In this document: positions 1-41,746 of the stretch, in pieces
How positions within the stretch are numbered: the first letter of the stretch is position 1
Layout of the letters: the number at the start of each line of letters is the position of its first letter
Sequence record: SRR31156797_786
Reading direction: 5' to 3' (one strand)
Length of the DNA stretch: 41,746 bases
Made by a program: the position numbers and the translations under genes
The notes under the pieces: model-generated
Seen by the model: only the letters and a program-made list of their open reading frames with translations
Told to the model about the DNA's origin: nothing
Database searches by the model: none

Positions 1-537
1 CAGAAGGGCAAGGAATCCTCTGTTGGGAAAAGGAACGGGGCCCAGCACGCCTTGCGTCAGGCCTTTGATCCCTTTTTCGAGGAATTGCATCAAGGCCTAA
101 AGCAGTTGGATAAGACTGTTCGCCGCCATGAAACGCAACGGTCTGAAAAAACCGGAAAGAAGGGCAAGCGTAAGACAGCCGACAAACGGCTCAAGGAACT
201 GAAAACCGCCCTGGAAGCTTTGCAGGTTGCGGTGAAAACCGCCGAGGAATATTACAAGCACATCCGCTGGCTTCAGGATCGGTTTCCCAATGCGGAATAT
301 GAAGATGTCATCGGCTTATGTAAGCTGGCGAATCCGGAGGATGTGGCGGAGCAGGATTATTCCCTGAACCCAGGCCGGTACGTGGGGGTGGTCATTGAGG
401 AGGATGGCAAGACGGAAGAAGAATTTATCCAGGAATTCCTTGCCATGGATCAGGAGTTGGGCCAACTGAACAAAGAGGCCAGCGCCTTAGAGAAGATTAT
501 CCATCACAATGTTCTGAAACTGACAGGGGAAGAATGA
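1..537 (+). CDS. hsdM: Type I restriction-modification methyltransferase (HsdM), C-terminal part; gene starts upstream of the window
   Basis: Frame is open from base 1. The C-terminal motif YEDVIGLCK...QDYSLNPGRYVGV...EEF followed by a coiled-coil tail is typical of HsdM C-termini. Confidence 0.85.
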   Translation, partial: QKGKESSVGKRNGAQHALRQAFDPFFEELHQGLKQLDKTVRRHETQRSEKTGKKGKRKTADKRLKELKTALEALQVAVKTAEEYYKHIRWLQDRFPNAEYEDVIGLCKLANPEDVAEQDYSLNPGRYVGVVIEEDGKTEEEFIQEFLAMDQELGQLNKEASALEKIIHHNVLKLTGEE

Positions 538-1625
538 CCATGGTGTTTTTGCCGAATGAACCCTTCAATGACTTACCGTTGCTTCCGCCAAAAGTAGAGA
601 TCGAGACCAGGGCAACCCTAAAAAAGGCCATTTCCGCGGGCAGGGCATTGGCGGAATTAAAAGGACTCGGCCGAACGATCCCCAATCAAGCCATCCTGGT
701 AAACTCCATCATTTTACAGGAAGCCAAGGCCAGTTCCGAAATCGAGAACATCGTCACCACCCATGACGCCCTGTTCCGTGCCTTCAGCGCCAATACAGGG
801 CAGATCGATCCTGCCACCAAAGAAGTGTTGAGATACCGGGAAGCCCTTTGGGAAGGATTTAACAGTTTGCGGGAACGTCCCCTCCTTACCACCAACCTCT
901 TTATTCGAATCGTCCAAACCATCAGGGCCAATAAAGCGGGTATCCGGAACTCGCCCGGAACAAAAGTTGCGAATGCGGCAACCGGGGAGGTGGTGTTCAC
1001 GCCGCCGGAAGGTGAAGGTGTCATTCGAAACAAACTGAAAAACCTGGAAGACTATATTCACGCGGAAGATGCAGTCGATCCCCTGATCAAACTCGCTCTG
1101 ATCCATTATCAATTTGAGACGATCCACCCTTTTACCGATGGTAACGGCCGCACCGGCCGAATACTGAATATTCTTTTTCTCACCAGCAAACAGCTTCTGG
1201 AACTGCCGGTCCTGTATCTGAGCAAATATATTATCGAACGGAAATCGGATTATTACCGCCTGCTTCGTGAGGTTACGGAGCATCAGGAGTGGGAATCGTG
1301 GATCCTCTATATGCTGGATGCGGTGGAGCAGACAGCCCTTCTGACAAGGGACAAGATCCTTGCCATCAGAGCGCTTTTGATGAAGACACTTGAACTTACA
1401 AAGGAAAAGCTTCCTTCCAGGGTCTATTCTAAGGATCTCATCGAGCTTCTGTTTCACCAGCCCTACACAAAGGTACAGGCTTTGGTGGATGCCGGGATTG
1501 CTGAAAGAAAGACGGCCGCAAGTTATCTGAAAGAACTTGAGAAATTAGGACTTCTGCAAAGTCACAAGGTCGGGAAGGAGAACCTTTATCTGAATAAAGA
1601 GCTGTTGGAGGTCCTTTCAAAATAA
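534..1625 (+). CDS. Fic family protein adenylyltransferase (Fic_N + Fic + C-terminal HTH; SoFic-like)
   Basis: Canonical Fic motif HPFTDGNGRTGR and inhibitory motif SSEIEN. ATGA overlap with hsdM. Confidence 0.93.
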   Translation: MTMVFLPNEPFNDLPLLPPKVEIETRATLKKAISAGRALAELKGLGRTIPNQAILVNSIILQEAKASSEIENIVTTHDALFRAFSANTGQIDPATKEVLRYREALWEGFNSLRERPLLTTNLFIRIVQTIRANKAGIRNSPGTKVANAATGEVVFTPPEGEGVIRNKLKNLEDYIHAEDAVDPLIKLALIHYQFETIHPFTDGNGRTGRILNILFLTSKQLLELPVLYLSKYIIERKSDYYRLLREVTEHQEWESWILYMLDAVEQTALLTRDKILAIRALLMKTLELTKEKLPSRVYSKDLIELLFHQPYTKVQALVDAGIAERKTAASYLKELEKLGLLQSHKVGKENLYLNKELLEVLSK

Positions 1626-1692
1626 CGTGTCCATGTCGTGGACACGTTTTGAAAACGTGTCCAAATTTTGCCATTTTGTGGACACGTTTTCA
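1624..1692. repeat. Four alternating-orientation copies of AACGTGTCCA forming tandem palindromes
   Basis: AACGTGTCCA 1624-1633, TGGACACGTT 1639-1648, TGAAAACGTGTCCA 1650-1663, TGGACACGTTTTCA 1679-1692. Confidence 0.85.
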
Positions 1693-1762
1693 GGATATGG
1701 GTTCGTTTTGGACATGAAAACCAAAGGCTAAAGGTCTCAAAATGAAATATTTCTTAAAATTC

Positions 1763-2150
1763 TTATTCTACAATATGAGGGCCGAGCTGCCCCTTTTCGA
1801 GCCAGACAGAAATATCGTAGGTCCTCCGGGGATACTCATAGTATACGAAACTCCCGTACAGGTTGTTCGAACCTTCCATAAACTGCAACGCATACTGGAT
1901 ATGCCCCCCGTCCGGGCCGGCGTCAAGCGCAGTTATCAAAAGCATATCGAGGCGGTGGTTATAGACTGCTGTCAGGTCTCCCCAGAATTCGAAAGAGCCC
2001 GATTTGTAATATAGGCAGCCGGTGTACGAATCACAAAGATACCGTTCCCGACAACGATTCATCATTATATACCAGCTGTCCTGGCCCTTTATTACGACTT
2101 GGTAGTCGTCCACATTATGCGAAAGGCCGGGCGGATTTTTTTCATCGGTA
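1763..2150 (-). pseudogene. Possible 5'-truncated hypothetical protein (Tyr/Gly-rich)
   Basis: The 3' part of ORF 1763..2476 that does not overlap the plus-strand gene reads like a natural protein. No convincing start or RBS; 5' boundary approximate. Confidence 0.3.
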
Positions 2151-2158
2151 AATGTAAA

Positions 2159-3037
2159 GCTCTCTTGGGATACGCCTGAAACGCCCTGTCCAAGCTTGAA
2201 TTGATCAAAGATGGGAGCTTGCTCAATCCGGCAAGGCTCTTTTTCGGTATCAAACCTATCCAACTGAGATGTGCGGTCTTTATGACCACCGAGAGTTCGA
2301 CGATTATTGATCGGCACGACTTTGACGGCGACATTCTCGAACTGATTGAAGAAGCCCAGAAATACATCCTCAAAAACATCCATATCGGCATGCGGCTTGA
2401 AGGGTTGCGTCGCGTGGACGTGCCGGAAATCGCCGTCGAGGCCCTGCGCGAGGCCATCATCAACGCCTTCTGTCATCGCGACTATTACGACCCTGATTAC
2501 ATTCAGATGGCCATATTCAAAGATCGGGTGGAGATCCGCAACCCCGGCACATTATACGGCAACCTGACCGTTGAGGATCTGCGCAAAGGGAATGTTTCCC
2601 AACGCCGCAACCCATTGATCGCCGATCTGTTTCGCCGCATTGAAATGGTGGAAGCCTGGGGCCGCGGCATGCCCTTGATCCTTAAATATGCACCGGACGT
2701 CGTTTTTCGTGAAATCGGCAATCTGTTCATCGTTGCCTTCAACCGGCCCTCCTTCCTGAGGCAGAAAGATGAAGGGGAGGCCGCTACCCAAGAAACTACC
2801 CAAGAAACTACCCGAGAAAAAATCATGGGCTACCTGCGCGCCGAACCAACTTTGACCCGCAAGTTGCTTGCTCAACGCTTCAACATCTCGGAAGACGGGA
2901 TTAAATATCACCTGAACAAACTCAAGGTGGAGAATAAAATCCGACATGTGGGGCCGACTAAGGCGGGTCGGTGGGAAGTGATTGATAGCCCTCCTGGCGC
3001 ATCGAATGATGATAGAGTTGGTGGTGGGGATCAGTGA
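2159..3037 (+). pseudogene. N-terminally truncated, frameshifted RecG-C-like (HATPase_c_4) + HTH putative regulator, usually AlbA_2/Schlafen-fused
   Basis: Motifs ALREAIINAFCHRDY, DRVEIRNPG, RRNPLIADLF, VEAWGRGM, and a C-terminal HTH ending GPTKAGRW. Upstream LSWDTPE is in a different frame from NALSKLELIKDG (shift near 2178-2181). No N-terminal domain is present. Confidence 0.75.
2784..2819 (+). repeat. In-frame 12-bp tandem repeat x3 encoding a TQET linker
   Basis: CTACCCAAGAAA CTACCCAAGAAA CTACCCGAGAAA. Confidence 0.9.
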
Positions 3038-3294
3038 GAGTGAAGGGGTCGAAGAAGCCTTCTCTTGGCTCATCTCTGACCAAAGTGACCTTCTCCACAT
3101 CAAGATTCCCATAAAGAGAGGCCAATCCAATGATTGGGACTTCATTTGCTGATTTTGCATAGGGAAGCACTTGAAGACTAAAGAGATCCGCGACGGATTT
3201 GTCATATGAAAGCTGGCCCTGCCATTCGTTATCCGTTATAATCGGCTTGTGGGAGAAGTTCTCTGAAGGCAGGATGAAACGTAGGAGGGAGATC

Positions 3295-4128
3295 ATGGAC
3301 CTGATAGTTTTGGAAGAAACACCACCTTGGGAATGGCCTGAAGGTACGGACGAAATGCTCTTGGGAATTCTTCGCGATAACCAAAAAGATAAAGCCGATC
3401 GCCTGCTGGCGGCAGGGCTGGCGGGTGACTATACGGTAATCAATGATGAACTCGCTGCTGTATTGCTCTCTATTGTGCGAAACGGTGCGGAATCGGAGGC
3501 GATCCGCGCAAAGGCGGTCATATCCCTGGGGCCGATTTTGGAAACCGCCCATATCGATGAGTTTGATGATCCCGAAGCCGTGCCCATTTCCGAAGAAACA
3601 TTCCACGGAATCCAGGCGTCACTCCGGGAACTCTACATGGATATGGATGTTCCCATGGAAGTTCGGCGTCGAACCTTGGAGGGTTCGGTGCGGGCGCCGC
3701 AAGAGTGGCACCAGGCGGCAATCCGTGAAGCGTATTCCAGCGACGACGCCTTATGGCGGCTCACCGCCGTCTTTTGTATGCAATATGTTCGGGGGTTCGA
3801 TGACCGGATTCTGGAGGCGTTGGAATCCGAAGACGAGGAGATTCATTATCAGGCGGTTTGTGCCGCGGGGAACTGGGGGATTGATGCCGCCTGGTCGCAC
3901 ATTAAAAGTCTCGCCGCCAGTGAGTTGACGGACAAATGGTTGCGGCTGGCGGCCATAGAGGCCGCGGCGAGCATCCGTCCCCGAGAGTCAGCGGAGATTC
4001 TCAGTGAGCTGACCTCATCCGATGACGAAGACATTGTGGAGACGGCCTACGAGGCCATGGCCATGTATGATTTGCTTCTGGACGAAGATTACGATGATGA
4101 TGACTGGGATGAAAGGGTCCTCCACTGA
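3295..4128 (+). CDS. HEAT-repeat protein with acidic tail
   Basis: AGGAGGGAG RBS before ATG 3295. Repeated helical motifs IRAKAVISLG, IHYQAVCAAG, LRLAAIEAAA. Confidence 0.8.
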   Translation: MDLIVLEETPPWEWPEGTDEMLLGILRDNQKDKADRLLAAGLAGDYTVINDELAAVLLSIVRNGAESEAIRAKAVISLGPILETAHIDEFDDPEAVPISEETFHGIQASLRELYMDMDVPMEVRRRTLEGSVRAPQEWHQAAIREAYSSDDALWRLTAVFCMQYVRGFDDRILEALESEDEEIHYQAVCAAGNWGIDAAWSHIKSLAASELTDKWLRLAAIEAAASIRPRESAEILSELTSSDDEDIVETAYEAMAMYDLLLDEDYDDDDWDERVLH

Positions 4129-4216
4129 AATGTCCCTCCTGGTTTACCTTCCAGCCCTCTTCTTCCGGTGGGAAGAGGATGTTCGCAAATGGCGCGGTTT
4201 CAAGAGAAAGGATCCA

Positions 4217-4453
4217 ATGAACGAAGAAAATGAATGCAAGCCGGATGCGGCGGTCTTTCTGGAACTGGCTAAAATGAGAATGCCTTTTGGAAAGTACAAG
4301 GGGCGTTTCCTGATCGACCTGCCCGAGCCTTATGTGGTCTGGTTTTCACAAAAAGGATTTCCCCAGGGAAGATTGGGCGATATGTTGGCAATGGTTTATG
4401 AGATCAAGGTAAACGGGCTGGAATATCTTTTCAAGCCTTTGCGGAAAGGGTAG
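4217..4453 (+). CDS. DUF3820-family small protein
   Basis: MPFGKYKGRFLIDLPEPYVVWF...YEIKVNGLEYL matches this family's characteristic pattern. Confidence 0.85.
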   Translation: MNEENECKPDAAVFLELAKMRMPFGKYKGRFLIDLPEPYVVWFSQKGFPQGRLGDMLAMVYEIKVNGLEYLFKPLRKG

Positions 4454-4580
4454 CTCACCGAAAAGAAGCGTACAAATCCCGTCTAAATGCCGTAAAGATC
4501 TCCCCCTGACCCTGCGAAGCGGTTATTTGCTGTATATATGTGTTTTTTTTACCTTCTAAATTTCCAATTCTGTATTTCAG

Positions 4581-4610
4581 TTGACAAAATTTAACTCAAA
4601 AGCCTATTAT
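4581..4610 (+). promoter_or_regulatory. Putative sigma70 promoter of the TonB/ECF operon
   Basis: TTGACA (4581-4586), 18-nt spacer, TATTAT (4605-4610). Confidence 0.55.
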
Positions 4611-4668
4611 CCGGGATCTCTGCCGCCACGACTTTAAAAGTGCGGGGCGGTGTTAGATTAATATTTTC

Positions 4669-6708
4669 ATGAGGAAGGGAATCAGTACAATGAAAAAGAA
4701 AGTGTTTGGAAGTTGGGTTCTGTTATTATCAGTTATCAGTACGGTTATATGGTTCTTGCCCGCTGCCGTGGCGGCGGAGGCGGAAGAACCGACTGAAGGT
4801 GTTTATACCCTGGGAGAGGTGGTGGTAACCGCCAGGCAGGATGTGGTGGAAACCGCCGGCACCGTTCGGGAGGTGACGGCCCGGGATATTGAAAACAAAG
4901 ACGCCAGGACCCTGGATCAGGCCCTGGAACTGCTGCCGGGCGTAGAGATCCGAACCGGAGCGGACGGTGTCCCCAGGATCGATATCCACGGTTTCAGGTC
5001 CCGCCATGTGCTGCTCCTTCTGGATGGGATTCCGCTCAACTCAACCTATGACGGTAATTTCGATCCCGCCATCATTCCCACGGAAAACATCGCCAAAATC
5101 AAGGTCAGCTACGGGACCAGTTCAGTCCTCTACGGCCAGGGGGGGCTGGGCGGTGTCATCAATATCATCACCAAAAAAGGAAAGCAGGGGATTCAGGGGA
5201 TGGCGTCAGGCGAAATCGGTGAAGGCTCCAGCCGTCTGGGCCGTTTCAATGTGGGGGGCGCAGCTGAAAAAGCCGATTTTTTCGTGAGCGGCAGCATGGC
5301 GGCCCGGGACGATTACCCGCTCTCCAACAATTTTGAAGCCACGCCGCTACAGGGGCGCGGTGAACGGAATAACAGCGATAACCGGCGGAATAATATTTTT
5401 GGCAACATCGGTTATTCCCCGACTGAAGAGTGGGATTTGGGATTGGTGGCCAGTATTGCCAACGGTCATTACGGCAAACCCCCCAGCACCAAACAGAATA
5501 CCAAAACAGACCCGGATCCCTATGCCAATAATCCCAAGTACGAACGGGTCAACCATTTTCAGAATTTTAACACGCAGTTTTCAACGAGCTACGATTTTCC
5601 CGGACCCATGGAGATGAGGGGCTGGTTCTATTACAACGAATATGACGAAAAGACCACCCGGTATGACGATGACAACTACAATTCTATGACCAAAAAAAAT
5701 ACTTATTATGAAGACGGCAACTCCAAAAACTGGGGAGGGACCATCCAGACGGCCCTGGATCTCACCAGTGCCGGTTCTTTTACCCTGGCCCTCGATGCGC
5801 AGAAACAGCAGTACGATTCCAAAGGAAAGATCCTGGATGTGAAAGTGGGAAAGCAATATGAAGCCAGGAATTTCGACGACTCCTGGAGCCTTTGGCTCTA
5901 CAGCGCTTCCCTGGAATATGAGATTATACTTTTTGACGCTCTTGGCGTGGTGCTGGGGTACGGCCAATACTGGCAGAACAAGGATGAGGGTGAAAACGAA
6001 AGCAAAGGAAGTTTCATGGGGGGCGTCTATTACGATATTGTCAAAGGGTCCCGGGTACGCGGTGCATTTGCCAAGAAAATCCGATTCCCCACCCTTCGGC
6101 AGCTCTACTCCGTTGGTGAAGGGAACCCTGATCTGAAACCGGAAACGTCTTATAACTACGAACTGGGATTTGAACAGAGACTGCCCCTCAATAGCCGGGT
6201 GGCCATTGACGGTTTTTTATCCGATGTGAATGACTACATTGAAAAACCGTATGATGACGACTATTTTCACAATTACGACAAATACCGGTTCCAGGGGTTT
6301 GAAATCACGGCGGAAACCCGTTTCATGGAAAATGTGCTGCTCCGTCTGGGGTACACCTTTATGGACACGGAGGACAAATCGCCCAACAGCCCCAAAGACG
6401 AGCTGCAGTACCGGCCCAAACACAAGCTGACGTTCGAGGGGAAATACACTTTCCACTTCGGCTTTTCCGCCTACGCCAATGTGATCTACAATGCAGACCA
6501 GTACTATTATGAGCGTTCGGAACCCTTTACCAAGGCAAAACTGGATAACTACGCCATTGTCAACCTGAAATTTGACCAGACCTTTTTCAACAATTTTCTG
6601 GATGTCTATATTGGTGCCGACAACCTTTTCGACAAAAATTATGAGCAAAGCTACGGATTCCCGGCGGCCGGAAGGATCATTTACGGGGGTGTGGCGGTTA
6701 ATTTCTAA
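4669..6708 (+). CDS. TonB-dependent outer membrane receptor (start may be 4690)
   Basis: Signal peptide; TonB-box-like EVVVTA; plug motifs LELLPGV, LLLDGIP, SVLYGQGGLGGVINIITK; GNPDLKPE; DNLFDKNY; C-terminal Phe. Confidence 0.95.
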   Translation: MRKGISTMKKKVFGSWVLLLSVISTVIWFLPAAVAAEAEEPTEGVYTLGEVVVTARQDVVETAGTVREVTARDIENKDARTLDQALELLPGVEIRTGADGVPRIDIHGFRSRHVLLLLDGIPLNSTYDGNFDPAIIPTENIAKIKVSYGTSSVLYGQGGLGGVINIITKKGKQGIQGMASGEIGEGSSRLGRFNVGGAAEKADFFVSGSMAARDDYPLSNNFEATPLQGRGERNNSDNRRNNIFGNIGYSPTEEWDLGLVASIANGHYGKPPSTKQNTKTDPDPYANNPKYERVNHFQNFNTQFSTSYDFPGPMEMRGWFYYNEYDEKTTRYDDDNYNSMTKKNTYYEDGNSKNWGGTIQTALDLTSAGSFTLALDAQKQQYDSKGKILDVKVGKQYEARNFDDSWSLWLYSASLEYEIILFDALGVVLGYGQYWQNKDEGENESKGSFMGGVYYDIVKGSRVRGAFAKKIRFPTLRQLYSVGEGNPDLKPETSYNYELGFEQRLPLNSRVAIDGFLSDVNDYIEKPYDDDYFHNYDKYRFQGFEITAETRFMENVLLRLGYTFMDTEDKSPNSPKDELQYRPKHKLTFEGKYTFHFGFSAYANVIYNADQYYYERSEPFTKAKLDNYAIVNLKFDQTFFNNFLDVYIGADNLFDKNYEQSYGFPAAGRIIYGGVAVNF

Positions 6709-6802
6709 TGGAAGCAGCGATTCGCTGTTAGCCTTTGAAATGGGGCGGTGGAGCCGTATTTCTAAGAGCAACCTTTTTTTATCTGATGAGAGGAGCCGAC
6801 AC

Positions 6803-7522
6803 ATGCGCGTCTATATCGGTTTTGACGATACCGACAACAAAAATGCCAACCGCGGTACCGGAAAACTGGCCCGGTGGTTTGAAAAAGAGCTGCCGGAAGG
6901 GTGCCGCATGTGGGGGGTGGTGCGTCAGCAGCTTTTGCTCCATGACGATATCCCCTACACGTCCCACAACAGTTCCGCCTGCGTGGTGGTGGACGTGCCG
7001 GATGGCGCCATGCTGGGGGAATTGACCGAAAAGGCGGTTGCCCACGTGGAGCGGCATTCCCTCGTGGGGAGCGACCCCGGGGTCTGTGTGGCCTCAAACG
7101 GCGACAACGACCTGTCGGTCCTGGTTGATTTCGGTCGTCTATGTACCCGGGAGGTGGTTTCACAGAAAGATGCCCTTAACGCGGCTTCCGGTGTTCACCT
7201 TTCCGGACACGGGGGCACCAACGACGGTATTATCGGGGCAGCCGCCGCCGTGGGGCTGACCGCTTCCGGGCGTAGCGGCCGGTTCATCGAATTCGGCGGG
7301 CTTCGGAACTTCCCCGAGCAGGTGACGGTATCCGAACTGGAGCAGTCCCGCATCCTCGTCATGTCCCTGGAACGGGATGCTCAACCCCCGGCACCCGACG
7401 ACCGGGTTCATACCCATAACTGGTTGCGGCCCAGGCTCTGGGGAAACCGGGCCGTCCTGGTTGCCCATAAAAAAGGTGAAGGCCTTTGGGAATCCCTGGG
7501 GAAAAAGCAAAAAAAGGGATAA
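6803..7522 (+). CDS. Stand-alone TiaS (tRNA-Ile2 agmatinyltransferase) N-terminal-like protein
   Basis: AGGAG RBS. Motifs IGFDDTD...GTG, IPYTSHNSSAC, SDPGVC and GIIGAAAAVG resemble the TiaS catalytic N-terminal domains. Only 239 aa, too short to include the tRNA-binding OB/Zn-ribbon domains. Confidence 0.75.
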   Translation: MRVYIGFDDTDNKNANRGTGKLARWFEKELPEGCRMWGVVRQQLLLHDDIPYTSHNSSACVVVDVPDGAMLGELTEKAVAHVERHSLVGSDPGVCVASNGDNDLSVLVDFGRLCTREVVSQKDALNAASGVHLSGHGGTNDGIIGAAAAVGLTASGRSGRFIEFGGLRNFPEQVTVSELEQSRILVMSLERDAQPPAPDDRVHTHNWLRPRLWGNRAVLVAHKKGEGLWESLGKKQKKG

Positions 7523-7559
7523 TGATCGCGATTTTATTGCACGATCCAGATTCAGTCAC

Positions 7560-8945
7560 ATGAGCCCTGTTATAGAGATAAGGGATTATTCCTATCGGTA
7601 TCCCGGGAGAGAGAAGTGGGCTTTATCCCGTCTGTCTTTATCGGTGGCGCCCGGCGAATGCATCTGCCTTTCGGGTCCGTCGGGTTGTGGCAAGAGCACC
7701 CTCTTTTTGGCCCTCAAGGGACTTTTGAAAGACGGCCGCGAAAAAGGGACCATACGGGTTGGGGGGAGCAACCGGCTTCCTTCGGCGGGGCTGGTATTTC
7801 AAAATGCCGAAAGCCACTTCCTTTGCACCAGCGTTGAGGATGAAGTGGCCTTCGGGCCGCAAAACCTCGGGCTCACCCCTCGGGAAATTGAGACCGCCGT
7901 CCGGAAAAGCCTGGATGCGGTGGCGCTGAGCGGTTTTGACACCCGAAACGTGGAAACCCTCTCCGCCGGACAGATGCATCGCCTGGCCATTGCATCGGTA
8001 CTCTCCGCATCCCCGGATATGCTGCTTCTGGACGAACCCACGGCCCAACTGGATGCGGACGGAAAGAGTCGCTTGACGGAACTGTTGAGTGGATTGAAGG
8101 CGGCGGGGCATACCCTGCTGATTGCCGATCATGAACTGGGTCCTTTTAAACCCCTGGTGGACCGTTTTGTCTTCATGGATGGGGGATGTATCAAAGGGAT
8201 TGGTCGCGAATTCCCTGCCGAATATACCCTTTCCCCCCCGGGGCGCCATGGTGGAATGCCGACAGGGGCGGGCGGAACCCATAATCCCCTGCTCTCGGTG
8301 AAGGGACTGTTTTTCACGGGCCGTAATGGCCGGCCCCTGTTTGATAATTTGAACCTGAGTCTCTTCCCGGGGCGGCTTGTGTTCATTTATGGTCAGAACG
8401 GCGTGGGTAAATCGACCCTCTTAAAATGCATGGCAGGGCTTATCCGGCCCGAGGCCGGCAGCATTGAAATGGCGGGAGCGGGGCTCCCGGGATTGGACAA
8501 GCTTTTCGGGAAAATGGGATTCCTTTTTCAGAACCCCGAACGGCAGCTTTTTGAAGATACGGTCCGGGATGAAGTGGGGTTTTCCCTTAAACGGATGGGA
8601 CTTTCAGCCCGGGATATCGAACCCCTTGTTGCCGAAGCCCTTGAAGTTTTTCATGTGGATCATTTGAAAGACCATTCACCCTTGACGCTCAGTTTCGGGG
8701 AACAGCACCGGGTGGCGCTGGCATCGGTGATGGCACCCCGGCCTGAAATCCTCATGCTGGATGAACCTTTTGCGGGTCTCGATTTTGCCCGGAGAAAAAA
8801 TATTTTGAAGATCCTGTCCCGTTTGTGTAAATCGCGGGGAACAACGGTGGTCATCGCATCCCACGAGTTTTTGCCTGAGGATACCTGGGCCCATGAAACG
8901 TTTGTTTTGAAGGAGGGGCATATTGAAAAAATGGAAACGTTCTGA
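7560..8945 (+). CDS. ECF transporter duplicated ATPase (EcfA-EcfA' fusion)
   Basis: Two Walker A motifs (GPSGCGKS, GQNGVGKS), two LLDEP/MLDEP Walker B motifs, FQN Q-loops, VEDEVAFGPQNLG. Confidence 0.9.
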   Translation: MSPVIEIRDYSYRYPGREKWALSRLSLSVAPGECICLSGPSGCGKSTLFLALKGLLKDGREKGTIRVGGSNRLPSAGLVFQNAESHFLCTSVEDEVAFGPQNLGLTPREIETAVRKSLDAVALSGFDTRNVETLSAGQMHRLAIASVLSASPDMLLLDEPTAQLDADGKSRLTELLSGLKAAGHTLLIADHELGPFKPLVDRFVFMDGGCIKGIGREFPAEYTLSPPGRHGGMPTGAGGTHNPLLSVKGLFFTGRNGRPLFDNLNLSLFPGRLVFIYGQNGVGKSTLLKCMAGLIRPEAGSIEMAGAGLPGLDKLFGKMGFLFQNPERQLFEDTVRDEVGFSLKRMGLSARDIEPLVAEALEVFHVDHLKDHSPLTLSFGEQHRVALASVMAPRPEILMLDEPFAGLDFARRKNILKILSRLCKSRGTTVVIASHEFLPEDTWAHETFVLKEGHIEKMETF

Positions 8946-9597
8946 AAAGGGTGGTTTCAAGGGAGATGCGTTTCAGTATTGCGCCGGTAACTCCCCCATC
9001 CACCGGTTGGGGCCGGGGTGGAAAATCATTCTGGCGGTTGCTTTTTCAGCCGCGGCCATTGCGGCCCGGGAACCGTGGATGCTGTTGTCCCTTCTGGCCG
9101 TGAACCTGGCTTATTATCTCTCCGCTCATCTGGGCGTCATGAACCTGTGGCGGGATATCCGGCTTTTCCTGGTCCAGATGGCCATTATATTGGTGCTTTA
9201 TCTGATCAAATACGGGGTCGCGGAAGGTCTCTGGCCGGGCTTGCGGACCGGTTGTCAGATCCTTCTCCTTTTTCTGCCGGGAACGGTCCTTCTTCGAACC
9301 ACCCAAGGGACGCAAATGATGGGGGGGCTAAAAAAAATCATGCCGGAACGCTTGAGTTTTCTCCTCTTCACCAGCCTGCGATTTGTCCCCTTCTTTGCCC
9401 GTGAGACCCGGGAGATTGCCATGGCCCAACAGCTTCGCGGGGCACCCGTGGGCTTTCGTTACGCCTGGAACCCCCTCCACTGGAAGGACCAGTTCCATTG
9501 CCTGATGATCCCCCTCATGGTACGGGCCCTGAAAACCGCCAGGTCAGCGGCCCTTTCCGCCGAGGCCCGGGGTTTTGAAGAGCGGCTCCGCCCATGA
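8923..9597 (+). CDS. ecfT: ECF transporter transmembrane T component
   Basis: SPIHRL..WK start, LRFVP, conserved QLRG and EARG motifs. Exact start uncertain. Confidence 0.9.
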   Translation: MKKWKRSEKGGFKGDAFQYCAGNSPIHRLGPGWKIILAVAFSAAAIAAREPWMLLSLLAVNLAYYLSAHLGVMNLWRDIRLFLVQMAIILVLYLIKYGVAEGLWPGLRTGCQILLLFLPGTVLLRTTQGTQMMGGLKKIMPERLSFLLFTSLRFVPFFARETREIAMAQQLRGAPVGFRYAWNPLHWKDQFHCLMIPLMVRALKTARSAALSAEARGFEERLRP

Positions 9598-10127
9598 AAA
9601 AATTCACCCTTCAGGAAGCCCTCTGCCTGGCATTCTGCGCCTGCTTCATCGTCATTACCCGGGCCGTATTTCGGTTGCACTTAAATATTCCCGGGCATGC
9701 CATGTTTTTCACCATGTTCTTCCTGATTCTGGGGAGGGGTTGTGTCCCCCGAATGGGCGCTTCCACACTGATGGGACTCCTGGCGGGCCTTTTGTGCACC
9801 CTGTTGGGTATGGGCAAGGGGGGACCGTTGATTATCCTGAAATTTCTGGTCCCCGGCCTCATCGTTGACCTGGCGGGCCTTTTTTCCAAGGGACTGGCCG
9901 GAAGCTATGTGGCTTGCGCCATCGTGGGCGCCCTGGGGGCCGCCAGCCGTTTTTTGACCATCATCGTGGTGGAATGGGTCATCGGAATGGAGTGGGATCT
10001 CATCCTTCAACACGCGCTGATTTCATCAGCCTGCGGCGTTGTTTTCGGGGTCTTGGGTTCTTTGATGGCACCCCCCATTGTGCGAAAACTGACGGCCCAT
10101 GGTCTGATTGCCCCGCGCCCTGCATAG
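9594..10127 (+). CDS. Putative ECF substrate-specific S component, substrate unknown
   Basis: 177 aa, about 5-6 hydrophobic helices, ATGA-coupled to ecfT. Confidence 0.75.
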   Translation: MKKFTLQEALCLAFCACFIVITRAVFRLHLNIPGHAMFFTMFFLILGRGCVPRMGASTLMGLLAGLLCTLLGMGKGGPLIILKFLVPGLIVDLAGLFSKGLAGSYVACAIVGALGAASRFLTIIVVEWVIGMEWDLILQHALISSACGVVFGVLGSLMAPPIVRKLTAHGLIAPRPA

Positions 10128-10174
10128 CCTGATCCCTTGAGTGCCCGGCATGTCAATCCCTTCCCCGCGCCATC

Positions 10175-10480
10175 CTACCCCGAAATGTCTGTTTCAACAG
10201 GCGGTTCGAATTTCAGATTGTTTTTTTTAAGATATTCCTGAGAACTGATGAGTCTTTCTCCTTTATACTCCATATTCACTGCCTGGTATTGACAGTTATT
10301 GAGGCATCCGAAACAGAGAACACAGGTATTTCTGTTGATGGTATAGGCATCCAGATCGATGGAGTCGGTGGGGCATTTCATAACGCAGGTGCCGCATTCC
10401 ACGCATTCTTGATCAATAATGGAATGATTGTCAACGGATTGCTTGGTCCACCATTCGGGGCCGAAAAAAGTGGAAAATTC
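10175..10480 (-). pseudogene. 3' remnant of a 2x[4Fe-4S] ferredoxin-domain gene (flavodoxin-ferredoxin/EFR1-like)
   Basis: CVECGTCVMKCP and CVLCFGCLNNC. The frame continues upstream (TFFGPEWWTKQSVDNHSIIDQE) to a stop near 10483 with no ATG or RBS. Confidence 0.65.
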
Positions 10481-10519
10481 TCTTAAAAAAGAAAAAATAT
10501 CGTAAAAATTATTAAATTC

Positions 10520-10548
10520 TTGACAAATGATCGGTATAGCTCTATCAA
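10520..10548 (+). promoter_or_regulatory. Putative sigma70 promoter giving a leaderless lrp transcript
   Basis: TTGACA 10520-10525, 17-nt spacer, TATCAA 10543-10548. ATG at 10555 with no Shine-Dalgarno. Confidence 0.45.
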
Positions 10549-10554
10549 CTTAGA

Positions 10555-11031
10555 ATGTTAGACGAAATTGATCTGGAAATTCTGAGGATGTTGCAGGAGG
10601 ATGCGCGGGTGTCCAATAGCGCCATAGCCCGTTGTACGGGGATGGCGACCTCTGCGATTTTCGAGCGGATCAGGAAGCTCAAGGCCGTGGGCCTCATTAG
10701 AGGCTATCGGATCGACCTTGAACCCAGTATGCTGGGGATGGGCGTGCTGGCCTATGTTTTTGTTAAGGTTAACATCAGGCCGGGGCAGCCCGATACGGCC
10801 CTTTTATTGGCGGAAATTCCGGAAATTCAGGAGGTACACCACATTGCCGGTGAAGACTGCCTGATGGTTAAGATTTGGGCGCCGGATACCGAAACCCTGG
10901 GAGATCTTTTGACTGAACGTATCCACTGTCTGGAGGATGTGCAATCCACCCGTACCACCATTGTGTTGAAAACCGTAAAGGACACGGCCGAATTACCACT
11001 GACGTATGTGGTAGGGGAGTGCAAAAAATGA
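10555..11031 (+). CDS. Lrp/AsnC family transcriptional regulator
   Basis: LDEIDLEILRMLQEDARVS...ERIRKL..GLIRGY HTH; EVHHIAGED; TRTTIVL. Confidence 0.95.
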   Translation: MLDEIDLEILRMLQEDARVSNSAIARCTGMATSAIFERIRKLKAVGLIRGYRIDLEPSMLGMGVLAYVFVKVNIRPGQPDTALLLAEIPEIQEVHHIAGEDCLMVKIWAPDTETLGDLLTERIHCLEDVQSTRTTIVLKTVKDTAELPLTYVVGECKK

Positions 11032-12359
11032 AAGTTGCCATTGTCGGCGCCGGGATAGCCGGGTTGAGTTGTGGTCACCGGCTTGTCCGGGCCGGGCTGC
11101 AACCGGTGGTTTTCGAACGCGAGGCCTTTGCCGGCGGGCGGACCCATTCTTGTGAAAAAGACGGCTTCGTGATGGATACGGGCGCTTATACGATCCCCCA
11201 ATTCCATAAATATTTTCTGGCTTTGGTGGAGGAGCTGGGGCTCTCGGCCGATTTGGCTGAAGCCTCGGGCAATTCGGTCATCTATAAGGCCGGCCGTCCC
11301 CACCGGATGGAGATCGGCTCTCCGGCCGATTTTATGCAATTGAAGCTGTTGCCGTTTAAAAGCAAGGCAAAGCTGGTTAAAATCTTTATGCGTGCCGTTT
11401 CACTGGGTAAACATCTGGATTTGAATCGGCCCGATGCCAAGACGTTCCAATTGGAGCAGGAGAGCGCTGCAAAATACCTATTGCGCAAAGATGGCGGCGA
11501 TTTATTGACTCACATCGCCTGGCCGGTCTTCAGCGAGCTTTTCCTCGGAAATCCGGAAAACAACTCCAAGGCCGCGTTTTTGTCCACCATTCGAAAACTG
11601 GTCCGATTCAAAATTTTCTGTCTCAATTCCGGGATGGGAACGGTGGCCCGAAAGCTTGCCGCGAAGATGACGGTGCGGTTCAATACCCCGGTGGTTAGGG
11701 TCCGCCGGAACGGGTCCGGCGACGTCTGGCGGGTCGAATGGGGCGGTGAAAATCCTGGGAGCGCATGTTTCGATCACGTTGTTTTGGCTCTTCCGCCACC
11801 CCTTGTCCCCGATCTTTGCGCCTCCCTATCCCCCTCGACCGCCGCCCTATGCCGGGGGGTCGTATACGAACCCTGTTTGGTCGTTGCCCTGGCACTAAAA
11901 AAACCGCCTGCGGGCCAGGCCGTGATTTGCGCCATGCTCAGGGAAGAGTTCCCCCATGTGGCCACCGTAATTTTCGATCATCTCAAGGGACCCGGCCGTG
12001 TTCCCCGGGGGAAAGGGTTGTTAACCGCCATCCTATCCGCCGATGCCAGCCGCAAATTCCATAAGGCAGGCGATAGCCGGATCCGTGCCGTCGTTCTGGA
12101 CGAATTAACACCTTTGTGGCCCGAACTTCAACACGATTTGCTGTTTGCAAAGGTTTTTCGCTGGCAACAGGCGGCCGTACAACTACCTGAAGGCGCACTC
12201 AAGGCCCAGGTGCGGCTGCGGGAAGCGCTGCAAACGGAACATGATCACCTTCATTTTATCGGTGACGGTTATTTCCGCAGCAGCATGGAGATCGGGGTTG
12301 TCACCGGTTATGGTGCTGCCGAGCGGATACTGGCGGCCGGGCTGGCAGCCGATCGGTAA
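11028..12359 (+). CDS. FAD-dependent oxidoreductase (amine oxidase / protoporphyrinogen-oxidase-like family)
   Basis: VAIVGAGIAGL...FERE..AGGR...DTGA dinucleotide-binding motif; C-terminal IGD...SME...SG-like motif; ATGA overlap with lrp. Confidence 0.85.
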   Translation: MKVAIVGAGIAGLSCGHRLVRAGLQPVVFEREAFAGGRTHSCEKDGFVMDTGAYTIPQFHKYFLALVEELGLSADLAEASGNSVIYKAGRPHRMEIGSPADFMQLKLLPFKSKAKLVKIFMRAVSLGKHLDLNRPDAKTFQLEQESAAKYLLRKDGGDLLTHIAWPVFSELFLGNPENNSKAAFLSTIRKLVRFKIFCLNSGMGTVARKLAAKMTVRFNTPVVRVRRNGSGDVWRVEWGGENPGSACFDHVVLALPPPLVPDLCASLSPSTAALCRGVVYEPCLVVALALKKPPAGQAVICAMLREEFPHVATVIFDHLKGPGRVPRGKGLLTAILSADASRKFHKAGDSRIRAVVLDELTPLWPELQHDLLFAKVFRWQQAAVQLPEGALKAQVRLREALQTEHDHLHFIGDGYFRSSMEIGVVTGYGAAERILAAGLAADR

Positions 12360-12545
12360 TCTTTCTATTCCGGATAAAATAGCGGTTTTGATCCTACCAC
12401 TCTTCCCGAGCTGCTTGACTGCCCCCCCCCCCATGGCGCACAGTTATAATGGCGCCGATGAGGGTGCGCCTATTTCCTTTTTCAGCCCTTCTGAAATGGG
12501 TTGAGAGTATAGAAGTTGACCGTTTGACGAGATATCAAAAAACAC

Positions 12546-12591
12546 TTGACATGAATTGCTCATACATCTAAGTTGAATCAACGTTGAATTC
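12546..12591 (+). promoter_or_regulatory. Putative sigma70 promoter with overlapping palindromic operator
   Basis: TTGACA 12546-12551, 17-nt spacer, TAAGTT 12569-12574. Overlapping palindromes GTTGA-A-TCAAC (12572-12582) and TCAACGTTGA (12578-12587). Confidence 0.55.
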
Positions 12592-12692
12592 ATTTCGAAT
12601 GTATGTGCACATAATTTTTGAATATGGGGCTTTCGAGCCGTTAATGTCTACGGGTTTGAACATGTCCTTTTTAAGGAAGAAAAGAGAACTCT

Positions 12693-14015
12693 GTGACTTA
12701 TACGGTTAAAGACATTCTTAAAATGGAGGTGGCCCCGGCACTTGGCTGCACGGAACCCGCAGCCATAGCGTTGGGTGCGGCCTCGGCCAGGGCTCTTTTG
12801 CAGGGGCCGGATCTTGATAAAATCGAAATTTGGGTTGATCCCAATATTTATAAAAATGCCATGGCCGCTTCCATACCCGGAGCGGTTGGCATGTCCGGCC
12901 TCGATATGGCGGCAGCCCTCGGCGCTCTGGGTGGAGATCCGGCCCTGAAACTTGAAGTCCTGCAGCCCGTGGACGAGCGGACAGCCAAAATCGCCAGACA
13001 GCTTATCGAGGCCGGAAAAGTCAAAGTTAACCTGCTACGGGACCAGCAGGGCCTATATATTCGATCCGTTCTTAAGAGCGGCGGCGAAACGGCGGAATCC
13101 GTTATAAAGGATGTGCATGACAATTTGGTTTCTCTTGTTTTAAATGGGGAAGACGTTACCGAAAATATTCTTCTTGCGAAAGGGAGTCTTCAACATTCGA
13201 AACAACTGGCGGATCTCGAAGCCTGGCTGAAAAAATTGTCCCTTGAAGAACTGTTGGGATTTATTAATGAACTGGACTCGGAGGATTTGGAATTCCTGGA
13301 TCAGGGAGTTCAAACCAACATTCGACTGGCGGAATTTGGTCTCAACAATGGTTCAGGCATGGGTGTGGGTCGAACTCTACAGGAAATGGCACATCAGGGA
13401 TTGCTCAAAAGGGACATGATGCTGGCCGCCCGCATCATAACTTCTGCGGGCGCGGATGCCCGAATGTCCGGCGTTAAATTGCCTGCCATGTCTTCCGCCG
13501 GAAGCGGCAATCATGGCCTTACCGCCATCCTTCCCATTTATGCGGTTAAGGAATTTATTGAATGTGATCAAAACGCATTCTTGAAGGCGGTATGCCTCAG
13601 CCATCTGGTTACGGCCTACATAAAGGCCCATACCGGCAGGCTTTCCGCGGTTTGCGGTTGCTCCGTGGCAGCGGGCGCCGGCGCCGGCGCCGGAATTACC
13701 TACCTTTTGGGAGGAGACGCCCGGATGATTGCCGGCGCCGTCACGAACCTGATCGGAGATCTGGCCGGAGTCATATGCGACGGGGCCAAGCCGAGTTGTG
13801 CTTTCAAATTATCCACGGCAGCGGGTACCGCGGTTCAGGCGGCCCTTTTCGCTCAGAGGGGCGTGGGCGTTCATCCAAATGACGGTATTACCGGGTTGTC
13901 TTTTGAACAGACCAGCCAAAATATCGGGGAATTAAGCATCCAGGGGATGATCGAAACGGACCGGGCAATCCTGGGTATCATGCTGAAAAAGCAGTTTGTA
14001 GGTGGTAAATCCTGA
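12693..14015 (+). CDS. cyuA: L-cysteine desulfidase-like protein (CyuA/YhaM, serine dehydratase alpha-like family)
   Basis: PALGCTEP, NIYKNA, DARMSG, MSSAGSGNHG, GRLSAVCGC, GVICDGAKPSCAFK, QGMIETD. Confidence 0.88.
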   Translation: MTYTVKDILKMEVAPALGCTEPAAIALGAASARALLQGPDLDKIEIWVDPNIYKNAMAASIPGAVGMSGLDMAAALGALGGDPALKLEVLQPVDERTAKIARQLIEAGKVKVNLLRDQQGLYIRSVLKSGGETAESVIKDVHDNLVSLVLNGEDVTENILLAKGSLQHSKQLADLEAWLKKLSLEELLGFINELDSEDLEFLDQGVQTNIRLAEFGLNNGSGMGVGRTLQEMAHQGLLKRDMMLAARIITSAGADARMSGVKLPAMSSAGSGNHGLTAILPIYAVKEFIECDQNAFLKAVCLSHLVTAYIKAHTGRLSAVCGCSVAAGAGAGAGITYLLGGDARMIAGAVTNLIGDLAGVICDGAKPSCAFKLSTAAGTAVQAALFAQRGVGVHPNDGITGLSFEQTSQNIGELSIQGMIETDRAILGIMLKKQFVGGKS

Positions 14016-14108
14016 ACGCGATAATTGACTTGGGTTTGAGGACGGCTTGACCTTGTATCCGCCAAGTGGGGTTTTTATCAACTGATTATCCTGAAAGGTC
14101 AATAGACT

Positions 14109-15146
14109 ATGGAAGAAATGACTAAAAGAGAGAGAGTATCGGCTGCGGTAAGGGGTCAGCCCGTTGACCGTGTACCGATAAGTTACTATAACCACAATCA
14201 TGCATTCGAGGTCTCGCCCGAGAAGGTTGTCGGTTTGGCTTTAGAGGACAACCGAGAATTTGGCTGGGACTTTATAAAGGTGATGCTCAGGGCCAGTTAT
14301 TATATGGAGGCGTGGGGCTGCACTTACCGCTTTGATCCCGAAAAGGGACAACTTTTACAGGATTACGTCATAAAAAGCGCTGAAGATTTTAGATCGCTTA
14401 AGCGCCTGGACCCCAGCCAGGGACCCTTCGGCGAACATGTCAGGGCGGCCAAGATGCTTGGGGAGGCACTCAAGGGCGATGTGCCCTACATCCAGAGCGT
14501 TTTTTCGCCCTTAACCATAGCCGGTCGGATGGCCGGCGGTATGTTCGGCGCATCCGAGGAGGCATTGGCAACAAAACGGTTTATCCGAGAGAACCCCGAT
14601 GAATTGCATTATGGCTTGTCCATTATAACGCAGACCCTGGCCGATTATGTGCGCCAGTGCATTCGGGCCGGGGCGGATGGGATCTTTTACACCACCACGG
14701 CCTATGGAACCCTGGATGTTCTTACCGAAGAGGAGTACAGGACTTTCGGCGCTCCCTATGACCTGGCGGTTCTGGAGGCCGCCAACCAGGAAGGCGCCTC
14801 CCTTAATGCCCTGCATATCTGCCGGGAAAACATAATGTTTGATTTTTTCTCCGATTATCCGGTCCAGATTATCAATTACGAATCCACTTCTTCCCGCAAT
14901 CCGAGTTTGAAAGAGGCCATGGCCAAAACCGGCAAGGCCATTTGGGGGGGCATGGATCAACGGGAGATCCTGCCCAAGGGCCCGGTTGAAGCGATTAAGG
15001 CGCAAGCGCGGAGTGCATTGGAAGAGACCGGCGGTGAGAGATTTATTTTGGGTCCCGGATGCACCAATGTCAATCTGCGGGCGCCCAAAGAACATCTGAC
15101 GGCCATGAAAGATGCCGTTCAAGCCTGGTGCAATGACCGGCAATAA
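14109..15146 (+). CDS. UroD/MetE-superfamily protein (MtaA-like, probable Zn-binding)
   Basis: MTKRERV...PVDRVP start, FSPLT, AGADGIF, LHIC and LGPGC (HxC...C Zn-ligand pattern). Confidence 0.85.
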   Translation: MEEMTKRERVSAAVRGQPVDRVPISYYNHNHAFEVSPEKVVGLALEDNREFGWDFIKVMLRASYYMEAWGCTYRFDPEKGQLLQDYVIKSAEDFRSLKRLDPSQGPFGEHVRAAKMLGEALKGDVPYIQSVFSPLTIAGRMAGGMFGASEEALATKRFIRENPDELHYGLSIITQTLADYVRQCIRAGADGIFYTTTAYGTLDVLTEEEYRTFGAPYDLAVLEAANQEGASLNALHICRENIMFDFFSDYPVQIINYESTSSRNPSLKEAMAKTGKAIWGGMDQREILPKGPVEAIKAQARSALEETGGERFILGPGCTNVNLRAPKEHLTAMKDAVQAWCNDRQ

Positions 15147-15273
15147 AAGCCCTCTTAATGGTTTAATCATCGACCACGGCCCGTGAAGATGAAATTTTTT
15201 GAAAAGGATGGTTTGTTAATTTAATTTGTGGGAGATTTTTATTCCCACCAAACCCGAAAGGAGGGAAAGGAAG

Positions 15274-16257
15274 ATGTTAAAGAAAACCCTGGTTTTGAGT
15301 CTTTTTTTACTGTTGGCCATGTCGATTGTGGGTGCTGGCGCCAGCTTCGGGGAACAGAAGTTTGACCGTAAGTTCCTGAAGATGGTTTCGGGAACCTCGG
15401 GCGGTTCCTGGTATCCGCTCGGCGCGGGCATGATGCGGATTGTGCAGGATGCAACGGGCATTTCCACATCCAACGGACCCGGCGGAGGCGTAAGCAATAT
15501 GTATGCCATCCAAAAAGGAACCGCCGACGTCGCCTTGGGGTACGCTCACACCATCACCAATGCGTATATGGGAAGAGGTAAGTTCAAGAAACCCCAAAAC
15601 AAACTCCGTTTTGTGGCGGCCTTTTTCCCGAGTATTTTCCAGGGCGCCGCCACTAAAAAAAGCGGAATTACCTCTTATTCGCAGCTGAAAGATAAAAAGA
15701 TCGTTCCGGGTAAGGTCGGTTTTACAAGTACGGTGATCGCCGAGCAGGTGCTCAAGGCTTACGGCATGTCTTTTAAAAGTATCAAACAGAGCGGCGGCAC
15801 CGTAAGTTTTGTCGGGTTTTCCGATTCAGCGGCCCTGGTAAAAGACGGCCACTGCGACGCCGTCACGCTACTGACCGATTGCCCTGCGGCGGTTCTGATT
15901 GATTTGAATTTTTCTCCGGGAATGAGGATGTTGGGGATCGATCCCGAGCACATGAAGAAGGTCCTGGAACTTGAACCCGGCTTGATAAAAGCCGTGATTC
16001 CCAAAACCGCCTACAAGGGAATGACCGAAGACGTGCCCACGGTGAGCACCGCCACTTGCCTGGTGATCCGTGATGATATCGAAGATGACGTGGCCTATGC
16101 GGTCACCAAGGCGATCTGGGACCATATGGGCGAATTGGTCAAGATCAAGAAAATCATGGGAAGGGCCAAGCTGGAAAATGCACTGAAAGGAGCCAAAATA
16201 CCGGTTCACCCAGGGGCCATGAAATTCTACAAGGAACATGGCGTAAAGATAGATTAG
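15274..16257 (+). CDS. TAXI-family TRAP transporter solute-binding protein
   Basis: Signal peptide; SGTSGGSWYPLG; GGGVSN; IPVHPGAMKFYKE. Confidence 0.93.
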   Translation: MLKKTLVLSLFLLLAMSIVGAGASFGEQKFDRKFLKMVSGTSGGSWYPLGAGMMRIVQDATGISTSNGPGGGVSNMYAIQKGTADVALGYAHTITNAYMGRGKFKKPQNKLRFVAAFFPSIFQGAATKKSGITSYSQLKDKKIVPGKVGFTSTVIAEQVLKAYGMSFKSIKQSGGTVSFVGFSDSAALVKDGHCDAVTLLTDCPAAVLIDLNFSPGMRMLGIDPEHMKKVLELEPGLIKAVIPKTAYKGMTEDVPTVSTATCLVIRDDIEDDVAYAVTKAIWDHMGELVKIKKIMGRAKLENALKGAKIPVHPGAMKFYKEHGVKID

Positions 16258-16265
16258 GTTGATGT

Positions 16266-16298
16266 TTGCGCCCTGTGGATGTAATCCACGGGGCGCAA
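16266..16298 (+). other. Strong intergenic stem-loop between the TAXI binding protein and permease genes
   Basis: TTGCGCCCTGTGGAT-GTA-ATCCACGGGGCGCAA: 15-bp stem with one G-U pair and no U tail. Confidence 0.75.
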
Positions 16299-16317
16299 GA
16301 ATCTGGGGGGAACAAAC

Positions 16318-18252
16318 ATGGCGGAACATGGTGTTATCGAAAAACAAGAACAGACAAGCGTAATTGAGCATTTTTTAGGGGAGCGTCCGGTGCATGCTTT
16401 TATTGCACTGTCGATTGTATCATTGACCGTCAGCTTGTCGCTGTATCATCTCTTTCTTTCCTGGGCAGGTTTGGTGGATGCGTATTCTTTTCGTTCCACG
16501 CATGTGTGCTTTGTTCTTGTGATCGCCATTTTGTTCAAACCCCTGGGCAGAAAATCCTGGAAAGATCCCTTTAATTTATGTTCAATCATCGATTTTTCGT
16601 TAATCGCCATTGTAATCATTACCCAGATATACATTCTGTATGATATCGACGAGTTTGTTTTCCGGGGCGGCAACCTGACAAAATGGGACGTCTGGATAGG
16701 ATCGGCGATGCTATTCATTGTGCTGGAGGCCACCCGGCGGATGGTCGGCTGGGCCTTGGTCCTGATCGCCGGCTTTTTTTTGCTGCACACTTATCTTGCC
16801 GATCATTTTTTCTGGCTTTTCTATGGCCCTCCCAATGACTGGGCAACCATCGTGGATTACCTGTTCATGCGGGAAAACGGAATATACGGCATCCCCACCA
16901 TGGTAATGGCCACCTATGTTTTCCTCTTCATCTTGTTTGGGGCCATCCTTATGGAGTCGGGGGCCGGTCGCTTTTTCATCAATCTGGCCCTGGCCCTCAC
17001 AGGGGGTCGGAAGGGAGGACCGGCCAAGGCGTCTATTCTGGCGAGCACCCTGATGGCCACCATCTCCGGGGCCGCGGTGGCCAACGTGGTGGTGACGGGG
17101 ACCTTCACCATCCCTTTGATGAAAAGGATCGGATATCGGCCTCAATTCGCGGGAGCGGTGGAGGCCTGCGCCTCTGGCGGCGGTCAGATTATGCCGCCGG
17201 TTATGGGCGCCTCCGCCTTTCTCATAGCCGAGTTTCTGGCCGTTCCCTATTTGGACGTGTGCCTGGCGGCCATATTTCCGGCGGTTTTGTACATGTTTTC
17301 GGTCTATATCATGGTGCATTTCGAAGCGGGAAAATATAATCTGCCCACTTTGAAGAAGGAGGAGATGCCCTCGGCCAAAGAGGAATTGAAAAAAGGGGGT
17401 CATCTTTTCCTGTCAGTGCTCGTGATCATCGTCCTGTTGGCTTTGGGTTACACGCCCATGTATGCGGCTTTCTGGGCCATTCTTTCGGTTTTTGTATTGA
17501 GCAGCCTGAGAAAAGAGACCCGGATGACGCCCATAAAAATGCTTAAATTCCTTGAAAGCGGGGCCCTTAAGGCATTGCCGGTTTCCATCTCCTGCGCCTG
17601 TGCGGGGATTGTGATCGGTTCGATTTTCGTGTCCGGCCTAGGATTAAAATTCACCCATTTGATCGTAACCATCGCAGACGGACAGCTCTGGATTGCCCTG
17701 ATCCTAACCATGTTCGCTTCCTTGATCCTGGGCATGGGCCTTGTCACCGTGGCCGTGTACATCACCGTGGCTGCCCTTGTGGTCCCCGCTCTGGTGACCA
17801 TGGGCGTAACACCGATTGCGGCCCATTTTTTTGCCTTTTATTTCGGGTTGGTCTGCAATATCACCCCGCCGGTGGCTCTGGCCGCTTTTGCCGCCGCGGG
17901 AATCGCCGGCTCCAACCCCATGAGAACCGGTTTTTCAGCCATGCGTTTGGGGATATCCAAATACCTGCTTCCCTTTGTATTTGTGTTTTCGCCCGGCCTT
18001 CTATTCGTGGGTCCCTGGTGGGAGATACTCCGGAGTTTTGCGGCAGCCTCAATAGGAATATTTGCGGTTTCTTTACTTTCCGAAGGGTGGCTTTTTGACA
18101 AAATAAAATGGCATATCAGGCTATTCATGATTATTCCATCAGGGCTTTTGTTCCTTCCTTATCCCGCATATAATTTGTTAGGATTAATTCTTTTTGCCGG
18201 GACGGTATTCTTGCTTCGTTCCAAACGGCCCCAAGCGGCCTTGCAGTCCTAA
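16318..18252 (+). CDS. TRAP transporter fused permease (4TM/12TM, TAXI type)
   Basis: LEATRR, GGPAK, ANVVVTGTFTIPLMKR, ASGGGQIMPPVMGASAF, ITPPVALAAFAAA. Confidence 0.95.
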   Translation: MAEHGVIEKQEQTSVIEHFLGERPVHAFIALSIVSLTVSLSLYHLFLSWAGLVDAYSFRSTHVCFVLVIAILFKPLGRKSWKDPFNLCSIIDFSLIAIVIITQIYILYDIDEFVFRGGNLTKWDVWIGSAMLFIVLEATRRMVGWALVLIAGFFLLHTYLADHFFWLFYGPPNDWATIVDYLFMRENGIYGIPTMVMATYVFLFILFGAILMESGAGRFFINLALALTGGRKGGPAKASILASTLMATISGAAVANVVVTGTFTIPLMKRIGYRPQFAGAVEACASGGGQIMPPVMGASAFLIAEFLAVPYLDVCLAAIFPAVLYMFSVYIMVHFEAGKYNLPTLKKEEMPSAKEELKKGGHLFLSVLVIIVLLALGYTPMYAAFWAILSVFVLSSLRKETRMTPIKMLKFLESGALKALPVSISCACAGIVIGSIFVSGLGLKFTHLIVTIADGQLWIALILTMFASLILGMGLVTVAVYITVAALVVPALVTMGVTPIAAHFFAFYFGLVCNITPPVALAAFAAAGIAGSNPMRTGFSAMRLGISKYLLPFVFVFSPGLLFVGPWWEILRSFAAASIGIFAVSLLSEGWLFDKIKWHIRLFMIIPSGLLFLPYPAYNLLGLILFAGTVFLLRSKRPQAALQS

Positions 18253-18263
18253 GGAGTAGGCTT

Positions 18264-18452
18264 ATGTTTAAATCGATCATTGCATGGCTGCCGTTTTTGG
18301 TTTTGCTGGGTGTTTTTTTTCTCTTTAAGATGTCAAGCTTCGCCAATCGTTATTACAACCTCTTTCTACTGCTTATCGTTGCTTTTGGCTTCCTACTTGT
18401 AATTGTTTACAAATTTGTTATTAAAATTGACGCGTCCGGCGGGCCTGATTAA
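18264..18452 (+). CDS. Small two-TM membrane protein, probable TRAP accessory
   Basis: AAGGAG RBS; two hydrophobic stretches in 62 aa; directly follows the permease. Confidence 0.6.
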   Translation: MFKSIIAWLPFLVLLGVFFLFKMSSFANRYYNLFLLLIVAFGFLLVIVYKFVIKIDASGGPD

Positions 18453-18457
18453 ATCAA

Positions 18458-18624
18458 GCGGTTCAGGCGGCGTAGGGTTCATCCAAATGACGGTTATTAT
18501 CGGGTTGTATCTTGAACAAACGAGACAAAACATTTGGAAATTAAGTGTCCAGGGTATGATCGAAACGGATCGAGTAATCCTTGGCGTCATGCTTAAAAAT
18601 CAATTTGCGGGCGATGAGTCCTGA
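18458..18624 (+). pseudogene. Diverged duplicate of the cyuA 3' end
   Basis: Aligns by eye to 13830-14015: GCGGTTCAGGCGGC and GTTCATCCAAATGACGGT are identical. Translation EQTRQNIWKLSVQGMIETDRVILGVMLKNQF vs EQTSQNIGELSIQGMIETDRAILGIMLKKQF, with the same stop position. Confidence 0.9.
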
Positions 18625-18638
18625 AAGCGGAATACAAT

Positions 18639-19256
18639 ATGGAACCAGGAAAAATATTTCAGCTTTTGAAAGAAAGGATTATTAAACTGGAGCTATTGCC
18701 GGGCAGCGTTTTGAATTTGTCTGAATTGGCCCAATCGTTTAATGTAAGCCGTACACCGGTGAAAGAGGCGACCATTATGCTTCATACCGAGGGATGGATC
18801 CTGCGGGATGGTGGGCGTTTTACGGTTACGCCGCTCAGCCTGAAACTCATCAAGGAGATCACTGAAATACGATCGAGCATTGAAATCCAGGCTAATCTGT
18901 GGGCCATGCAGCGGATCGACAATGAAGAAATAGTAACCCTTGATGAATGGAGACAAAAGGTTCTCGGATTAGAGGGCGGCTTGACCAACAAAGAGATGAT
19001 TGAGCTGGACATTCAATTCCATCGAATCCTCTTTTCGGCGACAAAAAACACCCAATTGGCCATGATGCTTGAAAGATTGCTTGGCCACTATCTGCGCTTT
19101 TGGCTTTCTATTCCCCGGAAGATCGAGCCTGCCGAGTTTTTTTCCAGCACTCTTGAAATCATCCGGGCCATCAAGGACAAGGATGAAGCCCTTGTTGAAT
19201 CCCTGAGTGCTGCCCACATCAAAGAATCCATCGATACCATCATGAGTAGTTTTTAG
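18639..19256 (+). CDS. GntR family transcriptional regulator (FCD domain)
   Basis: LLPGSVL...LAQSFNVSRTPVKEA HTH; LDIQFHRIL...N; terminal His. Confidence 0.93.
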   Translation: MEPGKIFQLLKERIIKLELLPGSVLNLSELAQSFNVSRTPVKEATIMLHTEGWILRDGGRFTVTPLSLKLIKEITEIRSSIEIQANLWAMQRIDNEEIVTLDEWRQKVLGLEGGLTNKEMIELDIQFHRILFSATKNTQLAMMLERLLGHYLRFWLSIPRKIEPAEFFSSTLEIIRAIKDKDEALVESLSAAHIKESIDTIMSSF

Positions 19257-19300
19257 CGGAAAACATGCTTTCAGAATGAACTTAACGATGCTCCTATTTG

Positions 19301-20482
19301 TTAAAACCGGTTCGGGTCCACGGCCCCCGGCGCCTTGCCGGTTTCAACAAACCGTACCACATCATCGGCAAATTGATCCGGCAGGTCCGTGTGGGGAAAA
19401 TGGCCGCAACCGGGATAAAGTTTTACCGTCACGGGGACGCCGGCCCCTGTCATACGCCGGTAGAAGGGTTTGATCATATCCTTTTTCAAATCTTTCAATC
19501 CGCTGATCTTTTTCGGATAAAAGGGCTCCTCGTCTCCGAAGATCAGCAGTATGGGCGTGCGGATGCGGTCGTATTGCTTGAAAAGACTGGACGGATCCTC
19601 CTTTTTTATTTCAACACCCAGGGCGTAGATGTCGCGCACACTGGTGATGCAATGACGCTGAAATTCAACCGGATTGCCCGTGATCATTTTAATGCGGATG
19701 TCCGTTGCCAAGCGGGCGTCCGGCGTGTCGGTTTTAAAAAAGCCCATGGGAATGAGTTTGCCGTTTATTTTAAGCTTGTAGTAGAAAAAATCCTCAACCA
19801 GTTTGGCGTTTTTGCTGAAATCAAAGCGCGCTTTCCGGGTGTAATAGGGGTATCGGATAAACTCTTTGAACTCGGTGCTTTTCGCCAATTCCGGCGGGAA
19901 GTGTTTGGCCGGCAACTCTTCCAGCCCCGCGGGGGCGATGAGGATGATGCCCTCCACGGCTTCGGGGTAGCTCAACGCATACCCCAACACAAATTGACCC
20001 CCCAGGGAATGCCCCCCGTAGACCGCTTTGGGAATTCCAAGATGGTTGACAACCAGGTCGTGGACGGCCTCCCGGGTCTGTTGCATGCTGCGCACCAGGG
20101 GCTTGTCAAGGTTCCCCGGAATCGATTTGCCGTAATTGGGTAAATCCGGAACCACGACCCGGATGCCGTTTTCCCTGGCGATCTTGATGACATTGCCGAA
20201 GTAGCCGCCGCTGAAGGCGCGGCCGTGAATCAGCACCAGCACCTTGGGGTTCGGTTTGAACAGGGGCGCCACATCCATATATCCCATATTCCAGACGGTC
20301 CCGTCATTTGATTTGACGTCGGCGTATTTGACCCTATACGGATAGGTCACCTGATCGCGAAAAAAGCTTTTTGACGGATCACCCTGCTGAACGCTTGCCG
20401 TTTGGGTGGCGCAACCCATAAAAATAGCGGTTAGTATGAGGGTTGCAGTCATCACTTTTAAGTAGATCGCCTTTGTTTCCAT
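19301..20482 (-). CDS. Alpha/beta hydrolase lipoprotein
   Basis: Lipobox-like IFMG-C; LIHG; PDLPNYGKS; GHSLGG nucleophile elbow; GHFPH. Confidence 0.9.
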   Translation of the reverse strand: METKAIYLKVMTATLILTAIFMGCATQTASVQQGDPSKSFFRDQVTYPYRVKYADVKSNDGTVWNMGYMDVAPLFKPNPKVLVLIHGRAFSGGYFGNVIKIARENGIRVVVPDLPNYGKSIPGNLDKPLVRSMQQTREAVHDLVVNHLGIPKAVYGGHSLGGQFVLGYALSYPEAVEGIILIAPAGLEELPAKHFPPELAKSTEFKEFIRYPYYTRKARFDFSKNAKLVEDFFYYKLKINGKLIPMGFFKTDTPDARLATDIRIKMITGNPVEFQRHCITSVRDIYALGVEIKKEDPSSLFKQYDRIRTPILLIFGDEEPFYPKKISGLKDLKKDMIKPFYRRMTGAGVPVTVKLYPGCGHFPHTDLPDQFADDVVRFVETGKAPGAVDPNRF

Positions 20483-20518
20483 TGTTTCCTCCTTTTCCCC
20501 GTTTAGCCGACCCCGGCA

Positions 20519-21271
20519 TTATTTATTTTCATTCAACAACCGCATGATCTGATCAACTCCCAAAACTTTGCCTTTGGAAACAACCTTGCCGTTAATGATC
20601 AGACCCGGGGTGATGTGAACCCCCTTTTTCGCAAATTCATGAATATCGGTTACTTTGACGATTTTGACGCGATTGTTAAGGCCGAGCCGCTCCACGGCCT
20701 CAAATGTATTTTGATAAACCTTTTCGCAGTTTGCGCAACCCGGTCCAAGGACCTCTAGAATGGTTTTAACGTCAATATTTTGATTCGTTTCCGAGTACGC
20801 CTGGGACAACCAGATTTTTGTTTGGTCTCTGGAGGGAACAGACCCCTGGTGATGGACCCGGCCGGAAATAACCAGTACCGGCGTCATCATGATGCCAAAG
20901 CTCAAGGCTTGTTCCTGGCAGGGCTTCAGCATTTCGTCCAATTCCGGGGTCCATTCCGCTACCGCAGGGCAACAGACCTCTTCCGCTTTCTCTTCGGAAG
21001 CATTTTCAGGCGCACCCACAAGCTGATGGATGCGACGCCAATCCATCTCTATCTTTCCCTTTCGGGCCACATCCTTGGCGGTGCCCGGCGTAAGCCCCAG
21101 GGTGTTCGCAAATTTCACCACCTCCCTGTCCGTATAGCTCAAATGCCTGATCCTGACGGACAAATCCAATTCATTGGCCAGTTCATGGACCATATTACCT
21201 AAATAATGGCACCTCGGGCATGGGGGCTCGGTTCCGATGATCCAAATCTCATCCTCATTTTTCATGGCCAT
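20519..21271 (-). CDS. Two-domain thioredoxin-like (redox-active disulfide) protein
   Basis: GTEPPCPRC...GIMMTPVLVI and VLGPGCANC...GVHITPGLIINGKVVSKGKV. Confidence 0.85.
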   Translation of the reverse strand: MAMKNEDEIWIIGTEPPCPRCHYLGNMVHELANELDLSVRIRHLSYTDREVVKFANTLGLTPGTAKDVARKGKIEMDWRRIHQLVGAPENASEEKAEEVCCPAVAEWTPELDEMLKPCQEQALSFGIMMTPVLVISGRVHHQGSVPSRDQTKIWLSQAYSETNQNIDVKTILEVLGPGCANCEKVYQNTFEAVERLGLNNRVKIVKVTDIHEFAKKGVHITPGLIINGKVVSKGKVLGVDQIMRLLNENK

Positions 21272-21301
21272 TTCTCCCTGTGCATCTGAAATTTTAGAGT
21301 C

Positions 21302-21525
21302 CTAAATTTCAACTTCACCTTGTAAATATTTTACGGCTTTCCCGGAAATTTTGATACGATGACGCCATACTTGGGTGCGAAAAATCGCGTTACAAAATCA
21401 TGACGTTCAGAAATGGATTGCATGAGGTCATCCGGAAGCCACTCATCCAGCGGGCAGACGGCAGCGGGATTTCCCTGGAACGGCTTGTCTGCAAATGCAT
21501 CAATTTGATATAGGGTCAATTTCAT
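21302..21525 (-). pseudogene. PhzF-family gene collapsed by two internal deletions
   Basis: N-terminus YQIDAF...GNPAAV is joined to mid-gene DFVTRFFAP. The C-terminus RIKISGKAVKYLQGEVEI-stop follows in another frame. Confidence 0.85.
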
Positions 21526-21596
21526 GGGTGCTCCTTTAAAAATCCGATCTCGAATTGAGCTGGGCCGGGTAAATGCTCAATCATAAGGAGATTCTC

Positions 21597-22403
21597 TTAC
21601 CATGGGCAGCGCGACGGTGAAATTCGGCGTATTGCAAGTTGCACCATTTTTTGCACTTCAGGATGAGGATCTTCTTGTGCCTGAATCAAGACGGTTGAGA
21701 CGCTTGGTAGGCCAATGATCCCTAAACTTCTCGCGGACTCCCATCTAAAGGCCGGAATCGGGTGACGGAGAAGATATTCTGTTAGAATCCGGATCACCTC
21801 TTTATCATCGAACGCTTCGAAGGCTCGGATTGTCTTCCAACAGATCACGTCATGTTCCTGATATGTCGGCAATACGCCGATTAGGTGGGGAAGCGCGGTA
21901 GAATTGTGGAAATATAAAGAAATATGGCCTATTGCATCCAGCGCTTGCTCAATTTGAAAAGGTTCACCTGTATCAAGAACCGGTAGAAGGAATGTTAAGG
22001 CAGGCTCTCCGATCCGAATGAGTGTTCTTGCCGCCATATCCCGTGGGAGAGGATACCCCCCCTTATAAAAGCCTTTTTTCGGAAGAGTGTTTTCGTGATT
22101 GTTTCCGATCCTTCCCAAAAGTTCAATTAACGGGGGAATGGACGCTTTTCCCATGGCCCCGAGAGCTTCGCATACGGCGAGTTTCGGATAGAGTTTTTCT
22201 TCTTTCCGCAATGCTCGACATAGAGGCATGACCGCTTGGCGGCATTTTCGTTGCCCGAGGATTTTGGCTGCGGATGTTCTCACTTTTGGATTCTCATGAC
22301 GTAAATGGGCCATGAGCGTTCTATCGTCCTCCCGGAAAAAGCCTTGATCTTCTTCCGGCGATGTTTGTCCTCTTGTCTGACGCTGTTTGTTTAATTGATT
22401 CAC
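21597..22403 (-). CDS. HEAT-repeat protein (start uncertain)
   Basis: VRTSAAKILG, AVCEALG, RDMAARTLIRIG, RWESARSLG. Confidence 0.8.
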   Translation of the reverse strand: MNQLNKQRQTRGQTSPEEDQGFFREDDRTLMAHLRHENPKVRTSAAKILGQRKCRQAVMPLCRALRKEEKLYPKLAVCEALGAMGKASIPPLIELLGRIGNNHENTLPKKGFYKGGYPLPRDMAARTLIRIGEPALTFLLPVLDTGEPFQIEQALDAIGHISLYFHNSTALPHLIGVLPTYQEHDVICWKTIRAFEAFDDKEVIRILTEYLLRHPIPAFRWESARSLGIIGLPSVSTVLIQAQEDPHPEVQKMVQLAIRRISPSRCPW

Positions 22404-22530
22404 GGTGATTTATGTTTAATTATGTGAATATTTGTAGACCGACAACATTTTTACCGTTATTTGCCGGGACCGATTTTAAACAAAGAGGAAAAACAAACCT
22501 TGCGTAGCGCTCAAGTCAAACGATTTGTTT

Positions 22531-22600
22531 TCATATTTTGATCATCTGCATTCCCGGAGCATTCTCGGGACGAATCTCGAAACCGTTCTGTTCATATTGA
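22531..22600 (-). pseudogene. Possible C-terminal fragment of a GNAT acetyltransferase
   Basis: YEQNGFEIRPENAPGMQMIKI-stop resembles GNAT C-termini (YxxxGF). Followed directly by an attC-like arm. Confidence 0.4.
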
Positions 22601-22704
22601 CAACGGATGCCGCCAATGTTGCCGACCTTCTTCATTGAAGGATACGGCGCGGCGGTTTTTAGCCGTTCCCTCTATGGCAATCTACCCTTATTCGTTATAA
22701 ATTG

Positions 22705-23154
22705 CTACTTTTGAATATCCTGTCTCACGTTCTTTTCAATGTCGATGATCCTTTTTCTTATTTCATCCGGAATAGGTGCCTTTTTATTTTTTTGATAATC
22801 GAATGTAACCAGAACACCTTCCCCCGATGCTGCTATTTTCTTAAACTTATGACTGATTACGGCATAATTCATTATAAAACGATCTTTTTCCATGGTATCC
22901 ACTTTTGCGCCCACTGTAACATGGTCCGGATAGGTTAGCGGGATTTTGAATCTGCATTGAGTGGATGCCAGTATGGGGCCGATACCGGTTAGATTCATGA
23001 CCTCAAAAAAATCAATTTTTTCGAAATATGAAATTCTCGCACTTTCAAAATGTTTGAAATATACCGTATTGTTCACATGTTGAAAAGCGTCCAAATCGCC
23101 CCATGCGATCGGAATGTTAATTGTTACAGGATAGGCTCTCATGAGTTCTTTCAT
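22705..23154 (-). CDS. Acyl-CoA thioesterase (4HBT hot-dog fold)
   Basis: WGDLDAFQHVNNTVYFKHFESAR; PLTYPD. Confidence 0.93.
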   Translation of the reverse strand: MKELMRAYPVTINIPIAWGDLDAFQHVNNTVYFKHFESARISYFEKIDFFEVMNLTGIGPILASTQCRFKIPLTYPDHVTVGAKVDTMEKDRFIMNYAVISHKFKKIAASGEGVLVTFDYQKNKKAPIPDEIRKRIIDIEKNVRQDIQK

Positions 23155-23193
23155 TTTTTTTCACCAGTTGGAATAATTTTTGCTCATTTCGTT

Positions 23194-23252
23194 TCATAAA
23201 TCTCGGATCAGGCGCGGCCATTATTTGCAGTCGCCGGCATCCGCCGATAAGG
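23194..23252 (-). mobile_element. Degenerate attC-like palindrome
   Basis: Bulged stem: CGGAT(23204-08)/ATCCG(23239-43) and GGCG/CGCC. Ends TCATAAA / GATAAGG are each one change from the AAC / GTT core triplets. The core resembles 22646-22666. Confidence 0.45.
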
Positions 23253-23311
23253 GTCGCCTATGATTTTATTCGGTTTGACCCCGTTTCACCTCCTGCTCCG
23301 GACGGCAATTA

Positions 23312-23340
23312 AATCCCGCAAGGAATTCCCTGCGGGGATT
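23312..23340. terminator. Putative terminator-like hairpin
   Basis: AATCCCGCA-AGGAATTCCC-TGCGGGGATT, downstream of the Cache-domain gene. Confidence 0.4.
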
Positions 23341-23473
23341 GAATATTCAAGGTTTTTGGCCACGTCTTAAAGAGACTTTCCGTTGCATTGTTTCCCGGCC
23401 TCTTTCAACGCGTCGTTTTAACCATTGTGATCCTGCCGGTCATTGGCGGCATCGGTAACCCTGGCCTTAATTA

Positions 23474-24445
23474 TTAATCATTTTCTTCCGGGTAGTATTT
23501 TTTTATACATTTTTCGCAAATACTATGGCTAAATTTAGCTTCTGAATGATTAGAAATGTATTTCTCAAGTTGACTCCAAGAACCTTTGTCGTCGCGAATT
23601 TCTTTACAGTGCATACATATGGGTATAATACCTGTTAATGTTTTGATTTCATCTAAAGCTCTATGAAGTTCCGCGTTGGCATTTGATAATTCCGCAGTAC
23701 GGTTTTTAACCTTGATTTCAAGTTGGTCCTTATATTCAAATAATTTAGCTTCAGCATGCTGACGCATTTTTATCGCATTTAATGCCTGATGAATTTGGTA
23801 CCAAGCGATGAGTGAAACAATAATAAGAATAATAATGGAGGCAATTTTTAATTTTCGTGACATCAAAGCGACTTCCGCCTTGACATCTTCAAGATATATT
23901 CCTGTGCCGATTATCCACCCCCAAGGCTTATATCCTTTGACGAATGATAGTTTGGGAACAATCCGGCTATGGTCGTCCATCCATTGCCACATGTAAGGTA
24001 CGTAACCTTGTTCATTCTGTGTAGTCATTTTGACGAATTCCATGAAAAGCTTAGTCCCGGCTGGGTCAGTAAAATCTGACATGTTTTGCCCTATGAGATC
24101 CGGTCTATAGGGGTGCATAATAAGCGCGGGGGTAAAATCATTGATCCAAAAATAATCTTTGCCGTCTACTCCGTATTTCATGGCTTTCAAATGATTAATG
24201 GCAATTTGTTGGGCCTCTTTAAGCCTGTATTTTCCTGAAGCGACTTCTCTGTTGAGAAGGTCAACCATATTCCAGGAAGAATTGACAAGTTCCTTTAACA
24301 TTACTTTTTTTTCTTCAAGTAAATTTTTTTGAAACCTTGGAAGAAAGAGATAAAAGGAAGAGAAAATGAAGAGGGAAATCGCCACTAATGCAGGAAAGAC
24401 AATACGAAATAGTTCCTGAAAACTGTAATGATTTTGTTTGCGCAT
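23474..24445 (-). CDS. Membrane sensor: TM, single Cache domain, TM, coiled coil, putative Zn-binding C-terminal domain
   Basis: DYFWIND...MHPYRPDLIG...GYVPYMW...PKLSFV..YKPWGWIIGTGIY; C-terminus PICMHCKEIRDDKG.W...FSHSICEKC. Confidence 0.88.
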   Translation of the reverse strand: MRKQNHYSFQELFRIVFPALVAISLFIFSSFYLFLPRFQKNLLEEKKVMLKELVNSSWNMVDLLNREVASGKYRLKEAQQIAINHLKAMKYGVDGKDYFWINDFTPALIMHPYRPDLIGQNMSDFTDPAGTKLFMEFVKMTTQNEQGYVPYMWQWMDDHSRIVPKLSFVKGYKPWGWIIGTGIYLEDVKAEVALMSRKLKIASIIILIIVSLIAWYQIHQALNAIKMRQHAEAKLFEYKDQLEIKVKNRTAELSNANAELHRALDEIKTLTGIIPICMHCKEIRDDKGSWSQLEKYISNHSEAKFSHSICEKCIKKYYPEEND

Positions 24446-24844
24446 TTGAAGCCCTTTCTCTTTTAGGGCCGAACGGTTTGGCCGCCAGCGTGAGATTTCG
24501 AGCCACCGGACGGGTCTTGGGGCCCGGTGGGGGCTCGACCCACTTCTGCGGAGAGAAGGATTTCAAGGGCCTTTGAGAGGGCCGGGAGATCCTTTTCCAT
24601 CCTTCCGTGCATCTCGATTCGGTTCCTTTTACCCCCATCCCGCGGGACCGTGGAAGATCCCGTTGAGCGTGTGAAACCGCGGGGTCAACAAATATTAATA
24701 CGGCATTTGAGCTTATCCCCTCTTCGGAGCTGTCCAGACAATGGGATATGCACCATATGGCATATTGATATCATAGAAAGATTAGCATGTTGACTTACAA
24801 TCTGAGGTAACGTCCCCATTTCCGAAAGTTGAAGCGAGGCGCCT

Positions 24845-25261
24845 TTAATTTCCCATGCGCTTTAGGACCATATTATAGGCCTCAGCATTTTTTGCATTCT
24901 CCTCGTCGACAAAAGCATTGTAAACGGATTTTCCTGTCATTCGGCCATCCGGTTGCATCTCAAGCTTAGCGGTATACAGCTTGGTGCCGCTTTCAATAAC
25001 CATATAAACGGTTTTGCCGTCCACGACGCCGTTTACATTGTATGGCCCCATGGTCCCTTTGAATTTGCTTCCATCCTGCGAAAAAATACCGGTCCCCCAT
25101 CCGCCGGCCATGTAGTCGCCGCAGTCCCATTTGCCGGAAATATTAACATCCGCAACCGTTTGATTTTTCCCGTCAAGCCACGCTTCAGTTCTGTCGGGCA
25201 TGATGGTCCTGCACGACACAAACAGGCCAACCACAGCAGCCAGCAATAAAAGTTTTTTCAT
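24845..25261 (-). CDS. Hypothetical lipoprotein
   Basis: MKKLLLLAAVVGLFVS-C lipoprotein signal; AGGAGG RBS. Confidence 0.8.
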   Translation of the reverse strand: MKKLLLLAAVVGLFVSCRTIMPDRTEAWLDGKNQTVADVNISGKWDCGDYMAGGWGTGIFSQDGSKFKGTMGPYNVNGVVDGKTVYMVIESGTKLYTAKLEMQPDGRMTGKSVYNAFVDEENAKNAEAYNMVLKRMGN

Positions 25262-25429
25262 GGTTCCCCTCCTTCTCTTATGTGCTTTACAACGTTGTCT
25301 TATGACCGTTCATTCCTGCATCCCTTGTCCCTCTTGATCCGGTTCATGGTAATGTTTACCCTTTTTAAGTCCCTTCATGTAAAAGGGGATGTTTGTCAGA
25401 TTCTAAGTTGGAAAGTTAAGGTCCCCCCT

Positions 25430-25458
25430 AATTTTATGTTTTGACATTGGGGGGAACC
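25430..25458 (+). repeat. Left 29-bp inverted repeat (IS-end-like)
   Basis: AATTTTATGTTTTGACATTGGGGGGAACC; 27/29 match to the reverse complement of 26373-26401. Confidence 0.85.
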
Positions 25459-25481
25459 ATGGTCATTGTTCATTTGTAAAT

Positions 25482-26333
25482 TCAAAGATCGGCTGAACAG
25501 GTCCAATCATGATCTCCGCGGCCATTTGCGACACCACGGGTCCACAGCGCTTCCAAGGCTTCAAACATGCCGGGATCTGTTCCGATTTCGCGGCACAACT
25601 CGACAAATTGCCTCGCTTCCAATACCACCTGGGTAAGCGTCGCCTGTACCCGTTTGGGATCCGACGCGAAACCTTCGTCATTCGTTTTCTTCAAAGTGTC
25701 GTCGACAACAACCGGGATCACCTGTTTAATGAAATTCTCGTAACTCTCAAGGGGAAAATTCTCTGCATGGCAGAATTTGACTCCCTGGCATAGCCCCACA
25801 ATCATCGGAATGACCGCAAACAGACTCGCATTTGCCAGTGTTGAAGCAAAGCCCGGGTTCTCATCCACGAACACCGTGCCTCCCAATAACTTCAAAACAG
25901 ACTTATTATCGTCGAATGCACTTCGACTCCCACTATATAGAATCTGTAGTTCGGGCGTGCCGATTTGGCTCGGGTAGCCCCCCACTGCACCATCAATGTA
26001 GGCCGCTCCTGATGACGTGACAATGTGGTGTAGTTCTCTAGCCTCCCACGGCTTGCCGTTGCTCAGCTGCACCACAGTTTTACCCCGGAGCTTTGACTCT
26101 TGTTCCTTAAGAAACGCTTTGGCAGGGGCATATTCCAATATGCTGATTATTATAATTGGACTTGCCTCTATGGCAGCGCCGACCGACTCTGCCACGATGA
26201 TATTAGACTGAGCCAGTGCCCGGGCTTTCTCCGGCGCCCGATTCCATATGGTGAGGTTCTTGCCGCCGGCGGCCAGGACTCGGATCATGGCAGATCCCAT
26301 CTTTCCGCAACCTAAAAATGATATCTCGCTCAT
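25482..26333 (-). CDS. NAD(P)-dependent oxidoreductase, imine reductase / beta-hydroxyacid dehydrogenase fold
   Basis: GGAGGAG RBS; FLGCGKMG, IWNR.PEKA, VVQLSNG.P, YIDGAVGGYPSQIG. Confidence 0.85.
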   Translation of the reverse strand: MSEISFLGCGKMGSAMIRVLAAGGKNLTIWNRAPEKARALAQSNIIVAESVGAAIEASPIIIISILEYAPAKAFLKEQESKLRGKTVVQLSNGKPWEARELHHIVTSSGAAYIDGAVGGYPSQIGTPELQILYSGSRSAFDDNKSVLKLLGGTVFVDENPGFASTLANASLFAVIPMIVGLCQGVKFCHAENFPLESYENFIKQVIPVVVDDTLKKTNDEGFASDPKRVQATLTQVVLEARQFVELCREIGTDPGMFEALEALWTRGVANGRGDHDWTCSADL

Positions 26334-26372
26334 GCTACGCTCCTCCCTTATATTTTTCGAAATAGGGCCTAA

Positions 26373-26401
26373 GGTTCCCCCCAATGTCAAGACAGAAAAT
26401 T
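26373..26401 (-). repeat. Right 29-bp inverted repeat (IS-end-like)
   Basis: GGTTCCCCCCAATGTCAAGACAGAAAATT. Confidence 0.85.
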
Positions 26402-26918
26402 GACAGAGCTAAGCTAGGCGGGTCGGCCGAGCCGAGCTGAGCCCCGCCGAAGCTCAAACGGGTCACGATTGTAGCATCCTGAGACGGTACAAGACCCTTC
26501 CTTCCCATAAGAGGGGACGTCCCTATTCCCCACGCTTTCATTTGATAGGGTTAGGAATATGGGTTGTTCGGGTGCCATCTTTTCCTATGAGGCTGTTGTG
26601 CCGACCCTTTCAGCGTTTGTGGTTTTGATGTGATTTCATATGTTCCAAAGATCAATATCTAATAGGTTCCCAAATTGATGAAAGTTTGACGTTCCACATC
26701 TTGAAAACTATGCCGATCTGGAGCATGACATGCACATTCTGAGGTTTTTTTTCCATTGGTGAGCCTTCTGAGCAAAGGATGAATGGTTGGTTAATTCGGC
26801 AATTTGCAGATAAGGAATCAACGAAAAATAGCTTATGTCAGGAGATATCTTATGTCAAAGAAAAACGGTTTTGAGGAATCTCATTGCAGTAATTGATTCG
26901 TGTCCTTCAAAAGGCGGG

Positions 26919-26963
26919 AAAAAAGGGTAGGGCGGACCGGGCGGCGCCATAAGCCCCGGTCCG
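26919..26963 (-). terminator. Putative terminator of the spy/cpxP gene
   Basis: Stem CGGACCGGG(G)C / GCCCGGTCCG just after the stop codon, with a T run shortly downstream on the minus strand. Confidence 0.55.
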
Positions 26964-26971
26964 GGAAGGTA

Positions 26972-27454
26972 TTACTCTGATGTTGTCTGGAGCCATGTAT
27001 TCATCATGGTTTCTCGAAATTCCGCATGTTTTTTAAAGCCGTTCATACCCTTTTCCATTTTCTCTTTCATGAGCTGCCGCTGCTCCTCAGTCAAGACCGC
27101 CCTGATCTGATTTGCAATTTTGGCTTTTGTGACCATGCCGTCTTCCATCAGCGCGGTTGCCTGTTGGAAGGCCGCCCGGACATTCTCTTCATTGAACGTC
27201 TCGGCCTTTAAAACCGGCGCCAGGATGTCTCTCACCTCTTCACGTTTTTGCCTTGCGGTCTCCCGCTCGGTTTTTGTTGCCGCCATGATCTCGGCGATCT
27301 GTGCTTTTTGCGCGTCGGTTAAATTAAGTTCCATCAAGGCGCGCAAAGGGCCCGGTCCCGGACCCATGCCAAACATTTGGGCCATGACGGCCGTACCCCC
27401 TGCCAGGACCATGACCATGGCAATCACCATTATTAGAACTTTTTGTTTTTTCAT
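26972..27454 (-). CDS. Spy/CpxP family periplasmic chaperone
   Basis: Signal peptide; two LTxxQ motifs (LNLTDAQK, VLTEEQR); AGAGGAG RBS. Confidence 0.9.
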   Translation of the reverse strand: MKKQKVLIMVIAMVMVLAGGTAVMAQMFGMGPGPGPLRALMELNLTDAQKAQIAEIMAATKTERETARQKREEVRDILAPVLKAETFNEENVRAAFQQATALMEDGMVTKAKIANQIRAVLTEEQRQLMKEKMEKGMNGFKKHAEFRETMMNTWLQTTSE

Positions 27455-27737
27455 CGTCTTTCTCCTCTTAATTGCATCAATAAAATTCTTATCATATCTT
27501 CTTCATCCGTCGCCATAAGAAGGCCACGCGGCCGCATTCGTTTGGCTTTTTGGGTGGGCGCCCTGTTTACCTGTTACATCGCCAGGTGCCTTAAAAAGGT
27601 TACGGTTTTTCTTTTCAAACAGCCTCCTCCCGCAGCTTTTAGGAATGTCCGGCTCTTTTTATGTGATTCCTCAATGAATATGGTAGGTTTTTATCGGGTG
27701 CCGGGCGGGGAGGGCTCTCTATGATCCGTAATATATG

Positions 27738-27857
27738 CCGCTCAGGTCGGCTTCAATATCATTTATCAAGGACCTGGCCTCAGGGAGCGGGTCCGCGCCG
27801 GCATTTCACCGGCTTCCCTCATTTAGGCCCCATGGGGGGCGCCGAACATCTGAACGG
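27738..27857 (-). ncRNA. Atypical or degenerate cobalamin-riboswitch-like element
   Basis: Minus strand reads CCGTTCAG...GGCGCCCC..GGGGC.AAATGAGGGAAGCCGGTGAAATGCCGGCGCGGACCCGC...GACCTGAGCGG. The closing helix CCGTTCAG/CTGAGCGG can pair. The 3' half departs from the canonical CTGT...AGCCAGAAGACCTG. Confidence 0.65.
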
Positions 27858-27957
27858 GAGGCCTCTCTACCATGGGAAGAATAATCGTCAATGGATTTTC
27901 CCTAAAGCCCTTATTGAGGAAGCCCTTTCCCAATTGCCTCACTTAGGTTCCTCTCCC

Positions 27958-28773
27958 TTATGGTGGACACCCTTCAATGGCATCGATGAGGGCCCGCATA
28001 TGTCCCTTTTCCGCCTGGGCGATGGACAGGAAAATTTCCGAGCCCTCGGATTCGGACAATTGATGGGCAAGGTTGCGATACAAATCATAGGCGGTGTATT
28101 CAATTTTTAAGGCCATTTCCAGCATGCGAAGGCAAGTTTGCTCTTCCTCCCATGCCAATTGCGCCATGGCATCATTCAGAGGCAATCCGCCTTCCAGCAC
28201 TTCCCCGTCAAGTTCCTCGAATAGCTTTTCAAAGGGCGCCAGTTGGGTATCCCTCCGTTCCCAGGCCCCATGGACGGTTTTAGCGTGGGCTATTTCAGCC
28301 CCGGCCAGGCGCCCGAACACCTCCGACCATGGTGGGTCCGGGTAAGTGTCATTGATGTGGGTATAAAAACGGAATGCCCCCTTTTCCAGATTCATGGCCG
28401 TCCTGAACATTTCCAGGGGTCCTTGTCCCTCAAAGAGTTTTACATTGGGTTGATGGGAAACCGTGGCCCGATCCCAGGCCATGATGCCTCCGCTCAAGTT
28501 GTAAATGTCTCCCGCTCCCTGAATTTCCTCTTCGGCCATGGAAGCCGCGGCCAGGGATCTGCCGCCCACATGACAATAAAATATCAGCGTCTTGTCCGAT
28601 GGCAGGGAGTCCACGGTTTGAACCAGTTCGGGCAGGGGTATCAACCGAGCGCCGGGAATATGAAATTCCTCGTACTCACCCGGTTGGCGGACATCCAGGA
28701 GCAGATAGCTTTTTTCATGATGCTGCTGGATGAATTGACGGAGTTGCGTAGGCGTCAGATCTTTGATGGCCAT
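27958..28773 (-). CDS. Rhodanese domain + ferritin-like (rubrerythrin-type) fusion protein
   Basis: LLDVRQPGEY...HIPGA, YCHVGGRS, LSGGIMAW; then AMNLEKGAFRFY...EIAH and ALKIEYTAYDLY...EKGH. Confidence 0.9.
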   Translation of the reverse strand: MAIKDLTPTQLRQFIQQHHEKSYLLLDVRQPGEYEEFHIPGARLIPLPELVQTVDSLPSDKTLIFYCHVGGRSLAAASMAEEEIQGAGDIYNLSGGIMAWDRATVSHQPNVKLFEGQGPLEMFRTAMNLEKGAFRFYTHINDTYPDPPWSEVFGRLAGAEIAHAKTVHGAWERRDTQLAPFEKLFEELDGEVLEGGLPLNDAMAQLAWEEEQTCLRMLEMALKIEYTAYDLYRNLAHQLSESEGSEIFLSIAQAEKGHMRALIDAIEGCPP

Positions 28774-28858
28774 GTGAACCTCCCGGGTTTAAGATTTTAG
28801 GTGTTTCTTTGGTCTGACCAGGACCCCGTCAGGTCTTTCCAGCCCTGTGCCGACACCC

Positions 28859-31800
28859 TTACAGATAGTTGAGCGCCACAAGGCTTCCCCCGCCGCCCAG
28901 GAAGAGGGCAACGGCGCGAACACAGGGTTGTTCAAAGAAAGGGCAAAATGCCCCTTTGCGCATTGATTCGATGGCATGGTGCATCATTTTCATCTGTTGG
29001 GATATCGCCTCCTTGTTGGGCGCTTGCAGGTTCATCTGTATTTCCCACAGTTTGTTCAATACGGTTTCCCTCGCCTTTTGCGCGGTATTTCGGAGATTTA
29101 CCGCGCAATAGACCGAGAAGGAGAGGCCCAGCATAATGACGATGAGCAATCCCAAGGGCATATCCCACCTGTCGAAGTAGCGAAGGCGGGAAGCGCCCAG
29201 GATAAGGATCACTATGAATGGGTAGTATACGAACCGGCCCGCGGTTTCGGAAATCTTTACGATCACCTGGATATCGATCCATTCGTTCAGGTAATAGGCA
29301 TCCATGTTCAATTTCTTTGAGATATTACGTGTCGCCTCCTTCGGCCAGATATTATCTAGCTGTGAGAGACGGCGGATCAGCCCGCTACTCGTAATGGTGA
29401 GATCGACAACCCAGAACAGCAACAATATAAAGAACGGGATCGATGAAAAAATCGCAATCGTGTCAACCCAGGAACTGACAATGCCGCGATATGGTACAAA
29501 CGGTTTTCCGAACATATGGATCATAAAGTAACACATGAAAAAATAAATGAAGCCAAGAGGAAGTATCCTAATAAGGCGCCTTTTCCAGGTTGTGCATTTT
29601 TTATACTCATTCCAAACAGACCATGCGGTTTTTGTCCCATCGGCTCCCCCTCTTGCTGCCGTATCCCTTTTCACACATGCAAAATGGTTTGATATCGGGT
29701 TGAAAAACCGATCGGATAATTCTTTGTCGCATATGCGGGCCCTTATGGAACCGGTGATTAGAAAATATAGTGAAAGGCCCCAGGCCAGGAACCTCAAAAA
29801 CTCGGAAGGCCAGATACTGATACCTTCAAAGAAAGCAAAGGGCTCGCCCGCATCAAACTGGGGTCTCAAGAACTCAGGCAGCCAGATGCTTTTACCTTCT
29901 GGGGCGTACGGATCAAATGGGGGGGCGATGATTATTTTCATCACGGCCACGAGCAGAATCAGAAACAGAATCAAAAAACAGGGCGACAGCCGATACATTT
30001 TGTTTGCTTCTATCCCTTTGACGTTCTCCCTTTTCCAAAATCCATAATAAAGCATGAGAGAGAAAATGGCGAAGCATAAGGCTGTCCCAACACACCACCG
30101 CATATATTTGGAATGCATCCAGACATTCCCATACCCCGGGGGAATGGGATGAATACTGTTGCAGGAATCGGCAAATTTTTCACAAAAAAAGCTCGCATCT
30201 TTATGTTGTCCATCCTTACACCCGAGGGCAAATGCACCGCTTCGACCCACTTCGAAGATTCTGGGGGAACCCAGCCACTTGTTCTCCTCCAAAGAGGTCA
30301 GTTTACAGCCGCCCAGCGCTATTTTGGTGCTCAAAAAAAGAGACGTCTGATAGTTGTCCCGAAAGGGGGGAATATTCTTTTGCAGGTTTTTGTTTAACCT
30401 CAGACCGAAGTTGGAGGCAATGATGAGATTTTGAGTCCACAACAATTCATCGGGGTGCAACAACCTGGCATCAATGTCCGTGGTGAAAAAGATGACATCG
30501 GGGAACAACTTGTGCATGGCCTGGAGCACAAGCAGCTTGTCATAAACGTCGCTGCCGAGTACGCCGATGGCCTGAATCCCTCGTCCTCCAATATCCTTTG
30601 ATATTTCTTCATCTAATTCCTTTAGCCTGAAGGCCAAGCGACGCAGATAATCGAATTGACTTCGACCTGCGGGCCGTTCGATATCCTCCTTTTCCGAAGC
30701 TGTCTCTTTTTTGTTCGAAGCGCCGGTTATGGCGGCTTTTACTTTGGTTTTCCCCGGAACCTGACCATCGATCCCCCGCATGTAGCTGAATTTATGAATA
30801 TATTCGATTTTATCCGTTTTCAAACCGTTCTTTTCCACTATTTCCGCTATACTTCTTATAAAAGCTTCGGGTAAGTTGCGCCCATAAACAGTGTCCCATT
30901 CTGAAATGAGCGCCATGTGAACTCTTTTCTCATCAATTTTTTTGGGTATCATCCCCTCGATTCGAAGGCCTAACTCTTTTACCAGTAAATCGGTAAGGAA
31001 TTTATCGGGACCGATGGTACGGAAAAACCTCAGCCCTTTTTTGCCGTTTATGACGCACTTTCCTTCAATCACCGCAGCCAAATCGTTGGGCGCCTCTTTT
31101 TTTCCTTTTTCTCCGGGTATCAGTTTTTCCAGGTCGACGGTGGCGGCCCATGAGAAAATCTGAACGTTTTTAAGATTCTCTTTATGTTTCCAATCCAGCT
31201 TTTCCTTTCGGATCATGCCCTTGAGGTTTGTGGAATCGGCCGGTCCTAGTATGCGGTATTCCAGTTGCGGGGTATTTTTATGGTTTTCCTTCGATTGGAT
31301 TTTAACCGCCTCGTTTAGCATACCTGTAAAATCGCCCAATTTCCGGAGAGGACTCCCTGAGAACCTGTGGTCATTGAGCCACAACACAAGAACCGGTTGT
31401 GAAGGCTTTTCCGATTCAAACCATTCGTAGGGCACAAGATCCATAACCCATGATTCATGCTCTTCCGGTTTGAAAAACCCGTAGAAGGAAGGTGCCATGA
31501 GGTATGATTCATAGGGGTAAGCAGGGAGTTCTAAATTCTCTAAATATCCGATATGCTCCGATTCCTCGGGAACATAAAAATGTTCGCCCAGGGCCGATAG
31601 AACGGCATACCGAAACCTTATCCGGCTCTCAACATCCTCCGCATAGGGCCCGCCGCTCACCATAACGCCCAAAACCACTATCTTTTCCTTCTCTTTATGG
31701 ATGATTTGATTTGCAAGATCGGTGATGTTATGATCTTCAGGATCAGGCGTCATGTCACCCTTATGGGTCATGACGGCGGAGAAGGGATCCTGCCAGAGTC

Positions 31801-31972
31801 TCGATTGAACATCCTCTCCCACATGTAGGGCGGATCTGATTTTTTCGGGGTTTTGGGGTCTCGATGCCTTGAATGGCACTTGAGGGATAACGAGGATGCC
31901 GAGAATTAGAGCGATAACCGCCAAAGCCCCCGATATGGGTATTCCCGATATGCTTTTTTCGTCATTTCCCAT
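28859..31972 (-). CDS. Large uncharacterised membrane protein (N-terminal TM, about 590-aa extracytoplasmic region, multi-TM C-terminus)
   Basis: 1037-aa uninterrupted ORF; hydrophobic segments at the N-terminus and across the last 400 aa or so. Confidence 0.85.
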   Translation of the reverse strand: MGNDEKSISGIPISGALAVIALILGILVIPQVPFKASRPQNPEKIRSALHVGEDVQSRLWQDPFSAVMTHKGDMTPDPEDHNITDLANQIIHKEKEKIVVLGVMVSGGPYAEDVESRIRFRYAVLSALGEHFYVPEESEHIGYLENLELPAYPYESYLMAPSFYGFFKPEEHESWVMDLVPYEWFESEKPSQPVLVLWLNDHRFSGSPLRKLGDFTGMLNEAVKIQSKENHKNTPQLEYRILGPADSTNLKGMIRKEKLDWKHKENLKNVQIFSWAATVDLEKLIPGEKGKKEAPNDLAAVIEGKCVINGKKGLRFFRTIGPDKFLTDLLVKELGLRIEGMIPKKIDEKRVHMALISEWDTVYGRNLPEAFIRSIAEIVEKNGLKTDKIEYIHKFSYMRGIDGQVPGKTKVKAAITGASNKKETASEKEDIERPAGRSQFDYLRRLAFRLKELDEEISKDIGGRGIQAIGVLGSDVYDKLLVLQAMHKLFPDVIFFTTDIDARLLHPDELLWTQNLIIASNFGLRLNKNLQKNIPPFRDNYQTSLFLSTKIALGGCKLTSLEENKWLGSPRIFEVGRSGAFALGCKDGQHKDASFFCEKFADSCNSIHPIPPGYGNVWMHSKYMRWCVGTALCFAIFSLMLYYGFWKRENVKGIEANKMYRLSPCFLILFLILLVAVMKIIIAPPFDPYAPEGKSIWLPEFLRPQFDAGEPFAFFEGISIWPSEFLRFLAWGLSLYFLITGSIRARICDKELSDRFFNPISNHFACVKRDTAARGGADGTKTAWSVWNEYKKCTTWKRRLIRILPLGFIYFFMCYFMIHMFGKPFVPYRGIVSSWVDTIAIFSSIPFFILLLFWVVDLTITSSGLIRRLSQLDNIWPKEATRNISKKLNMDAYYLNEWIDIQVIVKISETAGRFVYYPFIVILILGASRLRYFDRWDMPLGLLIVIMLGLSFSVYCAVNLRNTAQKARETVLNKLWEIQMNLQAPNKEAISQQMKMMHHAIESMRKGAFCPFFEQPCVRAVALFLGGGGSLVALNYL

Positions 31973-32030
31973 GGCAGCCCCAACGCGCTATGATGGTGCC
32001 TCCCTGCCGTGAATTGTTGGAAGCAATCGG

Positions 32031-32981
32031 TCAATCCCGCACCTCAAATGAGGCCCCGTCCCGTTGCAGGCTGTCAACCACCTTTAAGGCCCTGATCAAT
32101 CGTCCGGAGTATTCGTCCACATTGCCGGGACCATTGTACCTTCTTGTAAATGCCCGCCAGTCCGACCTTTCGATAAACCGCAACAGGTTGTTGGCCCGAA
32201 CAAACCCGAAAAAACCGGCCACCTGTTCCTCGCAAGATCGCTGAAAGGCCAAAACCATTTCCCGCTGGCTCGGATGAATGGTTACTTCCCAATTAAATCC
32301 CATGAGTTGGGGCAAACCGTAGCTGCACGATGCCAGGGCGGCCTCTTTATTCACCCCATAGGCACGTTCCAGGCTGGCCCATTCTTGTTGTTGTCCGCCC
32401 CGTTTCCATCTGACTTCCCGTCCGGATCGCCGCCGGAAAACATGGGGTTCATAGCGGATGATGATGAGGCCCGTGGCCGGATCATAGGCCCTCCCCGATT
32501 CCACGGAAAACACGGCCAGCGCGCTCCGTGTTGAGATGCCATGGGTTTCGGCTTGTTGGCGGATCGCTTTGCCGTAACGGTTCCATAGACGGCAAATGCG
32601 TCTTTCCTCGGGACTCCTTCCCATGATTTCAGGCCCCGGCGGTTCGCTCACGGGTATTTCGGCGGGCGGAAAAGCCAAATCTTCTCCTATCTGCTTTAGC
32701 ACGTTGGGAACCGGAACGCTGAAGACCTGTCTAAGACGTCTCAAGGTGTCGGGACCCAGCTTGCTGTCCGGCGGGTCAAGCCCCCATCGGTGTTGAAAAT
32801 CCTCGACGGCTTCGGAGAAGGCGATCCAGTCGATGACGTTCAGCTCATCTTCGTCAACGATGAAGTCCCGGTCGAGATCGCCCCGGAGAAGGATGGCATA
32901 CCCCTGCCATTCCGCGGGTATATCCATTAGATTCCAGTGTCTTCCGACGGCTCTACGATTGTAGGAGGCTGGAGACGTCAT
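32031..32981 (-). CDS. N-acetylmuramidase (DUF3380-type) with an N-terminal peptidoglycan-binding-like motif
   Basis: AVFSVESG, IRYEPHVF, SYGLPQLMGFN, WRAFTRRYNGPG; AVEDFQ...GL..D..LGPDT; AAGGAG RBS. Confidence 0.88.
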   Translation of the reverse strand: MTSPASYNRRAVGRHWNLMDIPAEWQGYAILLRGDLDRDFIVDEDELNVIDWIAFSEAVEDFQHRWGLDPPDSKLGPDTLRRLRQVFSVPVPNVLKQIGEDLAFPPAEIPVSEPPGPEIMGRSPEERRICRLWNRYGKAIRQQAETHGISTRSALAVFSVESGRAYDPATGLIIIRYEPHVFRRRSGREVRWKRGGQQQEWASLERAYGVNKEAALASCSYGLPQLMGFNWEVTIHPSQREMVLAFQRSCEEQVAGFFGFVRANNLLRFIERSDWRAFTRRYNGPGNVDEYSGRLIRALKVVDSLQRDGASFEVRD

Positions 32982-33248
32982 GGTATCTTCTCCTTTTTAT
33001 ATGGTCAGGGTAATGGGAAAGTTCTTTGGGTATTTTGGGGCTCCAAGCCCTTGAGAAAAATCTTTTCTCCCGGCAGGGGAAACGGCGCCTACAGGGAGGT
33101 GGGGTGACAGGTTTTGAGGGGATATCCCATATGAAAACCTCCAGCGAATGGAGTAGGATTATAAGTCGTATACTAGCTATTTATTCAGTATGATATTTCC
33201 TCCAGGGATAAAGTCAAGAAAAATCAACCGATTCATGGGGGGATTTGA

Positions 33249-34517
33249 TTACCGTACCAGATATTTTTCCAGCGGGGGCATGTCCTCCCTGGCCATTTCC
33301 ACGGTCAGGTGTATGCCGTCGTCTTCGTAGACGGTTTCAAGGACCCTTCCCAGATTGTGGATGTGGTGGATGAGTTTCTGGTCTGACTGGGGGATCAACA
33401 GGGTTATTTTTCCGGAAGGGTGAAGGCGTTCCCCCATTTCCCATAAAAATTTGTCCACATTCCTGCCGGTTGTGGCGGAGATGAATTGTGCATCCGGATG
33501 GGATTTCCGAATGCTTTCGATTTGGGCTTCGGAAACCCTGTCGATTTTGTTGAAGACAAGCATGCCGGGAATATGATCCGCCCCGATGGTTTTGAGGACC
33601 GTTTCCACATCCGCCATATGTTTTTGAAAGGATTCATCCGAGATGTCCGCCACATGCACCAGGAAATCCGCTTCTTCCGCTTCCTTGAGGGTGGCGCGGA
33701 AGCTCGCCACCAGGTGGTGGGGCAGATTTGAGATGAAACCCACCGTATCGGATATGACCGCCTCCTTTCCGTGGCCGAGCTGAAGCGATCTGGAAGTGGA
33801 ATCGAGGGTTGCAAAGAGTTTATCCTCCACCAGGACCCCCGCCCGGGTCAGGCGGTTGAAAAGGGTTGATTTCCCCGCATTGGTGTAACCCACCAGACCG
33901 ATATTCTTGCATCGTTTTTTTCGCAATTTTTTTTGGGTGTCGATCTGCCGGACCAGTTTTGAAAGGACCTTTTCAATCTCATAAACCTCCCGCTGGAGTT
34001 TCTGCCGGTCCATCTCGCTCTGCTTTTCTCCCATTCCCCGAAATGCCACCCTGCCGCCGGTGCTGCTGCCGAACCGCTCCCGGTCCAGGTGCCCCCACAT
34101 GGCTTTTACCCGGGGGAGTTCATATTTCAGTTCGGCCAGTCTCACCTGAAGGCGGGCCTCCCTTGTTCTGGCATGGGCGTGAAAAATTTTCAGGATCACT
34201 TCGGTGCGGTCGATGGCGGGCAGGGAAAAACGTTTTTCAAGATTGCGTGCCTGGCTACCGGTGAGATCATGATCGAAAATAAGAAGGTCAACTTCTCCCC
34301 CTGCTTTTTCAAGGCACGTCTCGATGAATCCTTCGCCGATGAAAGTTCTGGGATGAATTTTCTCTCTTCGCTGGACGAATTTTCCAAGGGTAACGATGTC
34401 CGCCGTATGGGCCAACCGCTCAAGCTCTTCCATGGAAGCGTCTTTAGCGGCCATGTCACCCTTCAGGGGGCAATGTCCCAGAAGGATGGCGCTTGTTTCT
34501 TCAATCCCTTGAGGCAT
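33249..34517 (-). CDS. hflX: GTPase HflX (start uncertain, 34517 or 34544)
   Basis: IDRTEVILKIF..HARTREARLQV, GYTNAGKST, DKLFATLD, DTVGFI, NKID. Confidence 0.95.
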   Translation of the reverse strand: MPQGIEETSAILLGHCPLKGDMAAKDASMEELERLAHTADIVTLGKFVQRREKIHPRTFIGEGFIETCLEKAGGEVDLLIFDHDLTGSQARNLEKRFSLPAIDRTEVILKIFHAHARTREARLQVRLAELKYELPRVKAMWGHLDRERFGSSTGGRVAFRGMGEKQSEMDRQKLQREVYEIEKVLSKLVRQIDTQKKLRKKRCKNIGLVGYTNAGKSTLFNRLTRAGVLVEDKLFATLDSTSRSLQLGHGKEAVISDTVGFISNLPHHLVASFRATLKEAEEADFLVHVADISDESFQKHMADVETVLKTIGADHIPGMLVFNKIDRVSEAQIESIRKSHPDAQFISATTGRNVDKFLWEMGERLHPSGKITLLIPQSDQKLIHHIHNLGRVLETVYEDDGIHLTVEMAREDMPPLEKYLVR

Positions 34518-34546
34518 CAGTAATCCACAATCCGTATCCCACAATT

Positions 34547-36100
34547 CTAAAGAATAAGATCATCCGCCGTCATCTCTTTTGGAATGGGAAGGCCCAGCAG
34601 GTGCAGCACGGTGGGGGCCACATCCGAGAGTTTCCCACGGGGCCGCAGTTTTTTACCCGCGGCGTTTTCCGAGACATAGATCAAATCAACGGGAAAGAGG
34701 GTATGGCTGGTTTTGGGAAGTCCCGTTTCATAGTCCACCATTTGTTCGGAATTTCCATGGTCGGAAGTGATCAGGATGTCCGCTTTCAATTCCAGGAGCC
34801 GTTTAACGATTCTGCCCACACATTCATCCACCACCTCAATACCCTTGACGGCGGCATCCATGACACCCGTGTGCCCCACCATGTCGCCGTTGGCATAGTT
34901 GACCACCATAAAATCGTAAGGATTATCTTTCAGGCGTTTCAGGATTTCTTCGGTCACGGCGTAAGCGTCCATTTCGGGATGATGGGCGAAACTGGAAGGA
35001 TCGAACCGTGACGGAATCTCCACCTGCTCTTCTCCGGCATAGGGCGTTGTTTTCTTGCCGTTGAAAAAACTGGTTACATGGCGAAATTTCTGTGTTTCAG
35101 CGATCCGCAGTTGGGTAAGACCCCCGTTTGCGATCACTTCGCCCAGCAGGTTTTCCATGCCGCCCCCCCGGTCCATGGGCGACATGAGGAAGGCGTTGAA
35201 GTCATCATAGTAGCGCGTGAATCCCGCATAAATAACCTTTGGTCGAACCTTGAGTCTCCCCGGGTAGGACGGGTCTACGAAGGCGCGGGACAGTTGAATG
35301 GCCCGGTCCTGGCGGTAATTGGTGTGCAGGATGGAATCTCCGTTCACAACCCCGTTGTAATCGCCGATGCAGAAGGGAGGGATATACTCGTCTGTCATTT
35401 CGTCTCCGTCGGGGGTTTGCATCTCCCCATAGGATGTGGCCACAGCGCCCTCGGCATTTTCGGCCCTTAGCCCTTCAGCGCAAACAATGCAATGGTAGGC
35501 CTGATCCGTCAGCGCCCATTGTTCGGAGCGGTCCATGCCGTAGTAGCGGCCCATGACGGTTCCGATGCGGCAGCCTCCCACCTTTTCCATTTCAAATCCA
35601 AGGGTTTTCAGGTAGCCCAGGGTGCTGCGGGGCGGTGTATCCCGGCCGTCCAGGAACGGATGGATGATGATTTCGCCTTCAGGGAAGTCCCGTCTGGCCC
35701 TGGCCATGATTTTAAAGAGGTGTTTCTGGTGCGCATGCACCCCTTCATCCTGTAAAAGCCCCAGCAGATGGAGGCGGCTTTTATTCTCGCACCAGTTGGA
35801 GACCAATTTGTGCCATTGTTCGGCTTCAAACAGGAGTCCGCTGCTCAGTTCGTTGTCAATCCGTTTCAATTCCTGAATCACGATGCGCCCTGCGCCCATG
35901 TTGAGATGACCCACTTCGCTGGATCCCTGGTATCCATCGGGCAGCCCCACGGGCTCCCCCGCGCAATCGAGTATGGTCCGGGGATAACGCTTCCTGTAGG
36001 CATCCATATTGGGTGTATGGGCAGCCAGGACCGCATTTCCCTCTTTCCTGTCATTCAAGCCCCATCCGTCGCGGATGATGAGCGCCACCGGTTTCTTCAT
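34547..36100 (-). CDS. gpmI: 2,3-bisphosphoglycerate-independent phosphoglycerate mutase
   Basis: IRDGWG, SEVGHLNMGAGR, DGRDTPP, GRYYGMDR, NGDMVGHTG, TSDHGNSE. Confidence 0.97.
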   Translation of the reverse strand: MKKPVALIIRDGWGLNDRKEGNAVLAAHTPNMDAYRKRYPRTILDCAGEPVGLPDGYQGSSEVGHLNMGAGRIVIQELKRIDNELSSGLLFEAEQWHKLVSNWCENKSRLHLLGLLQDEGVHAHQKHLFKIMARARRDFPEGEIIIHPFLDGRDTPPRSTLGYLKTLGFEMEKVGGCRIGTVMGRYYGMDRSEQWALTDQAYHCIVCAEGLRAENAEGAVATSYGEMQTPDGDEMTDEYIPPFCIGDYNGVVNGDSILHTNYRQDRAIQLSRAFVDPSYPGRLKVRPKVIYAGFTRYYDDFNAFLMSPMDRGGGMENLLGEVIANGGLTQLRIAETQKFRHVTSFFNGKKTTPYAGEEQVEIPSRFDPSSFAHHPEMDAYAVTEEILKRLKDNPYDFMVVNYANGDMVGHTGVMDAAVKGIEVVDECVGRIVKRLLELKADILITSDHGNSEQMVDYETGLPKTSHTLFPVDLIYVSENAAGKKLRPRGKLSDVAPTVLHLLGLPIPKEMTADDLIL

Positions 36101-36155
36101 TTTGGAATTTCCTTATTTGATGATTGTTCACGAATCTTACGGGGAACAGTCCCCC

Positions 36156-36980
36156 CTACGCCCACACCACCCGCGGCGGATTGCGCCGGGGAATGCGCGG
36201 GTATTTGAACCTGGGGTATCCCACCATCATGGCGCCGTAGGCCCGGTGTTGGGAAGGGATGCCCATGGCTTCGAAAAGGGGCGGATAATTGTTGGCAGCC
36301 GTATAGAGATAGCCGCCCCAGCAGGTTCCCAGGCCCATGGTGGGGGCATAGAGATCCAGGTGGCTCAAGGCGAGGGCGCCGTCTTCCGAACCAAAGGGCC
36401 AGTTTTTGTCGCCGTGAACCACGATGACATGGGGCGCGCCCCTGCAGATGCGTTCTTCCCCCTTCTCCCATGCTTCCACAACCCTTGGGAGCTTCATCTG
36501 TTCGGCCATGTCCGGACTCTTTTGGATGATCAGGCGCACCCAGTCCATGACCAGGCCGGCAAAACGTCTCACTTCGGCGGTATCCTCAACCACCAGCCAG
36601 TGCCAGGGTTGCGCGTTCTTGGCCGACGGCGCCCGGCAGGCGATTTCGAGCAATTTTTTCAGCTTGTCATGTTCAACGGGTTTTTTGCGGAATGTGCGGA
36701 TGGAGCGGCGGGAAGCCAGAAACTGTTCGGCCTGGTTTTGGGTGAGAAGCCGTTCCGGATCCAGGGATGAACATTCATCCGGCTTGAGCCACGACAGGCT
36801 GAGGGCGCCTTCGGGGCAGACCGATACGCAATGGCCGCATTGAATGCAATGTTCTTGTGCATCGGGGGCGGGTATGGGGACATCCTTTGGTGATGTCGTC
36901 AGAATAACACTCGACGGGCACTCGGAAACACAAATGCCGTCACGGTTGCATTTGTCGGGGTCTACTGTGAACAGGGGCAT
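36156..36980 (-). CDS. Nitroreductase family protein with N-terminal 4Fe-4S ferredoxin domain
   Basis: CNRDGICVSECP, CIQCGHCVSVCP; RRSIR, APSAKNAQPW, GLGTCW. Confidence 0.93.
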   Translation of the reverse strand: MPLFTVDPDKCNRDGICVSECPSSVILTTSPKDVPIPAPDAQEHCIQCGHCVSVCPEGALSLSWLKPDECSSLDPERLLTQNQAEQFLASRRSIRTFRKKPVEHDKLKKLLEIACRAPSAKNAQPWHWLVVEDTAEVRRFAGLVMDWVRLIIQKSPDMAEQMKLPRVVEAWEKGEERICRGAPHVIVVHGDKNWPFGSEDGALALSHLDLYAPTMGLGTCWGGYLYTAANNYPPLFEAMGIPSQHRAYGAMMVGYPRFKYPRIPRRNPPRVVWA

Positions 36981-37001
36981 GTTTCACTCCAATATCAAAT
37001 T

Positions 37002-37685
37002 TTATGCCGATACCGGTTTTTGCTCCAATATCAGGAGAGCGTCTACCGCCACGGGGTTGCTTCCCGAGAGAATCAGGGGATTGATGTCGATCTCTTTGAC
37101 GGCATCGTTTTCGAGACCGATCCGGCCCACATTGATGAGGATGTCGGCCAGCAGGTCCCGATCCGCCGCGGGCATGCCCCGGACGGCATCCAGGATTTTG
37201 TGGGCTTTGATTTCCGACATCATTTCAAGGGCGTCGTACTTTTCAAGTGGCGCCACGCGGAAGGTGATGTCCTTCAATACTTCGGTGAAGATGCCCCCAA
37301 GACCGAACATGACGCAAGGGCCGAACTGGGGATCACGGGTGAGACCCACCACCAGTTCCCGCTGCCCTTTGATCATTTCCTGGACCAGTATCTCATCATC
37401 CTCAGCCATGTTGGCCATGATGTTTTGAAAGGCGTCAAGCGCTTCTTCCGTGTTCCTGATATCCACCCGGATCAACCCTTTTCCCGTTTTGTGGGCGATA
37501 TTGGATGAACAACCCTTTAATACAAGGGGAAAACCGATTTCTTCTATGGCCGCCCGTAAACCGTCTTCATCGGTTACCGTCCGTTCTCGGGTAACGGGAA
37601 TATGGTACGCTTCGAGAACCTGTTTGGACTCATATTCGGAAAGGGCGCTTCGCCCCTCGCTTACGGCTTTTTGTAGGATTTCCAT
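37002..37685 (-). CDS. ADP-forming acetate/acyl-CoA ligase ATP-grasp (beta) subunit
   Basis: GGGAGG RBS; LSEYESK.VL..Y.IP, GFPLVLK, HKT, RDPQFGPCVMFGLGGIFTE, EIDINP. Confidence 0.92.
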   Translation of the reverse strand: MEILQKAVSEGRSALSEYESKQVLEAYHIPVTRERTVTDEDGLRAAIEEIGFPLVLKGCSSNIAHKTGKGLIRVDIRNTEEALDAFQNIMANMAEDDEILVQEMIKGQRELVVGLTRDPQFGPCVMFGLGGIFTEVLKDITFRVAPLEKYDALEMMSEIKAHKILDAVRGMPAADRDLLADILINVGRIGLENDAVKEIDINPLILSGSNPVAVDALLILEQKPVSA

Positions 37686-37836
37686 GTGTGCCTCCCAAAT
37701 GATTCTGCTGCATGATTTCAGCTTTTTTCCATGGCGCTGATGTGGTAAGATTTGGTGGCAGCATAGAAAAATCATTGATGTTTGTCAATCATTGGAAGGC
37801 ACTTTCGAGAATGTGGAAGGTGCCTGCGATCCCATA

Positions 37837-38580
37837 ATGAACACACATATTTCCGAAAGCATTATCACAAGAACCTGGGAGTTTGGTGAAACGGATCTCC
37901 TGGTCAGCTTTTTTACCACCGACAGGGGTCGGCTTAAGGGGGTTGCAAAGGGGGCCAGAAAGAGCAGCAGGCGTTTTGCCAACTGCCTGGATTTATTTTG
38001 CCTGACCCGGCTGGAATATGAGCGCAAAAGCGGGCGGGACCTCTATTTCCTCCACTCGGGAAAGCTGATTCATGGTTTTCCGGAGTTGAGAACCGATTTC
38101 CATGCCCTGTCCCTGGCCAGCTACATGGTTGAACTGGCGGAAACCCTCTTTCCCCTGGGTGTTGCGGAACAGCGTATGTTTCTTCTCCTCAAAAACGCTT
38201 TGTCAGCCCTTTCGGGCGACATCAAAAAAGAAGAACTGCGGATTCTTTTTGAAGCCAAGGCCATGGCCCTGGGTGGATACCGTATCAATTTTGAACGGTG
38301 CTGCGACTGCGGCAGACGTTATGCCGCTGAGGGGAGGGCCGTCTTTAAATCGAAAAAAGGGGGTATCGCCTGCCTCAAGTGTGAAAAAGAGTCCGCGAGG
38401 CTACCGGGTCTTGACCCCGGTGCGGCCAGGGGATTGGATCAGATACAAACGACCCCCCTGGAGGATTCCCAAAAGGGGTTGTTGACCCATCAGTTGATGG
38501 ATGAAATGAAAAAGGTGCTTCGATTGCACCTGTCCTACAGCCTTGGGAAGGAACTGAAAACCGCCCGGTATCTATCATAA
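37837..38580 (+). CDS. recO: DNA repair protein RecO
   Basis: FGETDLLVSFFT..RG...VAKGARKS.RRF; Zn finger CCDCG...GGIACLKC. Confidence 0.95.
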   Translation: MNTHISESIITRTWEFGETDLLVSFFTTDRGRLKGVAKGARKSSRRFANCLDLFCLTRLEYERKSGRDLYFLHSGKLIHGFPELRTDFHALSLASYMVELAETLFPLGVAEQRMFLLLKNALSALSGDIKKEELRILFEAKAMALGGYRINFERCCDCGRRYAAEGRAVFKSKKGGIACLKCEKESARLPGLDPGAARGLDQIQTTPLEDSQKGLLTHQLMDEMKKVLRLHLSYSLGKELKTARYLS

Positions 38581-38857
38581 GATCAGGTCTCCGCCCCTGG
38601 CCATGGACGAGGAAGCATATCGATTCAATGCACGAAAACCGGAATCCACGGGCACCGACCTCGGCTGGAGATTTTGAGTGCAAATCATGGCGATTTGGTA
38701 TAGAATTTTGTTATCATGAAAGAAATCTCCCTTTTCAAAGCATGATCCAAGCAACGATTGGGGGGACTGATGAAGATTGCAAAGGCTCATACACGGCGTC
38801 AAGGATGCAGCCGGATATGGGCTTTTTTCATTCTGACGGTATCCGGGGGATCTTCTG

Positions 38858-40903
38858 ATGGCCACAAAACCGACCTATGAAGAATTGGAAAGAACGATCA
38901 GGCTTTTGAAAAAGGAAGGTTCCGATTTGAAGCGGGATAAGGGTGCAAGTGTCGCAACGGAAACAAAAATGGATGAAACTTCTATCCTCAAGGGAAAGGA
39001 AAGCGAGCAAAAATACCGGGCGCTGATTGATACGATGAATGAAGGGTTGGTGGAGGTCGATGAAAACTGGAATATCATCTTTATCAATCGTCGCTTCGAG
39101 GAAATGATCGGTTACAGTTCTTCCCAACTTATAGGCCGTCCATTTCACGATTTTGTAAAAGAAACATATGCTTTGCGGGCACAAGAGGAGCACGCCCGCC
39201 GGCGCCGGGGAGAAACGGGTCGCTATGAACTTGAACTGGTGAGAGGAGATGGGGAAGCCATTTCCGTATTCTGCTCTCCAAAGCCCTATTATGATCCGGA
39301 TGGCCGGTACCTCGGCGGCCTCGGAATCGTGGCGGACATCACCAAGCAGAAGGCAGCTGAAAAAGAGCTTCGTGAAAGCGAAGAGAAATATCGAAGTCTG
39401 TTTGAAAATGCTCCCATGGGCATATGCATTTTGGATGATGAGGGAAATATTCTGGATTTCAACGATGCCATGCTAAGGCTCCACGGTTGCAGCCGAGAAG
39501 ACCGTTTGGCTATCGGATTTACAATCGATTATTACTACAATCCTGAGGATAGAAAAGATGTTATTGCTAACCTTACCAAAGACGGTTCAGTAAACGAAAT
39601 GGAGGTCAAGTTCAAACGAAAGGACGGAACCCCCTATGATGTACTCCTCAGTGTACTGCCCATCGAGATCGGCGGCGAATCCTTGTGGCAAGCGATCATA
39701 CAAGACATTTCCGAACGAAAGCAGGCTGAAAAGAAGATGGCAATACTGGCGGAGAAACTGAGGCAATCCCAGAAAATGGAGGCCATCGGTACGCTCACCG
39801 GCGGCATCGCCCATGACTACAACAATCTTATGTCCATCATCATGGGCAACCTGTCCCTGGCCATGGATGAAGCGGAAGCAGGGTCTCTTCTGGCGTATTA
39901 TCTCAATGAGGTAAACACCGCCTCCCGCAAAGTACGGGACCTGACCCATGAACTGATGGCACTTTCCAGAGGCGGAGCGCCGGTGAAGAAAATCGGATCT
40001 TTGAAGGAGCCGCTGGAAAGCGCTTTAGCCGTCATCCCCGCCGACGGCGGCATTTCAGTTGAAGTATCGATTTCCCGGGATCTAAGACCGGTTCCCCATG
40101 ATCCCCATAAAATGGGGGCTGTTTTCAGAAACGTGTTGACCAACGCGGTTGAGGCCATGCCTGATGGGGGAACGCTTAAAATCAAGGGGGAGAACGTGCG
40201 GATCCGGGGGGAAACCCGGGACCCCGGTCTCCCCCTGAAGCCGGGCCATTATGTAAATATTTCCATTGAGGACCGGGGGAGGGGCATCCCGCAAGATCAT
40301 TTGGAAAAGATCTTTGATCCCTATTTCTCCACCAAAGTCAGGGGCGTGGAGAAAGGGATGGGTTTGGGTCTGACCACCGCCTATGCCATTGTACAAAAGC
40401 ACGGGGGGCACATTGCCGTAGACTCCACCGTGGAAACGGGGACCACCATGGACATTTACCTTCCCGCGGGAAGGGAACCGTTGAAAGTCCATGGCAAAAC
40501 CCCTTCGGAAAGCGGTTTCCCATCAACCACCAAGCGGGTGCTGGTGATGGATGATGAGGAGATGCTGAGAAAACTGGCTGAACTGATGTTGAAAAGATTG
40601 GGTTACGCCGTGGAAACCGTGAAAGACGGTTTTGAAGCCGTTGAGGCTTACAAAAGGCGGAAGGCTTCGGGCGAGCCCTTTGACGCCGTCATACTGGACC
40701 TCACCATCAAGGGGGGGATGGGCGGAGAACAAACCATGGGTGAATTGCGGAAAATCGATCCCCATATCAAGGCCATTGTATGCAGTGGCTATTTCAACGA
40801 CCCGGTGATGGCCCATTATGAGGAACGCGGTTTTCGAGGGGCCTTGGCCAAGCCTTACCATAATAAAGATCTTGAAAGTGTTTTGAAAAAGGTTCTGGGG
40901 TGA
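38858..40903 (+). CDS. Cytoplasmic hybrid sensor kinase (PAS-PAS-HisKA-HATPase-REC)
   Basis: QKMEAIGTLTGGIAHDYNN, NAVEAM, DRGRGI, FDPYFSTK, GMGLGL; REC with VMDDE and ILDLT. Confidence 0.95.
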   Translation: MATKPTYEELERTIRLLKKEGSDLKRDKGASVATETKMDETSILKGKESEQKYRALIDTMNEGLVEVDENWNIIFINRRFEEMIGYSSSQLIGRPFHDFVKETYALRAQEEHARRRRGETGRYELELVRGDGEAISVFCSPKPYYDPDGRYLGGLGIVADITKQKAAEKELRESEEKYRSLFENAPMGICILDDEGNILDFNDAMLRLHGCSREDRLAIGFTIDYYYNPEDRKDVIANLTKDGSVNEMEVKFKRKDGTPYDVLLSVLPIEIGGESLWQAIIQDISERKQAEKKMAILAEKLRQSQKMEAIGTLTGGIAHDYNNLMSIIMGNLSLAMDEAEAGSLLAYYLNEVNTASRKVRDLTHELMALSRGGAPVKKIGSLKEPLESALAVIPADGGISVEVSISRDLRPVPHDPHKMGAVFRNVLTNAVEAMPDGGTLKIKGENVRIRGETRDPGLPLKPGHYVNISIEDRGRGIPQDHLEKIFDPYFSTKVRGVEKGMGLGLTTAYAIVQKHGGHIAVDSTVETGTTMDIYLPAGREPLKVHGKTPSESGFPSTTKRVLVMDDEEMLRKLAELMLKRLGYAVETVKDGFEAVEAYKRRKASGEPFDAVILDLTIKGGMGGEQTMGELRKIDPHIKAIVCSGYFNDPVMAHYEERGFRGALAKPYHNKDLESVLKKVLG

Positions 40904-41746
40904 TCAATCCAGCAGGTGGGGCAGCCAGAGGGATATCTCCGGGAGATAAGTAATGGCCGCGAGACAGCCTGCCATGAGCAAAATGAAGGGTACCACCGAT
41001 ATGGCCACTTCCACAAAGCTGCGGCCGGACACGGCGCTGGCCACGTACAGGTTCGGGCCCATGGGCGGGGTCAGGAAACCCAGTTCAAGGTTGAAAATAA
41101 AGATTATTCCGAAATGGATCGGGTTCAGACCGAACTGCTCGATCAGGGGCTGGAAGAACGGCATCAGGATGATCATGGCGGTGATGATATCCAGAAAGCA
41201 ACCCACGAATATGAGAAAAACATTGAGAACCGCGAGAAAAACCCATTTGGAATGGATGAGTGAGAAGAGGATGGCCGCCAGCTTGTCAGGGATCTCCTCG
41301 CTGGCCAAGAACCAGGAGAGCGCGGTGGAATTGCACAGGATGAACAAAAGGCACCCCGAAAACACCGCCGACTCCCGCACCATGACGAAAAGTTCTTTGA
41401 GACTTACCTCCTTGTGGATCAGAATCTCCACGAAAGCCACATAGACCACGCAGACCGCCGACGCCTCCGTGGGGGTGAATACCCCGGAATAGATGCCGCC
41501 CAGAACCAGAACCGGCATACCCAAGGCCCAGACGCTGTTTCGTAAGGCTTCCGTTACCCGTTTTCGGGATATGCCTTCTTTCTGCCGCCAGCCGTGGCGT
41601 TTGGAAAGAAGGTAGGCGTAAATGATGAGTACCAGCCCCAACAGGAGTCCGGGGCCCACACCGGCCATGAATTGACGGGTCACTGAGACGTCCATGATGC
41701 CGCCGTAAAGGATCATGGGAATGCTGGGGGGGATCATGATGCCCAG
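40904..41746 (-). CDS. dctM: TRAP transporter large permease DctM, 3' part; gene starts beyond the window
   Basis: IPPSIPMILYG, GGIYSGVFTPTEASA, PIHFGII, GFLTPPMG.NL. Confidence 0.95.
   Translation of the reverse strand: MGIMIPPSIPMILYGGIMDVSVTRQFMAGVGPGLLLGLVLIIYAYLLSKRHGWRQKEGISRKRVTEALRNSVWALGMPVLVLGGIYSGVFTPTEASAVCVVYVAFVEILIHKEVSLKELFVMVRESAVFSGCLLFILCNSTALSWFLASEEIPDKLAAILFSLIHSKWVFLAVLNVFLIFVGCFLDIITAMIILMPFFQPLIEQFGLNPIHFGIIFIFNLELGFLTPPMGPNLYVASAVSGRSFVEVAISVVPFILLMAGCLAAITYLPEISLWLPHLLD

Follow-up and report, generated by a model that had tools for sequence, protein, structure and literature searches.

A Probable Tungsten-Scavenging Gene Cluster Combining a TonB-Dependent Receptor, an ECF Transporter and a Stand-Alone TiaS-Like Protein

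A stretch of DNA of 41,746 nucleotides (sequence record SRR31156797_786; hereafter the window) contains a five-gene cluster encoding a TonB-dependent receptor (TBDR), a stand-alone relative of the archaeal enzyme TiaS (TiaSL), and the fused ATPase, T and S components of an ECF transporter. The cluster probably represents a new type of system for scavenging tungsten and not a route of vitamin salvage, because its relatives sit among genes for the uptake, storage and sensing of tungsten (W) and molybdenum (Mo). With moderate confidence, we read it as a high-affinity importer spanning both membranes, for tungsten in the form of a W/Mo species or chelate, together with a cytoplasmic W/Mo-handling enzyme that would use ATP. 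Gene content, folds, conserved linkage and the regulatory context of relatives are established here. The W/Mo assignment of the window is drawn wholly from those relatives, as Mo/W genes, Moco-motif RNAs and an adjacent regulator are all missing from the window. How anaerobes with many tungstoenzymes supply themselves with tungsten at trace levels, and separate it from molybdenum, is poorly understood, and the TiaSL/receptor–ECF system would offer a direct, testable handle on tungsten trafficking.

Results

Cluster Layout and Leader

Positions 4581..10127 hold one promoter-like site followed by five co-directional open reading frames on the + strand (Table 1), all of them present as an earlier reading, made from the letters of this DNA (the sequence-only reading), had described. 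The order is TBDR, TiaSL, fused ECF ATPase (AA'), T component and S component, with intergenic distances of +94, +37, −23 and −4 nt (the last two being overlaps), and the five genes probably form one transcription unit. The promoter-like site is kept in all five close orthologous loci (the window, L001, L066, L068 and L069), which share the stretch TTGACAAAAT.TAAC.CAA...CTATTAT, and is not conserved in the more distant orthologous locus L070. The leader sequence varies among orthologs, and its hairpin folds at −18.2 kcal/mol (z −1.48, not significant). No B12, TPP or FMN riboswitch motif had been seen in the leader from the letters, and our searches agree: no Rfam family reached threshold anywhere in the window, none appeared at E ≤ 10 in positions 4100–4800, and our own model of the P3-less Moco motif (R1) had no match in the window.

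Table 1. Features of the receptor–TiaSL–ECF cluster, with positions in the window.
Feature	Position	Strand	Size	Evidence
Promoter-like site, TTGACA-18 nt-TATTAT	4581..4610	+		11/12 consensus positions
Short leader with hairpin at about 4615–4659	4611..4689	+		No known riboswitch
TonB-dependent outer-membrane receptor	4690..6708	+		Plug 84.4 bits, barrel 115.7 bits (Pfam); alternative start 4669
Stand-alone TiaS-like protein (TiaSL)	6803..7522	+	239 aa	Sequence and model fold match to TiaS
Fused ECF ATPase (A-A')	7560..8945	+	461 aa	Two ABC_tran stretches
ECF T component (CbiQ family)	8923..9597	+	224 aa	PF02361, 61.3 bits (cutoff 25)
ECF S component, unnamed family	9594..10127	+	177 aa	Model fold

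Receptor and ECF Transporter

The receptor gene probably starts at ATG 4690, since orthologs align from residue 8. Its product has a signal peptide, a TonB-box-like EVVVTA ahead of the plug domain, and the Plug plus 22-strand barrel of a TonB-dependent receptor; a tonB gene lies inside the homologous operons of L057 and L073. All curated equivalogs score far under their cutoffs. BtuB is the closest solved chain (E 9.8e-27, a partial match), and the receptor is not assigned to it, with 143.7 bits against a cutoff of 599.7 (TonB-B12), 132.6 against 836, and no cobalamin riboswitch. Receptor orthologs, 38–89% identical, adjoin either ECF genes or FecCD-type ABC genes.

The transporter has the makings of a group I ECF system, namely ECF/CbiO-type ATPase units, a CbiQ-family T component and, in a model, the S-component fold. 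The fused ATPase scores 296.7 bits with the cbiO subfamily model TIGR01166 (cutoff 211.8) and 313.1 with ECF_ATPase_2, under the cutoff of 330, and the T component remains below the CbiQ equivalog TIGR02454 (37.2 vs. 111.8). The S component matches no Pfam or NCBIfam family (PF09819 reaches just E 0.066), and neither collection gave a CbiM or NikM match even at E ≤ 1. In its AlphaFold model (pLDDT 87.7) a short seventh helix accompanies six long ones of membrane type. ECF S components fill the top 11 Foldseek rows, at weak E-values of 1e-3 and above; the best is 5edl (TMq 0.72), followed by PanT, ThiT and RibU. The 165 matches of the S family are hypothetical or unnamed except for two generic ECF/permease annotations. 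The protein belongs to no named family, and its conserved residues are R27, H29, H35, K75, D92 and H140. As hardware, a TBDR, an ECF S component and the BtuF-class binding proteins of sister loci are classic for organic chelates or vitamins, not for small oxyanions.

The TiaS-Like Protein

TiaSL has two parts, a TCKD kinase-type domain (about residues 1–155), with the motifs DDTD (residues 8–11) and IPYTSHN (residues 50–56), and a small C-terminal beta-rich domain; a ribosome-binding site, GAGGAG, lies 8 nt upstream of the gene. The homology to TiaS suggested by the sequence-only reading is real. PDB 4rvz is matched in sequence with E 0.0038 across residues 1–155, the model finds TiaS with a Foldseek E of 2.3e-9, and superposition on the TiaS kinase domain gives a VIA Z of 19.3 (rmsd 2.2 Å, 148 aligned residues), with the DDTD motif aligned, which makes this a TiaS-type TCKD domain. 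Profile scores are low: 17.1 bits with Pfam TiaS_TCKD (cutoff 27) and 24.6 with the NCBIfam TiaS equivalog (cutoff 600), where profile positions 1–153 of 422 are covered. Full-length TiaS, at about 420 aa, adds an OB fold and a zinc ribbon; TiaSL ends at residue 239 and has neither, in keeping with the earlier remark that it lacks tRNA-binding domains. No longer, fused relatives of TiaSL were found, which is weak evidence. Matches of the model to HPPK pterin kinases (Foldseek E about 0.01, VIA Z 6.0–6.3) are at background level.

TiaSL belongs to a large family, with 833 clusters at 50% identity and 2751 matches at 90% clustering, and its entries are unannotated or mislabelled as a tRNA enzyme. 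Across 31 TiaSL sequences D8, D9, T10, D11, G18, T19, G20, R41, Q43, T53, S54, H55, N56, S57, C60, S90, P92, G93, C95, G137, G138, G142, G145 and R160 are invariant. On a tree of 47 rows built by a quick method, ECF context occurs in both deep clades, well-supported branches require at least three changes of the ECF label, and the window's protein is nested among Tup/MoSto-linked rows.

Genome Neighborhoods

Thirty of 401 genomes from one phylum carry TiaSL and 371 do not. Neighborhoods were counted for 29 of the 30 (in G165 the match lies at a contig end). A MoSto-like gene occurs within about 8 kb of TiaSL at 19 of these 29 loci, a TupA-like gene is nearby at 10, a regulator with HTH_17 and PBP_like domains at 6, and MoeA at 2; any Mo/W marker is found at 22 and any transporter at 20, leaving L063 as the sole locus with neither. 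The genes near TiaSL homologs include regulators with a binding domain of the molybdate type; the annotated neighborhoods showed neither Moa nor Mog genes. The best curated names for the transporter-like neighbors (TupA, TupB, WtpC) are all under cutoff, while L060:5585-6610, which adjoins an ECF–TiaSL–S cluster, is a WtpA above cutoff (407.4 vs. 355).

The recurrent neighbor matches the molybdenum storage chain MoSto (PDB 2ogx_B) over its full length (E 2.6e-63); judged by sequence, it is a true MoSto relative, and it is a putative metal store. It is present in 25 of the 30 TiaSL-positive genomes vs. 10 of the 371 others (Fisher one-sided p 6.4e-27, uncorrected for relatedness), a tie tighter than most accessory genes have to their partners. 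No MoSto-like gene was found with the query used in G242 or in G001, the closest of the genomes examined (TiaSL 86% identical). Matches to the AOR family of tungstoenzymes are numerous in carrier genomes (19 in G001, 16 in G242, 8 in G124, 7 in G184 and 6 in G083) and present in all 30 TiaSL-positive genomes vs. 298 of the 371 others (p 0.0019); they discriminate weakly because 328 of the 401 genomes of this phylum have AOR genes.

All seven genomes with a strong S-component match are TiaSL-positive. Two weak S-like matches (G003, with an annotated layout, and G049, placed from coordinates alone) are flanked by a Mod/Wtp-type ABC operon on one side and tandem MoSto-like genes on the other. A survey seeded with the S component gave 47 metagenome loci, some on near-duplicate contigs (L105/L106, L082/L110). 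Of the 13 loci of at least 9 kb, all have a TBDR, 10 have TiaSL and 7 have Mo/W markers; no TiaSL was seen in two long ECF loci, L074 and L101. The sequence-only reading was to fall if homologs of the TiaS-like gene showed no linkage to transporters, or if the S component and receptor fell in a characterized family that explained the operon. Since the homologs are transporter-linked (the 20 of 29 loci above) and the S component has no named family, it does not fall on these grounds.

Riboswitches in Relatives

The Moco-motif riboswitch of two homologous operons names the pathway. In L056 an RF01055 RNA (53.8 bits) lies directly upstream of an operon of TiaSL, TBDR, a 334-aa gene, a divergent S component (hhalign 99.5%), AA' and T. 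In L073 such an RNA (63.5 bits) is directly ahead of an operon of a 156-aa gene, TonB, TBDR, AA', T and S, with TiaSL and a MoSto-like gene just upstream and two further Moco-motif RNAs (76–78 bits) elsewhere in the locus. These two operons carry the mark of a Moco/Tuco-riboswitch regulon, RF01055 upstream, and the window's operon does not; a riboswitch precedes the operon in just these 2 of 20-odd receptor–ECF loci with upstream sequence. The P3 stem is absent from all five Moco-motif RNAs with inspected alignments, that of L056 included, and passages of Regulski et al. (PMC2408646) correlate the P3-less form with tungsten-cofactor metabolism. Apart from the Moco motif, Rfam scans of the window, 28 of the 29 genome loci, 4 close-relative loci (L001, L003–L005) and 11 long metagenome loci found no riboswitch of any class, cobalamin, TPP and FMN included.

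Discussion

The sequence-only reading had the TiaS-like protein modify an imported heterocycle or organic cofactor. The comparative context speaks instead for tungsten/molybdenum: MoSto-like storage, Tup/Wtp ABC transporters, MoeA, molybdate-type regulators and P3-less Moco-motif riboswitches, and the TiaSL gene also adjoins ABC importers of oxyanions, which have no organic cargo. We propose that the TBDR would move a W/Mo species in short supply through the outer membrane, either free tungstate present at very low levels or, as the type of receptor makes more likely, a chelate or another bulky form, and that the dedicated ECF transporter (AA'–T with the new S component) would carry it on into the cytoplasm. 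There TiaSL would be an enzyme in which the ATP-binding kinase core of TiaS survives and every tRNA-binding part is gone. It would act on the metal after import by whatever importer (Tup/Wtp ABC, FecCD-type ABC or ECF), probably spending ATP to activate, release or pass tungstate to the MoSto-like store or to cofactor synthesis by MoeA. The transported species, the use of ATP and the reaction of TiaSL are the parts of this scheme that we infer.

A bolder version is possible, and we hold it tentatively: TiaSL would represent a new class of ATP-dependent enzymes that activate or transfer tungstate (or molybdate), and the receptor–ECF pair would be the first TonB-dependent, ECF-type importer of a tungsten species. 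The tRNA-cytidine kinase core would have been reused, with invariant Cys60, Cys95, His55 and Thr19 at the active site; TiaSL would hand tungsten from the importers to the MoSto-like store or MoeA and might also determine the preference for W over Mo. The imported species could be, for example, a “tungstophore” chelate or, in sulfidic habitats, thiotungstate.

Co-regulation with tungsten need not mean transport of tungsten, because in Eubacterium limosum tungsten-cofactor riboswitches precede the “Fe ABC-type” fetABC1/2, which passages of PMC11725836 read as iron uptake. By analogy, the cluster might import iron or another metal chelate needed in bulk by Fe–S-rich tungstoenzymes and merely be co-regulated, with TiaSL releasing or processing the chelate. 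Such an importer would suit the receptor, which partially matches BtuB and siderophore and haem receptors best, and the FecCD plus Peripla_BP_2 ABC systems of sister loci, and the E. limosum riboswitches are of the same P3-less form; nonetheless, we think it unlikely. TiaSL equally often adjoins Tup/Wtp-type ABC and MoSto-like genes without chelate hardware, its phyletic tie is to the MoSto-like gene, and the window has no E. coli-type Fur box at three or fewer mismatches (a weak test). FetABC1 is moreover induced by W limitation in those same passages, a response that W scavenging explains no less well than iron uptake does. Rather unlikely, too, is salvage of an organic cofactor or precursor, such as a pyranopterin or a Moco/Tuco-related compound, on which TiaSL would carry out an ATP-dependent step. 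(This is the idea of the sequence-only reading, narrowed by the riboswitch.) Vitamins are the usual cargo of ECF S components, and bulky organics enter through TonB-dependent receptors; a Moco/Tuco riboswitch would repress a salvage route as well, and there are the faint, background-level matches to HPPK pterin kinases. Yet TiaSL is partnered most often by oxyanion importers and a metal-storage homolog, not by pterin enzymes, MoeA being near at just 2 of 29 loci and Moa/Mog at none of the annotated ones. The conserved basic and histidine residues of the S component (R27, H29, H35, K75, H140) suit an anion, though they prove nothing.

We also find it very improbable that TiaSL phosphorylates or modifies nucleic acids or proteins, whether as a bacterial counterpart of TiaS or as a transporter regulator, and owes its place in these operons to regulation. 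Its TCKD fold, its DDTD motif and its invariant Thr19, close to Thr18 of TiaS, which autophosphorylates, all fit that description; the missing OB and zinc-ribbon domains, the low equivalog score (24.6 bits vs. 600) and a linkage to three transporter types and MoSto-like genes kept across a deep tree do not. Corrinoid uptake by a BtuB-like receptor and a CbrT-kind ECF transporter, with an unrelated TiaS-like gene alongside, is scarcely credible: BtuB is the receptor's best solved and best NCBIfam partial match but scores far under both cutoffs (143.7 vs. 599.7, 132.6 vs. 836), neither the window nor the Rfam-scanned receptor–ECF loci have a cobalamin riboswitch, the S family has no named relative, and the context is Mo/W throughout. 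As to a tRNA role, passages of PMC11938285 give the tRNA(Ile2) task in bacteria to TilS.

Tungsten or molybdenum import and handling is thus the reading we prefer. If it is true, the TBDR–ECF pair would be a fourth W/Mo import route and the first active across both membranes, the substrate range of ECF transporters would extend to tungsten, and “TiaS” annotations in bacterial metagenomes would be corrected.

Comparison With Known Systems

No description of this system, or of an ECF-type or TonB-dependent W/Mo transporter, was found in the literature searched. The E. limosum fetABC1/2 genes, as presented in those passages of PMC11725836, are similar in being chelate-type importers behind P3-less RF01055 riboswitches, as in relatives of the cluster, and differ in their Gram-positive host and FecCD-type transporters; the main text of that article has no occurrence of “TiaS”.

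With TiaS (3amt, 4rvz), the archaeal tRNA(Ile2) 2-agmatinylcytidine synthetase, TiaSL shares the N-terminal TCKD fold, and the MRVxxGxDDTD, IPY and GxIGAxAAVG stretches align without gaps. Part of the region after the TCKD domain may match the TiaS FLD (model range to residue 219), a domain found in 11% of members of the Atlas sister clusters of TiaSL. TiaSL differs in being bacterial, in its length (239 vs. about 420 aa), in having no OB fold or zinc ribbon, in the invariant TSHNSxxC and GSDPGxC, which are its own, and in a gene context of metal transport and storage.

MoSto of Azotobacter vinelandii (PDB 2ogx) is connected through TiaSL's commonest neighbor and phyletic partner, a full-length homolog of MoSto beta; this is a single gene in TiaSL-linked genomes vs. 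the alpha/beta pair of MoSto, and the window lacks it, as far as the query used could tell does G001. Group I ECF systems (CbiMNQO/NikMNQO, YkoEDC) likewise have ATPase and CbiQ-type T genes in an operon, and the window's S component has their six-helix fold (best match 5edl). In the window's cluster, by contrast, A and A' are joined in one protein, the S component stands outside CbiM/NikM and all named families, and an outer-membrane receptor is paired with clusters of this type in all 13 long loci.

To our knowledge, established W/Mo import consists of three oxyanion ABC families alone, Mod, Tup and Wtp. The proposed role, W/Mo acquisition, is that of TupABC, WtpABC and ModABC, and relatives of the cluster have gene neighborhoods, regulators and P3-less Moco-motif riboswitches in common with them. 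The periplasmic oxyanion-binding protein, permease and TOBE ATPase that define these families are not in the window's cluster; such genes lie beside relatives of the cluster. The window's importer is instead of the ECF type, with a membrane S component in place of a periplasmic binding protein, and it comes with a TonB-dependent receptor.

Gene Cluster and Upstream Region

The sequence-only reading had proposed five genes behind a single promoter-like site, and this architecture is confirmed by the open reading frames, by their family matches, and by the score and conservation of the site, which is kept in all five close orthologous loci. The conserved bases between its -35 and -10 elements read AAAT.TAAC.CAA. 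Gaps of 94 and 37 nt separate the first three genes, and the next two junctions are overlaps of 23 and 4 nt. Since orthologues of the receptor align from residue 8, its start is probably ATG 4690.

Features of the five-gene cluster, with positions in the window and supporting evidence.
Feature	Position	Strand	Evidence
Promoter-like site, TTGACA-18-TATTAT	4581-4610	+	11 of 12 positions match
TonB-dependent receptor	4669/4690-6708	+	Pfam Plug 84.4 bits, barrel 115.7 bits
TiaS-like protein, 239 aa	6803-7522	+	DDTD at residues 8-11, IPYTSHN at residues 50-56
Double ABC ATPase (AA'), 461 aa	7560-8945	+	cbiO subfamily 296.7 vs. cut-off 211.8; ECF_ATPase_2 313.1 vs. 330
T component, CbiQ-type	8923-9597	+	61.3 bits
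Membrane protein, 177 aa	9594-10127	+	No Pfam or NCBIfam family

No Rfam family was found in the window, nor in the leader even at E ≤ 10, in agreement with the earlier remark that no B12, TPP, or FMN riboswitch motif is visible there. A search of the window for an E. coli-type Fur box at up to three mismatches found none, although such a test says little in this phylum. A GC-rich hairpin is present in the leader (4615-4659), but it is no more stable than shuffled controls (z = -1.48); orthologous leaders differ in sequence at this position, yet also look self-complementary. Upstream of the promoter-like site, a QSregVF_b (Pfam) gene at 4022-4453 is syntenic, with its 3' end aligning in all five close orthologous loci.

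The TiaS-Like Protein and the S Component

By sequence, the 239-aa protein is only weakly similar to TiaS, scoring 17.1 bits against Pfam TiaS_TCKD (cut-off 27), 24.6 bits against the NCBIfam TiaS equivalog (cut-off 600), and E = 0.0038 against PDB 4rvz over residues 1-155, with MRVxxGxDDTD aligned. Its AlphaFold model, built with 31 homologues (pLDDT 91.3), has TiaS as top match both in Foldseek (E = 2.3e-9, rmsd 2.5 Å, 158 columns) and in VIA (Z = 19.3, rmsd 2.2 Å, 148 residues); the runner-up VIA row is unrelated (Z = 6.8). These matches, together with the 4rvz alignment, bear out the homology to TiaS that had been suggested. Residues invariant in 31 sequences of the family include D8 D9 T10 D11, G18 T19 G20, R41, Q43, T53-S57, C60, S90, P92 G93, C95, and the glycine-rich segment HLSxHGGxxxGxIGA. 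The family is a large, stand-alone one, with 2751 matches at E ≤ 1e-3 and 833 clusters at 50% identity, and members carry the label "TiaS" in several sources. We found no informative fusions: the long representatives P0321, P0368, P0382, and P0328 have no second domain, and no relatives of at least 420 aa were found, although this is weak evidence.

The 177-aa protein is, judging from its structural model, an ECF S component. Its family is small, and the 165 sequence matches are all hypothetical or unnamed, except for two generic ECF or permease annotations. The model (pLDDT 87.7) has solved ECF S components as its best 11 Foldseek matches, led by 5edl (TMq 0.72) and followed by PanT, ThiT, and RibU.

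Genomic Neighborhoods of TiaS-Like Genes

Phylum-level searches were centred on G001, the closest genome available, whose TiaS-like protein is 86% identical to that of the window. TiaS-like proteins are present in 30 of the 401 genomes sampled from this phylum. We took about 8 kb on each side of 29 loci and mapped the neighbors using tblastn and Pfam; G165 was left out, its match being at the end of a contig. The most frequent neighbor (19 of 29 loci) is a 276-aa amino-acid-kinase-family gene whose product is homologous over its full length to the molybdenum storage protein, MoSto (2ogx_B, E = 2.6e-63). Other neighbors are TupA-like binding proteins (10 loci), TupB-like permeases (7), HTH_17 + PBP_like regulators (6), MoeA (2), FecCD + Peripla_BP_2 ABC systems (5), receptors of the window type (6), and ECF T or S components (6), and genes for AOR, formate dehydrogenase, and FmdE also occur nearby. 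Molybdenum or tungsten (Mo/W) markers are found at 22 of the 29 loci, and a single locus (L063) has neither marker nor transporter. The sequence-only reading had supposed a linkage of TiaS-like genes to transporters, and this is what the genomes display, at 20 of 29 loci.

Under curated models, the ABC neighbors score best as TupA, TupB, and WtpC, all below cut-off; one protein (L060, 5585-6610) is a WtpA above cut-off, and its gene adjoins a cluster of ECF, TiaS-like, and S genes. The neighboring regulators match the binding domain fused to "molybdopterin biosynthesis protein"; such regulators may be called "TunR-like", after tungstate-responsive regulators.

Porin_O_P (phosphate-selective-porin-family) genes lie beside strings of Tup, MoSto-like, and TiaS-like genes in two loci (L045, 551-1930; L055, 10500-11792), that of L045 with its own Moco-motif RNA (1989-2109), and may give loci without a TonB-dependent receptor a way of passing anions across the outer membrane. 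Two other loci encode a UPF0014 membrane protein just upstream of a FecCD-type importer and a TiaS-like gene (L062, 3360-4827; L064, 3965-4759), preceded by an ABC ATPase identified by Pfam in L062 and by tblastn only in L064.

Co-Occurrence Across Genomes

Of the 401 genomes, 35 have MoSto-like genes (E ≤ 1e-40): 25 of the 30 with a TiaS-like protein vs. 10 of the 371 others (one-sided Fisher p = 6.4e-27; because relatedness among genomes is uncorrected, the association is at most this strong). The two co-occur without being neighbors in G083, G124, and G184, among others; exceptions, with a TiaS-like gene and no MoSto-like gene detected, include G001 and G242. Both genes look decayed in G204 (L065), where the TiaS-like gene (7939-8641), read as three pieces, contains one TGA, and four in-frame stops interrupt the MoSto-like gene next to it (8933-9754).

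Carriers have many AOR-family matches (19 in G001, 16 in G242, 8 in G124, 7 in G184, and 6 in G083), but AOR is present in 328 of the 401 genomes and is therefore a poor discriminator as a phyletic test. The 19 AOR N-terminal domain matches of G001 (8.2 Mb) represent a very large putative tungstoenzyme set.

Strong matches to the S component were found in seven genomes, all seven with a TiaS-like protein. Weak S-like matches occur in G003 and G049, from both of which the TiaS-like protein is absent, flanked by a Mod/Wtp-type ABC operon on one side and tandem MoSto-like genes on the other; this layout is annotated in G003 and read from coordinates alone in G049. In G003 the match is a stretch distantly resembling S components (profile E = 4e-11), within a 374-aa ORF (L114, 5934-7058).

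Survey From the S Component

Scanning metagenome contigs with the S-component alignment yielded 47 loci, including the near-duplicate contigs L105/L106 and L082/L110. Mapped by tblastn, they have the order receptor-AA'-T-S; the TiaS-like gene precedes the ATPase, separates T from S, follows S, or lies at a distance of a few kb. TiaS-like genes are present in 29 of the 47, many of these loci being short. Among the 13 loci of at least 9 kb, all have the receptor, 10 a TiaS-like gene, and 7 Mo/W markers (L070, L073, L078, L081, L082, L085, and L105); no TiaS-like gene was seen in the long ECF loci L074 and L101. Within or next to the receptor-ECF operons there are additional genes of no known family, different in each locus: they encode a 334-aa protein (L056, 10934-11938), a 602-aa fn3-bearing protein (L057, 5737-7545), and a 156-aa protein (L073, 1625-2095).

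A quick maximum-likelihood tree of TiaS-like proteins (47 rows) has two deep clades, each fully supported. ECF context is found in both, and well-supported branches force at least three label changes. The window protein nests among rows linked to Tup and MoSto; the placement of L056 and L096 is unsure because both are on long branches.

Riboswitches

At Rfam gathering thresholds, 28 of the 29 genome loci and four close-relative loci (L001, L003-L005) contain a single class, the Moco-motif riboswitch RF01055, with five RNAs in four loci (L041, L045 twice, L049, and L056). All five alignments inspected are without the P3 hairpin. According to Regulski et al. (PMC2408646), P3 is missing in 58 of 176 Moco RNAs, and in 17 of 19 organisms the P3-less form is associated with tungsten-cofactor genes.

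The L056 RNA (7711-7831) directly precedes six same-strand genes, in the order TiaS-like (7998-8726), receptor (8693-10831), the 334-aa gene, S (12093-12860), AA', and T; the S component is divergent (hhalign probability 99.5%, E = 6.5e-23). Our own P3-less covariance model, run over 61 sources (508 kb), gave strong matches only in L056 and L073, the three in L073 being confirmed by Rfam. The order in L073 is TiaS-like (partial), MoSto-like, riboswitch (1392-1512), the 156-aa gene, TonB, receptor, AA', T, and S. Lesser matches were dismissed as noise (L068, 18.8 bits, inside the TiaS-like gene on the opposite strand; L073 11198-11328, 17.3 bits; L003, 11.8 bits). Cobalamin, TPP, and FMN riboswitches were not found by Rfam in 11 long metagenome loci.

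Further P3-less-type RNAs (L073, 12921-13042 and 14612-14732, both minus strand; L116, 1352-1473, plus strand) lie upstream of gene strings for beta-propeller proteins (BNR/YCF48-like, Rax2-like), one protein having thrombospondin type 3 repeats. In two separate loci these strings run convergently toward the ECF cluster. A BNR-like gene also comes after the MoSto pair in L114. The strings may belong to the same regulon.

Substrate and Alternative Explanations

Gene content and folds were established, as were linkage and regulation in relatives, and tungsten and molybdenum are the sole theme common to all contexts examined; we therefore read the window cluster as a W/Mo importer. An imported organic cofactor or heterocycle, the substrate class first proposed, is not supported by this context. 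Several pointers favor tungsten: TupA/WtpA-type neighbors, P3-less riboswitches, and the many AOR-family genes of carriers. What is transported, and the chemistry of the TiaS-like protein, are inferred: the cluster would be a two-membrane, high-affinity importer of W/Mo species, and the TiaS-like protein a cytoplasmic ATP-using factor that would act after import, regardless of importer type, often working together with a MoSto-like store. The imported form may be complexed rather than free tungstate, because the hardware (TonB-dependent receptor, BtuF-class binding proteins in sister loci, ECF S component) is of the chelate type. Counting against a W/Mo importer, the window itself contains no Mo/W gene, riboswitch, or regulator, and a riboswitch precedes the operon in only two receptor-ECF loci. 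The exceptions G001 and G242, in which no MoSto-like gene was detected, and the ECF loci L074 and L101, in which no TiaS-like gene was seen, are further weak points.

The main rival is uptake of iron or a chelate, co-regulated with tungsten demand, because "Fe ABC-type" transporters of Eubacterium limosum, interpreted by the authors as iron uptake, are preceded by P3-less riboswitches (PMC11725836); the same study, however, has FetABC1 rising under tungsten limitation. Salvage of a pterin-type compound ranks second. A corrinoid system is unlikely, as BtuB scores fall far below cut-off and no cobalamin riboswitch was found in the window or the scanned receptor-ECF loci.

Comparison With Known Systems

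In the literature searched, no paper connects W/Mo uptake with TiaS-like proteins, ECF transporters, or TonB-dependent receptors, and by title or abstract no TonB-dependent tungstate system is described there. Nothing was found in it for TiaS with molybdenum storage, agmatinylcytidine with tungsten, Moco riboswitch with TonB, MoSto with tungstate and TonB-dependent, TunR with tungstate, or tungstate with TonB-dependent and ECF transporter. The closest known protein is TiaS itself: the kinase (TCKD) part, perhaps with some of the next domain, is common to both, whereas the OB and zinc-ribbon domains of TiaS are absent from the TiaS-like protein.

Follow-up and report, generated by a model that had tools for sequence, protein, structure and literature searches.

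How does the conserved front of a cobalamin riboswitch come to stand upstream of a gene for a Spy/CpxP-type periplasmic protein, and can the RNA that begins with it still sense anything? The locus lies on the minus strand of a 41,746-nucleotide stretch of DNA (sequence record SRR31156797_786), the whole of which is called the window here. An earlier note, made from the letters of the window, had taken it for a variant of the cobalamin riboswitch that acts on the Spy-like gene, its ligand possibly altered or its behavior constitutive; as a fallback it had offered an orphan left behind after the loss of an original target. We hold with high confidence that the element is a deletion scar, in which the front half of an ordinary cobalamin riboswitch survives and its back half has been lost together with genes for the lower ligand of B12.

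Read directly on the minus strand, TTGACG occupies 27891-27886, upstream of the aptamer-like core. The core then runs through the hairpin GCCCCCCATGGGGC (27840-27827), GGGAA (27818-27814), the hairpin GCCGGTGAAATGCCGGC (27813-27797) and GCGGACCCGC (27796-27787), and the letters that follow are TCCCTGAGGCCAGGTCC...GAAGCCGACCTGAGCGG. The pairable segments CCGTTCAG and CTGAGCGG, and likewise CAGGTC and GACCTG, stand where the earlier note had placed them. Comparison with covariance models, protein families and related genomes (G003, G185 and G169) divides the locus and its surroundings into the following parts.

27958-28773, minus strand: gene for a protein with rhodanese and rubrerythrin domains (Pfam), upstream of the scar
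27864-27906, minus strand: promoter-like leader of the former riboswitch unit, with TTGACG, a 16-nt spacer and TAGAGA (27869-27864)
27787-27863, minus strand: 5' half of a cobalamin aptamer (P1 5' strand, GCCCCCCATGGGGC, GGGAA, GCCGGTGAAATGCCGGC, GCGGACCCGC), from RF00174 and relatives
27787-27790, minus strand: deletion junction, CCGC, a microhomology assignable to either side, from the edges of homology
27719-27790, minus strand: remainder of a BzaE-like gene for a B12-binding radical SAM protein, its last 23 codons (PLPEARSLINDIEADLSGIYYGS) and TAG (27721-27719), from tblastn
27707-27718, minus strand: first 11-12 nt past the stop codon of the former gene, where blastn matches end at 27708 (G003) and 27707 (G185)
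27455-27612, minus strand: the Spy-like gene's own conserved upstream region, from homology to G169, outside the riboswitch remnant
26972-27454, minus strand: gene for an LTXXQ / Spy-CpxP-family periplasmic protein of 160 aa (PF07813, 43.3 bits; PF13801, 42.7 bits)

Searches with covariance models place the resemblance to a riboswitch entirely in the front half of the element. At Rfam gathering thresholds, no family matched anywhere in the window. A permissive local search with the cobalamin model, RF00174, reached 27.7 bits (E 3.8e-5) over 27665-27861 on the minus strand, below the gathering score of 31.5, in an alignment with a confident 5' core, 95 unaligned nucleotides, AAACCUACC in the place of the B12 box and many non-standard P1 pairs. 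Limiting the search to 27725-27900, a restriction chosen so that the 3' end favored in the earlier note (GACCUGAGCGG) had to serve, gave 25.4 bits, also under the gathering score, with 32 unaligned nucleotides and many non-standard pairs. Two different and equally poor 3' halves can thus be fitted, and it is the 5' core that carries the score. In the window element, the 5' half corresponds to model positions 1 to ~78 at high posterior probability. As a control, the 5' half of the intact riboswitch of G185, cut at the same CCCGC, was scored alone; it covered model positions 1-78 as a 3'-truncated hit at 40.5 bits. Since that half by itself scores so well, the whole of the window's score comes from its 5' half, and it is therefore the score of a bare 5' half minus the penalty that the model sets on a missing 3' half.

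Within the retained half, the conserved core is complete: GGGAA, the GGUG-N5-CC hairpin and GC..CCCGC are all present, and the core is identical to those of the canonical riboswitches of G003 and G185. Beyond it, no GCCACTG, CCACTG or ACTGT, as would be expected of a P5/P6 domain with its GCCACUG motif, occurs on the minus strand between 27900 and 27650, and both candidates for the B12 box (model consensus AGCCAGGAGACCUGCC), AAACCUACC and CGACCUGAGCGG, give many non-standard pairs. A SECIS_1 match spanning the junction was rejected, as it belongs to a eukaryotic model and stays under the cut-off of that model (26.5 versus 35 bits).

The missing half of the riboswitch is found in two Desulfatiglandales relatives, G003 and G185. 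Related genomes were picked by means of the window's phosphoglycerate mutase, which is 83-89% identical to those of metagenome-assembled genomes (MAGs) labelled Desulfatiglandales, Desulfobacteraceae or Deltaproteobacteria. In G003, window positions 27876-27787 correspond to C3:293778-293692 (80% identity), which lies inside a canonical cobalamin riboswitch scoring 97.5 bits, and window positions 27779-27708 correspond to C3:286551-286479 (82%), on the same strand and 7.1 kb downstream of the first piece. The same two pieces recur in G185, where 27906-27787 matches L125 562-684 (77%) and 27759-27707 matches L125 7857-7909 (89%), with a cobalamin riboswitch at L125 611-829 scoring 107.7 bits. 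For the aptamer half, the 80% identity to G003 and 77% to G185 apply to 90-124 aligned nucleotides that include non-core leader. Matches were found in 12 of the 209 genomes of the order, and the 10 besides G003 and G185 share just 26-43 nt, mostly conserved core. The earlier note's claim of a B12-element 5' core is thus borne out both by the local RF00174 match and by the identity to two canonical riboswitch leaders. In a further genome, G002 (C7), two cobalamin riboswitch matches stand 2.4 kb apart (L082 1389-1574 and L084 1449-1575, both on the minus strand), one of full length at 109.6 bits and the other at 37.8 bits with the P6 region of the model almost entirely skipped.

Between the two pieces, G003 and G185 carry the same five genes in the same order. 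The first encodes a ThiC/BzaF-like radical SAM protein of the ThiC family; it passes the ThiC equivalog models (for NF009895, 570 bits with a cut-off of 410; for TIGR00190, 527.7 with a cut-off of 460) and reaches 507.9 bits against a cut-off of 700 with the BzaB exception model TIGR04386. It is followed by CobT (TIGR03160, 410 bits, above the cut-off of 319), by an O-methyltransferase fused to a DUF2284 domain (BzaC-like), by a B12-binding radical SAM protein nearest to BzaD (TIGR04385, 415.9 bits against a cut-off of 450) and by a second B12-type radical SAM protein of 522-527 aa (BzaE-like). Neither a BzaE nor a BzaF model appeared among the NCBIfam matches of the unit's proteins, and the gene names in the two genomes are in part provisional. 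Judged by gene order and domain families, the units appear to fit the bza layout given in passages of the published accounts, bzaA-bzaB/bzaF-cobT-bzaC-bzaD-bzaE (PMC8123684; also PMC6461909). The BzaD-like gene of G003 (L085 4481-5853, minus strand) is present as two open reading frames, one of 271 aa with the B12-binding part and one of 180 aa with the radical SAM part, which may reflect a frameshift or a sequencing error; in G185 it is a single frame of 457 aa. A transposase gene follows the intact riboswitch-bza unit in both genomes, of the DDE type in G003 (L085 235-1710, minus strand) and of the IS91 family in G185 (L125 8584-9507, plus strand), a hint that the DNA carrying the unit is mobile or unstable.

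The second piece of homology explains the unusual 3' half. The five operon products of G003 were compared with the whole window by tblastn, as six reading frames in view of the split BzaD-like gene of that genome. Residues 505-527 of the last operon protein matched 27790-27722 on the minus strand, with 17 of 23 residues identical (E 7e-6), and every other match of these products in the window had E > 0.4. The three tails read PLPEARSLINDIEADLSGIYYGS in the window, PLPRAGSLVKDIESDLTGIYYGS in G003 and PLPRAEPLVENIEADLTGIYYGS in G185, the latter two finishing in DLTGIYYGS, and the stop codons are in register (TAG at 27721-27719 in the window). At the DNA level the tail is 82% identical to that of G003 and 89% identical to that of G185. 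Differences among the proteins are mostly conservative (V/I, T/S, S/A), as would be expected if the sequences diverged while still coding. The supposed B12 box GACCTGAGCGG coincides with the codons Asp-Leu-Ser-Gly of this tail, and the second B12-box candidate of the model alignments, CGACCUGAGCGG, is likewise its D-L-S-G codons in the part homologous to G003 and G185. The earlier note had pointed to an odd 3' half with about 24 extra nucleotides and a competing CAGGTC/GACCTG hairpin; these letters are there, but all of them fall inside the 23-codon BzaE-like tail. By this homology, both the B12-box look-alike and the odd 3' half are the last 23 codons of a deleted gene and not elements of RNA structure. 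In sum, the letters and the 5' core are real and beyond chance, and the 3' features are not riboswitch features, so the original observation is confirmed in part.

We propose that an ancestor of this Desulfatiglandales-like organism carried a promoter, a cobalamin riboswitch and, behind it, a five-gene bza-type operon, whose products would have made the benzimidazole lower ligand of B12 anaerobically and activated it. A single deletion of ~7.13 kb would then have taken out all that lay between the aptamer's CCCGC and the final 23 codons of the operon's last gene. The missing segment measures ~7,129 nt on G003 or 7,141 nt on G185. Past CCCGC, which ends at 27787, the intact riboswitches read CGCTGTAAG... 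and the window reads TCCCTGAGG...; homology to the gene tail sets in with the Pro codon CCG (27790), and the CCGC of 27790-27787 is common to both sides. That this overlap is kept suggests that the deletion probably took place between short matching sequences. Left over would be the leader (27864-27906), the aptamer 5' half (27863-27787) and the last 23 codons and stop of the BzaE-like gene (27790-27719); of the riboswitch-bza unit, the window retains ~120 nt from the start and ~84 nt from the end.

The cobalamin pocket cannot take shape unless P5/P6, the B12 box and the P1/P3 3' strands are present. An RNA that lacks them all would be unable to form that pocket, and from what is known of the fold, the loss of the pocket-forming parts argues that the RNA would not be a ligand sensor. 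No corrinoid binding by the remnant RNA is predicted, and it most likely does nothing as a sensor. The retained half is undamaged, with both hairpins and every conserved core base intact, which fits a recent deletion and would also fit selection on a residual role. The Spy-like gene would be an unrelated neighbor, reached at most by unregulated read-through from the leftover promoter.

The earlier note had allowed that an intact canonical riboswitch with B12 genes in relatives would make the element a remnant, and G003 and G185 carry just such a riboswitch and such genes. Its fallback of an orphan left after target loss thus finds support in that the operon is lost in the window and intact in relatives, but the riboswitch was halved by the same deletion and did not decay as a whole; of the earlier reading, the fallback part alone, a remnant after loss of the target, is supported. 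The flanks of the G003 and G185 units are not syntenic with the window, and no relative examined was found to carry an intact unit in the corresponding chromosomal position, next to the rhodanese/rubrerythrin gene. Both the unit and the scar are absent there from G005, the closest syntenic relative, and 14 kb of its sequence gave no Rfam match. Since the intact unit was not found at this position in any genome, a single, simple deletion in place is offered as the most economical reading and not as an event that has been demonstrated.

Set against the deletion scar is the reading with which the earlier note led, a working riboswitch of the cobalamin clan with a shortened or novel 3' half, sensing a corrinoid or another ligand and controlling the Spy-like gene. 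We give it very little credence and regard it as largely refuted. The canonical 5' core is what the reading would lead one to expect, as are the pairing of CCGTTCAG with CTGAGCGG and a possible compact fold made of GGCCUC/GAGGCC and GGGA/UCCC. The letters of the closing helix can indeed form 8 pairs, but a helix as good or better arose in 780 of 2000 shuffles of the 3' part, which puts it at the level of chance, and no homologue with the same junction was found that could show covariation in P1. The minimum free energy fold of 27720-27900 is likewise ordinary (z -0.81, with 38 of 200 shuffles folding as well), and the compact fold was rejected on the ground that its energy is not better than that of the shuffles. 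The RF00174 score under the gathering score, the lack of a GCCACTG motif and a supposed 3' half that is homologous to coding sequence, with frame and stop conserved, all count against a variant sensor. Nor does the setting suggest a corrinoid-related gene under its control: the next gene is LTXXQ/Spy-like, and bza genes are absent from the window. No second record with the junction was seen among the 209 genomes of the order, and a junction scan of metagenome contigs gave one unrelated match, apparently in coding sequence. Without a P6 domain, a homologous B12 box or a real P1, the headline claim of the earlier note fails. It is about equally hard to credit that an assembler joined two unlinked genome pieces, even though the window looks like the product of a metagenome-type assembly and the close relatives recovered were all MAGs. 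What was joined here is the two ends of a single unit, correctly ordered and oriented, which a random misjoin would not give, and a separately built 82-kb Logan contig of run X1, which may be the source sample itself so that its support for the junction would not be independent of that sample, spans the site. Over 27000-28600, at a depth of 39, that contig has 0 differences from the window and neither alternative joints nor loose ends; a second run, X2, had no contig on the stretch. As contigs drop rare variants, a minority allele without the deletion could go unseen.

Two further possibilities accept the scar as non-sensing and differ in what the surviving front may do. One is that the promoter and leader add constitutive, B12-blind transcription to the Spy-like gene. 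The scar and the gene are on the same strand ~265 nt apart, a simple scan found no terminator-like site on the minus strand between 28000 and 26900, and both the TTGACG -35 and the TGG-TAGAGA region can be aligned to the leaders of intact units. The homology to G185 begins at window position 27906, and at the promoter-like site the bza leaders of G185 and G003 read TTGACA and TGGTATAGG; the TTGACG to which the earlier note had drawn attention is thus upheld both by its position and by its alignment with the TTGACA of these leaders. The conserved -35 and the lack of a visible terminator make unregulated read-through into the Spy-like gene possible. We nonetheless think this an unlikely account of the locus, since the Spy-like gene's own upstream region is conserved in G169 without a riboswitch, so that the remnant is not needed, and since the -10 candidate is weak (3/6) and a simple sigma-70 scan found no promoter and did not flag 27864-27906; judged from the alignment, promoter activity there is putative. 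The other possibility, to which we assign a slimmer chance, is that the half-riboswitch has been kept because its promoter and two-hairpin leader drive or stabilize B12-independent read-through to the Spy-like gene, or because they give rise to a short stable RNA. If true, the kept leader would be a case of promoter and leader capture after gene loss.

The Spy-like gene forms a unit apart from the scar. Its orthologue in G169 is 74% identical at the amino acid level, and window positions 27612-26935 are 81% identical over 684 nt to L114 12594-13277 of that genome, including 158 nt upstream of the start codon; the homology breaks off abruptly at window position 27612. In the 17 kb of L114, no Rfam match at E <= 0.01 gives evidence of a riboswitch near the G169 orthologue, and no bza operon is present, the nearest trace being one DUF2284-domain match 5 kb away. 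Because G169 shares the leader without the riboswitch, the leader of the Spy-like gene travels with the gene and the remnant is no part of it, and a link between the two is not supported. Downstream of the Spy-like gene, the ~580 nt of 26391-26971 hold just short overlapping open reading frames of 51-71 aa.

No other copy of the junction was found among the 209 genomes of the order. The one locus that fitted a junction-spanning pattern in the scan of metagenome contigs (L001) lies in a G+C-rich record and was rejected, since it looks like coding sequence that fits the pattern by chance. In G173 (C197, L119 1501-1522), 22 nt identical to window positions 27785-27764 were also taken as chance, as the match runs antisense within an unrelated 456-aa open reading frame, and no bza homology was found around it in the 3-kb locus. 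When the DNA of 26972-28773 was compared with 121 genomes of the order, with 2 candidates scored per genome, short pieces only were recovered. Neither the element nor the Spy-like protein had a counterpart in four further close relatives (G126, G072, G045 and G127), and in a scan of genome contigs with that protein, 106 stretches fitted the pattern and 0 were confirmed as relatives.

The surroundings of the scar are themselves variable. In G005 the order is RecO, ATP-grasp, nitroreductase, iPGM, HflX and the rhodanese/rubrerythrin gene (86% amino acid identity), followed directly by the homologue of the window gene at 20519-21271, and all window DNA from 21.3 to 27.95 kb is missing. Its absence from G005 marks this part of the window, scar and Spy-like gene included, as variable DNA. 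Relative to G005 (L095), additional DNA flanks the window's rhodanese/rubrerythrin gene on either side. The block at 21300-27950 contains, besides the scar and the Spy-like gene, genes for an NAD-binding reductase, a lipoprotein and Cache-domain, thioesterase and HEAT-repeat proteins, and the block at 28860-32980 contains a muramidase and a 1037-aa protein, whose reading frame (28859-31972, minus strand) has several predicted hydrophobic stretches and no Pfam family at E <= 0.01. Elsewhere in the window, at 4669-10127 on the plus strand, a TonB-dependent receptor, a double ABC ATPase, a CbiQ-type ECF T component and a small open reading frame form a cluster for which corrinoid or metal uptake is a possible role.

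For riboswitch discovery, the locus carries a caution: a canonical 5' core with an odd 3' half in front of an unrelated gene can be a truncated remnant, and here a sub-threshold covariance-model score together with comparison to relatives settled the choice between remnant and variant. The locus also records the loss of an operon for the anaerobic benzimidazole lower ligand in one Desulfatiglandales-like lineage, apparently by a clean deletion flanked by microhomology. Such a loss bears on which cobamide the organism can make or must salvage, and it adds a small data point to the patchy distribution of cobamide synthesis that passages of one published account describe (PMC6461909).

Set beside known systems, the element is of a known kind in a broken state, and it implies no new mechanism. 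The gene downstream has been rightly described as Spy/CpxP-type rather than as a B12 gene, in that it passes the Pfam models LTXXQ (PF07813, 43.3 bits against a cut-off of 24.3) and Metal_resist (PF13801), but it differs from the named members of the Spy/CpxP/ZraP family by falling far under the NCBIfam equivalog cut-offs for Spy (49.3 versus 174) and CpxP (31 versus 160). The bza operon was reportedly first described, by Hazra et al. in 2015, downstream of a cobalamin riboswitch; the intact units of G003 and G185 share its gene order behind such a riboswitch, whereas the window has none of the five genes. With RF00174 (clan CL00101), the window's 5' half shares a P2-type hairpin, GGGAA, the GGUGAAAUGCC hairpin and GC-GGA-CCCGC. 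In contrast to members of that family, the window has nothing of what lies beyond CCCGC, namely ACUGUAA, P6 with GCCACUG, the B12 box AGCCAGGAGACCUGCC and the 3' strands of P3 and P1, and the element is a truncated pseudo-element, not a working member of RF00174.
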